This document shows positions 1 to 64,000 of a stretch of DNA of 64,000 nucleotides, one piece after another. How positions within the stretch are numbered: the first letter of the stretch is position 1; every line of letters begins with the position of its first letter. The notes beneath the pieces were generated by a model. That model had not been told where the DNA came from. It saw nothing but the letters and a program-made list of their open reading frames with translations, and did no database searches. The stretch is from Alphaproteobacteria bacterium. GTDB taxonomy: Bacteria; Pseudomonadota; Alphaproteobacteria; UBA6615. The stretch covers positions 1,889,151 through 1,953,150 of the forward strand of contig OZ253937.1 in NCBI GenBank assembly GCA_965267185.1, written 5' to 3'. A program made the translations under genes and the position numbers.

Positions 1-4007
<4,007 letters not shown>

Positions 4008-4041
4008 TCAGCTCGTGTTCCCAAAGACAATCGTTTGAACG

Positions 4042-8202
<4,161 letters not shown>

Positions 8203-8351
8203 CAACTGCCCTCTTTCATGCGTCTGTCGACGCTCTGCGGTTTAAACCCGACGCCAGGGCTTCCCCAAAAATCTCGAGGAGCCTGGGTAATTATTCTCTC
8301 TCACCGTCATGGCCCGGATATCCGTACCGACGATGCTTAAATGTCGGCGGT

Positions 8352-8385
8352 GGACCGGAACGCGGGATAACGCGCGTTCCGGTCC
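8352..8385 (-). promoter_or_regulatory. Strong 13-bp-stem hairpin in the rplL-rpoB intergenic region (putative attenuator / partial terminator)
   Basis: ggaccggaacgcg-ggataacg-cgcgttccggtcc is an inverted repeat between the rplL stop (8412) and the rpoB start. The equivalent position in E. coli holds the rplL-rpoB attenuator. Confidence 0.35.
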
Positions 8386-8411
8386 GGCCGATACTTTATT
8401 GCAGCGCGAGG

Positions 8412-8792
8412 CTATTTGACTTCGACCGTCGCGCCGGCTTCTTCCAACTTAGACTTGATCTCATCGGCCTCTTCTTTGGAGACGCCTTCCTTAACGGGTT
8501 TCGGCGCCCCTTCGACCAAGTCCTTGGCTTCCTTCAAACCAAGTCCGGTCAAGCCACGAACTTCCTTAATAACGTTGATCTTCTTGTCACCGAAACTGGC
8601 GAGAATAACGTCGAACTCCGACTGCTCTTCAGCACCGCCAGCGTCACCGCCGGCTGCCGGAGCCGCTGCAGCAACCGCGACGGGTGCTGCGGCGCTAACG
8701 CCCCACTTTTCTTCGAGCAGTTTCGACAACTCGGCAGCCTCGATAACCGTGAGGTTGCTGAGGTCGTCGACCATTTTTTCCAGATCTGCCAT
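8412..8792 (-). CDS. rplL: 50S ribosomal protein L7/L12
   Basis: 126 aa, [32 protein letters not shown]..., Ala-rich hinge, C-terminal [12 protein letters not shown]...EAGATVEVK. Confidence 0.97.
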
Positions 8793-8838
8793 TTCTCTTT
8801 GCTCCTGAGACTAAACGATATGCTTTGACGGGACCGGC

Positions 8839-9357
8839 TTACGCAGCATCCCCTTGTTCGGCATGGGCTGAGACAACTCGCGCCAACTGCCCCGCCGGCG
8901 CCTGCAGCACACCGGCGACCTTCGTCGCAGGCGAGTTGAGCAAGCCAACGAGCTTGCCCCGCAGTTCGTCGAGCGAGGGCAATGTGGCGAGCGCCTTGAC
9001 GCCGGCTTCATCGAGCCGGTTTTCCGCCATGGCACCGCCGATAACGACGAGCTTGTCATTGTCCTTCGAAAAATTGACAGCTACGCGCGCCGCCGCCACG
9101 GGGTCGTCGGAATACGCGATGGCCGTCGGCCCCTCGAAAAGATCTGAGATCCCTTCATAGGGGGTGCCAACAAGGGCGAGTTTTACGAGCCGGTTTTTCG
9201 TCACTTTAAAGCTGGCGCCAGCCTCACGCATTTGGCGGCGTAAATCTGTGCTCTCCGCCACCGTGAGTCCGGATTGCTGCGTCACCACAACCAGGGTGGC
9301 ATCCGCAAACGCTCCGTTGAGCTCGCCGACCAGCTCTTCTTTTCTAGCTCGGTCCAC
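8839..9357 (-). CDS. rplJ: 50S ribosomal protein L10
   Basis: 172 aa with L10-like sequence, directly upstream of rplL in the canonical rplJL arrangement. Confidence 0.93.
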   Translation of the reverse strand: MDRARKEELVGELNGAFADATLVVVTQQSGLTVAESTDLRRQMREAGASFKVTKNRLVKLALVGTPYEGISDLFEGPTAIAYSDDPVAAARVAVNFSKDNDKLVVIGGAMAENRLDEAGVKALATLPSLDELRGKLVGLLNSPATKVAGVLQAPAGQLARVVSAHAEQGDAA

Positions 9358-9651
9358 TTACCGTCTCCGCAATTTGGCGCGCCCAAAAACCAACGGACGC
9401 ACCGGCTGCAATTTGGTTCCCCGCGAATGCGCGAAACCGCTACTCCTGCCCCAGGAGCCGAGGCACCCGGCAACGAAGCCGGGGCAATCTCTTCTCCTGT
9501 CTATGCAGGGCCGCTGCGCAAACCAGCGATTAAGCCTTCCAGGTAAAACCCTTCGGGCGCCTGCAGTCTCGGACAGGTCAGACCGGATCGTTACTAAACC
9601 CGGCCCTTCCACCGCCGCCACTCTCGTCGCGGCGATAAAACGAATGCGGGG
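9358..9651 (-). promoter_or_regulatory. rplJ 5' leader region (candidate L10(L12)4 autoregulatory leader)
   Basis: A 294-nt untranslated gap lies between rplA and rplJ on the same strand. The equivalent leader in E. coli carries the L10 autoregulation site. I did not verify the structure. Confidence 0.3.
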
Positions 9652-10365
9652 CTATCCCGCCGCTGCAGGGCTGGTCGGCAGCGTCGATACGTCGATGCGC
9701 ACGCCCGGCCCCATTGTTGAACTCATTGCCATTTTTTTCAGATAGGCCCCCTTAACGCCGCTCGGTTTGGCACGCAAAATAGCGTCCAGCAGCGCAGAGA
9801 CATTCTGTTCCAACTGTTCTTCGGTGAAGCTGGCCTTGCCAACACCGGCATGAACGATGCCCTGTTTCTCGACACGGAACTGAACTTCCCCGCCCTTCGC
9901 GCTGGCAACGGCTTCGCCAACGTCGTTGGTCACCGTTCCCAGCTTGGGGTTCGGCATCAGCCCGCGCGGCCCCAAAATCTTACCGAGGCGCCCGACCACG
10001 GCCATCATGTCAGGGGTCGCAATAACGCGGTCAAAATCCATTTCCCCGTTCTGCACGCGCTCGGCGAGATCGTCAGCGCCCACCACATCGGCTCCGGCGG
10101 CTTGCGCCTCTTCGGCTTTCGCATCCTTGGCAAAGACCGCAACGCGGACCGGCTTGCCCGTACCATTGGGCAACGCCACCACACCGCGAATATTTTGGTC
10201 GGCGTGCCGTGGATCGACGTTCAAGTTGATCGCCAACTCAACGGTTTCATCGAATTTCGATACCGCATGCTCTTTGACGATCCGGATCGCATCTTCGACC
10301 GACACCTGATTGGTCGGATCAACCTTTTCGCGCGCAGCGCGCGTTCGTTTGCTTAGTCGCGCCAT
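9652..10365 (-). CDS. rplA: 50S ribosomal protein L1
   Basis: 237 aa, L1-like sequence, in the rplKA position. Confidence 0.93.
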
Positions 10366-10367
10366 CG

Positions 10368-10796
10368 CTACCCCACCACCTCAAGACCCATGGAACGGGC
10401 CGTGCCCATAATCATCAGGGTCGCTGCGTCTATATCGTTGGCGTTCAGGTCGACCATCTTGCGCTCGGCGATCTCCTGACACTGCGCCCGGCTCACACGT
10501 CCGGCCACCTCGCGGCCGGCCTCGCCGCTGCCCTTGTCGAGCTTTGCCGCCTTCTTCAAGTAGTAGCTCGCCGGCGGCGTTTTTGTGACAAACGAGAATG
10601 ATTTGTCCTGGTAAACCGTAATGACCGTGGGGATCGGTGCATTTTGCTCCAAATCCTGGGTTGCGGCGTTGAACGCCTTACAGAATTCCATAATGTTGAG
10701 GCCCGCCTGACCCAGCGCCGGACCCACCGGCGGCGACGGATTTGCCGCCGCAGCCGGAATCTCCAGCTTGACGTAGCCTTCTATCTTCTTCGCCAT
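10368..10796 (-). CDS. rplK: 50S ribosomal protein L11
   Basis: 142 aa, [44 protein letters not shown]... is the classic L11 N-terminal domain. Confidence 0.96.
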
Positions 10797-10897
10797 ACTC
10801 CACCCTTCCTTCTACGAGGGTTCGCGGTACGACAGCCCATGGTCTTTCGAGCCCATCTCCCGCGCGCCGGCAACACCCGCCGGCAAATATGCCAAGC

Positions 10898-11428
10898 CTA
10901 GAGTTTCTCGACCTGACCGTACTCAAGCTCGACCGGTGTTGACCGGCCGAAAATCGATACCGAAACCTTCAACCGGGCGCGTTCCTCATCAACGTCTTCA
11001 ACCTGTCCGTTAAAAGACTGGAACGGCCCGTCATTTACCCGCACCTCTTCACCAATTTCGAAGGTCACCGACGGTTTCGGCCGTTCGACGCCCTCCTTCA
11101 CCTGGTGCAGAATCCGGTCCGCCTCGGACTGGCTAATGGGAACCGGCTTGTTGCCCGCCCCGAGAAAGCCCGTCACCTTCGGCGTGTTTTTCACCAGATG
11201 ATAACTGTCCTCATTCAGTTCCATTTTCACCAGCACGTAGCCGGGAAAGAACTTGCGCTCCGAGTTCACTTTGCTGCCGCGGCGCATTTCGACCACTTCT
11301 TCGGTCGGCACGAGAATTTCGTCGAACAGGTCTTCCATACCCTTCACAACCGACTGCTCCTGCAGCGATTGCGCGACTTTCTTCTCGAAGCCGGAATAGG
11401 CATGAACGACGTACCACTGCATCGTCAT
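10898..11428 (-). CDS. nusG: Transcription termination/antitermination factor NusG
   Basis: 176 aa, [18 protein letters not shown]... with a KOW region; canonical secE-nusG-rplKA order. Confidence 0.95.
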
Positions 11429-11434
11429 TGTTAA

Positions 11435-11632
11435 TTAGCCTCCGACCGACAAAGCTAGCTGCACCAACCACGCCAAGACGATATCGACTGCGAAAAAGAA
11501 AAGCGCAGCGATCGCCACCATTATGAAAACCATGATTACCGACTGAGTCGTCTCCTTGCGGGTCGGCCAGGTGACCTTGCCAACTTCCTGGCGCACCTGC
11601 CGAACGAACTCACCAACCGATGGTTTTGCCAT
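11435..11632 (-). CDS. secE: Preprotein translocase subunit SecE
   Basis: Small single-TM protein (MAKPSVGEFVRQVRQEVGKVTWPTRKETTQSVIMVFIMVAIAALFFFAVD...) directly upstream of nusG. The start is placed at the internal ATG (MAKPS) rather than the longer ORF-track start. Confidence 0.9.
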   Translation of the reverse strand: MAKPSVGEFVRQVRQEVGKVTWPTRKETTQSVIMVFIMVAIAALFFFAVDIVLAWLVQLALSVGG

Positions 11633-11689
11633 TCTGTACTTTCTTTGAACCTGTACTTGTCCTACCGGCAAGCTATGTAGTCATTTGGC

Positions 11690-11765
11690 TGGCAGGAGTG
11701 GAGGGACTCGAACCCGCAACCCCCGGTTTTGGAGACCGGTGCTCTACCAATTGAGCTACACTCCT
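11690..11765 (-). tRNA. tRNA-Trp (anticodon CCA)
   Basis: The reverse complement folds as a cloverleaf: AGGAGTGTAGCTCAATTGGTAGAGCACCGGTCTCCAAAACCGG...TTCGAGTCC...CACTCCTGCCA, with anticodon loop CTCCAAA. It is in the conserved tuf-tRNA-Trp-secE position. Confidence 0.9.
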
Positions 11766-11804
11766 AGCATTCCGGCCAATTCGATATGTTGCCGTTCTAA
11801 CCAA

Positions 11805-12995
<1,191 letters not shown>

Positions 12996-13093
12996 CAACT
13001 ATTCCATGCGTTGCGTTGCGTTCTGGCTGGCAGCGCCAACCCCTAAACCTTCATCTTCAAACCGGCTGAGCTGCCCTTGCTCGGCCCCTTAAC

Positions 13094-13167
13094 TGGAGCG
13101 GGTGAGGGGAATCGAACCCCCGTCGTAAGCTTGGAAGGCTTCTGCTCTACCATTGAGCTACACCCGC
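13094..13167 (-). tRNA. tRNA-Gly (anticodon UCC)
   Basis: The reverse complement is GCGGGTGTAGCTCAATGGTAGAGCAGAAGCCTTCCAAGCTTACGACGGGGGTTCGATTCCCCTCACCCGCTCCA, with anticodon loop CTTCCAA. Confidence 0.85.
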
Positions 13168-13309
13168 AAAGACGTGTTGTTCGATTGCTCAGAATTGCCG
13201 CCCGTTACTCCGTTCTTGCCCGTTTTCCGCACTTTTCGGCGTAAGTGCATGGTCGCCGCAGGCACATTCTTCACTCTCGTTCGATGCCGCCGGGCACTAA
13301 GAGGTAGAA

Positions 13310-13394
13310 TGGTGGAGGGGGTTGGATTCGAACCAACGTAGGCATAGCCAACGGATTTACAGTCCGCCCCTTTTAACCACTCAGGCACCCCTCC
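13310..13394 (-). tRNA. tRNA-Tyr (anticodon GUA), long variable arm
   Basis: The reverse complement is GGAGGGGTGCCTGAGTGGTTAAAAGGGGCGGACTGTAAATCCGTTGGCTATGCCTACGTTGGTTCGAATCCAACCCCCTCCACCA, with anticodon loop CTGTAAA and a type II variable arm. Confidence 0.85.
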
Positions 13395-13601
13395 GTTTGC
13401 CAAACGCATTTGTCCAGCAGCAAACGCGCCGTTCGCCATTGGCGACGGCCGCGCCGCGAAATATCTGGATTTCTTAACGACTGTCAACCGCTAATCGGCG
13501 TAAACCGGTGTAAAGCGTACACATTTTTGTATTTGCCGGCCCTGAAATGCGCAAATCGGCAACTTGTGCCGCCGACAGCACTATAATAGGTAAGGTCGGC
13601 C

Positions 13602-14405
13602 ATGGCCCGCCGCAAGACCCCGCCCTCCCGTCACGGACGGCGTAAAAGCAAAAAATCGCGTCCATCCGGTTCATCGGCATGGCTATACGGCATGCACACG
13701 GTGTCGGCCGTGCTGGCCAATCCGGCGCGGCGATATTCGCGCATTCTTGTGAGCGATCCGGATATAGCAACGCGAATCGCGGCGGCGGTGAGTCCCGACG
13801 CTAAGCTTGAAAAGATATCGCGGGACGACATCGAGGCGGTATTGCCCGATGGCGCCGTCCATCAAAACATCGCCGTGCTGGCCGAACCGCTGGCATCGGT
13901 CTCCCTGGAAGATATCTGCGATCGGATAAACGGCCAGTCCGAAGTGCGAATCGTCGTGCTCGACCAAGTAACCGATCCCCATAACATCGGCGCCATCCTC
14001 CGCACCGCCGCGGCTTTCGGGGCAAGCGCGATGGTCGTTCAAGACCGGCACACACCGCCGGTAACTGGGGTTTTGGCAAAAGCGGCCTCGGGTGGCCTGG
14101 AACACTGCCCCATCGTGCGCGTGACCAACCTGGCGCGCGCTCTCGAGATCCTCAAACGCGCGGGGGTGTGGTGTATCGGCCTCGACAGCGCAGCGCCACA
14201 ATCCCTACAGGATGCAAGGGTGGACGGTCCGGTTGCGCTGGTGCTGGGCGCCGAAGGCGGCGGTCTGCGGCGCCTGACCCGGGATATGTGCGATGTCATC
14301 GCCCGTATCCCCCACGCCGAAGCGCCCGCCAGTTTGAACGTCTCCAATGCGGCGGCCGTTGCACTCTACGAGATTGCCCGATCTGCGGGTGATGCGGACA
14401 GTTAG
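13602..14405 (+). CDS. rlmB: SpoU/TrmH-family 23S rRNA (guanosine-2'-O)-methyltransferase (RlmB-like)
   Basis: 267 aa with the SPOUT motifs VLDQVTDPHNIGAILRTAAAFGA and LVLGAEGGGL. Basic N-terminal extension. Confidence 0.85.
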   Translation: MARRKTPPSRHGRRKSKKSRPSGSSAWLYGMHTVSAVLANPARRYSRILVSDPDIATRIAAAVSPDAKLEKISRDDIEAVLPDGAVHQNIAVLAEPLASVSLEDICDRINGQSEVRIVVLDQVTDPHNIGAILRTAAAFGASAMVVQDRHTPPVTGVLAKAASGGLEHCPIVRVTNLARALEILKRAGVWCIGLDSAAPQSLQDARVDGPVALVLGAEGGGLRRLTRDMCDVIARIPHAEAPASLNVSNAAAVALYEIARSAGDADS

Positions 14406-14516
14406 TGCAAGAATACGAGCACGTTTAACCTCGGCTACCCCAGTTTGGCGCGACTTTCGTTGACGCGGTCAATATTCCCGGCTATTGCCGTCTATCAATC
14501 GCCATCGCGGCACAGA

Positions 14517-14592
14517 GCCGGCTTAGCTCAGTTGGTAGAGCGGCTGATTTGTAATCAGTAGGTCGGGGGTTCGAATCCTCCAGCCGGCACCA
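14517..14592 (+). tRNA. tRNA-Thr (anticodon UGU)
   Basis: GCCGGCTTAGCTCAGTTGGTAGAGCGGCTGATTTGTAATCAGTAGGTCGGGGGTTCGAATCCTCCAGCCGGCACCA, with anticodon loop TTTGTAA. Confidence 0.85.
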
Positions 14593-14617
14593 TTTTTGGG
14601 TTCGGTAGGGTCCTGTC

Positions 14618-17149
14618 CTACGCCGCCGCGCTGCGCCGTCCCACGAATTGATACGTATAGACGCCGAACAAAATCCCCGCGCCGATAATGTAGGCGTGAT
14701 AGCGGAGATCGGCCTCGATTCCGGTGAGAAAACTGATGAAAACGCCCACCGGCATCAACAAGCACGCGGCAGAGATGAACCAGAGAGCGCGTTCGAACGG
14801 AAGTGCGCGGCCAATGCCGAAACCCTCAAAGAATTTGGCCCAAGCGACGACCCCGAGAACAGCGGCGGCAACGGTCACACTGATATCGAACGAGGTGCTG
14901 TTGAGCAGGATCGGCGTGTAGGCAAACAGGAACGGCGTGATAAGGATCATCGACCCCATCTTGAGAGCTTGATTCCCGGTCGTCACCGGATCCGACCGGG
15001 ATATGGAACTGGCCGCAAAAGCCGCGAGCGCAACCGGCGGCGTCACCGCACTGACGACGGCCACCCAATAGCTGATCATATGGGCGGTGAGGCTCGGCAC
15101 CCCGAGTTCCGTCAACGCACCGACGGCGAAAATGGCGAGGATGACGTAGCTCGCTGCGATCGGCAGGCCCATGCCCACGATGTAGCCGGCAATAATCACC
15201 AAAATGATCGCGATGAACAGGTAGCCGCCGCTTGCCTCGACGAGAAGCGACGCGACGCGCCCCGGCAGGTCTGATTTGGTTGCCGCTGCCAGCAGGATGC
15301 CGAGCACGCCGGCGATACAACTGACGACCAGGGTGTTGCGGGCGCCGGTTTCGAGCGACACCCAAATGGTCCTAACCATTTCGGTGAAGACATCCCCCAG
15401 CCCGCGCATCGGTTTCGTATCCTCGTGGACACCAATGGTGGGTCCCGTGTCAGCCGGCTTTAACTCGGCCTCGGGGATTTCAGACGCGCCGAGAATCAGA
15501 ATCTCGCCAATCTTTAAGACGATAAACGTGAAAACGACCCAAAACCCGGCGTCGCCAATGCCGATTCCGACATAGTCTTCGACGAACCAGGAAAATGGCG
15601 CACCGATTTTCATGCCGAAGAAGAAAACAAAAACGCCGACGGCGAACGAAATCGCCAGATAGGGTTTCCAAGAGGTACGCGAGCGCGCCGTCGGGACCGC
15701 ATCGAGGAGGTCGATCAGCTTCAACATGATGATCAACACGATTGTCTTCGCCGCAGCGAGGAACGGCGAATCGCCAATCACCAAGAAAAACACCATCGCC
15801 GGAATCGGCAGCAGCAAGTGCAACCGCGGCAATATATCGCCCCATTGCGGCAACTCGTTCGCGGGCACGCCGTGCAAACGGTCGCGGACGGCGCGGAAAT
15901 AAACCATCAAGCCGACCGACAGATAGTAAAGCGTCGCCGGAATAACCGCGATCGTGACGATCTTGAAGTAGCTTGTTTCAGTTAGCTCCGCGAGTAGGAA
16001 GGCACCTGCCCCCATGATCGGCGGCATATAAGCGCCGCCGGTAGACGCCGCTGCTTCGACCCCGCCGGCAAACGGCGCTCGATAGCCCACCCGCCTCATA
16101 AGCGGGATGGTGAATGTGCCCGTCGTCATGACGTTGGCCACACCGCTACCGGAAATCATACCGAAAAAGCCACTACTGATAACGGCCGCCAGGCCGGGCC
16201 CGCCGGTTTTCGCCCCAGTCATGCGGTAAGCGGTGTTGATCATGACCGCACCCAGGCCGGTCTTTTGCAGAAACGCGCCGAGCACGACGAAGATCACAAT
16301 GAACGTCGCGAACACATTGGTGATGAGGCCGAACATGCCTTCGGTCGACGCCATCAGGAATTCCATGACGGTCTCGGAGTCGTAACCGAGATAGTTGAGA
16401 ATACCGGGCATCGCCTGGGCGACAATTTCGAAGGAATAAATGAAAAACAGAAATCCGAGCAGCGGAATAAGCGGCCCGACGATGCGCCGCGCGATCTCCG
16501 CACTGGTCGCAACCAGCATGATCGAGTAGACGAACAGCAGAACGTCGACCGACCGCCCCGCGCTTTCGCGGAGTTGCTCGACGTTGTCCACCCACCACAG
16601 CACCGACGCGATAGCGCAAACGAGAAACAGGACGTCGGAAATCGTTAAACCGTCGCCGCGTCTGGGGCGCAGGCCTTCGAACAGGTAGATGGCAGCGCCC
16701 ACCACGCCGCCGATAATGCCGACCGTCAGCACCTCATTGTCGAAATAGCGGACCCACTTCACATGGTGATCGCCAACTTGCCAGTGAATCCAAACGGCAA
16801 TGGCTCCGCAGAGCATAACCAAGTCGGCAAGGGAAAATAGCTCGTCGAGCCAAACGGTCTTGTCTTGAATGCGGCGGTGCCGGTTTTTGAAGAGCAGCAG
16901 CGACATGACCACGACACCAAGAAAGAACGTGCCGCGGAACACCGCTTCCACCGGCGGGCCAAAGAACGCGATATGGATGAAAAAGTAGGAGTAAGCGACA
17001 GCGATAATCGAGAACAGAATCTTGATAACGCCGGTCAAGTGGCGCGGCGGCGCCATCTCTTCCGAGATAATGCCGATCTTCATCAAAACATTGAGCGTAC
17101 TGCTGGCCATGCTCGATCGCCCCACCGATATGCTTGGAAACTCGGTCAA
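14618..17149 (-). CDS. TRAP transporter fused permease (TAXI-associated DctQM-like fusion)
   Basis: 843-aa polytopic membrane protein with many TM segments, adjacent to a TAXI-family solute-binding protein gene. Confidence 0.85.
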   Translation of the reverse strand: MTEFPSISVGRSSMASSTLNVLMKIGIISEEMAPPRHLTGVIKILFSIIAVAYSYFFIHIAFFGPPVEAVFRGTFFLGVVVMSLLLFKNRHRRIQDKTVWLDELFSLADLVMLCGAIAVWIHWQVGDHHVKWVRYFDNEVLTVGIIGGVVGAAIYLFEGLRPRRGDGLTISDVLFLVCAIASVLWWVDNVEQLRESAGRSVDVLLFVYSIMLVATSAEIARRIVGPLIPLLGFLFFIYSFEIVAQAMPGILNYLGYDSETVMEFLMASTEGMFGLITNVFATFIVIFVVLGAFLQKTGLGAVMINTAYRMTGAKTGGPGLAAVISSGFFGMISGSGVANVMTTGTFTIPLMRRVGYRAPFAGGVEAAASTGGAYMPPIMGAGAFLLAELTETSYFKIVTIAVIPATLYYLSVGLMVYFRAVRDRLHGVPANELPQWGDILPRLHLLLPIPAMVFFLVIGDSPFLAAAKTIVLIIMLKLIDLLDAVPTARSRTSWKPYLAISFAVGVFVFFFGMKIGAPFSWFVEDYVGIGIGDAGFWVVFTFIVLKIGEILILGASEIPEAELKPADTGPTIGVHEDTKPMRGLGDVFTEMVRTIWVSLETGARNTLVVSCIAGVLGILLAAATKSDLPGRVASLLVEASGGYLFIAIILVIIAGYIVGMGLPIAASYVILAIFAVGALTELGVPSLTAHMISYWVAVVSAVTPPVALAAFAASSISRSDPVTTGNQALKMGSMILITPFLFAYTPILLNSTSFDISVTVAAAVLGVVAWAKFFEGFGIGRALPFERALWFISAACLLMPVGVFISFLTGIEADLRYHAYIIGAGILFGVYTYQFVGRRSAAA

Positions 17150-17243
17150 CTTGTGAGCGGACGAGGCGCGAAGAGAGCCGTTCTCTTCGCGCCTTGCCGA
17201 AATGTCACCGGGTCAACCCCGGCTTTAGGTACTCTGAGCTAAA

Positions 17244-18233
17244 TCAGAAGCCCTTGACGATATCGCCCGCAACATCGAAGCCACGCTCTTTCCAGTACTT
17301 GGCCGCAGCCGGGTGTACCGGAATACCAACCGATTTCAAGTTGGTGAAATCGCCGTTGAGCGTTTTCCAATAAGCCGCCGTTGCCACCAGCTTCTGCAGG
17401 TTTTCCGGCTTAGCCGTCACTGACAGCATGTCGTAGATGGCCTCGTCGGAGACATCCTTATGAGCGAGCCAGTAGACGTCGTACGAGATCGAGTTCGCAG
17501 GCGCGTCCATGCCACGCACGTCCGACTGCACCGGAATAGTGACGGCAGAGTAGAACGGGTTCTTCGCGATCACGGCTTTCTGCTCTTCTTCCGTCAAGCT
17601 GATGTAACGCACCGGTTTGGTGATCGACAGCTGCGTCAACGCCGGGATCAAGAACGGCGCACCGGCGGAACAGAATACGTCGATCTGACGATCGCCCAGC
17701 GCACGTGCCGAGTCGGCAAACCCAAGGTTGCGAACCTCGATCGAGTCGGCGATGCCGGCGCCTTCCATAATGTTCCGGCAGTTGACGTTACTACCTGAGC
17801 CTTTGTTCAGCAGATTGACGATCTTGCCCTTCATGTCCGAGAAGGACTTGATCGGGCTGTCGGCTAGCACGGCGACGATCTGCGACTGCTTACGCACGTT
17901 GGCAATGACGCGGAAATCTTTGTTGGCGCCGTCCTCTTTGAACAGACCAACGCCATTCCACGCCTGATAGGCCTGGCCGACATGGCCCCAAGCCGTATCG
18001 AACTTGCCGAGCGAGACGCGGCGGACATTATCGACCGAGCCGTTCGAGGGCGAGTAATTGAACTTGTACTTGCCTTCGAGTTCGCTGTTCAGCAGCTGGG
18101 CGCCGGCGCTGACCGACGGATGCCAGCCGCCACCGGCCGGGCCACCGCCGATCCGGTAGCTTTCCTCGGCCTGAGCCACACCGGCAAACACCAATGCACT
18201 ACCAGCCACAAGCGCTGTAGTAAGTAACTTCAT
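17244..18233 (-). CDS. TRAP transporter solute receptor, TAXI family
   Basis: Periplasmic binding protein with a signal peptide (MKLLTTALVAGSALVFAGVAQA). The start is placed at the internal Met, which has a GGAGG SD. Confidence 0.8.
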   Translation of the reverse strand: MKLLTTALVAGSALVFAGVAQAEESYRIGGGPAGGGWHPSVSAGAQLLNSELEGKYKFNYSPSNGSVDNVRRVSLGKFDTAWGHVGQAYQAWNGVGLFKEDGANKDFRVIANVRKQSQIVAVLADSPIKSFSDMKGKIVNLLNKGSGSNVNCRNIMEGAGIADSIEVRNLGFADSARALGDRQIDVFCSAGAPFLIPALTQLSITKPVRYISLTEEEQKAVIAKNPFYSAVTIPVQSDVRGMDAPANSISYDVYWLAHKDVSDEAIYDMLSVTAKPENLQKLVATAAYWKTLNGDFTNLKSVGIPVHPAAAKYWKERGFDVAGDIVKGF

Positions 18234-18372
18234 GCGTTCCTCCCTATGTGCGTGCTTTGACGAGATCCGCCTCGGCACATTCTTAAGCGATAGTTTCAAT
18301 CAGCTCGGCACTCTCCCAGGCGCCCAACCGAAACAAAATCACGATGGCAGCCCCGTATGCCAATGGCAAGAA

Positions 18373-18390
18373 AATTTGTCCTGACAAATT
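18373..18390. promoter_or_regulatory. Perfect 8-2-8 inverted repeat AATTTGTCctGACAAATT (GntR/FadR-type operator-like) ~140 nt upstream of the TAXI-TRAP operon
   Basis: Read directly from the sequence. The core TtGTcctgACaA matches the generic GntR-family T.GT-N-AC.A operator pattern. Confidence 0.3.
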
Positions 18391-18473
18391 CGCTTTTCTA
18401 CCGGCAGTAACGCTCGTTTGAACACCCGGCGTCCCCAGTCAGTAAAATAAGCGCCTGCTCGCGGCCGACCTCG

Positions 18474-19574
18474 CTAGCGCGCGGGAATTGTCTCGCCACT
18501 AGCGATGCGTGTCTCCGCCTCGGCGAGTTCGGGTCCCGACATGACCTCACGCAACCGCTCGAGGAGACGCGACGCACCGGGCGCGTTGTTTCGCGTCGCC
18601 TCGCGCAGCCACAAATAGGACGCCACACGGTCGACCGAGACACCACGCCCTTCGAAATACAGCGCGCCGACAAAGAATTGCGCGCGCGGCGAACCGTTTA
18701 GCGCCTCAGGCAGCCAAATTTCATACGCGCCCCGATAATTTTCAGTGCGATAGGCCGAAATCCCTTGCGCAATCGCATTGACGCTAGACACCGATACGAC
18801 GGGTTCATCTGCCGGCTCATCGGGTTTCGCCGAATCCGGTTCAGACGGTGTTGGTTCGGTCGCGGCGTCAGCCGGCACCGCCGCCTGCTCTGCCCTCGGC
18901 GCGGTATCTTGCGCCGATTGCTGCCCCTCTCTCACCGGTTCAGGTGTCCGGTTCGCTTGCGGTGGCGCCGCGGCAGAACCAGCGGTCTGGATTTGCTCCT
19001 GGGCAGCATCAAGCTGGGTCTGCAAGTCCGCCACTTGTTGTTCGAGCCGCGACCGCTCGGCCGCGCCATCGCGCAGCACTTGCTCATTTTGTGCACGCGA
19101 CTCATCGCGCGTTTGGATCGCTTGCTCGAGTTGCTGTTGCAAACCAGCGAGTTCGTTTTCACTGTCGCTGCGAGCACGTTCGCTTTGCTCAAGCAGCTCT
19201 TCACTCAGCTTAATGGTTTCGGCGAGCCGGTCCGACAGTTCGGCCACCTCCGCCACGAGCGCCTCGCGTTCCACGCTGCTGTCCGCGAGCGCAGCCTCAA
19301 GAGTTTCGATCCGATTTTCCGCATCTGCATCCGCTGCGGGACTCGGCGACGCCGTTTGTCTCGCGGTCAATTCGCCTTGCAGCGTTGCCACCTCGGACCG
19401 AGCTTGCGCCAGCTCCGTTTCCAATCGAGCAATACGGTTTTCAGCCTCGGGATCAGCCTGCGGCGCGACGACGCCGGGCACCTGGCGCTCAACGGCAATG
19501 ATCAAACCGAGCAAAAAGCCGGCGACACCGACCAACGCAACTGCAAGAACAATGGGATGGAATAGTCTCTTCAT
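18474..19574 (-). CDS. Membrane-anchored coiled-coil protein with C-terminal Sel1/TPR-like repeats
   Basis: N-terminal TM segment (LFHPIVLAVALVGVAGFLLGLIIAV), a long A/E/Q/L-rich heptad region, and a C-terminal YFEGRGVSVDRVASYLWLREA Sel1-like motif. Confidence 0.7.
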   Translation of the reverse strand: MKRLFHPIVLAVALVGVAGFLLGLIIAVERQVPGVVAPQADPEAENRIARLETELAQARSEVATLQGELTARQTASPSPAADADAENRIETLEAALADSSVEREALVAEVAELSDRLAETIKLSEELLEQSERARSDSENELAGLQQQLEQAIQTRDESRAQNEQVLRDGAAERSRLEQQVADLQTQLDAAQEQIQTAGSAAAPPQANRTPEPVREGQQSAQDTAPRAEQAAVPADAATEPTPSEPDSAKPDEPADEPVVSVSSVNAIAQGISAYRTENYRGAYEIWLPEALNGSPRAQFFVGALYFEGRGVSVDRVASYLWLREATRNNAPGASRLLERLREVMSGPELAEAETRIASGETIPAR

Positions 19575-19645
19575 CGGTACCTGTTCTCTAACCGCCAACC
19601 CATATCGCATCATACCCGGCTACCAGGAAAAGCGAGAGTCTCTCG

Positions 19646-20155
19646 TCAGTTCGCTGCCGTACCCGTTCCTTTCATCCGCCGCCACTCCCACGGCGCGACA
19701 AACGTTCCCGACCACAAACCCACCTGCGCCGCCTTCGCTTCGCGCTCCGCGGCGGCAAACTCACCGGCCGATGGCGGTCTCACCAGCGCCCAGCCGCGGC
19801 GGACAAATTCCTCGTTGACGCTAATACCCTTCGGTCCCCCGATACGACAATCGGCGGTCAGATTCCCGCCGGCATCGACACCGCGGCGCCGGCACGAGAT
19901 CCAATGGGTCTCAAGAAGCGCAGCCATGGCGAAGGTCGCCTCCAACCCGCATCGCCATTGTGCGCCACCGCGCTCGCAAGTTTGGTCTTCCTCTGGCGCG
20001 TCAATGCCGTAGAGATCGAAACGGTCGATGCCAATCTCCAGGGTATCGCCATCAATGATACGCGCTTTCCCTTGGATCGGTTGCTGCGATCCCGGCGACT
20101 GCCCAAAAGCCGACGACGACGCGAGCAACAGCCCGAAAAGTGCAAGCACATTCAT
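19646..20155 (-). CDS. Secreted thermonuclease (SNase/micrococcal nuclease-like)
   Basis: Signal peptide MNVLALFGLLLASSSAFG, then IIDGDTLEI...GIDAPE... typical of staphylococcal-nuclease-fold proteins. The start is chosen at the internal Met (offset from the ORF-track coordinates). Confidence 0.65.
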   Translation of the reverse strand: MNVLALFGLLLASSSAFGQSPGSQQPIQGKARIIDGDTLEIGIDRFDLYGIDAPEEDQTCERGGAQWRCGLEATFAMAALLETHWISCRRRGVDAGGNLTADCRIGGPKGISVNEEFVRRGWALVRPPSAGEFAAAEREAKAAQVGLWSGTFVAPWEWRRMKGTGTAAN

Positions 20156-20224
20156 CACTCGCCACCCTGAACCGAACGGCAGCGCCACAATCAACATCTA
20201 GGCGTATCTTCCCGGCGATTGACG

Positions 20225-20869
20225 TTAGAGCTTGCCCTCACGGCGCAAGCGGCGCACCTCTTCACGGTCGATCAGGATCGTATCCGGCACGCCCGATTCG
20301 TAAAGATCGGCCATCTTTGCCGGATCGAACTCACCTTCGCTCATTTTGCCGAATTCCTCAGACCACTGGTAATAGCGCTTATAGTCCTGGGTCTCGAGCG
20401 TGGTGAAATTATCCATCATCAACTCGACCTGGTTGCCGTCGGGATCGCGATAGTAGAACGCCGTCGAGTTGCCGTGGTTCACGCAATAACCAGGCCCGTC
20501 ATATCCGGCTTCAGTCATCGAGCGATAGACGTAAATCAACTCTCCCAAGCTCGCATAACAAAACGCAACATGTGAAACACCGATGGCGTTTTCCGGTTTG
20601 TCGCCGGCACCCTCGCGCTTGATTATGACGATTCGATGATCATGGTCGTCGAAAGACAAGAACGTCAGGCCGTATGGGTTCACCCTGATAACTTCAGCGC
20701 CGAACATCTTTTTGTAGTATTCCACCATCTCGTCATAACGTTCATCGGAGAAGATATGGATATGGTGGAGCTTGGTAGGCGACGGCATCGACGTCACCGC
20801 ACCCGGCGCATCATGGCGCAGCGGTGAAACTTTCTCGGGTAGATAATCGGTTGGCGTTACGGCATCCAT
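20225..20869 (-). CDS. VOC-family (glyoxalase/extradiol dioxygenase-like) protein
   Basis: 214 aa with paired beta-alpha-beta-beta-beta modules (HIHIFSD..., GVSHVAFC...). No specific family assignment. Confidence 0.55.
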   Translation of the reverse strand: MDAVTPTDYLPEKVSPLRHDAPGAVTSMPSPTKLHHIHIFSDERYDEMVEYYKKMFGAEVIRVNPYGLTFLSFDDHDHRIVIIKREGAGDKPENAIGVSHVAFCYASLGELIYVYRSMTEAGYDGPGYCVNHGNSTAFYYRDPDGNQVELMMDNFTTLETQDYKRYYQWSEEFGKMSEGEFDPAKMADLYESGVPDTILIDREEVRRLRREGKL

Positions 20870-20986
20870 TATCGCCTCCTCGCAAAACGGCCGGGGATCG
20901 GTCTCTCGAGTTGATTTGGTACGCGCTGAAACTGCGCCTCAATTTAACGCAACTTTTCAGCAATCAACAACGAAACGGAACCGGTA

Positions 20987-22066
20987 TTGAAATCGATAGT
21001 CCCCCCGCCCTGGCGCAACGGTGCTAATCCGAAAGGGTCCACCGTAACCGGAACCGCGGCCGTCGTAGCGCTGAGCACCGCCTTGTTGGTGGGGCTGCCC
21101 CATCAGCAGGCGCCCGCGCAATCCGCACCGCAACTGGCGCTGCCCGTCGCCTGTGAGGTCCATGTCGATTGTTGGATCGCGAAGTATTTCGATGTCGATC
21201 CTGGCGAAGACGCCCGTGACTACACCGGCGGCCCGCGTACCACCAACAACCACAACGGCATCGACTTCGCGATAAGAGATCTAGCGGCAATGAACGCCGG
21301 CGTACCAGTTCGAGCTGCCGCAGATGGCTGGGTTCGGTCGACGGTCAACGGCATCGAAGACGTCAATATTCAGACAATCGATCGGGATTCGATCGAGGGA
21401 TACTCATGCGGCAACGGCATCGTTATCAGTCATGGTCCCGATTGGATGACCCGATATTGCCATCTAAGAATGGGCAGCGTCCGCGTCGCCAAGGATCAAC
21501 GGGTCAAAACCGGCGATGTTATCGGGCTTGTGGGGCAATCCGGTCTCACTGAATTCCCCCACCTTCATTTCATGGTGCTGCACAAGAGAAAGCCTGTGGA
21601 TCCCTTTTCAATAGATGACGGCACCGGCGGTAGAATGCAAATATGGGCTGCCGCTGCGCAGCAGAATCTGCGTTATGAACCGACATCGGTCTTCGCGCTT
21701 GGGTTCCGCGAGGCTGTACCAGGCAAAAAACAAGTCGATCTGGGCGATATTCCAAATCAAGCGATCATGCCTGACTCACCAGCAATTCTGCTCTGGACAG
21801 GCATCTTTGGCGCTCGTGCAGGTGACCGTATCCGGCTTACGGTCCATGGCCCCGACGACAAAATCGTGGCCGGTCGCGATATTGAGCAGCGGAAAAACGC
21901 CGTTCGGCGGTTCGTTTGGATTGGTAAAAAAAGAGAGGAATTGCACTGGCCGCCGGGTGAATATACCGGGCGTGTCAGAATAATATCGGCCGATCGTACC
22001 CCCCGCGAGCGCCACGTAAAGACTACTAAAGTTACTGTTCCCGCAGCGAGCGGCAATCAGCCGTGA
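20987..22066 (+). CDS. M23 family metallopeptidase (LytM-like) with extra C-terminal domain
   Basis: Contains HNGIDFA...GIVISHG...HLHFMV, consistent with the M23 HxxxD and HxH signature. The N-terminal start is uncertain. Confidence 0.7.
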   Translation: MKSIVPPPWRNGANPKGSTVTGTAAVVALSTALLVGLPHQQAPAQSAPQLALPVACEVHVDCWIAKYFDVDPGEDARDYTGGPRTTNNHNGIDFAIRDLAAMNAGVPVRAAADGWVRSTVNGIEDVNIQTIDRDSIEGYSCGNGIVISHGPDWMTRYCHLRMGSVRVAKDQRVKTGDVIGLVGQSGLTEFPHLHFMVLHKRKPVDPFSIDDGTGGRMQIWAAAAQQNLRYEPTSVFALGFREAVPGKKQVDLGDIPNQAIMPDSPAILLWTGIFGARAGDRIRLTVHGPDDKIVAGRDIEQRKNAVRRFVWIGKKREELHWPPGEYTGRVRIISADRTPRERHVKTTKVTVPAASGNQP

Positions 22067-22088
22067 TCCTAGCGGTTCGACGCTTTGC

Positions 22089-22487
22089 TCAATTCTCCTC
22101 GACAACCGCGATTGCACTCATTTCGATGAGGTAGTCGGGGTTCGTCATTTTGGTGACTTCCACCATCGTCGACGCCGGAAGGGGTGAACTGAAATATTCC
22201 CGGCGCACTTTATGGATGGTGTCGAAGTGTTCCATGTTGCGCACGAAAACATCGACACGGCAGATGTCTTCCATCGTACCACCCGCCGCCTCGACCGCGG
22301 CTTTGACATTCTCGCAGACTTGACGGGTCTGCGCCTCGACATCACCGATTCCGGCGACCGAGCCATCCGGCTGGTGCGCCGTCATGCCCGACACAAATAC
22401 CAGCTTGCCGCGGGCCTCGATGGTGGTCGCGTGTGAGAAATGACCGCTCGGCTCGCGCATCCGGTCCGATGTGATTTGTTGCTTCGC
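22089..22487 (-). CDS. RidA/YjgF/TdcF-family reactive-intermediate deaminase
   Basis: The C-terminal 120 aa align to RidA (GKLVFVSGMTAHQPDGSV...VKAAVEAAGGTMEDICRVDVFV...SAIAV). The start is chosen at an in-frame GTG preceded by GGAGA. The longer ORF-track version (to 22742) would overlap the upstream epimerase gene. Confidence 0.7.
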   Translation of the reverse strand, partial: AKQQITSDRMREPSGHFSHATTIEARGKLVFVSGMTAHQPDGSVAGIGDVEAQTRQVCENVKAAVEAAGGTMEDICRVDVFVRNMEHFDTIHKVRREYFSSPLPASTMVEVTKMTNPDYLIEMSAIAVVEEN

Positions 22488-22518
22488 CACTTTTCTATCT
22501 CCGCTTCGCTCCAGATGT

Positions 22519-23424
22519 TCAACGATAGACCCGGTAAGAACCGTGTTCGATGTCATCGAACAAGCCCGGTCCGTTCGGCGACCAACCCAGCATCGCACGC
22601 GCCTTATCCGCACAGACACGCACATTGGAGCCCATCGCGCAGGCCATCGCCGGCCCCCAAGCGCGCAAGGCGTCAGCCATCGGAAACGTTTCGGTCGCCT
22701 CTCCGAGATCGAGCATCCGACCAATGGCGCGGTTAACATCAATCATCGCCGCCTCACCGCCTTCTAGGTAGAAAAAAGAGCCCGCGGGCGCCTTGTCGAG
22801 CGCGAGCAGATAGGCGTCTGCGCAATCTTCGATATGCACATGGGACCAGACGTTTTCGCCGGCACCGATGTGCCGGGGCACCCCGGAGGCTTTTGCCAAA
22901 GCAATAAACGTCGGTATCTGTGGACTATGAGGCCGCACGCCGAGCCCCTGCCCGTAGATCAGACAGGGGCACATAATCGCGGAATGAACGCCATCACCGG
23001 CGGCGTCGAGAATCATCCGGTCGGTCGCAATGCGGCTGGCCTTTTCCGGCAGCGCGTTGAGCGGCATATCCTCGGTGTAGACGGCGCCGCCTGCCTGACC
23101 GCCGGCATTGTCTGAAACAATACTTGTGCCACTGGTCTGCACAAACCGCTTACCGCTGCCGCGCAACGTATCTACCAGCACGCGTGCAGCGAACGGGTTA
23201 TCGGCGTTAGCGGCGTTGATAACGGCATCGGCAGCCCGGGCACCTGCTTCCAGCACGTCGAAGTCGTCGAGCGTGCCGACCAAAGGGGATATCCCCCTTT
23301 CCCGCAATAATCCCGCCCTTTCTTCGTCGCGCGCCAGACCAGTAACTTGGTGTCCCGCCGCGATGAGCTTAGCCGCAACAGTGCCGCCTATATAGCCGGT
23401 TGCGCCCGTTACGAAGACATTCAT
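22519..23424 (-). CDS. NAD-dependent epimerase/dehydratase (extended SDR) family protein
   Basis: MNVFVTGATGYIGGTVAAKLIAAGHQV... is a Rossmann GxxGxxG N-terminus; 301 aa. Confidence 0.8.
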   Translation of the reverse strand: MNVFVTGATGYIGGTVAAKLIAAGHQVTGLARDEERAGLLRERGISPLVGTLDDFDVLEAGARAADAVINAANADNPFAARVLVDTLRGSGKRFVQTSGTSIVSDNAGGQAGGAVYTEDMPLNALPEKASRIATDRMILDAAGDGVHSAIMCPCLIYGQGLGVRPHSPQIPTFIALAKASGVPRHIGAGENVWSHVHIEDCADAYLLALDKAPAGSFFYLEGGEAAMIDVNRAIGRMLDLGEATETFPMADALRAWGPAMACAMGSNVRVCADKARAMLGWSPNGPGLFDDIEHGSYRVYR

Positions 23425-23730
23425 CCAACCATCTCCCTCGTCGACTGAGCCGCAATCTTACGGGCCGCCGCATTGCCTGCCAAAGCTTCATGGCCGTTAA
23501 CCATAACAGTCGAAAGGATCAATCCTGAATCGCCTTCGGCTTGACTCGTATGTCATAATGCCTACTTGAAACGGGACGGGAGTTTTCCCGGCGCGTCTGC
23601 GTTTGGACCGCCAACAAAGAGGAAAGCCCCGTCTCATAGGGAAGAGAGAGGATCATGGGGAGCTGGAGCCGGGCGTTTCCGGGTGCCAGCGTTCCGATGA
23701 CATAAAAAGAAGAAATTAGTTAATCGGATC

Positions 23731-23919
23731 ATGGACGATACAAAAAACATCGATGCACAAATCGAAGACGATTTGTATGCCGGCTTCACGGCACGGCGTG
23801 TTGAAGAGCCAAAACAGCGCCAGTGTCTGAAGTGCCGCGAACCATTCAGCAGTGAATGGTCGGGAGAGCGTGTGTGCAAGCGCTGCAAATCGTCGGGAAC
23901 GTGGCGGAGCGGCCTCTAA
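23731..23919 (+). CDS. Small (62 aa) zinc-ribbon-like protein (CxxC-x13-CxxC)
   Basis: MDDTKNIDAQIEDDLYAGFTARRVEEPKQRQCLKCREPFSSEWSGERVCKRCKSSGTWRSGL. It sits in a locally AT-rich intergenic island and its codon usage is lower-GC than its neighbours. I recognise no family. Confidence 0.4.
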   Translation: MDDTKNIDAQIEDDLYAGFTARRVEEPKQRQCLKCREPFSSEWSGERVCKRCKSSGTWRSGL

Positions 23920-24100
23920 GAAGAGCCTAAGCCATCGGGCCCATTGCCTGATATTAACCGTTCCTGGCCAATAGCTCCCACGGGGCTTTAGTAACCCGTC
24001 GGGCGGCGTGCGTTTGTGCGCGCGACACTTCCGCTTGCCTGTTGCCCAATCACCGCTCATTTCGGTTAAGCTCGCTGTCGAACACGGCAGGGAGCAAATC

Positions 24101-25309
24101 ATGACCAACACCGAAGAAGCGCTTGCCTCACGGCTGACGACCGCGCAACGCGCGATTCTCGATCAGGAGTACCCCCACTTCACCGACGGCGAGATGGATC
24201 GGCGCCGCCAACTGATCGATCAATGGCTTAGCGAACACGGCCTCGATCACATTTTGGTCTATGGAGCGTTTTGGGCTGGCAACGGTGTCGGCTTCTTTAC
24301 CGGATGGCCGGTGACCGCCGAGGCCGCTGTCGTGTTTTCGCCGAACGCCACGCCGGCAATGTATGTGCAGTTTTACAACCATGTTCCCGAGGCCACCCAC
24401 ATCGCCTACCAGTGCGAGGTCGGTCCCGGCGGCGAGTCGACGATCGAAACCGCAATCGCGACCATGGAAGCGCGCGGCAAACCGAACCCGCGCGTCGGTG
24501 TGATTGGGCCGCTGCCGATGGGGGCCTACCGCGCGCTCGAAGCACGCACATCAGATGTCGTCGATCTCAACCGAACCTACTTCGGCGCACGCATGATCAA
24601 GTCAGAAGAGGAATTCGATTGGCTCAAGATCGGTGCCGTATTGAGCGATCTGTCCTATGAGGCGGTGTTGCGTGACACCAAGCTCGGCGACAACGAACGG
24701 GTGTTGGGAGATATCGTCGAGCATAGCTACCTCCCCTGGGGCGCCACCAATCTCATCCATTTCTTCGGCGTCACCAGCATGGCCGATCCTGACTGTTGCG
24801 TGCCGCGGCAATGGCCGTTGACCCGCAAAGTCGCGAACGGCGATGTTGTGTTCACGGAGATCAGCGCCGACTTCTGGGACTATTCGGGCCAAGTCTTACG
24901 CACATTCACCGTCGGCGCCGATCCAACGCCGCTATATCAGGACCTGCATGCCGCCGCGGATGCTGCGTTCGACGCCATCATCTCGATTCTCGCACCAGGA
25001 ACGACAGCGGCGCAGATCGTCGAGGCATCTTCCGTCATCGAAGATGCCGGTTTCTCGATCTACGATGATCTCGTGCACGGCTATGGTGGCGGGTACCTGC
25101 CGCCGGTGCTCGGCAGCAAGAGCCGGCCGGCGGGGCCAATCCCGGACCTCACTTTGGCACCCGGGATGTGCATGGTGGTGCAACCCAATGTCATAACCAC
25201 CGATCAAAAGGCCGGTGTGCAAACCGGAGAAGCGGTTCGGATCACCGAGACCGGTGTCGAATCGCTACACAGTGTGGCGCGCGGTATGCATCGCATCGAT
25301 CCAGCGTAG
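24101..25309 (+). CDS. M24 family metallopeptidase (creatinase/prolidase-like)
   Basis: ~400 aa with a creatinase-type N-domain and a pita-bread C-domain (DxxxD...HGYGGG...E motifs). The start is at MTNTEE, which has a GGAG SD; the ORF-track upstream extension is rejected. Confidence 0.7.
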   Translation: MTNTEEALASRLTTAQRAILDQEYPHFTDGEMDRRRQLIDQWLSEHGLDHILVYGAFWAGNGVGFFTGWPVTAEAAVVFSPNATPAMYVQFYNHVPEATHIAYQCEVGPGGESTIETAIATMEARGKPNPRVGVIGPLPMGAYRALEARTSDVVDLNRTYFGARMIKSEEEFDWLKIGAVLSDLSYEAVLRDTKLGDNERVLGDIVEHSYLPWGATNLIHFFGVTSMADPDCCVPRQWPLTRKVANGDVVFTEISADFWDYSGQVLRTFTVGADPTPLYQDLHAAADAAFDAIISILAPGTTAAQIVEASSVIEDAGFSIYDDLVHGYGGGYLPPVLGSKSRPAGPIPDLTLAPGMCMVVQPNVITTDQKAGVQTGEAVRITETGVESLHSVARGMHRIDPA

Positions 25310-25345
25310 TAACGGGTCTATAAAGCGCTGCAAGAATGCGGAGCG

Positions 25346-25729
25346 TCAGACCGGCCGCCCGCCGGTGTGCGACGATGTAATCTTAAACGACCAGCCGTCA
25401 GGCCCGGGAATGAAGAACGAACTGTGGATGGTGCCCGATTTGATGCGCGTCGGCTTCAAACCCATCTTGGCATATTTCGCACGGGCTTTTTTAACGTCGT
25501 CGACCATGAAGTCGACAGGCGCCTGATCGCCCGGCTTAATCCGCTTGCGCGATTTCTCGAGTATCAGATGCGTTCCGCCGCGAAGTTCGAGAACGGCAAA
25601 CGTGTCTTTCTCGAAAACCTGCCGCAATCCCAATTGCTGGAGAAATGCACTCGTCGTCGGGACGCTCTTCACCGGCAGATGCACGTGCCCAACGGCAACC
25701 GGCGGTCTTTTGTGAGCTGTTCTTGCCAA
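25346..25729 (-). CDS. VOC-family (glyoxalase/bleomycin-resistance-like) protein
   Basis: 127 aa, VGHVHLPVKSV...FAVLELRGGTHLIL... is a single VOC module. Confidence 0.6.
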   Translation of the reverse strand: MARTAHKRPPVAVGHVHLPVKSVPTTSAFLQQLGLRQVFEKDTFAVLELRGGTHLILEKSRKRIKPGDQAPVDFMVDDVKKARAKYAKMGLKPTRIKSGTIHSSFFIPGPDGWSFKITSSHTGGRPV

Positions 25730-25754
25730 TGAACTACACCTCCATTTTTACGCG

Positions 25755-27203
25755 CTACGCCTCGTCCGCTTTAGTTTGCCTTACTGCCTCAAGACCCGGC
25801 CAAGCGAGTCCGAGGCCAGCGAGAAACCACAAATATCGCTGGTAAAGTATTTCGGTACCGACCGATGAGGCGCCGACGACAACAATCGCGGCGGCTATGC
25901 CGATCAAGACGGGATCATTTACCCATCGGCCGTTTCGCCGCAGTAAGGCGAAAAGTGTTGCAAAGAAGAACGCCGCGAATAGAGACGCCCCAACGATACC
26001 CGTCTCGACAAGCAGCCAAAGCGGCGTCGCGTGAATTTGAATACCCCGCAACGGATCGTCCGAACCGCCGTGGCGCCACAAGAACCCCCCAAGACCGACC
26101 CCAAACACCGGGTTATCGCCCCAATCACTGATCGCCTGCTTCGCCGTTATCAACCGATGACTTAGGCCCTCATCGGACAAGACGTTGTCACGCGCCAGAT
26201 AGTGGTAGGGATCGCGAACGACCGGTGGAGGGGGGACAGGCTCAACATCTGCTCCGGCCGCGTTCGGCGCTTCGACCGTCTCCGAAGCTACAACAGGTGC
26301 GGTTTGTTTTTTGGACCATGTCAGCAAATCAACCGTGAGCAGGTTGATAATCAACGCCAGCAGGGCCGCGATCAGTATCTCGCGCAGGGGAATTTGTCGA
26401 AAAGCCAAGAGAACGGCCAAACCAGCCGCCAAACCAACCCAAGCGCTACGCGAACCAGCGTATGCGAACGCAAGCATCATGAGGGACAACCCGATCCGAA
26501 ACCAAAGCGGTCGGTAAACAGCTTGCGCTTTCATAAGTGGCAGCTGAATTACCACGATGGCGGCAATAGATATCGCAAACGCATTAGGATTCGACGCCAA
26601 CCCCTGCGGCCGGAAAAAGCGCTCCGCATCGGTGAGGTCCGGGAACAGTACGAATATCAAGAACGCAGCAAAACCAATCGCGCTGACAAGCCACCCCATC
26701 CCAACAAAAGTGGCCAATGCAGGCACCGCTAACAGGCGCCCCCGATCAGCTATCCATATTCCGGCGGCAAAATATCCAGTGAGGACCAGCCAGCCGACAC
26801 CCTTATTCAGATAGGCCCAACGAATCCATTCTCCTGTACTTAGGCGGCCGGTAATCAGCGAAACGGCCATCCACACCGTAAGGCCGGCAAGCCAAAGCCA
26901 CCATAGCTTAAGACGCGCCTCGGGCAGCTGGAGGCCAGACATTAGCCAGTCAGTCGCCACAACCACCAGCACCAGAACCAATACCGGATCGGAGATGGCA
27001 AACCTGACCGTTGAGCCAGCAAATTCCGACGGGCTCGCAATCATTACGCGTAACCCAGCATCGGTCGAGACGACATTGACGAGCACATGCAGCAGCGCCG
27101 CGAGACCGACTACAAGATAAACCCGAAAGTCGCGTAGTGCGCCGGTCGGATTGCCAATCGTTCCATACGGTTGGTCCACCATCGGCCCGCCGAAATTAGT
27201 CAT
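25755..27203 (-). CDS. O-antigen ligase/polymerase (Wzy_C-domain) family membrane protein
   Basis: 482 aa, ~10-12 TM segments, with a large periplasmic loop carrying the ...AYAGSRSAWVGLAAGL... and ...HATPLWLLVETGIVG... motifs typical of Wzy/WaaL-like proteins. It is the last gene of the polysaccharide operon. Confidence 0.65.
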   Translation of the reverse strand: MTNFGGPMVDQPYGTIGNPTGALRDFRVYLVVGLAALLHVLVNVVSTDAGLRVMIASPSEFAGSTVRFAISDPVLVLVLVVVATDWLMSGLQLPEARLKLWWLWLAGLTVWMAVSLITGRLSTGEWIRWAYLNKGVGWLVLTGYFAAGIWIADRGRLLAVPALATFVGMGWLVSAIGFAAFLIFVLFPDLTDAERFFRPQGLASNPNAFAISIAAIVVIQLPLMKAQAVYRPLWFRIGLSLMMLAFAYAGSRSAWVGLAAGLAVLLAFRQIPLREILIAALLALIINLLTVDLLTWSKKQTAPVVASETVEAPNAAGADVEPVPPPPVVRDPYHYLARDNVLSDEGLSHRLITAKQAISDWGDNPVFGVGLGGFLWRHGGSDDPLRGIQIHATPLWLLVETGIVGASLFAAFFFATLFALLRRNGRWVNDPVLIGIAAAIVVVGASSVGTEILYQRYLWFLAGLGLAWPGLEAVRQTKADEA

Positions 27204-29662
27204 GCCAATCTATCCGGTTCACTTGCCGGAACTGGGTTCCGCACATGACCGTCTGTCGCCCCTGCGCGACGATCCGCCAGACTTTCGTATACGCTCTCGT
27301 ATGAAGCGATGCAGCTCTCTAACCGAAACATTTCGTCTAAACGCAACTTGGCAGCGCTTCCCATGCGGGCCCGTTGCTCCGAACTCGTCCCCAATTCGAC
27401 GAGAGCGTTGGCCATGGCCTCTATATCGCGAACCTCGACGACCCGTCCGGTCACGTTGTTGAGAACGGCTTCCGGCGTTCCACCTGCCGCGGTGACGACA
27501 CTGGGCAAACCCGCCGCCATCGCCTCGAGAATGCTTTTTGGCAACCCCTCTTCGTGCGAAGCGAGAACTGCAATATCGCTTGCCTTGAGGATCATCGGAA
27601 CATCAGTGCGTTCGCCAATCCATCGAATACTGTCTTCAAGTCCCAGTTTGTGTGCCTGCCGGCGAAGTTTAGAGCCGATACCGTCATCGCGGCCGACAAT
27701 CAGCAACTGCCAACCGTCCGGTAAGTTTGCCGCCGCCACTGCAAACGCCTTCAGCAAGTCGCTGTGCCCCTTGTAGGGAATGAGATTCGCAACGCAGACA
27801 AACACGACTGCGTCATCGTTCAGCTCCAGATCATCACGCGCTTCCGACGGCTCATATTCCGCGTAGGCCTCGGGATTAACGCCGCTGTAAATCGTGCGAA
27901 GCCGATCGGCTGAAACCCCTTCGCCAGCAAGTTCTCTGGCAACGGCATTACTATTGGCGAGGACGATATTCATGTGGCGATGCAGCCATCGCTCAATCGT
28001 CGCGCTGAACCGTCGCCGGCGATGGTACCGGTTAAGGCTGCGGCGACTCATCACGCGACAATGTTGGCCCAACAACAAAGCGCATAGACCGCCGATAAAA
28101 TACGCTTCCGGCAGGAAAAAATGTACGATATCGGGCCGCGCGCGTCGCAGGAAGCGCACAATTCCCAAAAAAGAACGTATGAGCGACGGCGTGCTTCGAC
28201 CCACGGACACGGCGTGAGCAACGGGGATACCCCGCCGTTCCATTTCAGCGTCCAGCGGACCTGGGCCACGCGTGGTCACCACTGTTACGGCAAATCGACG
28301 CCGGTCGATCCTAGGTAGCACATCGAGCAAATGCTGCTCGGTGCCACCTATGGCCAACCGGGGAACAAACACGGCAACGCGCCGTTGTTCGCGAGCGAGG
28401 GCAACATCTACGCGCCAATCCGCCAACCGCGAAAACAGCTTGGCAAACTGCTCGGCTCGGCTGAGTCCGGCACCTACGGACCGAGGCAACGCTGCAATAA
28501 CACCATCAGCCGCCTTGATCGCCAACCACCGGGAGAGTTGGCCGGCTAGCTGCTCGACATCGTCGCTGGCAAAGCCGGCGTTACGCTCGCGGATCAAGTC
28601 GGGAGCCACACCCGACGGCAATCCGACAGCTAGAATGGGTCGGCGCGCTCCTAGATATTCGAATAGTTTGCCGGTTAGCACGCCAGGTTCGGACGCGCTG
28701 TTCCACTGCAATAAAAGCAGGATATCGGCTTTGGTTTGTAGCTGCGCCGATTCCATAAACGGCACTTCGGGGTGAACACCGACCTGATTTTCGAGGCCGT
28801 ATTGTGCGGCCAGCTGTCGAATACCGGGTAAAGTACGGCCATAAAACTCGATTTTGATTTTTAGGCCTTGGTCGCCCAGTGACTTTACCGCGGCAAATAA
28901 TGGTGCCGGATCCTGCCGGCCAGGATAGACGGTTCCGGTATAGACGATGTTCAATTCGGGCGACTCCGGCGGTGACTCAACGCTCGAATAGTCATCCGGG
29001 TCAAAGCCGTTGGGAATCACCGAAACCGGACAGTCGAATTTTTCCCGTAATCGATCGGCCAACGGTTCGGAAACTGTAACCAACCCAGCGGCTGTGGATA
29101 GTGTGCGACGCTCCAGCGGCACCTCAAGAGTGCGCCGCCATGTCGGCCAATCGGCGTAGTAATTATCGGTCCATAGATCGCGCAGCTCGCCGGCCCAGGG
29201 GACGTCCGCCACCCGCGCCAAGCGGCGTGCCACAATTAGCCCGGTGAACGGTGGCGCGCTGGCATAAATCATGTCCGGCCGCCAATCCGCTATCAAGCGC
29301 TTGCCGTCCCGAACGGCTTGGGGGTACCAGCCGATCTGTCCGTCAGGGATATTGAGTAGTGTCCGGTATAGCCGGACGACTTTTGCGAAGATCCCGGAAG
29401 GCGGCACCTCGCTTCGGCGGTAACGCCGCTGTTGCCTACCGAATAGGGCCAACGGCAGACCATTGATGTTCCACCACCCCGTGCGCGTGATGAATTCTTC
29501 CGGCACTTCCTGCGGCAGGGATTGCGGAAGCAGCTGTTGGCGTGCCGTCAGAACCCGCACCTCGTGGCCGGCCGCCAATAGTTCCTTCGCCAGCTTGCCC
29601 GCTCGTACTGCGCCGATCGCATTGAACGGAGGGAAGTAGAAAGACACGAGGAGAATTTTCAT
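27200..29662 (-). CDS. Bifunctional glycosyltransferase: two tandem GT4 (GT-B) domains
   Basis: The N-terminal half starts MKILLVSFYFPPFNAIGAVRAGKLAKEL.... The C-terminal half carries a second GT4 core with E..GLPKSILEAMAAGLPSVVT (EX7E-like). The start is at the internal Met, which has an AGGAGA SD. Confidence 0.8.
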   Translation of the reverse strand: MKILLVSFYFPPFNAIGAVRAGKLAKELLAAGHEVRVLTARQQLLPQSLPQEVPEEFITRTGWWNINGLPLALFGRQQRRYRRSEVPPSGIFAKVVRLYRTLLNIPDGQIGWYPQAVRDGKRLIADWRPDMIYASAPPFTGLIVARRLARVADVPWAGELRDLWTDNYYADWPTWRRTLEVPLERRTLSTAAGLVTVSEPLADRLREKFDCPVSVIPNGFDPDDYSSVESPPESPELNIVYTGTVYPGRQDPAPLFAAVKSLGDQGLKIKIEFYGRTLPGIRQLAAQYGLENQVGVHPEVPFMESAQLQTKADILLLLQWNSASEPGVLTGKLFEYLGARRPILAVGLPSGVAPDLIRERNAGFASDDVEQLAGQLSRWLAIKAADGVIAALPRSVGAGLSRAEQFAKLFSRLADWRVDVALAREQRRVAVFVPRLAIGGTEQHLLDVLPRIDRRRFAVTVVTTRGPGPLDAEMERRGIPVAHAVSVGRSTPSLIRSFLGIVRFLRRARPDIVHFFLPEAYFIGGLCALLLGQHCRVMSRRSLNRYHRRRRFSATIERWLHRHMNIVLANSNAVARELAGEGVSADRLRTIYSGVNPEAYAEYEPSEARDDLELNDDAVVFVCVANLIPYKGHSDLLKAFAVAAANLPDGWQLLIVGRDDGIGSKLRRQAHKLGLEDSIRWIGERTDVPMILKASDIAVLASHEEGLPKSILEAMAAGLPSVVTAAGGTPEAVLNNVTGRVVEVRDIEAMANALVELGTSSEQRARMGSAAKLRLDEMFRLESCIASYESVYESLADRRAGATDGHVRNPVPASEPDRLA

Positions 29663-29678
29663 AAGGCTCGCTTTGCGA

Positions 29679-31616
29679 TCACACCGAAAATTCGGCGCCA
29701 ACCTGTTCCGCCCATATGACTAAGTTGGCCCAGCGCCAAGGATGGGTCACCGAGGACGATCGGCCTGAGCGGTATTCCGACCAAAGCCGCCGTACCGCTT
29801 CTGAGTTCAAAGCCGGTATATTATCAAGCCGCCCACCCCCCAACACATCATCAAAGAAATCAGCGCTTTCCTGCATCCATTTCGATTCAGGCGTCACAAA
29901 GCCAACTTTGTCCCGGCGGTCGAGTATTGCATTGGGCACCACTCCGCGCAGCGCATTTCGCAGCACTGCTTTTGTTGTGCCGCCGCGGCCAATCAGATAG
30001 TCGTCCGGCAGCGCCGCCGCGGTTTCGACAAGCTTCGTTGTCAGAAACGGAACGCGCGATTCCAAGGACACTACCATCGAGTTGCGATCAACATGGCGCA
30101 ACAGAGCCGGCAAGCTCGTGCGGGTCAGCGTATTCGACAACAACGACCGAAATGTATTGTGGTCACCTGAAGCACTAGGATCGCTTATCGTCAGGCCACA
30201 GGCGCGAAACCAATCACCGTCTAACCATTGAGGCACTAGTTCTTCGCGAGCCACCCAGCGCGCGGAGTTACGCAAACCGCTGGGTAACAAGAAGGATCCT
30301 GCGCGCATAAGGTCGCGCGCTCGAGCACCGCGTGGCGCGTTAGCCGCTATGTGCCACAACAACCTCGCCGCCGATGCCAGACGGCCAGAACGAACCAGGT
30401 CCGCAAACCGGGCAGCCTGGAATACCGGGTAGCCACCGAACAACTCGTCGGCTCCTTGGCCATCGAGGATGACCTTGAACCCCGCCTGGGCTGCAGATCG
30501 ATAAACACGAGCTTGGGCGTAGATACTCGTACCGGCAAACGGCAATTCCTGGCAGCCAACGAGGTCGATCAGATCGTCGGCAAATTCCGCTTCACCAACA
30601 GTCACCTTGTGAGAGACGACCGATGCGGCATCACCCGCTATATCGATCCATCGTTCCTCGCTCGGCGCGGGGTCGTCCGCAATGTAACTAAACGCATGAA
30701 GCTCGCCTGCGAATTGCTCCCGTACTGCACAGACGATAGCCGAGGAGTCGATGCCGCCCGACAAGGCCACCGCAATAGGTACATCGCTACGCAACCTCAA
30801 ACGTACGCTCTCGGCAAATGTTTCGCGTAACTGCTCCGCGGCGTCATCCAGCGAGATTGACCGCACGGCAGGCTCCGGCAACTGCCAGTATCTTTGCGGC
30901 GATACGTCGGATGGACGGTTCAGATCGATTTTCAAACTGTGCGCCGGTAGAAGAGACTTCACATCGGCAAACATGGTCGCCGTACCGTCGTCGCACTGCC
31001 CAAATCGTAAATAGCGATAAAGCTCCTCCGGAGCGATACGCCGCGAAACACCAGGGAGGGTCAGTAGCGGGCGTATTTCAGACGCGAAGGCAAATCCGCT
31101 ACCCGATAGCGTAACGTAATAAAGCGGCTTAATGCCGAACGGATCGCGCGCCAAAAACAGCTCGTTGGCGACAGTGTCGAGAATCGCAAAAGCAAACATA
31201 CCGTCGAGCCGTAATAATGCCGCTTCGCCCCATCGGGCATAGGCGCGTAGTAGTACTTCGGTATCGCAGTTCGACACGAAGTGATCGCCCTCTGCTGCCA
31301 ACTCCGCCCGAAGCTCTAGAAAGTTGTAGATTTCCCCATTGTAGATGATGGCATAGCGGCCATCCGGCGTTGCCATCGGCTGCCACCCGGCCGGGCTCGG
31401 ATCCAAGATCGACAAGCGGCGGTGGACAAGCCACACATCCATCGTTTCCCCGCCCTCCGGCAAAGTCCGGCTCGGCGATAGCGGCATCTCCGGGCGCCAG
31501 GCCAGATATCCCATATCGTCGGGTCCACGATGCTCGAGGCTATCGCTCAGCGCAGCGACGACATCTGTCGTCGGGGGCGCACCATTCCCGGGAATGATTC
31601 CGGCGATACCGCACAT
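29679..31616 (-). CDS. Asparagine synthetase (glutamine-hydrolysing) family amidotransferase (AsnB/WbpS-like)
   Basis: Starts MCGIAGI (class II GATase nucleophile Cys2), has the PP-loop SGGIDSS, 645 aa. It is embedded in the polysaccharide operon. Confidence 0.85.
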   Translation of the reverse strand: MCGIAGIIPGNGAPPTTDVVAALSDSLEHRGPDDMGYLAWRPEMPLSPSRTLPEGGETMDVWLVHRRLSILDPSPAGWQPMATPDGRYAIIYNGEIYNFLELRAELAAEGDHFVSNCDTEVLLRAYARWGEAALLRLDGMFAFAILDTVANELFLARDPFGIKPLYYVTLSGSGFAFASEIRPLLTLPGVSRRIAPEELYRYLRFGQCDDGTATMFADVKSLLPAHSLKIDLNRPSDVSPQRYWQLPEPAVRSISLDDAAEQLRETFAESVRLRLRSDVPIAVALSGGIDSSAIVCAVREQFAGELHAFSYIADDPAPSEERWIDIAGDAASVVSHKVTVGEAEFADDLIDLVGCQELPFAGTSIYAQARVYRSAAQAGFKVILDGQGADELFGGYPVFQAARFADLVRSGRLASAARLLWHIAANAPRGARARDLMRAGSFLLPSGLRNSARWVAREELVPQWLDGDWFRACGLTISDPSASGDHNTFRSLLSNTLTRTSLPALLRHVDRNSMVVSLESRVPFLTTKLVETAAALPDDYLIGRGGTTKAVLRNALRGVVPNAILDRRDKVGFVTPESKWMQESADFFDDVLGGGRLDNIPALNSEAVRRLWSEYRSGRSSSVTHPWRWANLVIWAEQVGAEFSV

Positions 31617-31619
31617 GTC

Positions 31620-32663
31620 TCACCCACCGTGCCAAAGAGTGGGCCGCAGGTAAGCCGCCGCGTTTCCGATCGAACTGTAGCCGCGGAGGAAATCGTTCGT
31701 CCATTTCACGCCGAGACGCCTGAGCGATCGCCAGTCGCGACCGGACGTGGACGCCAAACTGGCCCAACTAGCCGGACTGCCTTGTGGCGGTACTTCGTAT
31801 CCGTAATGCTCCGCGAGATCGCGTAGCCTAACGATGGGCAAATCAAAACGGGCTGCGTACGCTGGGTTGACCGACAGTCCGGCCATAAATGCCGCCGCCG
31901 CTCGATCTTCGTCAGAGACCGCAGCCTCGTTTGCGTCGCCCATAGTACCGTACGCGCTGTAACGCCAACTATCGAGGCGTGGACGTTCTGCACGATAGGT
32001 GTTTTCGCTGTACAGGCTGGCGATATCGAGATGTGCAGCGCTATGCCCCAATCGCTCCAACAACCGCTGAATTTCGGCTTGGGTATCATCGACGAGGTCT
32101 TCATAGCGGACGGTTAGAAAACGCGGATGTTCACGTAGCGCCCACGCGGCACTTACGTCGATTAACCACGTAGACGCAGCCAGGTAAAACCCAAACCCGC
32201 GGCGGCGCAACGAGCGATAGACGTGTAGCGGGTCCCGCACGATGTGAACAAAGACCGATTGCGGGAAGGTCTCAAGAAATGCCGCCGCGCTGTGGATATT
32301 CTCCGGCGTTTTCTCAAAGAACAACGTCGCCGCCTTACCGCGATGCTCTGCGTAATGGTGAAAAAGTTTGCCGGAGAAATCGGCGAAGCTTGCGCTTTCC
32401 TGGCGCAGCTTGGCGACCGTTTGTCGATCGAGACCGTATTCCGCGAATTCCCAGTCACCGAACCGGTCTCCAAACATGGCGTAGCACGCTGGCGACGATG
32501 ACCGGCCAAAATCGCGTCGATAGTTCGCACGAAACCGACGGTAATGATCCAGCGGCGAAAATAAGTGAAGCTCCGGCCCACATACGGCGAACGGCAAACT
32601 ATCCAGCAAATCAGCTAGATAGGTGCTCCCCGAACTCGGCGCGTTACCGATCGCGACAATCAT
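31620..32663 (-). CDS. Sulfotransferase-family protein (PAPS-dependent)
   Basis: An N-terminal P-loop-like 5'-PSB motif (VAIGNAPSSGSTYLADLL) and a 3'-PB-like motif (FVHIVRDPLHVYRSL; RDP...S). 347 aa, soluble. No specific substrate can be inferred. Confidence 0.55.
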   Translation of the reverse strand: MIVAIGNAPSSGSTYLADLLDSLPFAVCGPELHLFSPLDHYRRFRANYRRDFGRSSSPACYAMFGDRFGDWEFAEYGLDRQTVAKLRQESASFADFSGKLFHHYAEHRGKAATLFFEKTPENIHSAAAFLETFPQSVFVHIVRDPLHVYRSLRRRGFGFYLAASTWLIDVSAAWALREHPRFLTVRYEDLVDDTQAEIQRLLERLGHSAAHLDIASLYSENTYRAERPRLDSWRYSAYGTMGDANEAAVSDEDRAAAAFMAGLSVNPAYAARFDLPIVRLRDLAEHYGYEVPPQGSPASWASLASTSGRDWRSLRRLGVKWTNDFLRGYSSIGNAAAYLRPTLWHGG

Positions 32664-33982
32664 GCAACCGGCTCCGGTTTGCTGAGCCGCAACAGCTCAC
32701 CCCACCCGATACTTTCGCGCCGGCACAGATCGATCAACATTGCCAGCTGACGAAGCGTCGCAAGTGCGGAGAATAGGCCAACGCCGATGAGCACATTCTC
32801 GAGTAGTGCACCGGCCGCCAAACCGACGAGCGCAGCCGAAAAGTAAGCGGCCTGATAAACCAGAAAGGCGCGCTGCCGGCCGCGAACGAAAAACAATTGT
32901 GAAATCGGGGCCACTAAAAACATCGTCAAATATAACGGTGCGAGAAGGCTGGCCATCAAACCGGCAAGCCGCCACTGATCACCGAAGACGGGCGCAAACA
33001 GCCAAGGAGAGAGAACGAGAACACCGGCATACAAGGGAACCCCGGCACGGATCAACCCACGTAAACTGTCGACCGTGACAGACTTCGCGTTGCCCGACGC
33101 CATGAATTCCTGATTGGCGCGGGGATAATAGATTTGAGCGAGCGCCGCCGTCGCCATAGCAGCCGGCCAGCCAGTGGCGCGCACGGCGAGCCCGAACTGT
33201 CCCGTCAAGGCTTCGCTGTAGAATACGCCGATGACGATCACCGGCAATTCGAGAGCAGCCACGTTAAGCAGCGCCGCCGGTACGTCATAATACGGGAACT
33301 TTTTGTGCCGCGTCGCCATTGCCGACGCTCGGCCGACAGTGCGGCCCGCCTGCAACCGGAACTGGCGAACCAAGGCGCCGCCTTCGACAATCAAAAACGT
33401 CAAGCCAGCAACCGCGATACCGGCAAGATGCCCAACCGCGAGCGCCACACCACCGGCTAAAGCACTGAACGACGCCGCTATTTGCACAGCTGCCGCAACT
33501 GTCTGCTGCCCGATGCGCGCCGTCGCGATGACACCCGTATGGTGGCGCCGGCTCGCCCAATAGTTCAATGCCTGATACATCCCGCGCGCCGCGACTGCAG
33601 CCGGCAGAACCCACAACGCCGCGCCCAAGTTCTCGACCCCCAACCACAGCGCGATTTGCTCCCCTGCAACAAGAACGAGCACGACAAGTATCACCGCTAT
33701 GGCAAAACTCGCGGCCCAAGCCACCTGGACCAAGCTGGCCGCTCCCCGCAGCGTTCGTGGCAAGACGATTGCGAGTTCGTAGCGCAAGCACGCACAGGTG
33801 CCGATCAGGTTGGCCAGCGCCAGATAAACGACGAACACGCCAACATCGGCAGGGGTGTAGAGCCGCGTTAAAACCGGCCACGCCGCCAAAGCCACGATCT
33901 GTCCGACAAGCGTCGCGCCGCCCAACCGCATCACACCGGAAAACAGCGGCTGGCTTGTCACGGTATCTGACTTTATTGACAC
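32660..33982 (-). CDS. Polysaccharide biosynthesis protein / Wzx-type oligosaccharide flippase (MOP superfamily)
   Basis: 440 aa with ~12 predicted TM helices. It is the first gene of a co-directional polysaccharide operon, overlapping the next gene by 4 nt. Confidence 0.7.
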   Translation of the reverse strand: MSIKSDTVTSQPLFSGVMRLGGATLVGQIVALAAWPVLTRLYTPADVGVFVVYLALANLIGTCACLRYELAIVLPRTLRGAASLVQVAWAASFAIAVILVVLVLVAGEQIALWLGVENLGAALWVLPAAVAARGMYQALNYWASRRHHTGVIATARIGQQTVAAAVQIAASFSALAGGVALAVGHLAGIAVAGLTFLIVEGGALVRQFRLQAGRTVGRASAMATRHKKFPYYDVPAALLNVAALELPVIVIGVFYSEALTGQFGLAVRATGWPAAMATAALAQIYYPRANQEFMASGNAKSVTVDSLRGLIRAGVPLYAGVLVLSPWLFAPVFGDQWRLAGLMASLLAPLYLTMFLVAPISQLFFVRGRQRAFLVYQAAYFSAALVGLAAGALLENVLIGVGLFSALATLRQLAMLIDLCRRESIGWGELLRLSKPEPVA

Positions 33983-34123
33983 GATACGGGCACCAAGTCG
34001 TCCTTTGCAGCAACCGACAGGCTTTCAATCCGCTTTTTTGTGCCAACGGCGCACCCATGACTATCGGCGGATCAGTTACAGTAGACTATGCCGCAGGGGC
34101 GTAATGAATCGCTATGATCGACG

Positions 34124-34915
34124 TTGGTAAAGCGAGGGGTTGATAAGATGCGCGGTCTGGAAGGGAAAGTCGCCATTATCACCGGTGGCGGTGGTGCAAT
34201 CGGACGTGCCATCTGCCGGCGGCTCGCCGAGGAACGATCCGTGGTCGGCGTCTTCGACTTGGATGAAGACACGGCCGGCGAAACCGTCAGTTTGATCGAA
34301 GCCGCCGGCGGGACCGCGATCGCGCAGCAAGTCGATATCACCGACTACGACGCGGTCGCTTCGGCGGTCAGCGCGTTAGAGAAAGAGGCAGGCCCAGCCG
34401 ATATTCTGGTCAACAACGCGGGCTGGGACCGGCTGGTAAATTTCCTCGATACCGAACCGTCGTTTTGGAACCAAATCATCGAGGTCAATCTGCTTGGTCC
34501 GCTAAACATGCATCACACGGTCGTGGCGGGAATGGCGGAGCGCGGCAGTGGCAAAGTGGTCAACATTGCATCCGACGCCGGCCGTGTCGGGTCGAGCGGC
34601 GAGGCGGTCTATGCCGCCTGCAAGGGCGGTATCATCGCTTTTACGAAAACGCTTGCCCGCGAACTGGCGCGCAGCGGGATTTGCTGCAACGCGGTCGCAC
34701 CGGGTCCGGTCGATACACCTTTGCTCCGGTCGTTCTTTCCGGATGGCGATTTGGACAGCGGTTTAGGCAAAGCGTTTACGCGGGCGATTCCCATGCGGCG
34801 TTTGGGCGAGCCCGACGACATTCCGGGTCTCGTTGCCTTTCTGGCGAGCGAAGATGCAAGCTTCATCACCGGCCAGGTGGTTAGCGTGTCCGGTGGGCTC
34901 ACGATGCACGGCTAA
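34124..34915 (+). CDS. SDR-family oxidoreductase (BadH/FabG-like)
   Basis: LEGKVAIITGGGGAIGRAI... TGxxxGIG with the YAACK catalytic motif; 263 aa. The start may be the downstream MRGLEG. Confidence 0.8.
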   Translation: MVKRGVDKMRGLEGKVAIITGGGGAIGRAICRRLAEERSVVGVFDLDEDTAGETVSLIEAAGGTAIAQQVDITDYDAVASAVSALEKEAGPADILVNNAGWDRLVNFLDTEPSFWNQIIEVNLLGPLNMHHTVVAGMAERGSGKVVNIASDAGRVGSSGEAVYAACKGGIIAFTKTLARELARSGICCNAVAPGPVDTPLLRSFFPDGDLDSGLGKAFTRAIPMRRLGEPDDIPGLVAFLASEDASFITGQVVSVSGGLTMHG

Positions 34916-34960
34916 GGTACATGTAAATTAGGTAAACCAACAATCGGGAGAGACAGGGCG

Positions 34961-35755
34961 ATGGACTATGAGGACATTATCTACGAGAAGGCGGACGGTA
35001 TCGCGACGATCACCATCAACCGCCCCGAGGTCTACAACGCCTTCCGCGCCCACACCGTCAACGAGCTCATCGACGCGTTTCAAGACGCCGGTTGGGACAA
35101 GGAAATCGGCGTCATCGTCTTTGGCGGCGCCGGCGACAAAGCGTTCTGTACCGGCGGCGACCAATCGGCGGAAAGCAAGGCAAGCGGCCAATACGGCAAT
35201 TTACGCGGCACAGTCGGAATGCCGATTTCCGAGCTGCAGGCACTGATCCGCGACGTGCCAAAGCCGGTCATCGCGCGCGTGCAAGGCTATGCGATCGGCG
35301 GCGGCAACGTGTTAGCAACGATCTGCGATATGACGATCGCCTCGGAGAACGCTAAGTTCGGTCAGGTCGGCCCCAAAATGGGCTCTGTCGACCCAGGCTG
35401 GGGCACCGCCTATCTGGCTCGCATTATCGGCGAGAAGAAGGCGCGCGAATTTTGGTACATGTGCCGTCAGTACACAGCCCATGAGGCCGAGGCGATGGGC
35501 TTGGTGAACAAGGTGGTTCCTGCCGACCAATTAGACGCCGAGATACGCACCTGGTGCGAGGAAATTGTTGAACGCAGCCCGACTGCAGTGGCGATCGCGA
35601 AACGCTCTTTTAACGCCGATACCGACCATATCAACGGCATCGGCGCGCTCGGATTCGAGGCGCTGCGTTTGTACTACGACACCGAGGAGTCAAAAGAAGG
35701 CGGCAATGCTTTCCGTGAAAAGCGCAAACCGGAGTTCCGTAAATTCGTAAAGTAG
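34961..35755 (+). CDS. Crotonase-superfamily enzyme of the MenB/BadI subfamily (1,4-dihydroxy-2-naphthoyl-CoA synthase-like / 2-ketocyclohexanecarboxyl-CoA hydrolase-like)
   Basis: From memory it closely parallels E. coli MenB along the whole length (YEDIIYEKADGIATITINRPEVYNAF...GGDQ...VQGYAIGGGNVL...GQVGPKMGSVDPGWG...). The assignment of MenB versus BadI cannot be made from sequence inspection alone. Confidence 0.75.
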   Translation: MDYEDIIYEKADGIATITINRPEVYNAFRAHTVNELIDAFQDAGWDKEIGVIVFGGAGDKAFCTGGDQSAESKASGQYGNLRGTVGMPISELQALIRDVPKPVIARVQGYAIGGGNVLATICDMTIASENAKFGQVGPKMGSVDPGWGTAYLARIIGEKKAREFWYMCRQYTAHEAEAMGLVNKVVPADQLDAEIRTWCEEIVERSPTAVAIAKRSFNADTDHINGIGALGFEALRLYYDTEESKEGGNAFREKRKPEFRKFVK

Positions 35756-35774
35756 TGCCGGGGCGACGTTCGCG

Positions 35775-36530
35775 CTATGAGGAGACCGCCGGACACCGCG
35801 CAGCACCGATGATCGGGCCGGGGCGTTCGGTCTGTATCAGGACAACGCAGCTGAAACCTTCTTCGAACGTATAGTCAGCCACTTCGACAGTCGCGGCCTG
35901 CCCTGTCCAATCGCCGACCCGGCGCACTTCGCGAACGATGTTGTGGTTGACGAGATTCTTGCCCTTGTTTTCGCCGCCAGTGGGCTGAACGGCCTGCTGG
36001 TTTTTGTAGCGTAGCAGCCAAATCCCGGCATTACCGGCGACCGCACCGCCAACTGTGATAGCTAGGCCGCCCTGGGGAGGCGATGTCACCGAGACCGCGA
36101 CCCGTTCGCCCGCATTTTTTTGCGCTTCTTTGATCCTGCGGTTGACCGTCCGTTTCCGACTACCGACCGCCTCGGTCTTGCCGTCGAACACCATCTGCGG
36201 CGTAAAGGAGTATCCGCGCCCCTCGATGTGTTTGTTATAGCGGCGCTGCCGGTCGGTTGCCTCGGGGCTTGAGAAAGTATCCTTCCAGCGTCCCGCCGAG
36301 CCGTAAACCAACTGGTCCCAATAATCGACATGATGTTCCAATGCGATGATATCGTCGCGCTTGGCGAGCTCGCCGAGATAAGCTTCTGCCGGCGGGCACG
36401 AATAGCAGCTTTGCGAGGTGAATAATTCGACCACCGTGGGCTGCTCACCTGCATCCGCAGCGGTAGCTCCGTGTGGCAGAATACCGATAGCGGTAAGGCT
36501 CAATACAGCGGCTTGCAGATGTCGTTTCAT
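35775..36530 (-). CDS. DUF1223-domain secreted thioredoxin-fold protein
   Basis: Signal peptide plus VVELFTSQSCYSCPPAE (CxxC), characteristic of DUF1223. Confidence 0.6.
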   Translation of the reverse strand: MKRHLQAAVLSLTAIGILPHGATAADAGEQPTVVELFTSQSCYSCPPAEAYLGELAKRDDIIALEHHVDYWDQLVYGSAGRWKDTFSSPEATDRQRRYNKHIEGRGYSFTPQMVFDGKTEAVGSRKRTVNRRIKEAQKNAGERVAVSVTSPPQGGLAITVGGAVAGNAGIWLLRYKNQQAVQPTGGENKGKNLVNHNIVREVRRVGDWTGQAATVEVADYTFEEGFSCVVLIQTERPGPIIGAARCPAVSS

Positions 36531-36769
36531 GGGATTAGCACCTCGGTTTAACGCGAATACACGAACACATTAACAAGGCAATCGGTCTTTTATTCCCTCT
36601 CTCACACAAGATTGAAGAATTTGGGGGTAACGACTTCACGTTTGCGTGAAGCGCCTAAGTTTTTACTAGCATTTCAGATGCTTAGAGGGTGTCGTGGCGC
36701 ATCAGCGATATGCGTTCGAGCACCGCTATGGGGAAGTTTACGAGCTAAACAGGGAGCACGATCCACATC

Positions 36770-37252
36770 ATGCAATTCTCTTCAAATACCGTGAAACGCA
36801 CTCTCGGCGTCGCCGCTGTTATTGCCGTTGGCGTTGCCTTCGGCACCATTGGCACCAGCCCGTCCGATGCGCAGATGAGTGAACTCACCAAGCAACGCGT
36901 CGCCGCTATGAAATCGATGGGCGGCAACATGAAGAAGCTCGGCGGCGCCGTTGCCAGCGGCGACAATGCGGCAGCAGCAGCAGCAGCTACAGAGATCAAC
37001 AATGTCGCGAAAGCAATCGCATCGGTATTTCCGGAAGGCAGTGGCACCGGGGAAACCAGGGCGAAACCGGAGATCTGGCAAGACTTTGCAGACTTCACCG
37101 CAAAGGCAAATGCCCTGGATGCAGCATCAGCGAAAGTGATCGCCGATGCCAACGCCGGTAATTTGGGCAGCGATCCTAAAGCGGTTGTAGGGTCAATCGG
37201 CCAGAATTGCGGTGCTTGCCACAAGGTTTACCGCGTGCCGAAGCAGAACTAG
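36770..37252 (+). CDS. Class II cytochrome c (cytochrome c'/c-556 family)
   Basis: Signal peptide, a four-helix-bundle-length protein (160 aa), and a single C-terminal haem site CGACHKVYR. Met-rich N-terminal helix. Confidence 0.75.
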   Translation: MQFSSNTVKRTLGVAAVIAVGVAFGTIGTSPSDAQMSELTKQRVAAMKSMGGNMKKLGGAVASGDNAAAAAAATEINNVAKAIASVFPEGSGTGETRAKPEIWQDFADFTAKANALDAASAKVIADANAGNLGSDPKAVVGSIGQNCGACHKVYRVPKQN

Positions 37253-37276
37253 TACACGCACGTCTTGGGAGGACAA

Positions 37277-37310
37277 CGGCCGCCAGGAATTTTCCCGGCG
37301 GCCGTTTTTC
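37277..37310 (+). terminator. Rho-independent terminator between the two cytochrome genes
   Basis: cggccgcc-aggaattttccc-ggcggccg followed by TTTTT, immediately after the cytochrome c' stop. Confidence 0.5.
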
Positions 37311-37323
37311 CTTATAAAGCGTT

Positions 37324-38190
37324 ATGCGTTTGATTTTGTTAGCAACCCTGCTCCTACTATCGCCAGCCGGGCAAGATGCAGCTCTCGCGGCAAGCGCGGG
37401 CAATGCCGAACGCGGGGCTTACATTCTTCGTGTCGCCGGTTGCGGCTCCTGTCATACGGCTCCAAAAGGGGGCCAATTTCTCGCCGGCGGGCGCGAGCTC
37501 AAATCGCCGTTTGGGTCTTTTTTTTCACCAAACATCACAAGCGACGCGGAAACCGGCATCGGCAAGTGGAGCGACGAGGATTTCGTACGGGCCCTGCGCG
37601 ATGGCAAGTCGCCCGACGGAAAACCCTATTACCCTTCCTTTCCCTACACGTCGTACACGCGTATGACCCGCGAAGACATGGTCGATCTAAAGGCCTATCT
37701 CGATACGGTCGAACCGGTGAGCAAGCAGGTGCCCGACCACGATCTCCGCTTCCCCTTCAGCGTGCGGACGGGCATGCATGTATGGCGCACGCTGTTCTTC
37801 GATAAGGATCCGCTGTCGCCCGATCCGGCGCAAAGCGAAGCCTGGAACCGAGGCGCCTATATCGTGAACGGCCCCGGACATTGCGGCGAGTGCCATACCC
37901 CACGGAACATACTCGGCGGTCTTAAACAAAGTCGCGCCTTATCCGGAAATCCCGAGGGTCCCGACAACGAGCCCGTCCCGAACATTACCGGCCATCCCCG
38001 ATTGGGCATTAAGGATTGGAGCATCGACGACGTGGTGTCGTTTCTGCAGATCGGCATCAAGCCGGATGGCGATTTTGCCGGTGGAGCAATGACCGATGTG
38101 ATCGACGACGCGACGGGCAAACTCACCGAAGCCGATCTAACTGCGATCGCCACCTACCTCAAGTCGCTGCCGGCTATCCCTGCACCGTAG
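37324..38190 (+). CDS. Dihaem c-type cytochrome
   Basis: Signal peptide and two CxxCH motifs (CGSCH, CGECH) in a 288-aa protein. There are no extra Cys, so it is not TsdA-like. Confidence 0.75.
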
Positions 38191-39295
38191 CGGCCGCGTG
38201 GGTAGCGCGCTCGGGAAACAATGCCGATAAACCCTCCGCGCTGGCCGGACAGATGCCGCGCTCGGTGATCAATCCGCTGACCAGCCGTGCAGGTGTTGTA
38301 TCGAAGGCATAGTTCGCCGCCGACGTGCCATCGGGTGCCAGCTGGACGGTGGCAATATCGCCGCCAGGCAAGCGGCCGGTAATGTGAGTGACTTCCATCT
38401 CGTCGCGCTGCTCGATGGGGATATCGCGCACCCCATCGCTCAATGTCCAATCGATGGTCGGCGACGGCAGCGCCACGTAGAATGGAACGTTATTGTCGCG
38501 CGCTGCCAACGCCTTCAAATAAGTACCGATCTTGTTGGCTACGTCACCATGCGCAGTCGTGCGGTCGGTGCCGGTGATACATAGATCGACCATGCCATGC
38601 TGCATCATGTGACCGCCGGCATTATCCGCAATCACCGCATGGGAGACACCGTGGCGGCCGAGTTCCCACGCGGTCAGCGCCGCTCCTTGGTTGCGGGGGC
38701 GGGTTTCGTCGGCCCATACATGAACCGGGATACCAAGGTCATGCGCCTTGTAGATCGGCGACAGCGCCGTACCCCAGTCGACAGTGGCCAACCAGCCAGC
38801 ATTGCAGTGAGTTAGCACGTTAACCGGCCCATCCTCGCCCGCGGCCGCATAAGCCTCTCGTATCAAAGCAAGGCCATGGTCGCCGATAGCGCTGTTTATC
38901 GCGACATCTTCATCGCAAATTTTGGCAGCACGCCGGTACGCCAGTTCGGCGCGCGCGTCGTGGGGTTGGTTGCGGAGGAGAGCGCGCATATCGTCTAATG
39001 CCCAGCGCAGATTGACCGCCGTTGGCCGCGTCGCCATCAGCGCGTCGTAGGCCGCGTCGAGAGCGGCGTCGGACGCATCGTCGCGCATTGCCAGTGCAAC
39101 GCCATACGCCGCCGTCGCGCCGATCAGTGGCGCGCCGCGAACCATCATGGTTTTGATCGCTGTGGCAACGGCTTCCACCGACGTCAAAGACACGACTTCG
39201 AAGCGATGAGGCAGCTGAGTTTGATCGATAATTTGAACCGTCCAGCCGTCATCGTCGCACCAAATGGTGCGATAGGCAGTACCGTCGACTTTCAT
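38174..39295 (-). CDS. mtnA: S-methyl-5-thioribose-1-phosphate isomerase
   Basis: [70 protein letters not shown] matches the MtnA/eIF-2B-related family; 373 aa. Its 3' end overlaps the convergent cytochrome gene by 17 nt. Confidence 0.85.
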
Positions 39296-39326
39296 CGTTT
39301 ATTCCCCAAGCCCGTCAATACGTACC

Positions 39327-39548
39327 TCATCCCGCTTTGCTGATGACGAATGTCAACACGCCATCGTCCTCGGTCGCGCTCTCGAGCGTGTCGCCCGTCG
39401 CGTCACAAAAATTGTGGAAGTCCTTCATGGCGCCGGGATCGGTGGCAATCACCGTCAGCCGGTCTCCTGCCGATAGACCCTTGAGAGCCTTTTTGGCTTT
39501 TAACACCGGCAAAGGACATTTGAGTCCCGACGTGTCGAGTACGTCCAT
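39327..39548 (-). CDS. tusA: TusA-family sulfurtransferase
   Basis: LDTSGLKCPLPVLKAKKALKGLSAGDRLTVIATDPGAMKDFHNFCD... carries the CPxP active-site motif. The start is chosen at MDVLD (73 aa); the longer ORF-track start is possible. Confidence 0.75.
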   Translation of the reverse strand: MDVLDTSGLKCPLPVLKAKKALKGLSAGDRLTVIATDPGAMKDFHNFCDATGDTLESATEDDGVLTFVISKAG

Positions 39549-39632
39549 ACGTCTGCTCGTTCGAGTCACTCTAGGTTGACTCATAGTGCGGTTATCGGGC
39601 GCCGCCGCAACCCCCATCTGGCGTTATCTCGA

Positions 39633-39662
39633 TTGACCGTTTTTCTAATATGCGAATATACT
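39633..39662 (+). promoter_or_regulatory. Putative promoter (TTGACC-18-TATACT) of the ArsR-family regulator gene, with an embedded TTTC-N8-GAAT operator-like dyad (39642-39657)
   Basis: Read from the sequence. The -10 ends ~7 nt before the ATG at 39669, suggesting a leaderless mRNA, and no SD is visible. The dyad resembles the ATTC-N8-GAAT box reported for SqrR. Confidence 0.35.
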
Positions 39663-39668
39663 AATTTT

Positions 39669-40022
39669 ATGGATATCCACGGGCTCAAAGAAAAATCAGC
39701 GCAAGCGAGCCGCCTGTTAAAGTCGTTGGCGAACGACAGACGGTTGCTGATTCTTTGTCATTTGAGCGAGAGTGAAAAATCCGTCGGCGAGCTGGAGCGG
39801 TTGGTCGACCTCAGTCAGTCAGCGCTATCGCAACATCTTGCACGGCTACGCCGCGACGATCTCGTGCAAACGCGCCGCGAAGCCCAAACGATCTACTATT
39901 CAATTGCCAGTCTTGAGGCTGGTGAGGTTCTAAAAACCCTGTACAAGCTTTACTGCGCCGACGATGCGCCGACCACCCGGCCCACCGCCGCCGCTGGACG
40001 GCGCAGCGCGTCGGGTGTTTGA
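39669..40022 (+). CDS. ArsR/SmtB-family transcriptional repressor, SqrR/BigR-like (persulfide-sensing type)
   Basis: Winged-HTH core (SVGELERLVDLSQSALSQHLARLRRDDLV). The only two Cys residues are at positions 30 and 96, a 66-residue spacing identical to the Cys41/Cys107 (SqrR) and Cys42/Cys108 (BigR) redox pair. It is divergent from tusA and upstream of rhodanese/TauE. Confidence 0.65.
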   Translation: MDIHGLKEKSAQASRLLKSLANDRRLLILCHLSESEKSVGELERLVDLSQSALSQHLARLRRDDLVQTRREAQTIYYSIASLEAGEVLKTLYKLYCADDAPTTRPTAAAGRRSASGV

Positions 40023-40090
40023 GCCGATAAATCACCACAGGGCCTCCAAGACAACGCCGATATCAACACAAACCCAAAGGCCCTACGAAA

Positions 40091-40426
40091 ATGACACAGC
40101 AAGTCACGTTCCTGGAACCGGCAGAGGTACAGGCCAAACTCACCGACGGTACGGCCTATGTCGTTGACGTACGCGAGCCGCATGAATATGCCGAAGCACA
40201 TATCGCCGGCGCCGTTCTCATGCCGCTATCACAGTTTGATCCAAGCAAAATCTCACCTCCGGAAGGTAAGAACCTGATCTTCCATTGCCGCAGCGCTCAA
40301 CGCTGCGGCGTGGCCTCCGAACAGCTAATCGCTGCAGGCTACAAAGGCGCAATCTATCGCATGGCCGGCGGCCTCCTCGCCTGGACGGCGGCGGGGTTAC
40401 CGGTGGAGAGCGGCGCAAACGACTAA
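40091..40426 (+). CDS. Single-domain rhodanese (thiosulfate/persulfide sulfurtransferase)
   Basis: 111 aa with an active-site Cys loop (IFHCRSAQRCG). Confidence 0.8.
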   Translation: MTQQVTFLEPAEVQAKLTDGTAYVVDVREPHEYAEAHIAGAVLMPLSQFDPSKISPPEGKNLIFHCRSAQRCGVASEQLIAAGYKGAIYRMAGGLLAWTAAGLPVESGAND

Positions 40427-40466
40427 GGCCAACAATCACGACGTCCGGGCGATTTCACGTTAGCCA

Positions 40467-41393
40467 ATGAATATCTACCTGCCCATTGCTGAAATGTCGG
40501 TCGATGTTTTCCTGATCCTTGGATTGGGGGGCGGCATCGGATTTCTGTCCGGGTTATTCGGCGTCGGTGGCGGGTTCTTGATGACACCACTACTAATTTT
40601 CATCGGCATACCACCCGCGGTGGCCGTAGCCAGCGAGGCAAACCAAATCGTCGCTGCGTCGGTCTCTGGTGCGCTCGCACATATGCGGCGCGGTAACGTC
40701 GATATCAAAATGGGCCTGATCCTGACCGCTGGAGGCTTTGCGGGATCCGGCGTTGGGGTGTTGATTTTCACGCTGCTGCGCCAACTCGGGCAGGTCGAAC
40801 TGCTGATCGCGCTAAGTTACGTGGTATTTCTCGGTGCCATCGGTTTGTTGATGCTGATCGAAAGCGGCCGGACCATGCTGCGGCACCGGGCTGGCACGGC
40901 AACCAGAGGCAAGCTGCACCAGCATACATGGCTGCACGGACTACCCCTGAAAATGCGGTTTCGCCGCTCGCGCCTCTACATCAGCGCGCTCCTGCCGATC
41001 GGTATCGGTTTCTTCGTCGGTATTCTGGCGGCCATCATGGGTGTCGGGGGCGGATTCATCATGGTGCCGGCGATGATTTACCTGCTCGGAATGCCGACCG
41101 CCGTCGTTGTCGGCACTTCTTTATTCCAGATCATTTTTGTCACCGCCAACGTAACCTTCTTGCAAGCGACCACTAATCAGACCGTCGATATCGTGCTGGC
41201 GCTATTGCTGCTCACCGGCGCCGTGATTGGCGCCCAGTTGGGAACGAAGGCGGGCGGCTTGTTGCGCGGCGAACAACTGCGCGGTCTGCTGGCGCTTATC
41301 GTTCTCGGCGTCTGCGCCAAGATTGCCTACGATCTCGTATCGACCCCGTTTGATATCTTCTCGATCAGCGAAATCTCAGGATTTGGCGGATGA
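40467..41393 (+). CDS. TauE/SafE-family (DUF81) sulfite/anion exporter
   Basis: 308 aa with duplicated 4-TM halves, each carrying a GGGxxxxP-like motif (GVGGGFLMTPLL and GVGGGFIMVPAM). Confidence 0.8.
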   Translation: MNIYLPIAEMSVDVFLILGLGGGIGFLSGLFGVGGGFLMTPLLIFIGIPPAVAVASEANQIVAASVSGALAHMRRGNVDIKMGLILTAGGFAGSGVGVLIFTLLRQLGQVELLIALSYVVFLGAIGLLMLIESGRTMLRHRAGTATRGKLHQHTWLHGLPLKMRFRRSRLYISALLPIGIGFFVGILAAIMGVGGGFIMVPAMIYLLGMPTAVVVGTSLFQIIFVTANVTFLQATTNQTVDIVLALLLLTGAVIGAQLGTKAGGLLRGEQLRGLLALIVLGVCAKIAYDLVSTPFDIFSISEISGFGG

Positions 41394-42157
41394 GAAACCT
41401 TCATCACACAATATTGGCTATGCTCCTGTTTGTGGGAGTCGCGGCGGCACCGGCACAAGGTCAAACACCAACCCTCGCGTCGTCGCCTTTGGTAGCAGAC
41501 CTCAGCGAAGATCTCATCGCAATCACAACCGGATTTACCGGCACCGAAGTCTTGCTGTTCGGAGCGACCGTGGGTTCCGGCGAAATCATTGTTGTCGTCA
41601 AGGCGCCGGAAAGCCAGGTCGTTGTGCGCCGAAAAGAACGGGTCGCCGGTGTGTGGATCAACGCCGATAGCCTAACTTTCGACAAAGTGCCCGGATTTTA
41701 TCATGTCGCCGCTTCGCAGCCTCTGACCGATCTATTGCCGGAAGCGACCTTGAAAAGTGAACAAATCGGTGCCGAGAATTTGTCGTTGGAGTCTGTATCG
41801 CCAACGTCGGCCGCAGAGTTCGCTCTATTTACCGAAGCATTGATCCGTAACAAGAAGAGAACAGATCTCTTCAATGAACAGCTTGGCGAGATCAAGTTCC
41901 TCGGTGACCGGCTATTCCGTACTCAGGTACAACTCCCGTCAAACGTACCGACGGGCGCTTACACAGCAACGGTATATCTGGTGGACAAGGGAGAGATCAT
42001 CGACCGCACCGACACGCTGCTGCAAGTTCGAAAATCGGGCTTCGAAGCCAAAGTGTTCGAGTTCGCCAATCAAAATGCGGCGATCTACGGTATCATTGCC
42101 ATTCTTATTGCATTGGCGGCGGGATGGTTTGCCGGCATTGTCTTCCGAAACGTCTGA
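41390..42157 (+). CDS. TIGR02186-like alphaproteobacterial membrane-anchored protein (conserved partner of DUF81)
   Basis: Signal peptide plus a C-terminal TM (IYGIIAILIALAAGWFAGIVF). It overlaps tauE by 4 nt, indicating translational coupling. The family name is recalled from memory. Confidence 0.5.
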   Translation: MRNLHHTILAMLLFVGVAAAPAQGQTPTLASSPLVADLSEDLIAITTGFTGTEVLLFGATVGSGEIIVVVKAPESQVVVRRKERVAGVWINADSLTFDKVPGFYHVAASQPLTDLLPEATLKSEQIGAENLSLESVSPTSAAEFALFTEALIRNKKRTDLFNEQLGEIKFLGDRLFRTQVQLPSNVPTGAYTATVYLVDKGEIIDRTDTLLQVRKSGFEAKVFEFANQNAAIYGIIAILIALAAGWFAGIVFRNV

Positions 42158-42164
42158 CGCCGTT

Positions 42165-42695
42165 ATGACCGATCAAACGACAACCGAACCAGCAAATGCC
42201 GCGCCGGACGACCGGCGCCCCGAAGTGAGCCAACCCAATGTTTTTCTTGTGGTGGCGGACAACACGCGGGAGATGCAAGTGGCGCTGCGTTTCGCAAGTC
42301 TTCGCGCGAAACGCACTGGCGGCCGCGTCGGTCTACTGCGTGTTGTACGCAAAGCCGACTTTCAGCATTGGGCGGCGATCGGCAACCTGATGCGCGAAGA
42401 AGCGCGCGATGAGGCCGAACAGTTGCTGCAAGAACATGCGGCAACGGTCACCGAGTTAACCGGCGGCGAGATGCCGATCCTCTACATCAAAGAGGGCGAC
42501 ACCAAGTCGGCTCTTCTCGAGCTGATCGATGAAGACGCGCAGATTCGTATTCTGGTTCTCGCCGCCGCCACGGGGACACGCGGGCCGGGACCCCTTATTA
42601 CGTTCCTGATGAAAAAGATAATCGGCAAGCTGCGCATCCCGGTCACGATTGTGCCCGGAGGACTCACCAACAATCAGATCGATACGCTGACTTAA
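42165..42695 (+). CDS. Universal stress protein (UspA-domain)
   Basis: VFLVVADNTREMQVALRFA...ILVLAAATGTRG is a UspA-like Rossmann fold. The start is chosen at MTDQTT; the longer ORF-track form overlaps the upstream gene. Confidence 0.6.
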   Translation: MTDQTTTEPANAAPDDRRPEVSQPNVFLVVADNTREMQVALRFASLRAKRTGGRVGLLRVVRKADFQHWAAIGNLMREEARDEAEQLLQEHAATVTELTGGEMPILYIKEGDTKSALLELIDEDAQIRILVLAAATGTRGPGPLITFLMKKIIGKLRIPVTIVPGGLTNNQIDTLT

Positions 42696-42707
42696 GCCCT
42701 AACCCGA

Positions 42708-45653
42708 TTGCGTGCCTTCATGCCCGACCAAACGAGAAGCGTAAACTCGCCCGAGATTATCGATACCTCGCCGCCGGTTGCCGACGAGATCAAAACCACC
42801 ACGTGTTACATGTGCGCCTGCCGGTGCGGCATCAACGTCCACCTCCGCGACGGGGCGATCCGCTACATCGAGGGCAACCGCGACCATCCGGTCAACAAAG
42901 GCGTTTTGTGCGCCAAAGGATCGGCCGGCATCATGCAGCACTATTCGCCGGCCCGGCTGTCCAAGCCGTTGAAGCGGGTGGGTCCGCGCGGCTCCAACGA
43001 GTTCGTTGAGATCGAGTGGGAGGAAGCCTTGGCGACCGCCACGGCATGGCTCACCGAAGTTCGCCGCTCAGACCCACGCAAGCTGGCTTTTTTCACCGGA
43101 CGCGATCAAAGCCAAGGGTTGACCGGGTTCTGGGCGAGCCAGTTCGGCACGCCTAACTACGCGGCCCATGGCGGCTTTTGCTCCGTTAATATGGCCGCCG
43201 CCGGGCTCTACACTATCGGCGGATCGTTCTGGGAGTTCGGCGAGCCGGACTGGGAACGAACGCGTTACTTCTTGATGTTCGGCGTTGCCGAGGATCACGA
43301 TTCCAACCCCATCAAAGCCGGGCTCGGCAAACTAAAAGGAAAAGGCGACGCCAAATTCGTCTCCGTCAACCCGGTGCGCACCGGCTACTCCGCCGTCGCC
43401 GACGAATGGATTGGTGTACGGCCCGGAACGGATGGCTTATTCGTTCTGGCGCTGGTTCACGAGCTTCTGCGGGCCGGACAAGTCGATCTCGCGTATCTGG
43501 TGCGCTACACCAACGCGCCATGGCTGATCTATGAAGCACCGGGCGAGGCTCATGATGGGCTGTTCGTGCGCGATGCCGACGGCAATCCCCTGGCGGTCGA
43601 CAAAAACACCGGAAAACTCGTCAGCGCGTTGGCCGCCGACATTGCCCCTGCGCTGCAAGGTAAATTCGATCTAGCTGAACTCGACGGTGTCGATAGCGAT
43701 ATCAGCGGGCTGGCTGTGCCGGCTTTCCAGCAGTTACTCGACCGCTATAGCGATCCGCAATACGCACCGGAGGCGGTTGCCGCGCAAACTGGCGTCGACG
43801 CCGATACGATCCGCCGCATTGCGGCAGAGCTCGCCCACGCCGCCTTTCAGCAGACGATCGAGATCGACACGCCGTGGACCGACTGGGCTGGCCGCCGTCA
43901 TGACAAAATGATCGGCCGGCCGGTGGCGATGCACGCAATGCGCGGCATCTCCGCCCATTCGAATGGCTTCCAGACCTGCCGGGCGATCCACATGTTGCAG
44001 ATGCTGCTTGGCAGCATCGATTGCCCCGGCGGTTTTCGCTACAAGCCGCCCTTTCCAAGGCCGGCGCCACCCGGACCGAAGCCAGCGGGCCGCGGTGAGC
44101 AGATCGCCGCCGAAACGCCGATGCCCGGACCGCCGCTCGGTTTCGTCACCGGTCCCGAAGATCTTTTGGTCGAAGCCGACGGACGGCCTTCGCGTATCGA
44201 CAAGGCCTTTTCGTGGGAGTACCCGCTGGCCGCCCACGGCATGATGCATCTGGTGATCCGCAACGCGTGGGCGCGCGATCCCTACCCCATCGATGTGCTG
44301 TTCATGTTCATGGCCAACATGAGCTGGAACTCGGCAATGAACACCGCCGAGACCATCGAAATGTTGACCGACATCGATCCCGACACCGGCGAATACCGCA
44401 TCCCCAAGATTATCTACTCGGATGCATTTTCCTCCGAGATGGTGCCTTACGCCGACCTCATCCTGCCCGACACCACCTATCTGGAGCGGTGGGACTGCAT
44501 CAGCTTGCTCGACCGGCCGATCTGCGATGCCGACGGACCGGCGGACTCGATCCGCCAACCGGTTGTTGCTCCTGACCGCGACGTGCGGCCCTTCCAGGAT
44601 GTGCTGATCGATCTCGGCGCACGCCTGGGCCTCCCCGCGTTTGTCGATGAGGCCGGCAGCGCCCGTTATCCCGGCGGCTATCCCGACTACATCGCCAACC
44701 ATGAACGCACGCCAGGTATCGGTCCGCTGGCCGGATGGCGCGGCGCCGACGGAACATCGCACGGCCGCGGCGAAGCAAATCCTGACCAGCTATCCCGCTA
44801 TATTGAGAACGGTTGCTTCTGGCGCGACGAGTTGGCGCCCGATCAGCGCTACTTCAAGTTCGCCAACCAAAGCTACTTGCAGTATTCGGCCGACATGGGC
44901 TGGATTCCCGATGCCAATCAAATAATCCTGCAGCTCTACAGCGAACCGCTGCAGAAGTTTCGCCTGGCCGCGCAGGGACACGGGCCCCACCAGCCGCCCG
45001 GCTCGCACCGCGAGCGGCTCGAGACCTTCTTCGATCCGTTGCCGATCTGGTACGCACCCTTCGAGGAGGAATTCAGCACGGACGAATCCTATCCGATACA
45101 CGCGCTCACCCAGCGGCCGATGGCGATGTACCATTCGTGGGGGTCGCAAAACGCTTGGCTGCGGCAAATCCATGGCTGGAACCGGCTCTTTGTTCATGCT
45201 GACACAGCCCGCGACGCGGGACTCGCCGATGACGACTGGGCGTGGATCGAGAGCCCCTATGGTCGCGTCAAGGCGCAGATCAAATGCATGACGGGCTGCA
45301 ACCCAGCGACCGTGTGGACGTGGAACGCGATCGGTAAGCGCCGCGGTAGTTGGAATCTCGACGACAACGCACCGGAATCACGTCGCGGCTTCCTCCTCAA
45401 TCATCTGATCACCGATCTGCTGCCACCGAAAAACGGCCATCGCTACGCCAATGCCGATCCGATCACCGGACAGGCGGCCTGGTTCGACTTGAAGGTGCGC
45501 TTGAGCAAAGCGGAACCCGGCGAAGCGGAAGAAAGCGAACCTGTATTCCCGGTCCTGGAAGAATTACCCAACACCAAGAAACGCCCCGCAATCTTACGCT
45601 ACGGTGAACGCTTCCTGCCTACCGGCGACTGGCGGCGGAGGCGGGCGTCATGA
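42708..45653 (+). CDS. soeA: Molybdopterin (bis-MGD) oxidoreductase catalytic subunit without a Tat signal; SoeA-like sulfite dehydrogenase candidate
   Basis: 981 aa. N-terminal 4Fe-4S motif CYMCACRCG...C in a DMSO-reductase-family scaffold. No twin-arginine leader. Followed by the Fe-S and membrane-anchor subunits. Confidence 0.55.
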   Translation: MRAFMPDQTRSVNSPEIIDTSPPVADEIKTTTCYMCACRCGINVHLRDGAIRYIEGNRDHPVNKGVLCAKGSAGIMQHYSPARLSKPLKRVGPRGSNEFVEIEWEEALATATAWLTEVRRSDPRKLAFFTGRDQSQGLTGFWASQFGTPNYAAHGGFCSVNMAAAGLYTIGGSFWEFGEPDWERTRYFLMFGVAEDHDSNPIKAGLGKLKGKGDAKFVSVNPVRTGYSAVADEWIGVRPGTDGLFVLALVHELLRAGQVDLAYLVRYTNAPWLIYEAPGEAHDGLFVRDADGNPLAVDKNTGKLVSALAADIAPALQGKFDLAELDGVDSDISGLAVPAFQQLLDRYSDPQYAPEAVAAQTGVDADTIRRIAAELAHAAFQQTIEIDTPWTDWAGRRHDKMIGRPVAMHAMRGISAHSNGFQTCRAIHMLQMLLGSIDCPGGFRYKPPFPRPAPPGPKPAGRGEQIAAETPMPGPPLGFVTGPEDLLVEADGRPSRIDKAFSWEYPLAAHGMMHLVIRNAWARDPYPIDVLFMFMANMSWNSAMNTAETIEMLTDIDPDTGEYRIPKIIYSDAFSSEMVPYADLILPDTTYLERWDCISLLDRPICDADGPADSIRQPVVAPDRDVRPFQDVLIDLGARLGLPAFVDEAGSARYPGGYPDYIANHERTPGIGPLAGWRGADGTSHGRGEANPDQLSRYIENGCFWRDELAPDQRYFKFANQSYLQYSADMGWIPDANQIILQLYSEPLQKFRLAAQGHGPHQPPGSHRERLETFFDPLPIWYAPFEEEFSTDESYPIHALTQRPMAMYHSWGSQNAWLRQIHGWNRLFVHADTARDAGLADDDWAWIESPYGRVKAQIKCMTGCNPATVWTWNAIGKRRGSWNLDDNAPESRRGFLLNHLITDLLPPKNGHRYANADPITGQAAWFDLKVRLSKAEPGEAEESEPVFPVLEELPNTKKRPAILRYGERFLPTGDWRRRRAS

Positions 45654-46408
45654 CGAGCCTGCCCAAAACGCCACCGGAGAAAAAGCTCGGTCTGGTGATC
45701 GACCTGGATACCTGCGTCGGTTGCCACGCTTGCGCGGTGAATTGCAAGGAATGGAACACGGGCGGCCATTCAGCCCCCCTCACCGATCTCGAACCTTATG
45801 GCGAAGATCCTCACGGTGTCTGGTTCAATCGGATCCACACGTTCGAAGCCGGCGAAGGAGCGCAGGGGCGCACCGTGCATTTTCCCAAGAGCTGCCTGCA
45901 CTGCGACGAGCCGGCCTGCGTGACCGTATGCCCCACCGGCGCGTCCTATAAGCGCGAAGAAGACGGCATCGTTTTGGTCAATGCCGACACCTGCATCGGC
46001 TGCAAACTCTGTTCATGGGCATGCCCCTACGGCGCACGCGAGTATGACTACACCGATGGGGTGATGAAGAAATGCACCCTGTGCATCGACCGCATCTACA
46101 ACGAGAACCTCGAAGAAGAGGACCGGGTACCCGCCTGCGTATCCACCTGCCCCGCCTCGGCCCGTCATTTTGGCGACCTGGGCGATCCGAACTCCGAGGT
46201 GTCGCAGCTGGTGCGCGAGCGCGGTGGCTATGACCTGATGCCCGAGATGGAGATGCAGCCGGTCAATAAATATCTGCCGCCGCGGCCAACAAAAACAACA
46301 GCCGGCGACACCGGCGCGCCCGCTGCCTTGCCCGGTGATGCGTCTGAAACCGTCGATACAACGGGCCACGGTTTCCTGGCCTGGGTCGACCGGGCGCTGT
46401 CGCGTTAG
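45650..46408 (+). CDS. soeB: 4x[4Fe-4S] ferredoxin-type subunit (DmsB/PsrB/SoeB-like)
   Basis: Four Cys clusters (CVGCHACAVNC; CLHCDEPACVTVCP; CIGCKLCSWACP; CTLCIDR...C). Overlaps the A subunit by 4 nt. Confidence 0.6.
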   Translation: MTSLPKTPPEKKLGLVIDLDTCVGCHACAVNCKEWNTGGHSAPLTDLEPYGEDPHGVWFNRIHTFEAGEGAQGRTVHFPKSCLHCDEPACVTVCPTGASYKREEDGIVLVNADTCIGCKLCSWACPYGAREYDYTDGVMKKCTLCIDRIYNENLEEEDRVPACVSTCPASARHFGDLGDPNSEVSQLVRERGGYDLMPEMEMQPVNKYLPPRPTKTTAGDTGAPAALPGDASETVDTTGHGFLAWVDRALSR

Positions 46409-46425
46409 CATCGGGTTCGTTCGCC

Positions 46426-47373
46426 GTGCATCCCGCCTACTCGGTCATTTTTTTCACAACAGCGTCCGGCGCAGGTTATGGGCTGTTGGTCTGGCTCGCT
46501 GTTGGGACCATTTTTTTCGACCTGCCGTCCGATCGCTGGTTCGGATTTACCTCCTTCGCCGTCGCGCTAGTCCTGATTACTTTTGGGCTACTCTCATCGA
46601 CCTTCCACCTGGGTCATCCGGAACGGGCCTGGCGGGGACTGACCCAGTGGCGGTCGTCGTGGCTATCGCGCGAAGGCGTCGCAGCGGTCCTCACTTACAT
46701 TCCCGCTGGGCTTGCCGCGATCGGCTGGGTGTTCCTGACCCGCAACGATGGCGTGTGGGCCTGGCTGATGGCAGCCGCCGGGATACTGGCAATCGTCACC
46801 GTGTATTGCACTGCGATGATCTATCAAAGTCTGCAGGCCATACCGCGCTGGAACACGCCTTGGGTGACGCTGGTCTATCTCGGATTCGCCCTGGCCAGTG
46901 GAGCGTTGCTGTTCCATCTCGGGGTCCGCGCCTTCGGTCTCGATCTCGTTGGCAGCGGTTGGGCCGCGGCGGCTCTGACGGCCGCTGCCTGGATCGTAAA
47001 ACTGATCTACTGGAACAGAATCGACCGCGCTCCCGCTAGGTCGACAGCGGAGACGGCCACCGGATTGGGACATCTCGGTAGGGTTCGTCTATTCGAGGCG
47101 CCGCATACCGGCGACAATTACCTGATGCGCGAAATGGGCTACAAGGTCGCCCGCAAGCACGCAACACGACTGCGCATCATCGCGCTCATCCTGGGTGGCG
47201 CGATACCAGTGATTCTGGCCGTGGCGGCCACTCAACTATCTGACCCGGCCGCGGTGCTGGTGGGATTGCTGGCTGTTTTGTCGGCAGGTGCGGGATTGCT
47301 CGTCGAACGCTGGCTGTTTTTTGCCGAGGCGGTTCACGCGGTGTCGCTCTATTACGGCATGGACTCCGCTTAG
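46426..47373 (+). CDS. soeC: DmsC/NrfD-type membrane anchor subunit (SoeC-like)
   Basis: 315 aa with ~8 TM segments. HPERAWRGLTQWRSSWLSREG is a typical DmsC-family loop. Confidence 0.6.
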   Translation: MHPAYSVIFFTTASGAGYGLLVWLAVGTIFFDLPSDRWFGFTSFAVALVLITFGLLSSTFHLGHPERAWRGLTQWRSSWLSREGVAAVLTYIPAGLAAIGWVFLTRNDGVWAWLMAAAGILAIVTVYCTAMIYQSLQAIPRWNTPWVTLVYLGFALASGALLFHLGVRAFGLDLVGSGWAAAALTAAAWIVKLIYWNRIDRAPARSTAETATGLGHLGRVRLFEAPHTGDNYLMREMGYKVARKHATRLRIIALILGGAIPVILAVAATQLSDPAAVLVGLLAVLSAGAGLLVERWLFFAEAVHAVSLYYGMDSA

Positions 47374-48143
47374 ACCGCCAACGACGGCATCTGGATAGGG
47401 CCGTCGATCAGTTGATTGACGAACTGGTGGACGTAGGCATTGTCGGTCGCTTCGAGTTCGTCAATTGAGCCCTGCCAAACGATGCGGCCTTCATGAAGCA
47501 TCGCCACCCGCTCGGCGATCTTGCGCACGACAGCCATATCGCTCACGACCGAGATAATCGTCGCGCCGAGCTCGCTTTCGCGTTCGATAATGAGTTCGCT
47601 GATGATGTTGCTCATAATCGGGTCGAGACCGGCGGTCGGTTCATCGAGGAAAATGATCTCCGGGTCGGTCGCGATCGCCCGGGCTAATCCCGCGCGCTTT
47701 TGCATACCTCCCGACAGTTCGGCGGGATATAGGTCTGCCGTATCCGCGGTGAGGCCGGCCGAGCCGAGCTTTTCGATGGCCCGCGCCCGCGCCGTCGAGT
47801 TATCTACTGCCGGGTCCTGCAAGAGCCGGAAAGCCACATTCTCCCAGACGGTCAAACTGTCAAACAGGCCTTGCCGCTGAAACAGCACACCGAAGCGGCT
47901 CATCCAGGCCATTCTTTCGTTCTCCGACAGGCCGACGGAGTCTTGCCCATCGATTTCGACCCGGCCGGAGTCCGGTGGCACCAGTCCGAGAATAGTTTTC
48001 AGCAGTAGCGATTTTCCGCTGCCCGAGCCGCCAATCAGGACCAGCGACTCTCCGGCGGCAACATCGAGCGAAATGCTATCGAGCGCGCGGTAGCCATCGA
48101 ACGTCTTGCAGACATCGATCAGGCGAATCTTCGGCGTTGTCAT
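47370..48143 (-). CDS. ABC transporter ATP-binding protein, MlaF/Ttg2A-like
   Basis: Walker A GGSGSGKS, signature LSGGMQKR, Walker B IIFLDEPT; 257 aa. No permease or MCE partner is adjacent. Its stop overlaps the convergent soeC stop. Confidence 0.8.
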   Translation of the reverse strand: MTTPKIRLIDVCKTFDGYRALDSISLDVAAGESLVLIGGSGSGKSLLLKTILGLVPPDSGRVEIDGQDSVGLSENERMAWMSRFGVLFQRQGLFDSLTVWENVAFRLLQDPAVDNSTARARAIEKLGSAGLTADTADLYPAELSGGMQKRAGLARAIATDPEIIFLDEPTAGLDPIMSNIISELIIERESELGATIISVVSDMAVVRKIAERVAMLHEGRIVWQGSIDELEATDNAYVHQFVNQLIDGPIQMPSLAV

Positions 48144-48176
48144 GCGCTTCTTATGGCGCCTGCCCGTGAGTCGGCC

Positions 48177-49676
48177 CTACTGCATCGTCGGCATGGTCAG
48201 GCTATGGCCTTCGCGTACGCCGGACTTTGGCCAGCGCGACGTTATTGCCTTAAGGCGCGTGTAGAACCGCACGCCTTCCATGCCATGCATGTGGGTGTCG
48301 CCGAACAGTGACCGTTTCCAGCCGCCGAAACTGTGATAAGCGACCGGAACCGGGATCGGCACGTTGACGCCAACCATGCCGATTTGAACCCGCTCGGTGA
48401 AATCGCGCGCGGCATCACCGTCCTTGGTAAAGATGGCCGTACCGTTGCCATATTCATTGCGGTTCACCAGATCGACGGCGCTCTCGTAGTCGGGCGCTCT
48501 TACGACCGACAGAACGGGGCCAAAAATCTCTTCCTTGTAAATCGACATGTCTTCGGTTACGCGGTCGAACAGGCTGCCGCCCAAGAAGTAGCCGTTCTCA
48601 TAGCCTTGCATTTTGAAGTCGCGGCCATCGAGTACGAGTTCGGCTCCCTCCTCGACGCCCTTGTCGATCAATCCCTTAATCCGGTTGTAGGCTTGTTCGG
48701 TGACGACGGGTCCCATTTCGATATCGGGATCGCCGCCTGGGCCGATCTTTAGCTCCTGAACGCGCGGTACCAAGTTCTCGACCAGACTATCGGCAGTCTG
48801 ATCGCCAACGGCGACGGCGACCGAGACGGCCATGCAACGCTGGCCCGCCGACCCGTAACCGGCTCCGATCAGGGCGTCGGCTGCTTGGTTCATGTCGGCG
48901 TCGGGCATGACCACCATATGGTTCTTGGCGCCGCCCAGCGCCTGAACGCGCTTACCGCTCGCCGCCGCAGTCGAATAGATATAGGACGCCACCGGGGTAG
49001 AGCCGACGAACGATACCGCCGAGATGTCGGGGTGCGTGAGGATGGCGTCGACCGCCTCCTTGTCGCCGTTGACCAGATTGACGACCCCATCGGGCACGCC
49101 GGCCTCTTTGGCAAGCTCGACCAGCCGCAGCGGACAGGAAGGATCGCGCTCCGAAGGCTTCAAGATGAAGGTGTTGCCGCACGCGATCGCCAGGGGGAAC
49201 ATCCAAAGCGGGATCATCGCGGGGAAATTAAAGGGTGTGATACCCGCACATACACCGACCGGTTGGCGGATCGAAAACGCATCGACCCCCGTGCCGACGT
49301 CTTCGGTAAAGTCGCCCTTCAGCAAATGGGGTATACCGCACGCGAACTCGACCACCTCGCGGCCGCGCGTAATGTCGCCTTTGGCATCTTCGATCGTCTT
49401 ACCGTGTTCCGTCGTAATCAGCTCTGCCAGCTCATCGATGTGCTGCAGAATGAGTTCGTTGAAGCGGAACATAACGCGCGCGCGCCGCAGCGGCGGCAAT
49501 GCCGACCATTCGGGCAGCGCTGCCTGAGCGGCTTTGACGGCGCTATCGACGTCCGCCGAGCTGGCCAGCCGAACCTCGGCGACCTGTTCCCCTACCGCCG
49601 GATTGAAGACCGGTCCGGTTCGCGTCGACTGCCCGTCGACAAGCTCGCCGTTTATCCAATGTGATAGCGACTTCAT
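48177..49676 (-). CDS. mmsA: Methylmalonate-semialdehyde dehydrogenase (CoA-acylating)
   Basis: 499 aa ALDH-superfamily protein with the MmsA-type catalytic region (...GQRCMA...) and N-terminus MKSLSHWINGELV. Confidence 0.85.
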   Translation of the reverse strand: MKSLSHWINGELVDGQSTRTGPVFNPAVGEQVAEVRLASSADVDSAVKAAQAALPEWSALPPLRRARVMFRFNELILQHIDELAELITTEHGKTIEDAKGDITRGREVVEFACGIPHLLKGDFTEDVGTGVDAFSIRQPVGVCAGITPFNFPAMIPLWMFPLAIACGNTFILKPSERDPSCPLRLVELAKEAGVPDGVVNLVNGDKEAVDAILTHPDISAVSFVGSTPVASYIYSTAAASGKRVQALGGAKNHMVVMPDADMNQAADALIGAGYGSAGQRCMAVSVAVAVGDQTADSLVENLVPRVQELKIGPGGDPDIEMGPVVTEQAYNRIKGLIDKGVEEGAELVLDGRDFKMQGYENGYFLGGSLFDRVTEDMSIYKEEIFGPVLSVVRAPDYESAVDLVNRNEYGNGTAIFTKDGDAARDFTERVQIGMVGVNVPIPVPVAYHSFGGWKRSLFGDTHMHGMEGVRFYTRLKAITSRWPKSGVREGHSLTMPTMQ

Positions 49677-49815
49677 GGCTCTACTCCCGTTAGCGCCTTC
49701 CCAACCAGACGGCGTGACCGGTACCCGTGATCAGACCTTTGGTGGCGCAAATTTTTCAGTTATCCCAGCTATAGGAGACACCACGGGCAGGCGCAAGCTG
49801 CCAATTGGCGCACCC

Positions 49816-50316
49816 TCAGCCGGCCTTCGGCACCGGCGTCAGATCGCCCAGTTGGCCGCGAAAGAAGACCAACGGTTCGCCCGCCGCGGTTTCGAAGCGT
49901 TCAACTTCGCCAACGATAATAACGTGGTCGCCGCCGTCGTGGTGGACAACATTGCGGCATTCGAAATACGCCAAACAGCCGTCGAATACCGGCGCCCCCC
50001 CGAGGCCTTCGGCGAATTCGACGCCGTTGAACTTGTCATCGCCCGATTTAGCGAACTTCATACACAGATCGCTCTGCCCTTCGGCCAAAATGTGGACGCA
50101 GAAATGGCTCGCATTCTCGAGGACTTTCAGACTGGGCGAAACCCGGTCCAGGCTCCACAAGACGAGCGGTGGGTCTAGCGATACCGAATTGAACGAGTTG
50201 GCCGTCACACCAGCCAGGGCGCCGTCCTCTCCCTTCGCCGTAATCACGGTAACACCGGTGGCGAAGTTGCCCAGGGCGTTACGAAACGCACGCCTATCGA
50301 AGTCTTGGTCCGCCAT
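49816..50316 (-). CDS. Flavin reductase (NAD(P)H:FMN/FAD oxidoreductase, HpaC-like)
   Basis: FRNALGNFATGVTVITA...GVTANSFNSVSLDPPLVLWSL is a flavin-reductase-domain signature. The start is chosen at MADQDF. Confidence 0.75.
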   Translation of the reverse strand: MADQDFDRRAFRNALGNFATGVTVITAKGEDGALAGVTANSFNSVSLDPPLVLWSLDRVSPSLKVLENASHFCVHILAEGQSDLCMKFAKSGDDKFNGVEFAEGLGGAPVFDGCLAYFECRNVVHHDGGDHVIIVGEVERFETAAGEPLVFFRGQLGDLTPVPKAG

Positions 50317-50788
50317 ACAGATTGAGCCCCAACCGGTCCGCACGAGTTGTCAAAGAGCGAAGAACAGGAAGGCCAAGATACTGACTTGGACTGGCGAGAC
50401 CAACCCCACAGGGACTAGATCAGGTGGTAGCAGCACCATTCGTCGGGGCCGCGGACTGCCCACCAAAAGTGCAGAAAAAGCGAATCACTTGTGCAGGTTG
50501 ACTAGAAAACGGGCAAATCACCGCGATTTGACTGCCAGCTCAAATTGGTCCGGTACCGGTATCAATTAAACGAAATAGCGATCGCATTATTTTCACCCTC
50601 GAACGAGAACCTGCGAATATCTGTACTTATGGCCTGTTTTTTTGAATCAAAAATGGAATCTTTGAATCATTCTAAATATAAAGATCAGAAATTACACTAC
50701 TTCGTCGAAGATGACGATTTCTCAATAATAATAAGAAAGTAAAAAAATAGTGTCTTGTCTGCTTGTCGATAGATCATTTCAAACGGAC

Positions 50789-50821
50789 TTGACAGTTGTA
50801 ACACATTTTGTGGGATATTAA
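50789..50821 (+). promoter_or_regulatory. Candidate sigma70-type promoter (TTGACA ... GATATT/TATTAA) in the low-GC islet
   Basis: A perfect -35 hexamer is present. The -10 spacing is non-ideal (19-21 nt). Confidence 0.25.
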
Positions 50822-50827
50822 TTGCAG

Positions 50828-50862
50828 CCCACTAGATAGTGGGTCCTTAGACTTATAAGTCT
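50828..50862. promoter_or_regulatory. Two adjacent perfect palindromes (CCCACTA-GA-TAGTGGG and AGACTTA-TAAGTCT) just upstream of the small ORF
   Basis: Read directly from the sequence, 25-60 nt upstream of the ATG at 50886. Confidence 0.4.
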
Positions 50863-50885
50863 TTAAATCGCCCAAAGGGGGACTC

Positions 50886-51125
50886 ATGCCTGAAAATGCG
50901 ATTGAGAAAATTAAACGTTGGATCGGTCAAGTAACCGAGCTTGGCCTTCTCCTCGTTGCTCTTGCAATCGTTCTGCAGATTCTTCTCGGAAATACTATTC
51001 CGTTTTTTGGCAACGTCGTTGGCAACTTAACAGGTCTTATCGCAACCCTCGGAAACAACGGCCTCGTCGGCTTGATTGCGATTGGTATTATTCTTTGGCT
51101 GTTCGCGAAGCGGAGCCCAGGCTAA
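50886..51125 (+). CDS. Small (79 aa) two-TM hydrophobic protein of unknown function, atypical codon usage
   Basis: Strong SD (AAGGGGG-N5-ATG); GC ~47% with T-ending codons versus ~60% genome; two hydrophobic helices; a clean rho-independent terminator follows. Confidence 0.55.
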   Translation: MPENAIEKIKRWIGQVTELGLLLVALAIVLQILLGNTIPFFGNVVGNLTGLIATLGNNGLVGLIAIGIILWLFAKRSPG

Positions 51126-51173
51126 GCCGCTTGAACCCGCGACTGGCGCACTAAGGGTATGCGCCGATTCTCT

Positions 51174-51208
51174 GGCCGCCCCGATAGTGATATCGGGGCG
51201 GTTTTTTG
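51174..51208 (+). terminator. Rho-independent terminator
   Basis: ggccgccccgata-gtga-tatcggggcgg followed by TTTTTT, preceded by a second, smaller hairpin (ggcgca...tgcgcc). Confidence 0.7.
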
Positions 51209-51296
51209 GTGCCGACCTCAATAACGTCGGACAGTTGCCCATGTTGCGCAGGGCGCTACAGTGACACGGTGTTCAAATAGGTCACTGGACTGACAA

Positions 51297-52106
51297 ATGC
51301 CGCTAACCCCGCCGCGCGACGGCGTCGAAATACACTACGAAGCCCATGGCGATGGTCCGCCCCTAATCCTGATCAGCGGGACCGGCCACGATCTTACTTT
51401 TTGGTCCGGGCAGCTTCCCTTTTTCTCGCCTGAGTTCCGCACGATCGTTTTCGACAATCGCGGGGTTGGGGGATCGAGCGTTCCGCCGCCAGGGTACTCC
51501 CTAGCCGATATGGCCGATGACGCCGCCCATGTCCTCGATGACGCCGATATCGACAACGCCCATGTTATGGGCTTTTCCATGGGTGGCCATATCGCCCAGG
51601 AACTTGCGCTAAACCATCCCGATCGCGTGCTCAGCCTGGGCATCCACCATAGCTGGAGCCGCAACGGCGCGCGGCTTAGGAAATTTCAGGAAACACGGCG
51701 ATATCTCGCGGAACACGACCAACGGATCGCGCTGGCCGAAATTAGCATGCTCGCCCTACACGCCTCGGCCTACTACGACGACCATGCAGACGAAATGGAC
51801 GCGCACCGGGCTTTTTTGTTGGAGCAATCGCCGGTTAACGCCGGATGGATCGGCCAGTTGGAAGCCTGCATTAAAGGCGACACCTACGACCGGCTGCCAC
51901 AAATCGACATACCGACACTGATCACCTGTTCCGATCTCGACCTCATCGCGTCACCGCACCTGTCCCAGGTCATCCACGACCGGATCGCTGGATCGGAGCT
52001 CCGGCTATTGGAAGGGACCGGTCACGTCGCCCTAATGGAGGCACCGGAGGCATTCGCCAATGTCTGCCTCGAGTTCCTTCGTAAAGTATCGAACAGTGAG
52101 ACATAG
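51297..52106 (+). CDS. Alpha/beta-fold hydrolase
   Basis: GFSMGG nucleophile elbow, with an HGxP-like N-terminus; 269 aa. Confidence 0.8.
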   Translation: MPLTPPRDGVEIHYEAHGDGPPLILISGTGHDLTFWSGQLPFFSPEFRTIVFDNRGVGGSSVPPPGYSLADMADDAAHVLDDADIDNAHVMGFSMGGHIAQELALNHPDRVLSLGIHHSWSRNGARLRKFQETRRYLAEHDQRIALAEISMLALHASAYYDDHADEMDAHRAFLLEQSPVNAGWIGQLEACIKGDTYDRLPQIDIPTLITCSDLDLIASPHLSQVIHDRIAGSELRLLEGTGHVALMEAPEAFANVCLEFLRKVSNSET

Positions 52107-52200
52107 CTGATCGGCCTCTTGAGCCAACTCCGCGGCCACCCGATAATCGGATCGAGAAGCCCGGCGAGCCAACGCCGGCGATAAGACAGAGGGGAGTGTC

Positions 52201-53829
52201 ATGCGCGGACTCATAATGGACCGGCCGCTGTTGATATCCAGCTTGCTGGAACACGCTGATCGGGTTTCCGGCGACCGGGAGATCGTTTCGCGTTCGGTCG
52301 AAGGCCCGATCCACCGCTACACCTACCACGACGCCCATACCCGATCGCGCCAACTGGCCAACGCCTTGGCATCTCTCGGCGTCGAATTTGGCGACCGGAT
52401 TGCCACCCTCGCCTGGAACACCTACCGGCACCTAGAGATCTACTACGCGGCGTCGGGCGTCGGTGCGATTACGCACACCCTCAACCCCCGCCTGGCGCCG
52501 GACCAACTCACCTACATCGTGAACCACGCGGAAGATTCGTACATCTTCGTCGATCTCGATCTAGTGCGATTGGTCGACGCAGTCGCCGACGACCTCACAT
52601 CCGTTAAGGGTGTGGTGGTGATGACAGACAAAGCGCATATGCCCGAGTCAAAGATCGCCAATTTGATTTGCTACGAGGAATTGATCGACAGCCACTCCGA
52701 CGACTTCGAGTGGCCGGAATTCGATGAGAACACGGCATCGTCGCTCTGTTACACATCGGGCACGACAGGTAATCCGAAAGGCGCGCTCTATAGCCACCGC
52801 TCGACGATTCTTCACGCCTATGCGTCGGCACTCCCGGATGTCCTAAACCTGGCGGAACGTGAAGTCGTATTACCGGTCGTCCCCATGTTCCATGTAAACG
52901 CCTGGGGCATTCCTTACGGCGCCACAATGACAGGGGCCAAACTGGTGTTTCCCGGCCCTAAGCTCGATGGTGCGAGCCTCCATGAACTCCTCGTTGCGGA
53001 GGACGTTACGTTTGCGGCGGGTGTCCCAACCGTCTGGCTTGGCTTGTTGAACCACTGGCGCGAAAACGACACGAGGGTTCCCTCGCTGGAGCGCACCGTG
53101 ATCGGTGGCTCTGCCATTCCCCAATCCATGCTCGAAGCCTTCCAAGACGAGTTCGGTGTCGAGGTCCGGCATGCCTGGGGTATGACCGAGATGAGCCCGC
53201 TCGGCACCATTTCGCTCGTCAAACCGCGTATGGCAGAGGACAGCAAAGCCACAAAACACCGGCAGCAGATCAAACAGGGCCGGCCCGTTTTTGGCGTCGA
53301 TATGAAAATCGTCGACGACCAAGGCAAGGAACTGCCCCATGACGGTAAAGCCTATGGCGAGCTCATGGTGCGCGGCCCGTGGATCACCAGCGGCTATTTC
53401 AAGCTCGACGATTCCGATGCCCATGGCGACGATGGCTGGTTCGCCACCGGCGACGTGTGCACGATCGATGCGGACGGCTATATGGAGATTACCGACCGCT
53501 CGAAAGACGTGATCAAGTCAGGCGGCGAGTGGATAAGCTCGATCGATCTGGAAAATCAGGCGATGGGCCACCCAGATGTCGCGCAAGCAGCCGTGATCGG
53601 CGTTCCGCACCCCAAATGGGACGAGCGGCCGCTTCTGATCGTCGTCCCAGCGCCGGACAAAACACCCGAACTCGAAGACGTGAATGCGTATTTGGCGGAT
53701 AGGGTCGCAAAGTGGTGGTTGCCGGACGACATGGTCCTTGTCGAAGCTCTACCCATTGGCGCCACCGGCAAAGTACTGAAAACCAAACTGCGCGAACAAT
53801 TCGGCGATCACCAACTGCCGACGGCCTAA
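52201..53829 (+). CDS. Long-chain/medium-chain fatty-acid--CoA ligase (AMP-dependent synthetase family)
   Basis: AMP-binding motif YTSGTTGNPKGA and the overall FadD-like layout; 542 aa. Confidence 0.85.
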   Translation: MRGLIMDRPLLISSLLEHADRVSGDREIVSRSVEGPIHRYTYHDAHTRSRQLANALASLGVEFGDRIATLAWNTYRHLEIYYAASGVGAITHTLNPRLAPDQLTYIVNHAEDSYIFVDLDLVRLVDAVADDLTSVKGVVVMTDKAHMPESKIANLICYEELIDSHSDDFEWPEFDENTASSLCYTSGTTGNPKGALYSHRSTILHAYASALPDVLNLAEREVVLPVVPMFHVNAWGIPYGATMTGAKLVFPGPKLDGASLHELLVAEDVTFAAGVPTVWLGLLNHWRENDTRVPSLERTVIGGSAIPQSMLEAFQDEFGVEVRHAWGMTEMSPLGTISLVKPRMAEDSKATKHRQQIKQGRPVFGVDMKIVDDQGKELPHDGKAYGELMVRGPWITSGYFKLDDSDAHGDDGWFATGDVCTIDADGYMEITDRSKDVIKSGGEWISSIDLENQAMGHPDVAQAAVIGVPHPKWDERPLLIVVPAPDKTPELEDVNAYLADRVAKWWLPDDMVLVEALPIGATGKVLKTKLREQFGDHQLPTA

Positions 53830-54320
53830 CGCGCGGGAGAAGACGCAAGGTCGAGGCGGTAAACCGTCGCGGGCTCGCGCAAGGTCCGCACACCCGACTC
53901 CAGCATTTGCCAGCCGCGGCGCTCCAGCAAAGTCGAACCGCTGGCGGTATCGGAATAGAGTGCCTCGAGACCGCGTCCACGCGCTTCATCTTCTATCGCC
54001 GCGATGAGAGCCGAAGCGATGCCTTTGCCGCGGTGTTCGGGCGCAACCAACAACGCCGCCAGCCAGGGGCTGAGATGGCGGTGGGTTTCCAGCGAATACG
54101 GTTTAAGCGCCGCCGTGCCGAGGATGTTTTGGTCGGCGTCCAGCGCCACCACCGCTATCGGAAGCTCGTCGCGATTGCAGCATGCCGCTAGATCGGTTTC
54201 GGCATCGCCAGGACCATCCGGGCCGTAATACGGCCCCCACTCCGCGATAAACCATTCGGTCAAAATGGGAACCGCAGCCGGTGCGTCTGCGAGATGAACG
54301 ATCTGCAGCTTGGGAGACAT
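53826..54320 (-). CDS. GNAT-family N-acetyltransferase
   Basis: Acetyl-CoA-binding motif A (VAPEHRGKGIASALI). The start is at MSPKLQ. Confidence 0.7.
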   Translation of the reverse strand: MSPKLQIVHLADAPAAVPILTEWFIAEWGPYYGPDGPGDAETDLAACCNRDELPIAVVALDADQNILGTAALKPYSLETHRHLSPWLAALLVAPEHRGKGIASALIAAIEDEARGRGLEALYSDTASGSTLLERRGWQMLESGVRTLREPATVYRLDLASSPAR

Positions 54321-54396
54321 CGCCTTAATCCGCCGGTGAACGCCCAACGCTAGCACCGATGCACCCCATAGAGTGAGGCTCAGCGCTGCAACTCTG

Positions 54397-55584
54397 TTAT
54401 GCCGTGCGCGAGCGCGTCGTCATAACGAGGCCCGCCGCCATCGCCAAGGCGGCCGCCGCCACCAAGGAAGCCAATAGGAAACTATTGCCAAACCCATAGG
54501 TTACGCCGGCGAATGTCGGGCCGATCATCTGGCCAAGCCCGAATGCGGCGGTCATCAGGGCAAGGCTTCGGCGCGGATCGCCCGCCGTTAGATCCCGGGC
54601 GTAAATGAAGCCCAATGCAGTGATTCCCATGAAAGTGCCACCGAGCAGCGCGGCCCCCAGGAGGACCAACAATCCGTTGGTCGTCAAAACGCTCAAGGCC
54701 ACGCCAATGGCCTCCACAATACAAGCGAGTGCAAAGCTGCGGTCATTTCCCAACCGCCGCCCGGCCCATGTCCACAGAGCGACCGATGGAATAGCGGCGA
54801 GGCCGAATACCAGCCAGACGACCGGTTCGATCGATTGTAGTTCAGCGATCGTTCGGACCATCGTGGAGATAAATGTTGCCGTGATCACATAGCCGAAGCC
54901 GAACAAACCGTAGGCCACGATCAACGCAAGCAGGCGCCCGTTAACACCGTCGCTCTGCGCGGACGGCGCCGGACGCTCGGCGTCTAACTCGCGCGGCACC
55001 AAGAGGATCACGGCGGCGAGTCCGACGAGAGCGATCGCACCGCTCACAATCCATTGGGTCTGCCAATCGGCGTCACGCGCCGCGAGACCGGAGACAACCA
55101 CGGCAGATACCGCGATGCCGACCCCGACACCAGCAAAGTGAATCGCCGATAGCCCCGACCGGCCGGAGGCCGCCAGCCGATCCAAAACCAGCGCAGACGC
55201 AAAAACCAAAACGAATGCGCTCGCCACACCGCCGACAAACCGCAGCACCAGAAACAACTCCAGCGACGCCGTCAGCCCCATCGCTCCCGTCGTCACGGCG
55301 CTAACGGCAAGCGCGCCGACCAGCCAGGCCCGCCGGCTGCCCGGCAGGTTCGACGCAGCGGCCGCAAGAGCGCCCAACAAGTAGCCAAGGAAGTTGACCG
55401 ACGCGATGATGCCAGCCTGCGGCTTAGTCAGGCTAAGGGCCTCCTCCATGAAGGGCAGCACAGGCGTATAAACGAAGCGGCCGATACCCATTCCCGCTGC
55501 GAGCGCGATAAGGCCGCCGAGGGCGACACCAACACCGATATACGCTCGTGACTGATCGCCCATGGCACCGCCGCTTCCGATCAC
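54397..55584 (-). CDS. MFS transporter (YbfB/YjiJ-like)
   Basis: ~12 TM segments; 395 aa; MFS-type loops. Confidence 0.75.
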   Translation of the reverse strand: MIGSGGAMGDQSRAYIGVGVALGGLIALAAGMGIGRFVYTPVLPFMEEALSLTKPQAGIIASVNFLGYLLGALAAAASNLPGSRRAWLVGALAVSAVTTGAMGLTASLELFLVLRFVGGVASAFVLVFASALVLDRLAASGRSGLSAIHFAGVGVGIAVSAVVVSGLAARDADWQTQWIVSGAIALVGLAAVILLVPRELDAERPAPSAQSDGVNGRLLALIVAYGLFGFGYVITATFISTMVRTIAELQSIEPVVWLVFGLAAIPSVALWTWAGRRLGNDRSFALACIVEAIGVALSVLTTNGLLVLLGAALLGGTFMGITALGFIYARDLTAGDPRRSLALMTAAFGLGQMIGPTFAGVTYGFGNSFLLASLVAAAALAMAAGLVMTTRSRTA

Positions 55585-55666
55585 ACGGGCGCCAGACTAG
55601 GGCTGCGCAACAATCGCGAAAACTGAAATTTTGTGATTGTAGCTATCGTTTTTTGAGATATCTGAT

Positions 55667-56554
55667 TTAGCCAACCGCTCGAAGGGGACGTAAGCTTGTG
55701 CGCGCGCTATCGAGGAACGACGCGAGGGCACTCGACAGATGGTCGTCGCGGCAGCGGATGAACAATGTGTCGGCCTCGGCTTCGCTTGCGGGAAGCTTGT
55801 GCAGCGCGACCCGGTCGCGGAAAGCAGCGGATTCGAGCACTCCTCTCGGCAACAACGTGATGCCCAACCCGGCGGCGACGCAGCTCACGATTGTCTCGAT
55901 CGTACCGAATTCGAGCTGCCGTAAACCGACGGTGCCTCGCCGCGTCAATATCTCCTCCAACCGCTGCCGATAGGAGCAGCCGGCCCGGAGAACGGCGATT
56001 TTGAGGTCGCCTTTGTCCGATAGCGTTTGGAGCGATTTCACCGTCGGCGCCGTCGCAACAACCAACTCCTCGCGAAAGACGATTTCTTGCTCCAACGCCT
56101 TGTGTTCAACTGGGCCACACACGAAAGCCCCTTCCAACTGGCGCGCCAGAACGGCGTCGATCAACTCGCGGGTCGTGCCGGTTTTCAATACCAAATCGAC
56201 GTCGGGATATTCAGCAACATAGGTTGCAAGAATCGGGGAGAGGCGCAGCGCCGCTGTCGTTTCGAGTGAGCCGATGGTCAGAAGCCCCTTCGGTTTGCCA
56301 TCGTCTTCGACAACGCGGCGCGCTTCATCGAGCAGATGGCCGGCTTGGCGGGCATACGGCAGCAGCCGCGCACCGGCGTCGGTCAAGGTGACACCGCGGC
56401 TATGCCGCTCAAAAAGACGGGCGCCCAACTCATTCTCAAGCGAGCGAATACGGCTGGTTACGTTCGATTGGACCGTGTTCAACTCCTCGGCGGCCCGGTT
56501 CATTCCACCCAAGCGCGCAACGGCCTCGAAAACCTTCAAAGCAGCAGTATCCAT
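55667..56554 (-). CDS. LysR-family transcriptional regulator
   Basis: N-terminal HTH (LKVFEAVARLGGMNRAAEELNTVQSNVTSRIRSLE) and a C-terminal LysR substrate-binding domain. Confidence 0.9.
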   Translation of the reverse strand: MDTAALKVFEAVARLGGMNRAAEELNTVQSNVTSRIRSLENELGARLFERHSRGVTLTDAGARLLPYARQAGHLLDEARRVVEDDGKPKGLLTIGSLETTAALRLSPILATYVAEYPDVDLVLKTGTTRELIDAVLARQLEGAFVCGPVEHKALEQEIVFREELVVATAPTVKSLQTLSDKGDLKIAVLRAGCSYRQRLEEILTRRGTVGLRQLEFGTIETIVSCVAAGLGITLLPRGVLESAAFRDRVALHKLPASEAEADTLFIRCRDDHLSSALASFLDSARTSLRPLRAVG

Positions 56555-56668
56555 TGTCGCGTCCTCAGCTACTGGCGGATGCGCGCATTCTATTCGTAAA
56601 ATTCGGCAGCGAGAACCTAACGCCCGATCACAGACTCGCTTTCGAAGATCGGTGTCTATCGCCCGTTT

Positions 56669-57247
56669 TCAGCGGCGCACGCTTCCATCCATTGCCGGGT
56701 CGGCGGCGATTTGCCGCGCCGCCGTCGCGATAAGCTCGGCGGGCCATGCTGCCTGGATCCGCTCCAGCAGTGTGTCGGCCTGCGGCACGCCGCGGCTCCG
56801 CGCTTTCATCAGCCAAATCAAACCGTCGATGCGCTCACTATCGCTTGACGCCGCATTGAGCCGGAGAACGCCTAGATTGTACTGCGCGGGGCCGTACCCC
56901 TTTTGAGCGGCGCGTTCGTACCATTGCGCAGCTGCCTGTGGATCGGCTTCCCGGCCCTGCCCTCTATCGAGCAAGGTTGCCAGCTTAAACTGTGCTTCTA
57001 CATTTCCTTGAGCGGCAGCCTTTTCGTACCAGTCGGCCGCGGCGGAAAGATCCCGCGCAACATCGGTACCTGTTTCATATTTGAGGCCGAGCAAGAACTG
57101 CGCCCCAGCATCACCGGCTTCCGCCCTATCGAAGTACCATCGCAATGCTTCGCCATAAGTGCCGCGGGACAGGTGTTCGCTGGCATGAGAAGTCACCGGC
57201 ACGAGAAGTGCACTCAAATACAAAGCAAACGCAATTGTCCTGGCCAA
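56669..57247 (-). CDS. Secreted Sel1-repeat protein
   Basis: Signal peptide and three Sel1-like repeats (GDAGAQFLLGLKYETG..., GNVEAQFKLATLLDRG..., GYGPAQYNLGVL...). Confidence 0.75.
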   Translation of the reverse strand: MARTIAFALYLSALLVPVTSHASEHLSRGTYGEALRWYFDRAEAGDAGAQFLLGLKYETGTDVARDLSAAADWYEKAAAQGNVEAQFKLATLLDRGQGREADPQAAAQWYERAAQKGYGPAQYNLGVLRLNAASSDSERIDGLIWLMKARSRGVPQADTLLERIQAAWPAELIATAARQIAADPAMDGSVRR

Positions 57248-57340
57248 GACGCTTCGCCCCCGGTGTCCGGCATAAGAATGACGGATTGCTGCGATTCACG
57301 CGACTACACGCCATAAAATTGTAACAGATTCAAGCCGAGG

Positions 57341-57643
57341 CTAAGGCTTTGCCAACCGCCGTCTCGGTTCCGGTCCTTCGAACCCGACGAGACGCTCTTC
57401 GCCGCCTTCGAGCGGTTCATCGAAACAATCGCCGACGCCGATGGTCTCGTAACAATAGATGGGTTCGGGGGTTCTACGCACCGGCTCGGCCTCTTGCAGG
57501 TCGCCAAACAACCAACCGCTGGACAAAACCTTCTCGAGCGACGGCGCTTTGTCAGCCAGGGGATTTTCGCAGGCGCTCAACGCAAAACAGGCACCGAGCA
57601 AGATCGCGCCACGGCGAACCGGAACTGTCGGAAGGAGACGCAT
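57341..57643 (-). CDS. Small lipoprotein (hypothetical)
   Basis: Lipobox LSAC after a positively charged n-region; 100 aa. Confidence 0.5.
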   Translation of the reverse strand: MRLLPTVPVRRGAILLGACFALSACENPLADKAPSLEKVLSSGWLFGDLQEAEPVRRTPEPIYCYETIGVGDCFDEPLEGGEERLVGFEGPEPRRRLAKP

Positions 57644-57704
57644 AGTACTCAGAAGTATATCAGAGCACGGTTAACGTCTTGTTAGTAAATTGAAAAAAAT
57701 CCGG

Positions 57705-58700
57705 CTACGCGTTCACATCGATAACAGTCCGGCCACGCACCTGCCCACGGAGAATTTCGCTAGCCAATTGTGGAATATCGGCCAGCGGACGCACCGTCGT
57801 GATCGCGTCCAGCTTATCGAGCGGTAGATCGTCCACGAGGCGCTGCCAAATTCGCTGACGGTTTTCTGCCGGCTGCATAACAGAATCAATGCCGAGCAGA
57901 TTCACACCCCGCAACAGGAAGGGGAGAACCGTCGTATTCAGATCGTTGCCGCCCGCCAGCCCACACGCCGCGACCGACGCACCATATTTCATTTGCGTAA
58001 GTACAGTCGCCAGCGTGGTGCCGGCAACGGAATCGACACAACCCGCCCAGCGCTCTTTTTCAAGCGGCCTCGGTTCGGCAGCGGACAACTCATCGCGGTC
58101 GATAATTTCGGCGGCTCCCAGGTCGCGCAGGTAGGCATCGAGTTCGCGGCGTCCCGTAGACGCCACCACCGAATAACCGCGCGCCGCTAAAATAGCGGTC
58201 GCCGTGCTCCCGACACCGCCCCCCGCACCGGTAACCAACACGTCGCCGTCGTCCGTGGCGAGCCCCGCTTGTTCCAGCGCATCGACGCAGAGCATAGCAG
58301 TAAACCCCGCGGTGCCGACCGCCATCGCTTGAAGCGTGGATATTCCGTCGGGCAATGGCACCAACCAACCGGCTTGCACCCGTGCCCGTTGCGCGAAGCC
58401 GCCCCAGTGGGTTTCGCCGACGCGCCACCCGGTCAACACAACCTTATCGCCCGCCTTGTAGTCGGCACTGTCGGAGTCCTTCACCGTGCCGGAAAAATCG
58501 ATTCCCGGAACATGGGGAAACGAACGAACGAGACGACCTTTATTGCCGTCAACGATCAGGCCGTCCTTGTAGTTGACGGTGGAGTACTCCACCGCAACGG
58601 TGACATCTCCTTCCGGCAAATCGTTTTCCGACAGCGATTTGAACTCTGCCGTGAAATCGTCGCCGTCGTTGAGGACCAGCGCTGTGAAGTCGTTCGCCAT
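57705..58700 (-). CDS. acuI: YhdH/AcuI-family NADPH-dependent acrylyl-CoA reductase (MDR superfamily)
   Basis: As recalled from memory, it matches E. coli YhdH along the whole length (VTVAVEYSTVNYKDGL..., TGWRVGETHWGGFAQRARV..., GTAGFTAMLCV..., VLVTGAGGGVGSTA...). Confidence 0.8.
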   Translation of the reverse strand: MANDFTALVLNDGDDFTAEFKSLSENDLPEGDVTVAVEYSTVNYKDGLIVDGNKGRLVRSFPHVPGIDFSGTVKDSDSADYKAGDKVVLTGWRVGETHWGGFAQRARVQAGWLVPLPDGISTLQAMAVGTAGFTAMLCVDALEQAGLATDDGDVLVTGAGGGVGSTATAILAARGYSVVASTGRRELDAYLRDLGAAEIIDRDELSAAEPRPLEKERWAGCVDSVAGTTLATVLTQMKYGASVAACGLAGGNDLNTTVLPFLLRGVNLLGIDSVMQPAENRQRIWQRLVDDLPLDKLDAITTVRPLADIPQLASEILRGQVRGRTVIDVNA

Positions 58701-58911
58701 GATTTGTTGGATCCCTGATTTCTGGAGCGGTATCGCCAGCTTTTTTTGTACGCCAACCCGGCGCTTCTATTTGCTTCGATTCTAGTAAACGCCGTAGCTT
58801 GTAAGTTATCACAGTCCGGCCGGTCAAACCCGAGCAGCGGCATTAGAGGTTTCCTTTGTGCCCCATCATTCGATAGGGTTCGGCCTGGTTTTAGAACTTG
58901 GGGGAAAAGCC

Positions 58912-59433
58912 ATGAAGCTTGGCGCATTTATCATATCGTTTCTATCGGCGGTCGCACTTTCAGCCATTCTAGTAGCGCCACCGGCATCGGCCGACGATCC
59001 AAGCTTCTTAAGCGTCGGGCTAGGCTATTACGACTTCGATGACAACGAACAGGCCGCTGACTTCCGTTTCGAATACCGGCCCGGCGTAAAATATCTCGGC
59101 TTTGTGAAACCCTGGTTGGGCGTCGAGCTGACCTCGGATATCGCCGCATACGGCGCCGTCGGCATTCTCACGGATATTTTCTTTGGCCGCCGGGTTGTTG
59201 TGACGCCGAGCTTCGGTGCCGGTGTCTACTCCGACGGCGACGGTAAAGACCTCGGCAGCGCCATCGAATTTCGCTCACAGTTAGAGATCGGATATCGTTT
59301 CGACGACCGGTCACGGCTAACTGCCGCGATCAGCCACATATCCAATGCCGATCTCGACGACCAAAACCCCGGCGCCAATATTCTGTCGGTCTACTATCAC
59401 TTCCCGCTGAGCCGTCTTACCGGCGGAGAATAA
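58912..59433 (+). CDS. PagL-like lipid A 3-O-deacylase / outer-membrane acyloxyacyl hydrolase
   Basis: Signal peptide and a beta-barrel-type alternating pattern. The C-terminal AISHISNA region carries the PagL His/Ser catalytic pair. The start is placed at the internal Met, which has a GGGG SD. Confidence 0.6.
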   Translation: MKLGAFIISFLSAVALSAILVAPPASADDPSFLSVGLGYYDFDDNEQAADFRFEYRPGVKYLGFVKPWLGVELTSDIAAYGAVGILTDIFFGRRVVVTPSFGAGVYSDGDGKDLGSAIEFRSQLEIGYRFDDRSRLTAAISHISNADLDDQNPGANILSVYYHFPLSRLTGGE

Positions 59434-59466
59434 AAAAAACGCCCCTTGCGGGGCGTTTTCTTTGGA
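59434..59466. terminator. Bidirectional rho-independent terminator between convergent pagL-like and thiolase genes
   Basis: AAAAAAA-cgcccc-ttgc-ggggcg-TTTTCTTT has a stem flanked by A-run and T-run. Confidence 0.7.
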
Positions 59467-59488
59467 TATGTCTCTCCGGTAGGAGGCG

Positions 59489-60649
59489 CTAACGCAAGCG
59501 CTCGAGGACCGACACGTAGTTCGAGACCGCCGAACCGCCCATATTGAAAACGCCGGCGAGCTTGGGATCGGGAAGCTGCATATCGCCCGCGGCACCCGTG
59601 AGCTGCATCGAGGCAATAATGTGCATCGAAACGCCGGTTGCACCGAGAGGATGTCCTTTCGACTTGAGCCCGCCCGAACGGTTGATCGGCAGCTTGCCGT
59701 CGGCAGCGGTCCAGCCTTCTTTGATCGCCTTTTCACCCTCACCACGCGGCGTGAGACCCATGGCCTCATAGGTGAGCATCTCCGCACTGGTAAAGCAGTC
59801 ATGGACTTCAGCAAACCCGAGGTCTTCCAGGGTAATCCCAGCTTCGGCGAATGCCTGACCCCACGCCTGCGCGGGTCCCTCGAAGTCGATCACATTGCGG
59901 CGGGACATCGGCATGAAATCCTGCACATGCTGCGCTGCCCGGAAATACACCGCCTTATCCATCTTCAGCGCCGTATCGACATCGGCGAGGACTAAAGCCG
60001 CCGCACCGTCAGAAACCAATGAACAATCGGTGCGCTTGAGCGGGCCGGCAACGACCGGGTTTTTGTCGGAGGCGTTGCGGCAGAAATCGTAGCCGAGATC
60101 TTTCTGCATCTGCGCGTATGGATTATCGCAGCCATTCTTGTGGTTCTTTGCCGCGATCATTGCCAGCGCATCAGACTTGTCGCCATAAGCCTGGAAATAG
60201 CGGTCGGTAATCTGACCGAAGATCTCGGCAAAGCTCGATGCCGATTCCTCGCGCAGGTAGGACGCCTTGGAGAGGATACCGCCGAGGACCTCACCGCTGA
60301 CCTCGGTCATTTTCTCTACGCCGACAACCAGTACGACGCGCGCCTTTTTGGCCGCGATATGATTTAGGCCTTGATAGAGCGCCGCCGAGCCGGTGGCGCA
60401 GGCATTTTCGACATGGGTCGCCGGCTTGAACCGAAGATCGTCCGAAGCCTGCAACACCAACGAAGCGGGAAACTCTTGACTCACAAAACCACCACCGAAC
60501 GTGCCGAGATAAATTGCATCGATGTCCTTCGGCTCAACACCGGAGTCCTGGAGCGCACCGGTCGCGACCTGGACGATCATGTCCTCGATGTCTTCGCCCT
60601 CGTGCTTTCCGAATTTCAGATGGTCCCAACCGACGATACACGCTGTCAT
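59489..60649 (-). CDS. Thiolase-fold lipid-transfer protein / SCP-x-type acetyl-CoA C-acyltransferase
   Basis: Active-site NACATGSAA and a C-terminal GHPLGATG; 386 aa. Confidence 0.75.
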   Translation of the reverse strand: MTACIVGWDHLKFGKHEGEDIEDMIVQVATGALQDSGVEPKDIDAIYLGTFGGGFVSQEFPASLVLQASDDLRFKPATHVENACATGSAALYQGLNHIAAKKARVVLVVGVEKMTEVSGEVLGGILSKASYLREESASSFAEIFGQITDRYFQAYGDKSDALAMIAAKNHKNGCDNPYAQMQKDLGYDFCRNASDKNPVVAGPLKRTDCSLVSDGAAALVLADVDTALKMDKAVYFRAAQHVQDFMPMSRRNVIDFEGPAQAWGQAFAEAGITLEDLGFAEVHDCFTSAEMLTYEAMGLTPRGEGEKAIKEGWTAADGKLPINRSGGLKSKGHPLGATGVSMHIIASMQLTGAAGDMQLPDPKLAGVFNMGGSAVSNYVSVLERLR

Positions 60650-60781
60650 CTCGTATCTCCTTGTGACGGAGCCGGCGATCTACGTCCCGGCTCCGTTGAA
60701 TTCTTGAAGGCCGTATATACCGGCCCACGACCGAGGCTAGTACCGTTTGAGCACTAACCCGCGACGGTCTCAGGTATTTAA

Positions 60782-62560
60782 CTAAGCTGCCCGGCGGGCA
60801 TCGTCCAGAACATCGAGGACATTGCCGCCGACACCGGAATTTCCAACGATATGGTGATTATGCCATAGCGCATAAAATAGCAGCAACCAGACAGCAAATC
60901 CCTGCCTTTTGCCGCGGCGAAGATAGAGATTTTCGACCTTCTTGGGGTCGCAAATCTCCATGATTCCGGGCTGCCGGGCCACCAGGGGCCCAATTTCCGC
61001 CCCTCGCGCGAAAATCCATTCCGCCACCGGCACCGAAAAGCCGCGTTTTCGCTCGAACGCGCCCGAAATCGGCAGCCGGTTGTCCAGCCACCGCCGCAGC
61101 AGCCATTTACCGAGACCGTCCTTGACCTTCATTTGATCCGACAGGCGAAACGCTACTGCGGCGACGCGGGGATCGAGATAGGGCGTGCGGCCTTCAACGC
61201 CATGCGCCATCAGGCACCGGTCTACCTTAGTCAACAGGTCGTTGGGCAACCAGTCGGCGCAATCGGCTGCTTGGGCGATCTGCAGCCGCGTGAGCGAGCC
61301 GGTGTTGAGCATTTCTTCCGCCGCCGAAATACCGTCGCGCCAACCTTCGGGAATCTTACGCAACACATCCAGCCCGTCGAGCATCCCCCGCGCGCGCATA
61401 TTGCGTCCGCCCTGCCACCATGGCCGGACAACGCTTCTGTAACGGCCATAACCGGCGAAGAGTTCGTCGCCACCTTCTCCAGTTAACACCACTTTCAAGC
61501 CGCTTTCGCTAACCGCTTCGCCAAGAAGATAGGTCGGCAAGACAGCATAGTCGGCAGCGGGGTCGTCGACGGCAGCGGCGATTTCCGGCAGCCGCTGCCA
61601 TAAATCATCCTGGGTAATACCCACATCGACCGTTTCCGCCCCTATCGCATCGGCAAGCCGCATCGCGTGCTCGCGCTCGTCGGGAACCGACGGGTCGTCG
61701 AACCCAGCGGTGAAGGTTCGCACCGGTTGATCGTTCAACTCCGACATCAACGCCAGCAGTACCGAGCTATCGACCCCGCCGGAGAGAAACATACCGTACG
61801 GGACGTCGGCGCGCTGATGGACTTCAACGCTATCGAGCAGAGCCTCATCCAACAATTCCATAGCCGTGTCGGTATCCCAGTCGGCCGGCTCGCTCTGCGG
61901 CAACGCCTGCTTGCGGCGGCGCGCCACGATGCGCCCGTCGCGTACCACCAGGGTCTCGCCCGGTAGAACACGCTGGATGTTGGCGAAAACGGTATCGGCG
62001 CCAGTGGTGTATTGCAGCTGTAAGAGTTCCGCGCGAGCTGTCGGATTCACCTCCCGTTCAACCAAGCCTGCTTCCAACAAGGCTTGAGGCTCGGATGCAA
62101 AACAGAACCCGGCCTCGGTCTCGGCGTAGTAAAGCGGCTTAATTCCGAACGGATCGCGCGCCAGCACCAACTGGCCCTCGACCGGATCGTAGAGCGCAAT
62201 CGCGTACATACCCCGCAGATAATCGACAAAGTCGAGACCATGGCGGCGGTACAGATGAAGCGGCGCCTCGCAATCGGAGCCGGTTGCGAAATCTATGCCG
62301 CTAAGGTCGGTGCGCAATTCGACATAGTTATAGATCTCTGCGTTCGCGATCAGCGCAGCACCGCCGGGCTCGTAGAGCGGCTGGTCACCGGTTTCCAAAT
62401 CGATAATCGCTAGCCGCGTTTGCGCCATCGCAAAATTGCGCGCGCTATAGCGGCCCTCACCATCGGGTCCGCGGTGACGAATCGCGGCGGCGAGCCCTCC
62501 GACCCTATTGTCGTCGGGAGCGCTTCCGTCCCGCGTCATCAAACCGACTATGCCGCACAT
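60782..62560 (-). CDS. Asparagine synthetase (glutamine-hydrolysing) family amidotransferase, second paralog
   Basis: MCGIVGL... class II GATase domain and PP-loop SGGVDSS; 592 aa. It is followed, overlapping by 13 nt, by a GT4 gene. Confidence 0.85.
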   Translation of the reverse strand: MCGIVGLMTRDGSAPDDNRVGGLAAAIRHRGPDGEGRYSARNFAMAQTRLAIIDLETGDQPLYEPGGAALIANAEIYNYVELRTDLSGIDFATGSDCEAPLHLYRRHGLDFVDYLRGMYAIALYDPVEGQLVLARDPFGIKPLYYAETEAGFCFASEPQALLEAGLVEREVNPTARAELLQLQYTTGADTVFANIQRVLPGETLVVRDGRIVARRRKQALPQSEPADWDTDTAMELLDEALLDSVEVHQRADVPYGMFLSGGVDSSVLLALMSELNDQPVRTFTAGFDDPSVPDEREHAMRLADAIGAETVDVGITQDDLWQRLPEIAAAVDDPAADYAVLPTYLLGEAVSESGLKVVLTGEGGDELFAGYGRYRSVVRPWWQGGRNMRARGMLDGLDVLRKIPEGWRDGISAAEEMLNTGSLTRLQIAQAADCADWLPNDLLTKVDRCLMAHGVEGRTPYLDPRVAAVAFRLSDQMKVKDGLGKWLLRRWLDNRLPISGAFERKRGFSVPVAEWIFARGAEIGPLVARQPGIMEICDPKKVENLYLRRGKRQGFAVWLLLFYALWHNHHIVGNSGVGGNVLDVLDDARRAA

Positions 62561-63603
62561 TCTTGCCGTGCCCTTTCGAAGAAGGCCAGATACTGCGCCG
62601 TGACAGCGTCTACCGTGAATTCCCGTTCGTATGCGGCGCGCCCGGCCGCCGCAAGGCTCGAGGCCTTTTCCGGGTTCGCCAGCAACTCGACAATTGCCGC
62701 CGCCAGCTCGGCAGGCTGGTCCACCGGCACCAACACCCCGCGCTCACCGTTCCCGCGCTGGCTATTGCCGAGTAATTCGGCAGGTCCGGCGGCCGCCGTT
62801 GCAATGATCGGTTTTTCCGCCGCCCAGGCCTCCAACACTACATTACCCAGGGGTTCGTGGCGCGAGGGGCAGATAAACAAATCTGCCGCGCGCATCACCG
62901 CATCGGAGTCGTCGCGCCATCCGAGAAAACGAACCCGGTCGGCGATTCCGAGATCGCGGGCCAGCGTTTTCAGAGCCCCTCCCTCTGGGCCCTCGCCAGC
63001 AATCCAGAGCCAGGCATTCGGCACGTCGGGCATAGCTCGTAGCAAGGTGTCGAACGCTTTGTTTTTGTGCAGTCTCCCCATCGCTAGAAGCAGCGGGGCA
63101 TCCAAGGGCGTATCCAACCCGACCCGGGACAGTGGCGGATTGCTCGGCGGGTGAACAAAATTCGGCAAACACACAGCGCGCTCGGCACTAAAACCTTCGC
63201 TTACTACATAGTCGACGATATCCGCCGTATTGCCGATGAGATAATCGCAGTGCCGATAGTATTTGAGGTCGTAGTATCCCCCGAGACGGCCGACGAGAAC
63301 GTAACTACCCGGTGCTGCCGGGGTCGCCCAAGCGGCCCGGCTCATCCAGCTCAAAACGATATCCGGACGGAAGCGCGCAATCTCGCGTTGCAGTGCCGGC
63401 CGCGTACGGAAATCCATACGGCCGCCGAAGGGAAGCTCTATCGGCGAGATACCGCCTTCGCGCAGAGCGCGAGCGCGCGATGGATCGCGCCGAATGACCA
63501 ATTGCTGAGCGATATCGAAGGATTGCAACGCGATCGCCAGCCGAACGAAGAACGCCTCGGCGCCGCCAACTTCCGCGCCCGCCATGGTCTGCATAAGACG
63601 CAC
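62548..63603 (-). CDS. Glycosyltransferase family 4
   Basis: EX7E-type motif (EPLGNVVLEAWAAEKP) in a GT-B fold; 351 aa. Confidence 0.8.
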   Translation of the reverse strand: MRLMQTMAGAEVGGAEAFFVRLAIALQSFDIAQQLVIRRDPSRARALREGGISPIELPFGGRMDFRTRPALQREIARFRPDIVLSWMSRAAWATPAAPGSYVLVGRLGGYYDLKYYRHCDYLIGNTADIVDYVVSEGFSAERAVCLPNFVHPPSNPPLSRVGLDTPLDAPLLLAMGRLHKNKAFDTLLRAMPDVPNAWLWIAGEGPEGGALKTLARDLGIADRVRFLGWRDDSDAVMRAADLFICPSRHEPLGNVVLEAWAAEKPIIATAAAGPAELLGNSQRGNGERGVLVPVDQPAELAAAIVELLANPEKASSLAAAGRAAYEREFTVDAVTAQYLAFFERARQECAA

Positions 63604-63606
63604 GAG

Positions 63607-64000
63607 CTAATCGTCCTCGTACCGGGCTTTGAGGTAGCTGAGTATTGGATACAAGCCAGCCATCAAAGCGATTAAGAATCCGTATGCGCCTTCCCGATAC
63701 CCCCTGCGGGAAACGTAGCATTTCCAAAATCGCGAAAATATCCGGCGCACGTTTCCCCCGAACGTGCCTATGTCGCCAGCCGCGCGCAAGTCCATAGCAC
63801 GGGCCGACGTGTAACGGTCTAATCGCTGCAGCATATCCGAGATGTTGCGGTCAACGTAATGCGCCATCGGTTCCCGCAGCACGCCCGCCTGCCCCTTCAA
63901 GACCAGCGCGGGGTGAATGCGCTGATCGCCCCAGATTTTTGCCGGCCCCCCGGGGCCTTTTGCAAATAGTCGCACGGTTGCACTCACACCCCAGGCCGCG
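63607..64000 (-). CDS. Glycosyltransferase family 2 (LPS-core-type), C-terminal part only; the gene continues beyond the window end
   Basis: The C-terminal region resembles KdtX/WaaE-like GT2 tails. No GT2 catalytic DxD region is seen in-window, so the N-terminus must lie upstream of 64000. Confidence 0.4.
   Translation of the reverse strand, partial: AAWGVSATVRLFAKGPGGPAKIWGDQRIHPALVLKGQAGVLREPMAHYVDRNISDMLQRLDRYTSARAMDLRAAGDIGTFGGNVRRIFSRFWKCYVSRRGYREGAYGFLIALMAGLYPILSYLKARYEDD

Follow-up and report, generated by a model that had tools for sequence, protein, structure and literature searches.

Sulfated surface glycans are still rare among bacteria, and few of the bacterial polysaccharide sulfotransferases have been characterized (PMC11625862, PMC11641403). 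Sulfotransferase-bearing Wzx/Wzy clusters are already known for synechan and from Vibrio and Cobetia, and it is with these that the five-gene locus described here is to be compared. In the xss (synechan) cluster of Synechocystis sp. PCC 6803, the sulfotransferase genes lie, as in our locus, beside those for glycosyltransferases, the flippase and the polymerase within a Wzx/Wzy cluster, with some parts encoded elsewhere (in the case of xss, the OPX gene) (PMC8205485). In contrast to our locus, xss has regulators of its own, codes for a PCP, eight glycosyltransferases and two sulfotransferases, and shows no AsnB among the cluster genes quoted (PMC8205485); the locus under study has only five genes, with a single sulfotransferase-fold protein of what we term the Ser-loop clade and, in addition, an AsnB-type enzyme. 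Likewise, Vibrio sp. KMM 8419 and Cobetia marina carry sulfotransferase genes inside proteobacterial surface-glycan loci for sulfated CPS or O-antigen (PMC11641403, PMC11766843). In the former, a carbohydrate sulfotransferase adjoins Wzx in the O-antigen operon and copies of cysNDC are present in the cluster, as they are beside a gammaproteobacterial homologue that we discuss below; a published analysis regards the joint presence of PAPS-synthesis genes and a sulfotransferase in one cluster as the hallmark of a locus that makes sulfated polysaccharide (PMC11641403). Unlike our locus, which has no cys genes around it, the Vibrio locus comprises 80 genes, includes an ABC transporter for the CPS, and is described with 0 mentions of an amidotransferase (PMC11641403).

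Beyond these clusters, a soluble sulfotransferase acts on the uronic acids of the N-linked glycan in Halobacterium; in Halobacterium salinarum, Agl30 and Agl31 (one of them soluble) modify a lipid-assembled glycan by sulfating its uronic acids, which is the very step that we propose below to precede flipping (PMC11980604). The likeness is one of described role; these enzymes belong to archaeal N-glycosylation on dolichol phosphate and have an unrelated gene context. Alphaproteobacteria themselves provide further cases of PAPS-dependent sulfation of surface or secreted glycoconjugates in the rhizobial NodH and NoeE, LpsS of S. meliloti and KpsS of M. loti; to our knowledge, none of these has been reported with an AsnB partner. 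Conversely, the AsnB homologues WbpS of P. aeruginosa O6 and WbtH of F. tularensis, to which we liken the AsnB-type enzyme of our locus by description, lie in Wzx/Wzy O-antigen clusters and are assigned to residues of the GalNAcA-amide type, and we know of no sulfotransferase in those clusters. What is new relative to the known clusters, as judged from sequence, is a Ser-loop clade of predicted sulfotransferases that lacks the usual catalytic Lys/Arg and whose habitual partner is an asparagine-synthase-like enzyme.

A compact five-gene locus

The locus spans positions 33982-25755 on the minus strand of the window, by which we mean the whole 64-kb stretch of DNA analyzed, and its limits are exactly those assigned in a prior sequence-only reading of this stretch. 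An Alph_Pro_TM domain and the names of relatives assign the DNA to the Alphaproteobacteria. It contains five co-directional open reading frames, here in gene order:

32660..33982, minus strand: MOP-family (Wzx-type) oligosaccharide flippase; 440 aa from a GTG start; PF13440 Polysacc_synt_3
31620..32663, minus strand: soluble sulfotransferase-fold protein with an atypical P-S-S-G-S-T PAPS loop; 347 aa; PF13469
29679..31616, minus strand: AsnB-type glutamine-dependent amidotransferase; 645 aa; GATase_7 and Asn_synthase
27200..29662, minus strand: glycosyltransferase formed by the fusion of two GT4 modules; 820 aa when started at the ATG (29662), 833 aa (29701-27200) when read from the upstream TTG at 29701
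25755..27203, minus strand: Wzy_C-family polytopic membrane protein, polymerase or ligase; 482 aa; PF04932

The successive junctions are a 4-nt overlap, a 3-nt gap, a 16-nt gap and a 4-nt overlap, in agreement with the tight packing that the sequence-only reading had described, and its family assignments hold for all five proteins, each of which passes its Pfam gathering score. The 820-aa length that it gave for the double GT4 is likewise recovered, and the same call is made in two relatives (L037 and L042). Within the block, promoter-like and terminator-like sites are not in excess of the shuffled expectation, which fits a single operon; the five genes most likely constitute one.

The flippase is recovered by the Polysacc_synt_3 profile (3.8e-13, 49.8 bits, cutoff 23) and weakly by the MOP flippase model NF007773, and shows 11 hydrophobic peaks; it is 40% identical to the same-position flippase of a distant alphaproteobacterial locus (L001) and 70-78% identical to those of closer relatives (L035-L038). 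The 645-aa protein scores 245 bits against Asn_synthase, 148 bits against GATase_7 and 415.6 bits against TIGR01536 (cutoff 267.1); it combines a class II GATase domain, with the N-terminal cysteine nucleophile in MCGIAG, and an Asn_synthase domain whose PP-loop, SGGIDSS, conforms to SGGxDS. The sequence of an AsnB-type enzyme does not reveal its substrate; from its position in the operon and the conserved adjacency to the sulfotransferase-fold protein in glycan clusters, we predict that it amidates a uronic acid of the glycan in the manner of WbpS. In two of these clusters (L019 and L039), WbpB/WbpE-like enzymes from pathways to uronic-acid sugars are encoded as well. The double GT4 has two stretches each of PF13439 (Glyco_transf_4), PF13579 (Glyco_trans_4_4) and PF13692 (Glyco_trans_1_4), amounting to two complete GT-B modules that each pair a GT4 N-domain with a C-domain of the Glycos_transf_1 type. 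Such a fusion is not unusual in itself, WbdA of E. coli O9a being one. Its C-terminal module displays the EX7E motif as EGLPKSILE; the N-terminal module has a variant E-x9-E spacing (SEPGVLTGKLFE), which makes its predicted activity less certain. This N-terminal half finds no sequence match in the PDB and is 50-52% identical to its partners in L001, L021 and L039.

To survey the context, we scanned with Pfam the longest non-overlapping open reading frames of at least 180 aa, which cover most of the 64-kb window. Among them there is no initiating phosphoglycosyl transferase, no chain-length regulator (PCP), no OPX protein or other exporter, and no gene for PAPS synthesis (cys) or sugar nucleotides; the initiating transferase, PCP and OPX are also absent from the syntenic L001/L002. 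Hence, the sequence-only reading was right in regarding the initiating, chain-length and export functions as missing; their genes must lie at other sites, which is the usual arrangement for O-antigen clusters. We also considered an exopolysaccharide system of the XrtA/PEP-CTERM type and rejected it because all the NCBIfam scores are far below the cutoffs: 338 versus 817 bits for the TIGR03108 amidotransferase, and 170 versus 409 and 88 versus 442 bits for the glycosyltransferase models TIGR03088 and TIGR04063. No exosortase was found among the scanned open reading frames of the window.

The sulfotransferase-fold protein and its Ser-loop clade

The sequence-only reading had taken the 347-aa protein for a soluble enzyme with PAPS-binding 5'-PSB- and 3'-PB-like motifs, and had suggested profile and structural comparisons, both of which it passes. 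It matches PF13469 (Sulfotransfer_3; 3.6e-23, 83.4 bits, cutoff 27) and PF00685 (Sulfotransfer_1; 25.7 bits, cutoff 22). Its AF2 model (pLDDT 92.5, pTM 0.92) retrieved 20 PDB structures with Foldseek at E <= 0.001, all of them sulfotransferases; the best matches, all PAPS sulfotransferases, are led by TPST2 (1.3e-8) and the CurM ST domain (1.8e-8), with the OLS ST domain, Stf9 and Stf1 also recovered. This accords with the alpha/beta sulfotransferase fold built on a central parallel sheet. There is no hydrophobic segment, so the label of a soluble protein stands.

TPST2 and the CurM and OLS ST domains (PDB 3AP1/3AP3, 4GBM and 4GOX) are the closest in both structural and profile comparisons, and they have in common with the clade the loop P-x-S-G-[ST]-T, a Glu that follows the helix of this loop, [DE]K[ST]P, the R...S motif for the 3'-phosphate, and [RY]YE[DQ]L. 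They differ in having an Arg in the loop where the clade has a Ser, in acting on tyrosine or a beta-hydroxyacyl-ACP rather than on glycans, and in lacking the helical C-terminal region of about 140 aa that is conserved in the clade. The invariant residues are G6, S10, G12, S13, E31, K118, R143, S151 and Y187. Of these, R143 and S151 lie in the 3'-phosphate strand-turn-helix IVRDPLHVYRS and align to the VR..P....S of the CurM ST domain and TPST2, E31 to the Glu of PEL (CurM ST) and EET (TPST2), and K118 to the Lys of DKSP/NKDP, in the [DE]K[ST]P motif common to both; we take the TPST2 residues aligned to E31 and K118 to be the catalytic ones of its published structure. Y187 lies within RYEDL, the motif of the adenine-stacking Tyr. 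In the loop itself, G-N-A-P-S10-S-G-S-T, an ungapped alignment places Ser10 where the CurM ST domain, the OLS ST domain and TPST2 have their Arg and SULT1A1 has its Lys. Thus, of the two PAPS-binding motifs originally proposed, the 3'-PB-like one stands, with R143 and S151 invariant, whereas the 5'-PSB-like one, P-S-S-G-S-T, is without the catalytic Lys/Arg. The PAPS loop therefore has to be called atypical, and that the 347-aa protein is a PAPS-type enzyme capable of sulfate transfer is a prediction, not something read off this motif. A recent review counts the missing residue among the features that define sulfotransferases (PMC11625862). The loop of the rhizobial NodH is R-x-G (PMC11625862), so that, unlike the Ser-loop clade, it keeps the basic residue; against the NoeE model, the 347-aa protein gives a weak local match of 24 bits (cutoff 500).

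The clade comprises about 470 clusters at 50% identity. The loop Ser is found in all 47 aligned members, in all of the top 150 representatives with an N-terminus, and in all family members with a readable loop from the word-index search (E up to 5e-24). Neither Lys nor Arg appears in the readable loops of the 120 word-index matches listed and of 119 further representatives save three outgroups (two with PRSGTT and one with PNSGTT), the outgroup Sulfotransfer_3 proteins having retained PRSGTT. In the searches made, clade members bear only the names 'sulfotransferase' or 'hypothetical protein', and none of the 120 homologues listed is named by its source as a protein of Synechocystis or another cyanobacterium. 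Six long fusion homologues that we checked are joined to a glycosyltransferase domain (P0252), TPR repeats or regions of no assigned kind. Our literature searches returned no paper on a Ser-type PSB loop and none in which an asparagine synthase accompanies a sulfotransferase within a glycan cluster.

Conserved gene order and the link to PAPS synthesis

A distant alphaproteobacterial MAG (L001/L002) has the full gene order of the locus, as flippase, sulfotransferase-fold protein, AsnB, (epimerase-like protein), double GT4 and Wzy_C protein, with identities of 37-52%; in closer relatives, the order is conserved at 67-79% identity. The trio of the flippase, the sulfotransferase-fold protein and AsnB extends further, to MAGs of Desulfobacterales, Calditrichaceae and Nitrospirota, and the latter two genes occur together in Gammaproteobacteria beside no recognized flippase. 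Of the 25 species-level genomes compared, 12, from several bacterial lineages, have an AsnB gene at most 700 nt from that for the sulfotransferase homologue; in 17 of the 25 loci the distance is at most 10 kb, leaving about a third with no AsnB within 10 kb. Hence, the flippase, the sulfotransferase-fold protein and AsnB form a conserved unit, which is a new finding of this analysis.

One gammaproteobacterial MAG (L019) has cysQ, cysD, cysN, cysC (the APS kinase), a flippase, a Ser-type sulfotransferase homologue and AsnB in a contiguous, co-directional series. This placement of PAPS-synthesis genes directly upstream of a flippase and a clade member links the clade to PAPS; among about 30 distinct loci, it is the sole case of PAPS genes beside the homologue.

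Proposed pathway and its alternatives

Taking these observations together, we consider it probable that the operon builds a short, modified oligosaccharide on undecaprenyl phosphate, which is moved to the periplasmic side for a surface glycan, either O-antigen-like or an exopolysaccharide. Briefly, we advance the following order of steps. An initiating transferase encoded elsewhere would prime the lipid carrier, to which the two GT4 modules would add two sugars to give a unit of trisaccharide size. In the cytoplasm, the AsnB-type enzyme would use ATP and glutamine to turn a carboxylate group, most likely on a uronic acid, into a carboxamide, and the soluble sulfotransferase-fold enzyme would transfer sulfate from PAPS onto the unit. 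The dedicated MOP flippase would then translocate the modified unit, which the Wzy_C protein might either polymerize or ligate to an acceptor. A bolder version, which we regard as unlikely, is that the Ser-loop enzyme and AsnB act as a two-enzyme unit of several lineages that makes a sulfated uronamide or, going further, an N-sulfated amide, either of which would be a modification so far undescribed in bacterial glycans, with catalysis proceeding without the canonical Lys/Arg of the PAPS loop and with a dedicated, co-evolving Wzx accepting the resulting unit.

The last step admits a different outcome, in which the Wzy_C protein is a WaaL- or PglL-like ligase and the same operon makes a single oligosaccharide, sulfated and amidated, that caps lipid A-core or proteins in place of a polymer of repeat units. 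The sequence-only reading had called the protein Wzy_C polymerase/ligase-like; its membership of the family is upheld (PF04932, 4.2e-12, 46.5 bits, cutoff 31.7; 13 hydrophobic peaks), but an identity as a polymerase is not established, as Wzy_C also covers ligases and O-oligosaccharyltransferases. PF04932 is named 'O-antigen ligase', the label that sources give to distant homologues, and a module with just two GT domains, and with no chain-length regulator or exporter either among the scanned open reading frames of the window or in the syntenic L001/L002, would suit a cap. In enterobacterial O-antigen clusters, though, wzz, the initiating transferase and waaL are typically kept elsewhere, so these absences do not discriminate between a polymerase and a ligase. 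Against a ligase, an operon that holds both Wzx and a Wzy_C protein follows the classical Wzx/Wzy arrangement, and neither phmmer nor profile searches detected any PDB match, the solved WaaL included. The protein is 37% identical to its same-position counterpart in L001, has no NCBIfam match, retrieves only 11 proteins in a word-index search, and has an AF2 model (pLDDT 53) too low in confidence for a fold search. Thus, from sequence and model it cannot at present be told apart from a ligase, yet on balance we hold a cap to be unlikely, while granting it a considerable minority share.

The loss of the loop Lys/Arg and the habitual AsnB neighbor raise another alternative to PAPS-dependent O-sulfation, namely that the sulfotransferase-fold protein acts together with AsnB on a single site (e.g., by N-sulfation of the new amide), uses another 3'-phospho-nucleotide donor, or is a non-catalytic binding subunit. 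The invariance of the Ser at the catalytic position throughout a clade whose outgroups keep PRSGTT speaks for this, as does the adjacency of AsnB in 12 of the 25 genomes. However, invariance extends also to the Arg and Ser of the 3'-phosphate motif, to the second Lys, to the catalytic Glu and to the Tyr of the adenine-stacking motif, and this favors an active PAPS-type site; in L019, CysQ/D/N/C are encoded immediately upstream; none of the six long fusion proteins joins the sulfotransferase-fold domain to AsnB; and in about a third of the loci no AsnB lies within 10 kb. We therefore deem departures from ordinary O-sulfation quite improbable. That the five genes are a chance neighborhood or a decayed remnant with no joint product was already disfavored and is highly improbable: beyond the initiating and export functions missing from the window we found nothing in its support, and all five open reading frames are intact with conserved catalytic motifs and, as noted above, hold their order in both distant and close relatives.

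The locus is a compact five-gene example of a module found in many uncultured lineages, which belong to the Alpha-, Beta- and Gammaproteobacteria, Desulfobacterales, Nitrospirota, Calditrichaceae and Flavobacteriales. As such, it would offer a tractable route to the acceptor of an unstudied sulfotransferase clade, to how this clade works without the loop Lys/Arg, and to whether the amidation and sulfation of uronic acids are coupled. Should the chemistry prove to be ordinary O-sulfation, its practical value would be that of a small, new group of enzymes with which to engineer sulfated glycans.

Finally, we considered recent horizontal transfer of the locus and set it aside: its GC content (0.57-0.62) is that of the window, and there is no flanking tRNA gene or integrase. 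Megablast of the locus found no match among plasmids. Following the suggestion of the sequence-only reading that the variability of the locus be checked in related genomes, we did observe that its surroundings differ between relatives.

Layout and predicted functions of the five-gene block

The segment from 25755 to 33982 is filled exactly by five co-directional minus-strand ORFs, as the sequence-only reading had proposed, and the family assignments made there hold, with all five products exceeding the Pfam gathering score:

33982-32660, minus: MOP/Wzx flippase (440 aa, GTG start; Polysacc_synt_3)
32663-31620, minus: sulfotransferase-like protein (347 aa; Sulfotransfer_3 and additionally Sulfotransfer_1)
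31616-29679, minus: AsnB-type amidotransferase (645 aa; GATase_7 and Asn_synthase)
29701 or 29662 to 27200, minus: double GT4 glycosyltransferase (833 aa from a TTG; 820 aa from an ATG, beginning MKILLV)
27203-25755, minus: Wzy_C protein (482 aa; Wzy_C)

The 820-aa length originally given for the double GT4 is also that of the gene calls in two relatives, and this start leaves a 16-nt gap downstream of the AsnB stop codon; of the other gene pairs, the first and the last overlap by 4 nt and the second is separated by 3 nt. Promoter-like and terminator-like matches within the block are at or under shuffled expectation, which is consistent with a single transcription unit.

The AsnB protein scores above the cutoff of the NCBIfam model TIGR01536 (asparagine synthase, glutamine-hydrolysing) and contains a Cys nucleophile at its N-terminus (MCGIAG) as well as an SGGIDSS PP-loop; judging by these motifs, it is expected to be an active amidotransferase that depends on glutamine and uses ATP. 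WbpS and WbtH, AsnB-type enzymes of O-antigen clusters, are assigned to the amidation of a uronic-acid carboxylate, and by analogy the present enzyme may do likewise. This would fit two loci with sulfotransferase homologues in other genomes, L019 and L039, since both carry genes for uronic-acid-type sugars. In the double GT4, Pfam detects complete N- and C-domains of the GT4 type twice, with a canonical EX7E in the C-terminal module and a variant spacing in the N-terminal one; there is nothing special about such a fusion. The final product is polytopic and has the Wzy_C domain, so that this much of its initial description as Wzy stands, but its identity as a polymerase is not established over that as a ligase; it could be either, and sequence, profile and structure prediction gave nothing that decides between them. 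The claimed absence of an initiating transferase, a chain-length regulator (co-polymerase) and an exporter was borne out among the scanned ORFs of the window, and these are likewise absent from a syntenic module in a distant alphaproteobacterial MAG (L001/L002). Enterobacterial O-antigen clusters normally lack the same three functions. An XrtA/PEP-CTERM system was rejected, its models matching far under their cutoffs.

A sulfotransferase clade with an altered loop

The 347-aa protein was correctly recognized as sulfotransferase-like, and both checks suggested for it, by HMM and by fold, bear this out: its Sulfotransfer_3 match (83.4 bits) is far over the threshold of 27, and an AlphaFold2 model built from 47 homologues (pLDDT 92.5, pTM 0.92) finds its best PDB matches exclusively in PAPS-dependent sulfotransferases, namely TPST2, the CurM and OLS sulfotransferase domains and the mycobacterial Stf9 and Stf1. 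The TM-scores stay moderate (0.43-0.60) on account of a helical region of about 140 residues at the C-terminus, which the family conserves. Using the family alignment together with a profile search of the PDB, we could map several invariant positions: R143 and S151 to the 3'-phosphate-binding strand-turn-helix; K118 to the lysine of [DE]K[ST]P; E31 to the Glu following the loop helix in the CurM sulfotransferase (PEL) and TPST2 (EET); and Y187-E188 to the [RY]YE[DQ]L motif. Of the two PAPS-binding motifs initially suggested, the 3'-phosphate site is retained, whereas the 5' loop (G-N-A-P-S-S-G-S-T) departs from the expected pattern: gap-free alignment places Ser10 where the CurM and OLS sulfotransferases and TPST2 have Arg and SULT1A1 has Lys. 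This serine is invariant in 47 of 47 aligned members, in all listed family members (E-value up to 5e-24) with a readable loop, and in all of the top-150 representatives that include the N-terminus; PRSGTT persists in the more remote Sulfotransfer_3 proteins listed with them. For a recent review, a sulfotransferase is defined in practice by its fold, the Ser of the PB helix and a Lys or Arg in the loop (PMC11625862); the clade therefore lacks one of these defining features.

An exhaustive profile search places about 470 clusters (50% identity) in the clade at E-values of 1e-30 or better, making it a small family within the Sulfotransfer_3 superfamily (21,162 clusters at E-values up to 1e-3), and all its matches in the GTDB species set are MAGs. 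Among the homologues checked for fusions, one also contains a glycosyltransferase domain, and no fusion to AsnB was seen. Some members have an N-terminal TPR domain or lie downstream of a TPR protein, and others are extended at the C-terminus by 400-700 aa without a Pfam match; the proteins P0108 and P0264, and L004 at 1-1354, are examples of these variants.

Genomic associations and the proposed pathway

The L001/L002 module, whose sulfotransferase is 45% identical, keeps the gene order from flippase through sulfotransferase, AsnB and double GT4 (792 aa there) to Wzy_C, with an additional epimerase-like gene between AsnB and the GT4 and a second AsnB after Wzy_C. In closer relatives (68-77% identity) the flippase-sulfotransferase-AsnB-820-aa GT4-Wzy_C arrangement recurs in different surroundings, so that the suggested check for variability among relatives comes out positive for the genomic context of the locus. 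In one (L035), a methyltransferase, an epimerase, an MBOAT protein and a MarR regulator are encoded upstream; in another (L041; Wzy_C protein 71% identical), phage-type Rad52/DUF968 and Sipho_Gp157 genes (3992-5580) follow immediately downstream, and there the module may be part of a prophage or adjoin one. Across 25 species-level loci, from lineages including Desulfobacterales, Calditrichaceae, Nitrospirota, Gammaproteobacteria and Flavobacteriales, the sulfotransferase has an AsnB homologue no more than 700 nt away in 12 and no more than 10 kb away in 17, and a MOP flippase is often directly upstream. The best conserved partner is the N-terminal GT4 module, at 50-52% identity in one alpha- and one betaproteobacterial MAG. 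In L039, the gene that comes right after the sulfotransferase homologue encodes a 690-aa heparinase II/III-like protein (11111-13183); the cluster around them includes WbpB/WbpD/WbpE/WbpI-like genes, two copies of AsnB and HisH/HisF-like genes.

Wzx/Wzy or capsule clusters that include sulfotransferases have been described from Synechocystis (synechan), Vibrio sp. KMM 8419 and Cobetia marina; hence, this kind of cluster is already known. What is new is its compact five-gene form, the uncharacterised clade with an invariant Ser replacing the catalytic loop Lys/Arg, and the habitual pairing of this clade with AsnB and a flippase across several bacterial lineages; no paper in the literature searched combines the three. 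The module offers glycobiology and sulfotransferase enzymology a sound lead that can be tested, rather than a surprise on the scale of a new system.

We advance the following as the probable mode of action. A priming transferase encoded elsewhere would load undecaprenyl phosphate, and the two GT4 modules would lengthen the unit to about three sugars. In the cytoplasm, AsnB would amidate a carboxylate and the soluble sulfotransferase would add PAPS-derived sulfate; we place both steps before flipping because both enzymes are soluble and need cytoplasmic cofactors. The co-conserved Wzx would then flip the modified unit for polymerisation or ligation by the Wzy_C protein, with sulfate and amide predicted in the glycan product. 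As precedent, Agl30 and Agl31 sulfate uronic acids of the lipid-assembled N-glycan of Halobacterium (PMC11980604).

A ligase-type end step, to which we assign a minor but real share of the probability, overlaps this pathway except in its last reaction, the Wzy_C domain being compatible with either outcome. Non-canonical chemistry by the Ser-loop enzyme would account for the missing Lys/Arg, but appears improbable: PAPS-dependent sulfation remains the leading reading despite the lost residue mainly on account of L019, a large co-directional glycan cluster of a gammaproteobacterial MAG (JASFHH010000006.1, 1237-19759). Its first genes encode a WbpB-like oxidoreductase, a WbpE-like DegT aminotransferase, CysQ, CysD, CysN and CysC (APS kinase), followed by a MOP flippase, a sulfotransferase of the P-S-S-G-S-T clade, AsnB, HisH- and HisF-like proteins, a PP-loop protein, two glycosyltransferases and a second AsnB. 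A published analysis regards the co-occurrence of PAPS-synthesis genes with a sulfotransferase in one cluster as a hallmark of sulfated polysaccharide synthesis (PMC11641403). This PAPS-synthesis and PAP-recycling set directly before the flippase and sulfotransferase was seen in one locus only; the 64-kb window itself has no cys genes. L019 would be a good model locus for the clade. That the five genes form a meaningless neighbourhood is very improbable set beside the repeated gene order.

Host lineage and other features of the window

Genes of ordinary metabolism flank the block, one for an M24 peptidase and, in divergent orientation, those for an SDR and an enoyl-CoA hydratase. The window also encodes RpoB, EF-Tu, ribosomal protein L1 and an Alph_Pro_TM protein, and it is therefore alphaproteobacterial chromosomal DNA. 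The exact module proteins occur once in the public protein collection, and ribosomal protein L1 (9652-10365) and several other host proteins are singletons at 90% identity among 15 billion proteins; the host seems to represent a poorly sampled alphaproteobacterial lineage. Towards the window end (60782-63603, minus), the gene for a single GT4 (351 aa) is directly followed by one for a second AsnB-type amidotransferase (592 aa; TIGR01536, 417 bits), and the pair seems to mark where a further glycan locus begins or ends; close by is a gene for a PagL lipid A 3-O-deacylase (58858-59433). The stretch 50001-51000 has a GC of 0.48 against about 0.59 elsewhere and is mostly intergenic with short ORFs only; an Rfam scan of it returned no family at gathering score, and a 254-aa ORF extending into it has no Pfam match. 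On the plus strand, 40467-47373 encodes a TauE/SafE-type exporter, an Alph_Pro_TM protein, a 981-aa molybdopterin oxidoreductase, a 4Fe-4S subunit and a DmsC-like anchor, a run that is a putative respiratory enzyme of the DMSO-reductase family.

Follow-up and report, generated by a model that had tools for sequence, protein, structure and literature searches.

A predicted SoeABC-type sulfite:quinone oxidoreductase operon downstream of a SqrR-like repressor, a rhodanese and a TauE-TIGR02186-Usp cassette in an alphaproteobacterium

Introduction

A run of sulfur-related genes in a 64,000-nucleotide stretch of alphaproteobacterial DNA (GCA_965267185.1, OZ253937.1:1889151-1953150; the whole stretch is called the window here) raises the question of whether the sensing of reactive sulfur, the transfer of sulfane sulfur and the oxidation of sulfite are served by one dedicated module, or by separate units that have come to adjoin. 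An earlier note, made from the sequence alone, took the first view and described a regulated persulfide/sulfite module ending in cytoplasmic sulfite oxidation by a SoeABC-like molybdenum enzyme.

SoeABC has been defined genetically in Allochromatium vinosum (Alvin_2491-2489) and Ruegeria pomeroyi (SPO3559-3557), and characterized biochemically in Aquifex aeolicus. ArsR-family repressors that respond to persulfides include SqrR of Rhodobacter capsulatus, BigR of Xylella and Agrobacterium, HlyU of Vibrio and YgaV of Escherichia coli; sHdrR and SoxR of Hyphomicrobium denitrificans belong to the same class, and the BigR operon also includes a TauE-like gene. TauE/SafE (DUF81) proteins, such as TauE of Cupriavidus necator, form a family of sulfite or sulfoacetate exporters. 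The parts of the present locus are known and well annotated, and it is not a new kind of system.

Results

Layout of the locus

The interval 39327-47373 contains nine genes (Table 1), one more than the eight previously counted. All of the ORFs are present and all of the family assignments made in the earlier note hold in Pfam and NCBIfam profile searches. The coordinates given there describe real ORFs, but the likely starts of tusA, arsR, usp and soeA are shorter than the longest ORFs, and SoeA has 977 rather than 981 residues; the exact 977-residue product is on record in a protein collection. The genes from arsR to soeC share one strand, and the distances between them range from -4 to 68 bp. 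They have one promoter-like site, and a convincing terminator was not seen among them. The proposed coupling of tauE to the TIGR02186 gene is borne out by an ATGA stop/start overlap at 41390-41393, a second such overlap joins soeA and soeB (45650-45653), and usp starts 7 nt past the stop of the TIGR02186 gene. As described before, tusA is divergent from the repressor gene.

Table 1. Features of the locus, in positions counted from the first nucleotide of the window
Feature	Position	Strand	Description
tusA	39327..39548	-	73-aa sulfur carrier, divergent from arsR; PF01206
promoter-like site and conserved element	39633..39665	+	TTGACC-18-TATACT; promoter scan
arsR	39669..40022	+	117-aa ArsR/SmtB-family repressor, predicted persulfide-sensing subgroup, Cys30 and Cys96; HTH_5
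rhodanese	40091..40426	+	111 aa, single-domain; PF00581, 60 bits; active-site loop CRSAQR
tauE	40467..41393	+	308-aa DUF81/TauE-family membrane transporter, cassette gene 1; PF01925
TIGR02186/Alph_Pro_TM gene	41390..42157	+	255 aa; start overlaps tauE stop (ATGA)
usp	42165..42695	+	176-aa UspA-domain universal stress protein, cassette gene 3; PF00582
soeA	42720..45653	+	977-aa, 108.5-kDa Mo-bisPGD catalytic subunit
soeB	45650..46408	+	252-aa, 27.4-kDa ferredoxin-like 4Fe-4S dicluster-type subunit; Fer4_11
soeC	46426..47373	+	315-aa, 34.0-kDa NrfD/PsrC/DmsC-type quinone-interacting anchor; PF04976

The nine-gene order recurs in related contigs (L001/L002, L004, L089/L090 and L092) whose SoeA proteins are 73-86% identical to that of the window, and given this recurrence the arrangement is not due to chance. 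The full layout is confined to close relatives, and the locus as a whole, regarded as a single dedicated module, is a lineage-specific juxtaposition.

The flanking mtnA and two c-type cytochrome genes, which had been drawn into the unit, do not belong to it. The cytochrome genes lie upstream on the plus strand, with mtnA and tusA, both on the minus strand, in between, and no such genes were found near other soeABC loci; mtnA encodes a genuine MtnA but is missing from the closest relative. The larger ORFs of the window yielded no sqr, pdo, sox, dsr or xsc, in agreement with what had been stated for the first two, and no sulfite-producing enzyme was found in the window.

The molybdenum enzyme

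SoeA comprises Molybdop_Fe4S4, Molybdopterin and Molydop_binding domains and carries the FS0 motif C29-x2-C32-x3-C36-x27-C64. Its conserved Cys154 aligns to the Cys at the LCTAP position of Thermus PsrA, which we take to be the Mo ligand of that enzyme. No RR motif is present in the N-terminus, MPDQTRSVNSPEIIDTSPPVADEIKTTTC, where only 28 residues come before the first FS0 Cys; a Tat-like motif is likewise absent from all 237 homologs, in which a median of 22 residues precedes the first Cys. The catalytic subunit was thus correctly described as having no twin-arginine leader.

The 16 Cys of SoeB fall into four groups and would suffice for four [4Fe-4S] clusters; the protein has neither a signal peptide nor a twin-arginine signal. 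The hydropathy profile of SoeC predicts eight transmembrane helices, and the protein is heme-less, with no CxxCH motif. The side of the membrane on which both of its termini lie carries 13.9 Lys and Arg residues against 1.1 on the opposite side, a bias of the same sense in 76 of 76 homologs. By the positive-inside rule, SoeC is therefore predicted to be N-in/C-in, with SoeAB docking on the cytoplasmic side. This topology would be inverted relative to PsrC, the termini of which are on the P-side, and an inverted SoeC has indeed been expected (PMC8076601).

The nearest solved structure, that of Thermus PsrA, and the best NCBIfam match, PhsA, might suggest a conventional Tat-exported reductase of the periplasm, acting on polysulfide, thiosulfate, tetrathionate or DMSO. 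Both matches, however, are weak and partial: the first gives 129 bits over the N-terminal 250 or so residues only, and the second 213.5 bits against a cut-off of 694. The profile comparison suggested in the earlier note places SoeA far below the cut-offs of these reductases, with 118 against 778 for the DmsA/YnfE subfamily and 82.6 against 1750 for TtrA; its scores with the TtrA, PhsA, DmsA and Fdh models amount to 5-30% of the respective cut-offs. Thermus thermophilus PsrABC (PDB entries 2VPZ and 2VPW) does share the A/B/C architecture, the Cys Mo ligand and the eight-helix heme-less anchor; but PsrA is Tat-exported, faces the periplasm and is about 200 residues shorter than SoeA. The model scores, the absence of a Tat signal here and in the homologs, and the inverted predicted anchor effectively refute a periplasmic Psr/Phs/Ttr enzyme, which we regard as extremely improbable.

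The three subunits are instead assigned to a SoeABC-type enzyme (EC 1.8.5.6) that is predicted to face the cytoplasm, with its activity suggested by homology. The features shared with known SoeABC are a Mo-bisPGD center with FS0, a four-cluster ferredoxin, a heme-less NrfD-like anchor, no Tat signal, a predicted cytoplasmic orientation, subunits of about 108, 27 and 34 kDa, and the order soeA-soeB-soeC with an overlapping A/B junction. The earlier SoeABC-like, cytoplasm-facing reading is accordingly backed by anchor topology, by gene context and by 65% identity over 934 residues to a protein (P0188) that IMG names "sulfite dehydrogenase (quinone) subunit SoeA". P0188 is encoded in a TPP-enzyme - Pta - soeABC locus (L087) of the xsc-pta-soeABC type, which matches the order tabulated for R. 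pomeroyi, pta(SPO3560)-soeA-soeB-soeC(SPO3559-3557) (PMC4334477), and thereby supports the identity of SoeA. Orthology to the characterized enzymes (Alvin_2491, SPO3559 and that of Aquifex) is indicated by proxy, through the IMG/KO name and this gene context.

Comparison of 54 soeABC loci shows that soeB and soeC follow soeA in 53. Sulfite-generating or related genes flank the operon in several lineages, namely xsc-pta (L087), cysteine dioxygenase (L005) and an MBL-fold protein (L038). In three Rhodobacterales loci xsc-pta is absent upstream of soeA, and the plus-strand ORFs in one locus (L067) proved spurious. The locus of the window differs from known SoeABC loci in that dsr, sHdr, sox and xsc-pta are absent nearby, and in that a SqrR-type repressor, a rhodanese and the TauE-TIGR02186-Usp genes precede the operon.

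It could be argued that an enzyme of SoeABC architecture has another substrate or direction, and that it works at the cytoplasmic face on, for example, some other sulfur compound or oxyanion such as thiosulfate, tetrathionate or polysulfide. Characterized SoeABC enzymes are few (those of A. vinosum, R. pomeroyi and A. aeolicus), the link to them is by proxy, and some sources name members of the family "tetrathionate reductase" or "formate dehydrogenase". Against this, the family is tightly conserved, with identities of 62-86% across Alpha- and Gammaproteobacteria among the matches listed; some of its members lie in an xsc-pta context of the R. pomeroyi type; the TtrA, PhsA, DmsA and Fdh models fall short as described; and the sulfite-source genes beside soeABC in other lineages point to sulfite. 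A different substrate or direction is therefore improbable. An outgroup to the family was sought among 50%-identity representatives; the best 150 matches consisted largely of fragments from within it, with scores of at least 261 bits, and did not extend to an outgroup.

The repressor, TusA and their control region

The best solved relatives of the repressor are HlyU (E=1.8e-27), SqrR (6o8l, E=1.3e-23), YgaV and BigR. The BigR equivalog model NF040642 is its best NCBIfam match, at 87.4 bits against a cut-off of 155 that is not reached. The protein is assigned to the SqrR/HlyU/YgaV/BigR subgroup, by score nearest to HlyU and SqrR, and is not a BigR equivalog. It shares the winged-helix ArsR fold of this class, and in alignments Cys30 and Cys96, 66 residues apart, pair with cysteines of the HlyU and SqrR structures, at positions equivalent to what we take to be the sensing cysteines of SqrR (C41/C107) and BigR (C42/C108). 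No metal-site motifs are evident in the repressor. All nine ArsR homologs found adjoining soeABC retain the Cys pair, and its conservation lends weight to the SqrR/BigR-type reading given before. The rhodanese and TauE genes that adjoin the repressor follow a pattern already described for SqrR-type regulators (PMC12423496). Unlike in the SqrR/BigR class, the genes downstream here include soeABC, and not sqr, pdo (blh), sox or shdr.

TusA matches PF01206 with 76 bits (cut-off 28.6, E=1.8e-21) and has the active-site motif GLKCPLP, of the Cys-Pro-x-Pro type; its 48.9 bits against the E. coli TusA equivalog model do not reach the cut-off of 78. The 73-residue gene call is also found in two relatives (L001 and L004). 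In four loci tusA is directly divergent from soeA, and its position beside soeABC has already been noted in some sulfur oxidizers (PMC11507549), a likeness that the present locus shares.

The promoter-like site scores 10/12 and immediately precedes the arsR ATG. It is overlapped by a conserved element of 21-22 nt, TCTAATATGCGAATATACTAAT, which is kept in five loci though their flanks diverge, and which has its sole copy within the window here. No inverted repeat that might serve as an operator was found in the tusA/arsR spacer; the element itself resembles a direct repeat (CTAAT...CTAAT). We consider it a candidate operator, to which the repressor may bind.

The TauE-TIGR02186-Usp cassette

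TauE is a multi-pass membrane protein that matches PF01925 over residues 18-285 (159.5 bits, cut-off 32.6, E=1.4e-46). The TIGR02186 protein has a signal peptide, two β-sandwich domains and a C-terminal transmembrane helix; it scores 265 bits with PF09608 (cut-off 24.5) and 199 against the cut-off of 255 with the NCBIfam model TIGR02186, and its close homologs are named "TIGR02186 family" by IMG. A fold search with the TIGR02186 model returned generic Ig-like β-sandwich matches only and no functional lead, and no mention of TIGR02186 was found in the literature searched.

The three genes travel together. TauE is encoded directly upstream of TIGR02186 homologs in 54 of 55 metagenome loci, and a Usp homolog directly downstream in 46 of 49, establishing a self-standing three-gene cassette. 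In most Alphaproteobacteria its usual position is after murJ-trpS, and soeA follows within 4 kb downstream in four of 37 cassette loci. As the cassette is mostly away from soeABC and in a housekeeping context, its role here may not be specific to sulfite. Like the TauE/SafE exporters, TauE is a multi-pass PF01925 protein of about 300 residues encoded beside sulfite-handling genes; unlike them, it is of a subfamily whose members nearly always occur together with a periplasmic TIGR02186 protein and a Usp, and usually in a non-sulfur context. Of the label "TauE sulfite exporter", the PF01925 membership stands, whereas sulfite export is the name of the family and a putative function here.

Seen from soeABC, nine of the 54 loci have the cassette in the fetched flank (≤10 kb), compared with about 0.25% expected at random. 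These nine belong to Nisaea, Mesorhizobium, Hyphomicrobiaceae and various MAGs, and their arrangements differ. At least one of TusA, ArsR, rhodanese, TauE, TIGR02186 and Usp is encoded near soeABC in 17 of the 54 loci.

Discussion

Two accounts of the locus have to be weighed. One is that three independent units abut in this lineage and form no integrated persulfide-to-sulfate module: a sulfane-sulfur stress unit (tusA, the SqrR-type repressor and the rhodanese), a housekeeping TauE-TIGR02186-Usp cassette whose substrate has nothing to do with sulfite, and a separately regulated soeABC. The self-standing nature of the cassette, which is rarely followed by soeA and usually neighbors murJ and trpS, favors this account, as do the 37 of 54 soeABC loci without any accessory gene nearby and the restriction of the full order to close relatives. 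It is at odds with the common strand, short gaps, single promoter-like site and lack of a convincing terminator, with the recurrence of the cassette near soeABC in varied families far above random expectation, and with the ArsR homologs with both Cys that recur beside soeABC. On balance we find it doubtful. It is likely instead that the genes for the repressor, rhodanese, TauE, TIGR02186 protein and Usp precede a SoeABC-type sulfite:quinone oxidoreductase operon and are probably co-transcribed with it, and that the divergent tusA shares their control region. Of the single integrated module proposed earlier, the order is real to the extent that it recurs in close relatives, while the cassette within it is independent and rarely precedes soeA.

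How such an operon would work can be outlined from its likeness to known systems. By analogy with SqrR, BigR and HlyU, sulfane sulfur in the form of persulfide or polysulfide would bridge Cys30 and Cys96 and free the repressor from the conserved element at the tusA/arsR promoter. The short gaps and the single promoter-like site suggest that arsR, rhd, tauE, the TIGR02186 gene, usp and soeABC would then be de-repressed jointly, and tusA probably with them. The rhodanese and TusA may pass sulfane sulfur to a sulfite-forming enzyme that would be encoded elsewhere in the genome. Cytoplasmic sulfite would be oxidized to sulfate by SoeA at Mo-bisPGD, and quinone in SoeC would receive the electrons by way of FS0 and the four clusters of SoeB; for this step architecture and predicted orientation come from the sequence, and the activity is that expected from homology. 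Finally, the TauE cassette might export an anion, either surplus sulfite or the product sulfate.

Public records give members of this widespread family generic labels ("molybdopterin oxidoreductase", "formate dehydrogenase", "tetrathionate reductase"), and recognition as SoeABC sharpens their annotation. By this reading, the source organism and many heterotrophic Alphaproteobacteria would be able to convert sulfite to sulfate in the cytoplasm and pass the electrons to the quinone pool. Since a SqrR-type sensor precedes soeABC, the signal that switches on sulfite oxidation may be sulfane-sulfur stress and not sulfite itself.

With TIGR02186 locked in a cassette with TauE and Usp, the locus also offers a hypothesis on cassette function. 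It is tempting to speculate that the cassette is an unrecognized three-part anion exporter found across Alphaproteobacteria, with sulfite, or sulfate from cytoplasmic sulfite oxidation, as its substrate, though we hold this only tentatively. Its parts may be a DUF81 channel, a periplasmic tandem β-sandwich partner with a one-helix anchor, and a cytoplasmic Usp regulator. If so, placement before soeABC under a persulfide sensor would be the first functional clue to the substrate of the cassette, and the repeated occurrence of the cassette near soeABC in other lineages, Nisaea and Mesorhizobium among them, would add to it.

The combination had also been described as not usually drawn as one locus. 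This is only mildly true, because the tusA-soeABC (PMC11507549) and SqrR-rhodanese-TauE (PMC12423496) neighborhoods are both already in the literature.

Gene layout and conservation

Profile matches recovered every gene family that an earlier note had named at 39327–47373, and its gene identities are largely right; the genes number nine, rather than the eight it had counted. tusA lies on the minus strand and is followed by eight plus-strand genes in the order ArsR-family regulator, single-domain rhodanese, DUF81/TauE transporter, TIGR02186/Alph_Pro_TM protein, Usp-domain protein, and the three subunits of a molybdopterin enzyme (SoeABC). Gaps between the plus-strand genes range from −4 to 68 bp, with ATGA overlaps at the tauE/TIGR02186 and soeA/soeB junctions. 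Four gene starts were shortened relative to the longest ORFs, based on sequence context and gene calls in relatives; the 977-residue SoeA product is a verbatim entry in the protein collection. With its regulation, co-transcription, substrate, and transport as we infer them, the locus is most likely a persulfide-derepressed operon that would provide the cell with sulfur-relay proteins, a cytoplasmic sulfite:quinone oxidoreductase, and a cassette for anion export.

Coordinates of features in the window
Feature	Position	Strand	Remarks
Surface-polysaccharide gene cluster	25755-33982	minus	
DUF1223, cytochrome c', c-type cytochrome	35775-38190		upstream of locus; two CxxCH motifs in c-type cytochrome
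tusA	39327-39548	minus	73 aa, shortened start
Sigma-70-like site	39633-39662	plus	TTGACC-18-TATACT
Repeat element	39644-39665		TCTAATATGCGAATATACTAAT, 21-22 nt
arsR	39669-40022	plus	117 aa, shortened start
TauE-TIGR02186-Usp cassette	40467-42695	plus	three genes
usp	42165-42695	plus	176 aa, shortened start
soeA	42720-45653	plus	977 aa, shortened start
Orphan ABC-transporter ATPase	47370-48143	minus	no adjacent permease

Among the matches listed, the complete gene order occurs only in close relatives, namely loci L001 and L002 (SoeA 86% identical to that of the window), L004 (76%), and L089, L090, and L092 (73–74%). Neighbors of soeABC were counted, among the matches listed, in 54 species-representative loci whose flanks both extend 5 kb or more. 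In 53 of these, soeB and soeC follow soeA; TauE and TIGR02186 lie nearby in nine, rhodanese in six, TusA in five, Usp in four, and ArsR in two; at least one such accessory gene is present in 17/54. Of the full set of 80 loci, four have tusA directly divergent from soeA, again among the matches listed. The tusA–soeABC neighborhood has already been remarked on (PMC11507549), and SqrR-type regulators adjoining rhodanese and TauE genes have been described (PMC12423496). The locus is a known kind of system with a lineage-specific gene arrangement, and its unity was overstated in the earlier note, given that the full order is confined to close relatives and the cassette is autonomous. At L004 (4294–7855), tauE is tandemly duplicated, and usp is separated from soeA by an inserted OsmC-family gene.

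The molybdoenzyme

The architecture, orientation, and family placement of SoeABC were worked out computationally. SoeA contains an FS0 motif (C29-x2-C32-x3-C36-x27-C64), and its Cys154, invariant across 12 aligned homologs, pairs in the alignment with the cysteine of Thermus PsrA "LCTAP", which we take to be the Mo ligand. The 16 cysteines of SoeB fall into four groups, sufficient for four [4Fe-4S] clusters, and SoeC matches the DmsC family with eight hydrophobic segments. No RR motif was found in the SoeA N-terminus, which has only 28 residues ahead of the first FS0 cysteine, and none of the 237 SoeA homologs with an FS0 motif has a Tat-like motif (median of 22 residues before the first Cys). 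Judged on these sequence features, the SoeABC-type enzyme is not exported. When the positive-inside rule was applied to 76 aligned SoeC sequences, Lys and Arg averaged 13.9 on the side of the N- and C-termini versus 1.1 on the opposite side, with the same sign in 76/76, and this bias predicts that both termini are cytoplasmic. Both PsrC termini lie on the P-side, and an inverted orientation is expected for SoeC, given that SoeAB face the N-side (PMC8076601); the topology predicted here for the SoeC anchor is inverted relative to PsrC.

No NCBIfam model claims the SoeA protein, and NCBIfam has no SoeA model. Membership of a periplasmic reductase family is ruled out, with the PhsA, DmsA/YnfE, and TtrA models scoring 213, 118, and 83 bits, far under their cut-offs of 694, 778, and 1750, respectively. 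The nearest solved structure, Thermus PsrA, matches at 129 bits over the first ~250 residues only. The SoeA family is very tight (62–86% identity among the matches listed), spanning Alphaproteobacteria, Gammaproteobacteria, and a few other phyla, and several members carry the IMG name "sulfite dehydrogenase (quinone) subunit SoeA". The link to characterized SoeABC is indirect, with P0188, one of these IMG-named members, as proxy for characterized SoeA; P0188 and the window protein share 65% identity across 934 residues. The masses of the window SoeA, SoeB, and SoeC (108.5, 27.4, and 34.0 kDa) fit those of the A. vinosum subunits, presumably about 109, 27, and 36 kDa. At the P0188 locus (L087, 4103–11545), the order is TPP-enzyme (593 aa, Xsc-like), phosphate acetyltransferase, soeA, soeB, soeC; R. 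pomeroyi xsc is presumably SPO3561. The same order from pta onward is found in an R. pomeroyi re-annotation table, as pta(SPO3560)-soeA(SPO3559)-soeB-soeC (PMC4334477). The earlier identification of the enzyme as SoeABC is supported by the missing Tat signal, the predicted anchor inversion, and the identity to P0188.

Elsewhere, soeABC adjoins genes for cysteine dioxygenase, which belongs to a sulfite-yielding pathway, and a Cys/Met-metabolism PLP enzyme (L005, 7183–13915), or for a metallo-beta-lactamase-fold protein, possibly a persulfide dioxygenase (L038, 8923–9786); these varied neighbors favor sulfite as the common substrate. Public names for the SoeA family are inconsistent, with SoeA used in only some IMG entries; other labels are "molybdopterin oxidoreductase family protein", "formate dehydrogenase", "tetrathionate reductase subunit A precursor", and "anaerobic selenocysteine-containing dehydrogenase".

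Regulator and sulfur carriers

The closest match to the ArsR protein is HlyU (E=1.8e-27), followed by R. capsulatus SqrR (6o8l, E=1.3e-23), then YgaV and BigR. Its Cys30 and Cys96 pair with the HlyU and SqrR cysteines (C41/C107 in SqrR), share the 66-residue spacing of SqrR, and are both kept in 9/9 homologs adjoining soeABC, across six arrangements. The BigR equivalog score is 87 against a 155-bit cut-off. On its nearest relatives and conserved cysteines, the protein is assigned to the persulfide-sensing subgroup, in keeping with the sensor type first proposed, and is not a BigR orthologue.

The sigma-70-like site just 5′ of the arsR start is the sole good one in the region, and a promoter/terminator scan of the region found no convincing plus-strand terminator after it. 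Overlapping its −10 hexamer, directly 5′ of the arsR ATG, the element TCTAATATGCGAATATACTAAT forms a direct CTAAT...CTAAT repeat. This candidate operator is conserved across five related loci with diverged flanks and has one copy in the window. The arsR transcript may have no leader or a very short one. TusA has the CPxP cysteine motif, and the rhodanese active-site loop reads CRSAQR.

The TauE–TIGR02186–Usp cassette

This uncharacterized cassette is the main residual interest of the locus. Querying metagenome contigs with the TIGR02186 protein gave 80 loci, in which TauE lies immediately 5′ of TIGR02186 in 54/55 with room and Usp immediately 3′ in 46/49, while soeA follows within 4 kb 3′ in only 4/37. 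On several long contigs, the cassette comes after murJ and trpS and is succeeded by unrelated genes. It is thus autonomous: widely and tightly conserved in Alphaproteobacteria, usually after murJ–trpS, and independent of soeABC, which it adjoins in the lineage of the window and a few others, for example, Nisaea and Mesorhizobium. No mention of TIGR02186 was found in the literature searched. Its AlphaFold model (pLDDT 86.7) comprises a signal peptide, two β-sandwich domains, and a C-terminal transmembrane helix. Reading the cassette as a sulfite exporter derives from the Pfam family name and from a linkage with soeABC that recurs, though in a minority of loci; the sulfate product is an equally plausible cargo.

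Surroundings

Among the larger ORFs of the window, no sqr, pdo (looked for as an HxHxDH motif), sox, dsr, or xsc was found, agreeing with the earlier note on sqr and pdo, and the sulfite source must therefore be encoded elsewhere. Genes in the flanks include those for DUF1223, cytochrome c', c-type cytochrome, an orphan ABC ATPase, and methylmalonate-semialdehyde dehydrogenase. The relevance first given to mtnA and the cytochromes was overstated. The mtnA product is a genuine MtnA (TIGR00512, 413 bits), but the gene is missing from L001 and hence not part of the unit. Cytochrome homologs are kept upstream in L001, L004, L090, and L092, and more distant genomes showed none close to soeABC; the cytochromes are probably unrelated to SoeABC, a quinone-reducing enzyme.

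The stop of the convergent ABC ATPase gene overlaps the soeC stop region. Its position is conserved in L001, L089, and L092, and weaker homologs lie 5′ of TauE in L003 (Nisaea), L098, and L141. The surface-polysaccharide cluster encodes a Wzy_C O-antigen ligase-like protein, an 820-aa double GT4 glycosyltransferase, asparagine synthase, a Sulfotransfer_3 sulfotransferase, and a Polysacc_synt_3 flippase, which hints at a sulfated polysaccharide.

Follow-up and report, generated by a model that had tools for sequence, protein, structure and literature searches.

The window (the whole 64-kb stretch of DNA that was analysed) contains an ArsR-family regulator gene on the plus strand at 39669-40022, stop included, which encodes 117 aa between an ATG at 39669 and a stop codon at 40020-40022. 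Divergent from it, on the minus strand, lies a tusA-like gene for a sulfur carrier of 73 aa with a CPLP motif (39327-39548; Pfam TusA, E 7.6e-22), and tusA was the divergent neighbour in every syntenic orthologue examined. On the plus strand the regulator is followed by a single-domain rhodanese of 111 aa with the loop CRSAQR (40091-40426; Pfam Rhodanese, E 2.8e-16), which is placed directly 3′ of arsR in all syntenic orthologues, and by a TauE/SafE-family anion exporter (40467-41393; Pfam TauE, E 1.4e-46), which is syntenic and 81-97% identical in the orthologues. The start of the next gene, for a TIGR02186/Alph_Pro_TM membrane protein (41390-42157; PF09608, E 8e-79; also syntenic), overlaps the tauE stop, and a universal stress protein family gene follows at 42183-42695 (Pfam Usp, E 2.3e-9; syntenic in L001 and L004). 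A three-gene set at 42708-47373 on the same strand (Pfam Molybdopterin, Molybdop_Fe4S4, Fer4_11 and DmsC) comprises a molybdopterin oxidoreductase that lacks a twin-arginine signal, together with a 4Fe-4S subunit and a DmsC-type anchor. Its best NCBIfam match, PhsA, was under the cut-off, and we call the set SoeABC-like, a putative label taken from its architecture. Separated from usp by a 12-nt gap on the same strand, with no strong promoter between, it may be the distal portion of this operon, the extent of which is likewise a prediction.

The layout mtnA<-tusA<-|->arsR->rhd->tauE->TIGR02186 was identical in 12 of 13 orthologous loci, and in the exception (L162) cytochrome c genes stand in place of mtnA. 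The regulator is adjoined by TusA, rhodanese and TauE, the gene context of the persulfide-sensing clade. Neither a persulfide dioxygenase nor a sulfide:quinone oxidoreductase was found within ~10 kb of the regulator, and the genes scanned ~10 kb to either side carry no metallo-β-lactamase/PDO domain, by which a BigR operon would be recognised.

The regulator and its cysteine pair

The regulator belongs to the ArsR/SmtB superfamily according to Pfam HTH_5 (PF01022, 48.1 bits; cut-off 22), and it scored 78.6 bits with the NCBIfam ArsR/SmtB subfamily model NF033788 ('metalloregulator'; cut-off 55). The BigR equivalog model NF040642 gave 88.1 bits, under its cut-off of 155 bits, and did not identify the protein as BigR. 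When PDB sequences were searched with phmmer, the best solved relatives were HlyU (E 1.8e-27), SqrR (1.3e-23), YgaV (chain 3cuo, 4e-19) and BigR (7e-18), with NolR also among them; the BigR entry 3PQJ ranked sixth in both PDB searches. The best match was Vibrio HlyU, with identities over 96 residues of 55% for V. vulnificus HlyU (3JTH/5ZNX) and 53% for V. cholerae HlyU (4K2E), followed by 47% for Rhodobacter capsulatus SqrR (6O8L and related entries). Relatives come from Alphaproteobacteria MAGs. The recognition helix (residues 49-60, SQSALSQHLARL; 39813-39848, plus strand) is invariant from Q50 to L57 in 44 homologues, and the stretch LSQSALSQHLA (residues 48-58) is identical in both HlyU structures. 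SqrR reads RQAAVSQQLA where the regulator has SQSALSQHLA, and the two also differ at the position to which the SqrR authors assign the contact with ATTC. An AlphaFold2 monomer computed from the 44-sequence alignment had a mean pLDDT of 50.6 and a pTM of 0.30, which is too poor for judging the geometry of the cysteines.

The first-pass annotation had described exactly two cysteines, 66 residues apart, and had likened them to the reactive pairs of SqrR and BigR. The 117-aa translation contains just these two, Cys30 in α2 (LLILCHL; codon TGT, 39756-39758, plus strand) and Cys96 in α5 (KLYCADD; codon TGC, 39954-39956, plus strand), which align with the α2 and C-terminal cysteines, respectively, of HlyU and SqrR. 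In the printed, gapless alignment C41/C107 of SqrR correspond to C30/C96, and the pairs in both HlyU structures do likewise, V. vulnificus HlyU with identical numbering. In the case of BigR, the equivalence of C42/C108 is implied by an ungapped range to 3PQJ (query 6-99 to chain 6-99), that is, by coordinate ranges rather than a printed alignment, and the numbering was checked through the homologue L036. For YgaV (C31/C98) the equivalence is implied by the published peptides ILC31ML/KNVYC98P (PMC9774250). Both cysteines are invariant in the 44-sequence alignment, and in a MAFFT alignment of 281 relatives position 30 is Cys in 280 sequences, position 96 in 254 and both together in 253. Such an α2/α5 pair defines sequence cluster 4 of the SSN that holds all known ArsR-type persulfide sensors, and members of this cluster co-localise with rhodaneses and sulfur transporters (PMC10509353). 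The clade as taken here is this SSN cluster, with SqrR, BigR, HlyU, YgaV, PigS, SoxR and sHdrR. The pair is common to SqrR, BigR, YgaV, HlyU, SoxR and sHdrR, whose genes adjoin rhd and TauE genes (PMC12423496). We consider it likely that the regulator is an RSS sensor, and its persulfide chemistry and specificity are predicted by analogy with these proteins.

Promoter, start site and candidate operators

A promoter scan of the plus strand placed a -35 hexamer TTGACC at 39633-39638 and a -10 hexamer TATACT at 39657-39662, so that the TTGACC-18-TATACT promoter is present as it had been described. It is the sole 10/12 sigma-70-like match on either strand of 38000-48300. TTGAC is invariant in 11 orthologues and kept in the distant L001, L083 and L084; TATACT is invariant in the same 11, with TAGACT in L001, TACACT in L084 and TAGGCT in L083 at the same place. 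Mean pairwise identity among the 11 orthologous loci is 95% over 39631-39668 and 100% over 39650-39671, the 22 bases through the ATG, and falls to 42% (39549-39581) and 60% (39613-39630) in the flanking intergenic DNA. It is because of this conservation that promoter and operator exceed chance. We rejected a 4-codon ORF at 39651-39665, which falls within the promoter and is not retained in L001, L083 and L084. An Rfam scan of 39000-40600 returned nothing meaningful, the sole match having an E-value of 0.99 and a score far under the gathering score.

The earlier reading of a -10 close to the ATG and of an absent Shine-Dalgarno sequence was also borne out, with a spacer of 6 nt (AATTTT) and no purine-rich element before the ATG at 39669-39671 (plus strand). 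In all 16 syntenic orthologues the -10 is 6-8 nt from the ATG and the Shine-Dalgarno sequence is absent. Leaderless-type geometry, defined as a -10 hexamer 5-9 nt 5′ of the AUG without a Shine-Dalgarno sequence, was found at 16 of 150 homologue starts, in two separate clades, compared with 0.7% of control ATGs (~15-fold). Since the -10-to-ATG spacing is the same in distant orthologues and in a second clade, leaderless expression is well supported, and we hold it likely that the mRNA is leaderless, with a predicted transcription start at the ATG or within 1-2 nt of it.

The 120-bp intergenic region is shared with the divergent tusA gene, as had been noted, but tusA probably has its promoter in a conserved block of its own rather than in operator DNA. 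This second block, at 39582-39612, reads TTGCGG-N18-CTATGA on the minus strand and has 80% mean pairwise identity in the 11 orthologues, in which ATAGTGCG is invariant, against 42% beside the tusA start. It was not called by the promoter scan, and we take it as the candidate tusA promoter. The scan found no sigma-70 tusA promoter with acceptable spacing overlapping the operator on the minus strand.

The proposed operator TTTC-N8-GAAT, a dyad formed by TTTC (39642-39645), taatatgc and GAAT (39654-39657), is present, but by itself it is not significant: with at most one mismatch to ATTC-N8-GAAT, the whole window has 16 matches compared with 25 ± 5 in shuffles. The same holds for its likeness to the SqrR box, ATTC-N8-GAAT (bioRxiv 10.64898/2026.05.15.721447), which it matches at 7 of 8 positions at a frequency expected by chance. 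A literature search found no paper on a BigR box, and the A. baumannii BigR paper gives no operator sequence, so we derived a family-wide box, ATATT[C/A]-N8-[G/T]AATAT, from 152 upstream regions of homologues. This box scored at least 10/12 in 59 of the 152 upstream regions and in 16 of 1229 background segments. Across the 64-kb window five positions reach 10/12, of which two are the registers called here Box A and Box B; the remaining sites (26756, 36333 and 59378) fall within coding sequence, and we regarded them as chance matches. When the local AT-rich 30-mer was shuffled, two or more family-box sites arose with P = 0.0004.

Box A (TTTTTC-taatatgc-GAATAT, 39640-39659, unstranded, 10/12) has the TTTC-N8-GAAT dyad at 39642-39657 as its core. 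Its arms are near-invariant in the 11 close orthologues, where the outermost base 39640 (T/A) is the only arm position to vary and the other changes, 39646 T/G and 39649 T/C, are both in the spacer. In the distant orthologues its match declines to 9 in L001, 8/12 in L084 and below 8/12 in L083, and the dyad itself is lost in L083 and L084, in which the box shifted by 8 bp is kept. This shifted box is Box B (ATATGC-gaatatac-TAATTT, 39648-39667, unstranded, 10/12), which overlaps the -10 and ends 2 nt before the ATG. A weak third register, Box 0 (ATTGAC-cgtttttc-TAATAT, 39632-39651, unstranded, 9/12), overlaps the -35 and reaches 9/12 in each of the six orthologues of the first set, a conservation that may simply reflect the hexamer. 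The offset of 16 bp between Box 0 and Box B resembles the tandem boxes read in L154. Boxes A and B share 12 bp, which precludes their joint occupation in the usual manner, and the hints from conservation conflict, as close orthologues vary only in the spacer of Box A whereas in distant ones Box B alone is kept. Constraints on the promoter and start site could also account for much of the invariant block without an operator. Autorepression at the regulator's own promoter appears probable, with Box A and/or Box B as the candidate operators.

Alternative readings

One alternative leaves the protein, the promoter and the leaderless design as above and changes only the operator. Box B may be the true operator, alone or in tandem with the weak Box 0 16 bp away, in which case TTTC-N8-GAAT would be a side effect of AT-rich half-sites that overlap. 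In each of the six syntenic orthologues of the first set Box B reaches 9-10/12, also in L001, L084 and L083, which are 66-70% identical and in which Box A decays, and the two heptamers CTAATAT and CTAATTT are retained in all of these. The dyad ATTAG-N6-CTAAT is ~97-fold enriched upstream of family members, and in L154 and a clade with TTGACN-N17-TAAATT there are two boxes, 15-16 bp from each other, which extend to the start codon. Against this, the substitutions at 39646 and 39649 in the 11 closest orthologues are located in the spacer of Box A, and the latter impairs the left arm of Box B, the right half of Box B is the -10 plus discriminator and would be constrained anyway, and the left arm of Box 0 is no other than the -35 hexamer. 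Considering that Box B is the better kept in distant orthologues, the register could be either box, and we give the reading with Box B as the true operator somewhat less than even odds. Rather unlikely, in comparison, is an mRNA with a leader, which would start further upstream or arise by read-through and use an unrecognised initiation signal, or a 148-aa protein initiated at the in-frame TTG at 39576. The frame is open up to this TTG, versions of 145-149 aa exist in databases for close homologues (P0003, P0023, P0026 and P0028), and promoter-like matches in the region are no commoner than in shuffles. However, in L001, L084 and L083 the tusA start is only ~9-31 nt away from the -35, which leaves no room for an N-terminal extension, and the extension would require translation through the invariant promoter. 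The regulator aligns with full-length V. vulnificus HlyU residue for residue from position 2 (query 2-97 to chain 2-97), M1 is invariant in the 44 homologues, and gene callers placed the start at the corresponding ATG on eight orthologous contigs, with 117 aa on six of them, shorter forms (113 and 111 aa) on the remaining two and an upstream-extended start on none. The retained -10-to-ATG spacing and the missing Shine-Dalgarno sequences described above argue in the same direction.

With regard to the signal, the cysteine pair could respond to general thiol oxidants (H2O2, disulfide stress or hypochlorite) through a simple disulfide or sulfenate, and not specifically to persulfides. Sequence alone cannot tell oxidant specificity; such sensing was the first proposal for BigR and HlyU, and earlier structural work on both reported oxidised cysteine forms (cited in PMC10509353). 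We judge this quite unlikely, as in quantitative anaerobic assays all the clade members tested, SqrR and HlyU, react only with sulfane-sulfur donors and not with H2O2 or disulfides (bioRxiv 10.1101/2020.03.22.001966; PMC10509353) and the neighbouring genes are all sulfur-handling. A classical metal- or metalloid-sensing ArsR/SmtB repressor, as automatic annotation implies, is extremely improbable. Although the protein passes the 'metalloregulator' model and the database names of homologues agree, it has neither the α3 CXC metalloid site nor the α5 His/Asp metal site, its only histidines are H4, H31 and H56, and its only cysteines are the α2/α5 pair. Metal sensors of the CzrA, SmtB and CadC type matched with 1e-7 or worse, compared with 1e-27 for HlyU, a difference of 20 orders of magnitude, and no metal transporter adjoins the regulator. 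A further reading concerns the mode of action. HlyU, the closest characterised relative, which has LSQSALSQHLA in common with the regulator, is known as an activator/anti-silencer of toxin genes and not as an autorepressor. A regulator acting in this way on distant genes, with little or no autoregulation, is nonetheless very unlikely here: the candidate boxes lie between -35 and +1, which is the position of a repressor, in ygaVP a site laid out in the same way has been footprinted as that of an autorepressor (PMC9774250), and it is the repressor members that typically show such conserved synteny with rhodanese and TauE (PMC12423496).

Proposed regulation and comparison with known systems

The reading that we favour, with a probability of roughly 0.65, is a two-cysteine persulfide-sensing repressor of the SqrR/BigR/HlyU/YgaV clade that represses its own gene and is expressed from a leaderless mRNA. 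The reduced dimer would bind an AT-rich pseudo-palindromic operator between the -35 of its own promoter and the start codon, where it would block RNA polymerase. When sulfane sulfur builds up, a polysulfide bridge between C30 and C96 within one protomer would cause release of the DNA, and transcription would then start at the A of the ATG or within 1-2 nt. The resulting leaderless mRNA would carry the regulator, the rhodanese, the TauE-type exporter, the TIGR02186 protein, Usp and probably the SoeABC-like complex.

The closest known systems each resemble the locus in some respects and differ from it in others. On reaction with persulfides HlyU acquires a tetrasulfide and dissociates from its operator (PMC10509353). 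Unlike the regulator, its gene does not adjoin rhodanese/TauE genes; the candidate operator here overlaps the regulator's own -10 and start, which is the geometry of a repressor, and the regulator has a non-conserved tail of 21 aa past C96. SqrR is a repressor released by persulfide and the master regulator of sqr and photosynthesis genes, but no sqr is near the regulator. BigR of Xylella, Agrobacterium and Acinetobacter is of the same clade. The Xylella BigR operon carries DUF81/TauE-type membrane proteins, and the blh-type persulfide dioxygenase-rhodanese fusion of BigR operons is absent from the locus. In E. coli, YgaV footprints the -35, the -10 and the start of ygaVP, an ArsR-rhodanese operon, and sulfide abolishes the binding (PMC9774250). 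Both YgaV and the regulator are two-cysteine ArsR proteins encoded ahead of a rhodanese, in ygaVP in one autoregulated operon. While ygaVP has a mapped 28-nt leader, the -10 here ends 6 nt before the ATG. YgaP is anchored in the membrane, in contrast to the soluble 111-aa rhodanese domain encoded here, after which come TauE, TIGR02186, Usp and the SoeABC-like set. SoxR and sHdrR of Hyphomicrobium denitrificans, likened here by description, are alphaproteobacterial two-cysteine ArsR repressors with the same pair (C50/C116 in sHdrR), which are sulfane-sulfur-responsive and linked to sulfur transferases and sulfite export (PMC12423496, PMC10451225). They control the sox and shdr thiosulfate-oxidation clusters, neither of which is in the window.

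Judged by its sequence, the regulator is an ordinary, uncharacterised member of the well-known family of two-cysteine reactive-sulfur repressors, and it leaves the current understanding of two-cysteine ArsR proteins unchanged. What it would provide is a functional label, reactive-sulfur-responsive autorepressor, for a gene named 'metalloregulator' in databases, and the same label would extend to a conserved sulfur-handling locus of seven to ten genes in mostly uncultured Alphaproteobacteria. The ~40 bp around the promoter also offer a compact test system for the choice between overlapping operator registers by ArsR-type persulfide sensors and for repression on a leaderless promoter. A more far-reaching possibility, which we consider unlikely, is that the ~40 near-invariant bp at 39631-39671 unite promoter, operator and translation start, and that a leaderless, start-proximal operator recurs in at least two clades of two-cysteine ArsR proteins and is maybe selected, tying the sensor and first operon gene to SD-independent translation, with a regulon that reaches a SoeABC-type sulfite dehydrogenase. 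If this were true, uncultured Alphaproteobacteria of marine and groundwater habitats would have persulfide sensing linked to the oxidation of sulfite in the cytoplasm.

The regulator and its cysteine pair

The ArsR-family regulator gene (39669..40022, plus strand) opens with ATG 39669 in a 117-codon frame ending at 40022, and its product is an ArsR/SmtB winged-helix protein, with Pfam HTH_5 and the NCBIfam ArsR/SmtB subfamily model above their cut-offs. When solved relatives were ranked by a search against all PDB sequences, the best match was Vibrio HlyU (E 1.8e-27), followed by R. capsulatus SqrR (E 1.3e-23), NolR (E 2.3e-19), E. coli YgaV (E 4e-19), Xylella BigR (E 7e-18), and the metal sensors CzrA and SmtB at E 1e-7 or weaker. 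The regulator is 55% and 53% identical to two HlyU proteins and 47% to SqrR, and its recognition-helix stretch LSQSALSQHLA is exactly that of HlyU, whereas SqrR has RQAAVSQQLA. Its sequence places it within the persulfide-sensor clade, yet not as a BigR orthologue: it missed the NCBIfam BigR equivalog cut-off (88 vs 155 bits).

Translation confirmed exactly two cysteines in the 117-aa product, Cys30 in LLILCHL (codon 39756-39758, plus strand) and Cys96 in KLYCADD (codon 39954-39956, plus strand). The first-pass annotation had matched the spacing of this pair to that of the redox-active cysteines of SqrR and BigR. In ungapped alignments, C30 and C96 indeed fall on both cysteines of SqrR as well as on both of HlyU, the V. 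vulnificus HlyU numbering being identical, while the BigR equivalence was deduced from coordinate ranges that align without gaps; its C42/C108 numbering was checked via the Xanthomonadales-type homologue L036. Equivalence with YgaV follows from its published peptides ILC31ML and KNVYC98P (PMC9774250). Of 281 aligned relatives, 280 have the first Cys and 253 have both; in a 44-sequence subset alignment, C30 and C96 are invariant. Neither a CXC motif nor an α5 His/Asp site is present in the regulator sequence. The ArsR cluster holding all known persulfide sensors is marked by an α2/α5 Cys pair and rhodanese/sulfur-transporter neighbours (PMC10509353; PMC12423496), and the regulator shows exactly that pattern.

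A minority of close relatives (28/281), among them Sneathiella, Micavibrio and some Thalassospira, keep the α2 Cys and have A, V, L, S, G or D in place of the C-terminal one (loci including L011, L013, L015, L018, L020, L024, L032-L035, L039, L040, L043, L068 and L070). These proteins cannot form an intraprotomer bridge and may sense another signal, or none. In the regulator itself, C96 is followed by a 21-residue tail (residues 97-117, 39957-40019) rich in Ala, Pro, Thr and Arg. HlyU, SqrR and most relatives lack this tail; its sequence is not conserved, and it was modelled with low confidence.

Gene neighbourhood

Downstream of arsR on the same strand lie genes for a 111-aa rhodanese with the active-site loop CRSAQR, a TauE/SafE exporter, a TIGR02186/Alph_Pro_TM membrane protein whose start overlaps the tauE stop, and a Usp-family protein. 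A three-gene set on the arsR strand (42708-47373) begins 12 nt after usp and encodes a 981-aa molybdopterin oxidoreductase without a twin-arginine signal, a Fer4_11 (4Fe-4S) subunit and a DmsC-type anchor. By architecture the set looks like SoeABC, the cytoplasmic sulfite dehydrogenase; its best NCBIfam match is PhsA, below cut-off. Homologues about 60% identical to this set lie close to arsR relatives in L006, L016 and L019. No sqr or persulfide dioxygenase genes were found within about 10 kb of arsR.

A TusA-family gene, starting at 39548 on the minus strand, is divergent from arsR, and mtnA (methylthioribose-1-phosphate isomerase, methionine salvage) follows 31 nt later on the same strand, the pair spanning 38174-39548. 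The order in which mtnA and tusA diverge from arsR, rhd, tauE and TIGR02186 recurs at 13 loci (L081-L084, L001, L161-L168) whose regulators are 66-87% identical to this one, except that mtnA is replaced by cytochrome c genes in L162. The tusA-mtnA pairing, which links a sulfur carrier to methionine salvage, is kept at nearly all orthologous loci. Just past mtnA, a cytochrome c' (PF01322) gene and a dihaem-type cytochrome c gene occupy 36770-38190; since the same two genes abut tusA directly in L162, they may form part of this functional neighbourhood.

Promoter, start codon and candidate operator

The promoter noted upstream of arsR was confirmed as TTGACC (39633-39638) and TATACT (39657-39662) with an 18-nt spacer, and a promoter scan of both strands of 38000-48300 gave no other 10/12 sigma-70-like site. 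Six nt (AATTTT) separate the -10 from the ATG, and no purine-rich Shine-Dalgarno (SD) sequence is present. When the tusA-arsR intergenic region was aligned with those of ten orthologues, mean pairwise identity was 42% next to the tusA start (39549-39581), 60% between the two conserved blocks (39613-39630), 95% from the -35 hexamer to the final base before the ATG (39631-39668), 100% at 39650-39671 (ATGCGAATATACTAATTTTATG) and 82% in codons 2-5 (39672-39683). The more distant syntenic orthologues (66-70% identical) have TTGACC-N18-TAGACT (L001) and TTGACC-N18-TACACT (L084) with ATG 7 nt on, and TTGACA-N18-TAGGCT (L083) with ATG 8 nt on. In these three, the -35 hexamer lies only about 9-31 nt from the tusA start codon, so an N-terminally extended regulator is impossible. 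A separate homologue clade has TTGACN-N16/17-TAAATT, 7 nt and ATG. Overall, a leaderless-type promoter geometry precedes 16/150 distinct homologue start codons vs 0.7% of control ATGs (n = 12,203). A canonical SD is missing from all 16, with just a GAG triplet in one. Given that about 7% of transcripts in the alphaproteobacterium Methylorubrum are leaderless (PMC9320726), such an arrangement is credible here, not exotic. The proposed leaderless expression fits the conserved -10-to-ATG spacing without SD at the sequence level, and we predict that the arsR start is likely leaderless. A four-codon ORF inside the promoter (ATG CGA ATA TAC TAA, 39651-39665), invariant in 11 close orthologues and with ATG changed to ATA in L001, L083 and L084, almost certainly arises as a side effect of the operator and -10 sequence.

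The first-pass annotation had likened the dyad TTTC-taatatgc-GAAT to the SqrR box, ATTC-N8-GAAT (bioRxiv 10.64898/2026.05.15.721447). The dyad is present (39642-39657) but carries no weight alone, because the window has 16 ATTC-N8-GAAT sites at up to one mismatch vs about 25 expected. We derived a family-wide box from 152 distinct homologue upstream regions, where the nested dyads ATAT-N12-ATAT, TATT-N10-AATA, ATTA-N8-TAAT, ATTC-N8-GAAT and ATTAG-N6-CTAAT are 9- to 200-fold commoner than in background and combine into ATATT[C/A]-N8-[G/T]AATAT. This box scores at least 10/12 in 59/152 of those regions vs 16/1229 background segments. Only five window positions score 10/12; three are inside coding regions, and two overlap within the arsR promoter, namely Box A (39640-39659, TTTTTC-taatatgc-GAATAT), whose core is the dyad, and Box B (39648-39667, ATATGC-gaatatac-TAATTT). 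Shuffles of the local 80% A+T 30-mer gave at least one 10/12 site in 3% of trials and at least two in 0.04%. There is also a weak 9/12 match in a third register, Box 0 (39632-39651), offset from Box B by 16 bp, much as the tandem boxes read in other clade members are spaced by 15-16 bp.

Conservation points both ways between the two registers. Box substitutions in 11 close orthologues are 39646 T/G and 39649 T/C, both in the Box A spacer and one of them weakening Box B, plus the outermost Box A base, 39640 T/A; in L084 and L083, Box A drops to 8/12 or less whereas Box B holds 9-10/12. A candidate family-type operator, in the register of Box A or Box B, is thus very likely to sit between the -35 hexamer and the ATG, a repressor position like that of the footprinted YgaV site. 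In other family clades (L030, L031, L060, L066/L142, L144, L145, L157, L109, L154, L038, L067, L071), the box spans the start codon, as in AAATTA-GCAAACAT-GAATAT with the ATG in the spacer. There GAATAT runs from the third base of codon 1 through codon 2 into codon 3, so that the operator is partly coding sequence and constrains the N-terminus M-N-I.

The tusA gene does diverge from 39548, but its promoter probably does not share the operator DNA. A second conserved block (39582-39612, CATAGTGCGgTTATCGGgCgcCGCCGCAA) shows 80% identity across 11 orthologues against 42-60% for its flanks, keeps ATAGTGCG unchanged in all of them and reads TTGCGG-N18-CTATGA on the minus strand, where the promoter scan makes no call. 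We infer that this block is the better candidate tusA promoter, although it is possibly another factor's site. As a tusA promoter, it would set the divergent promoters back to back and not operator-sharing, as they appear to be at least in the window and its closest relatives.

Relation to known persulfide sensors

While HlyU is nearest in sequence, the nearest operon logic is that of E. coli ygaVP, in which the regulator and then a rhodanese stand under an autorepressed promoter. A 28-nt leader has been mapped for ygaVP (PMC9774250), in contrast with the arsR -10 ending six nt before the ATG. TauE-type neighbours are common to the arsR locus and other clade members, and uncharacterised members beside rhd and TauE genes are already catalogued (PMC12423496). 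The arsR locus differs from known clade members in its likely leaderless start, a longer predicted operon with TIGR02186, Usp and the SoeABC-like set, and the non-conserved 21-aa tail. We consider it unlikely that selection in this clade has favoured a fused promoter/operator/start-codon design, with cytoplasmic sulfite oxidation under the sensor's control. Taken together, the regulator is, in mechanism and membership, a predicted two-Cys persulfide-sensing ArsR repressor, and the differences at its locus are variations within a well-described family.
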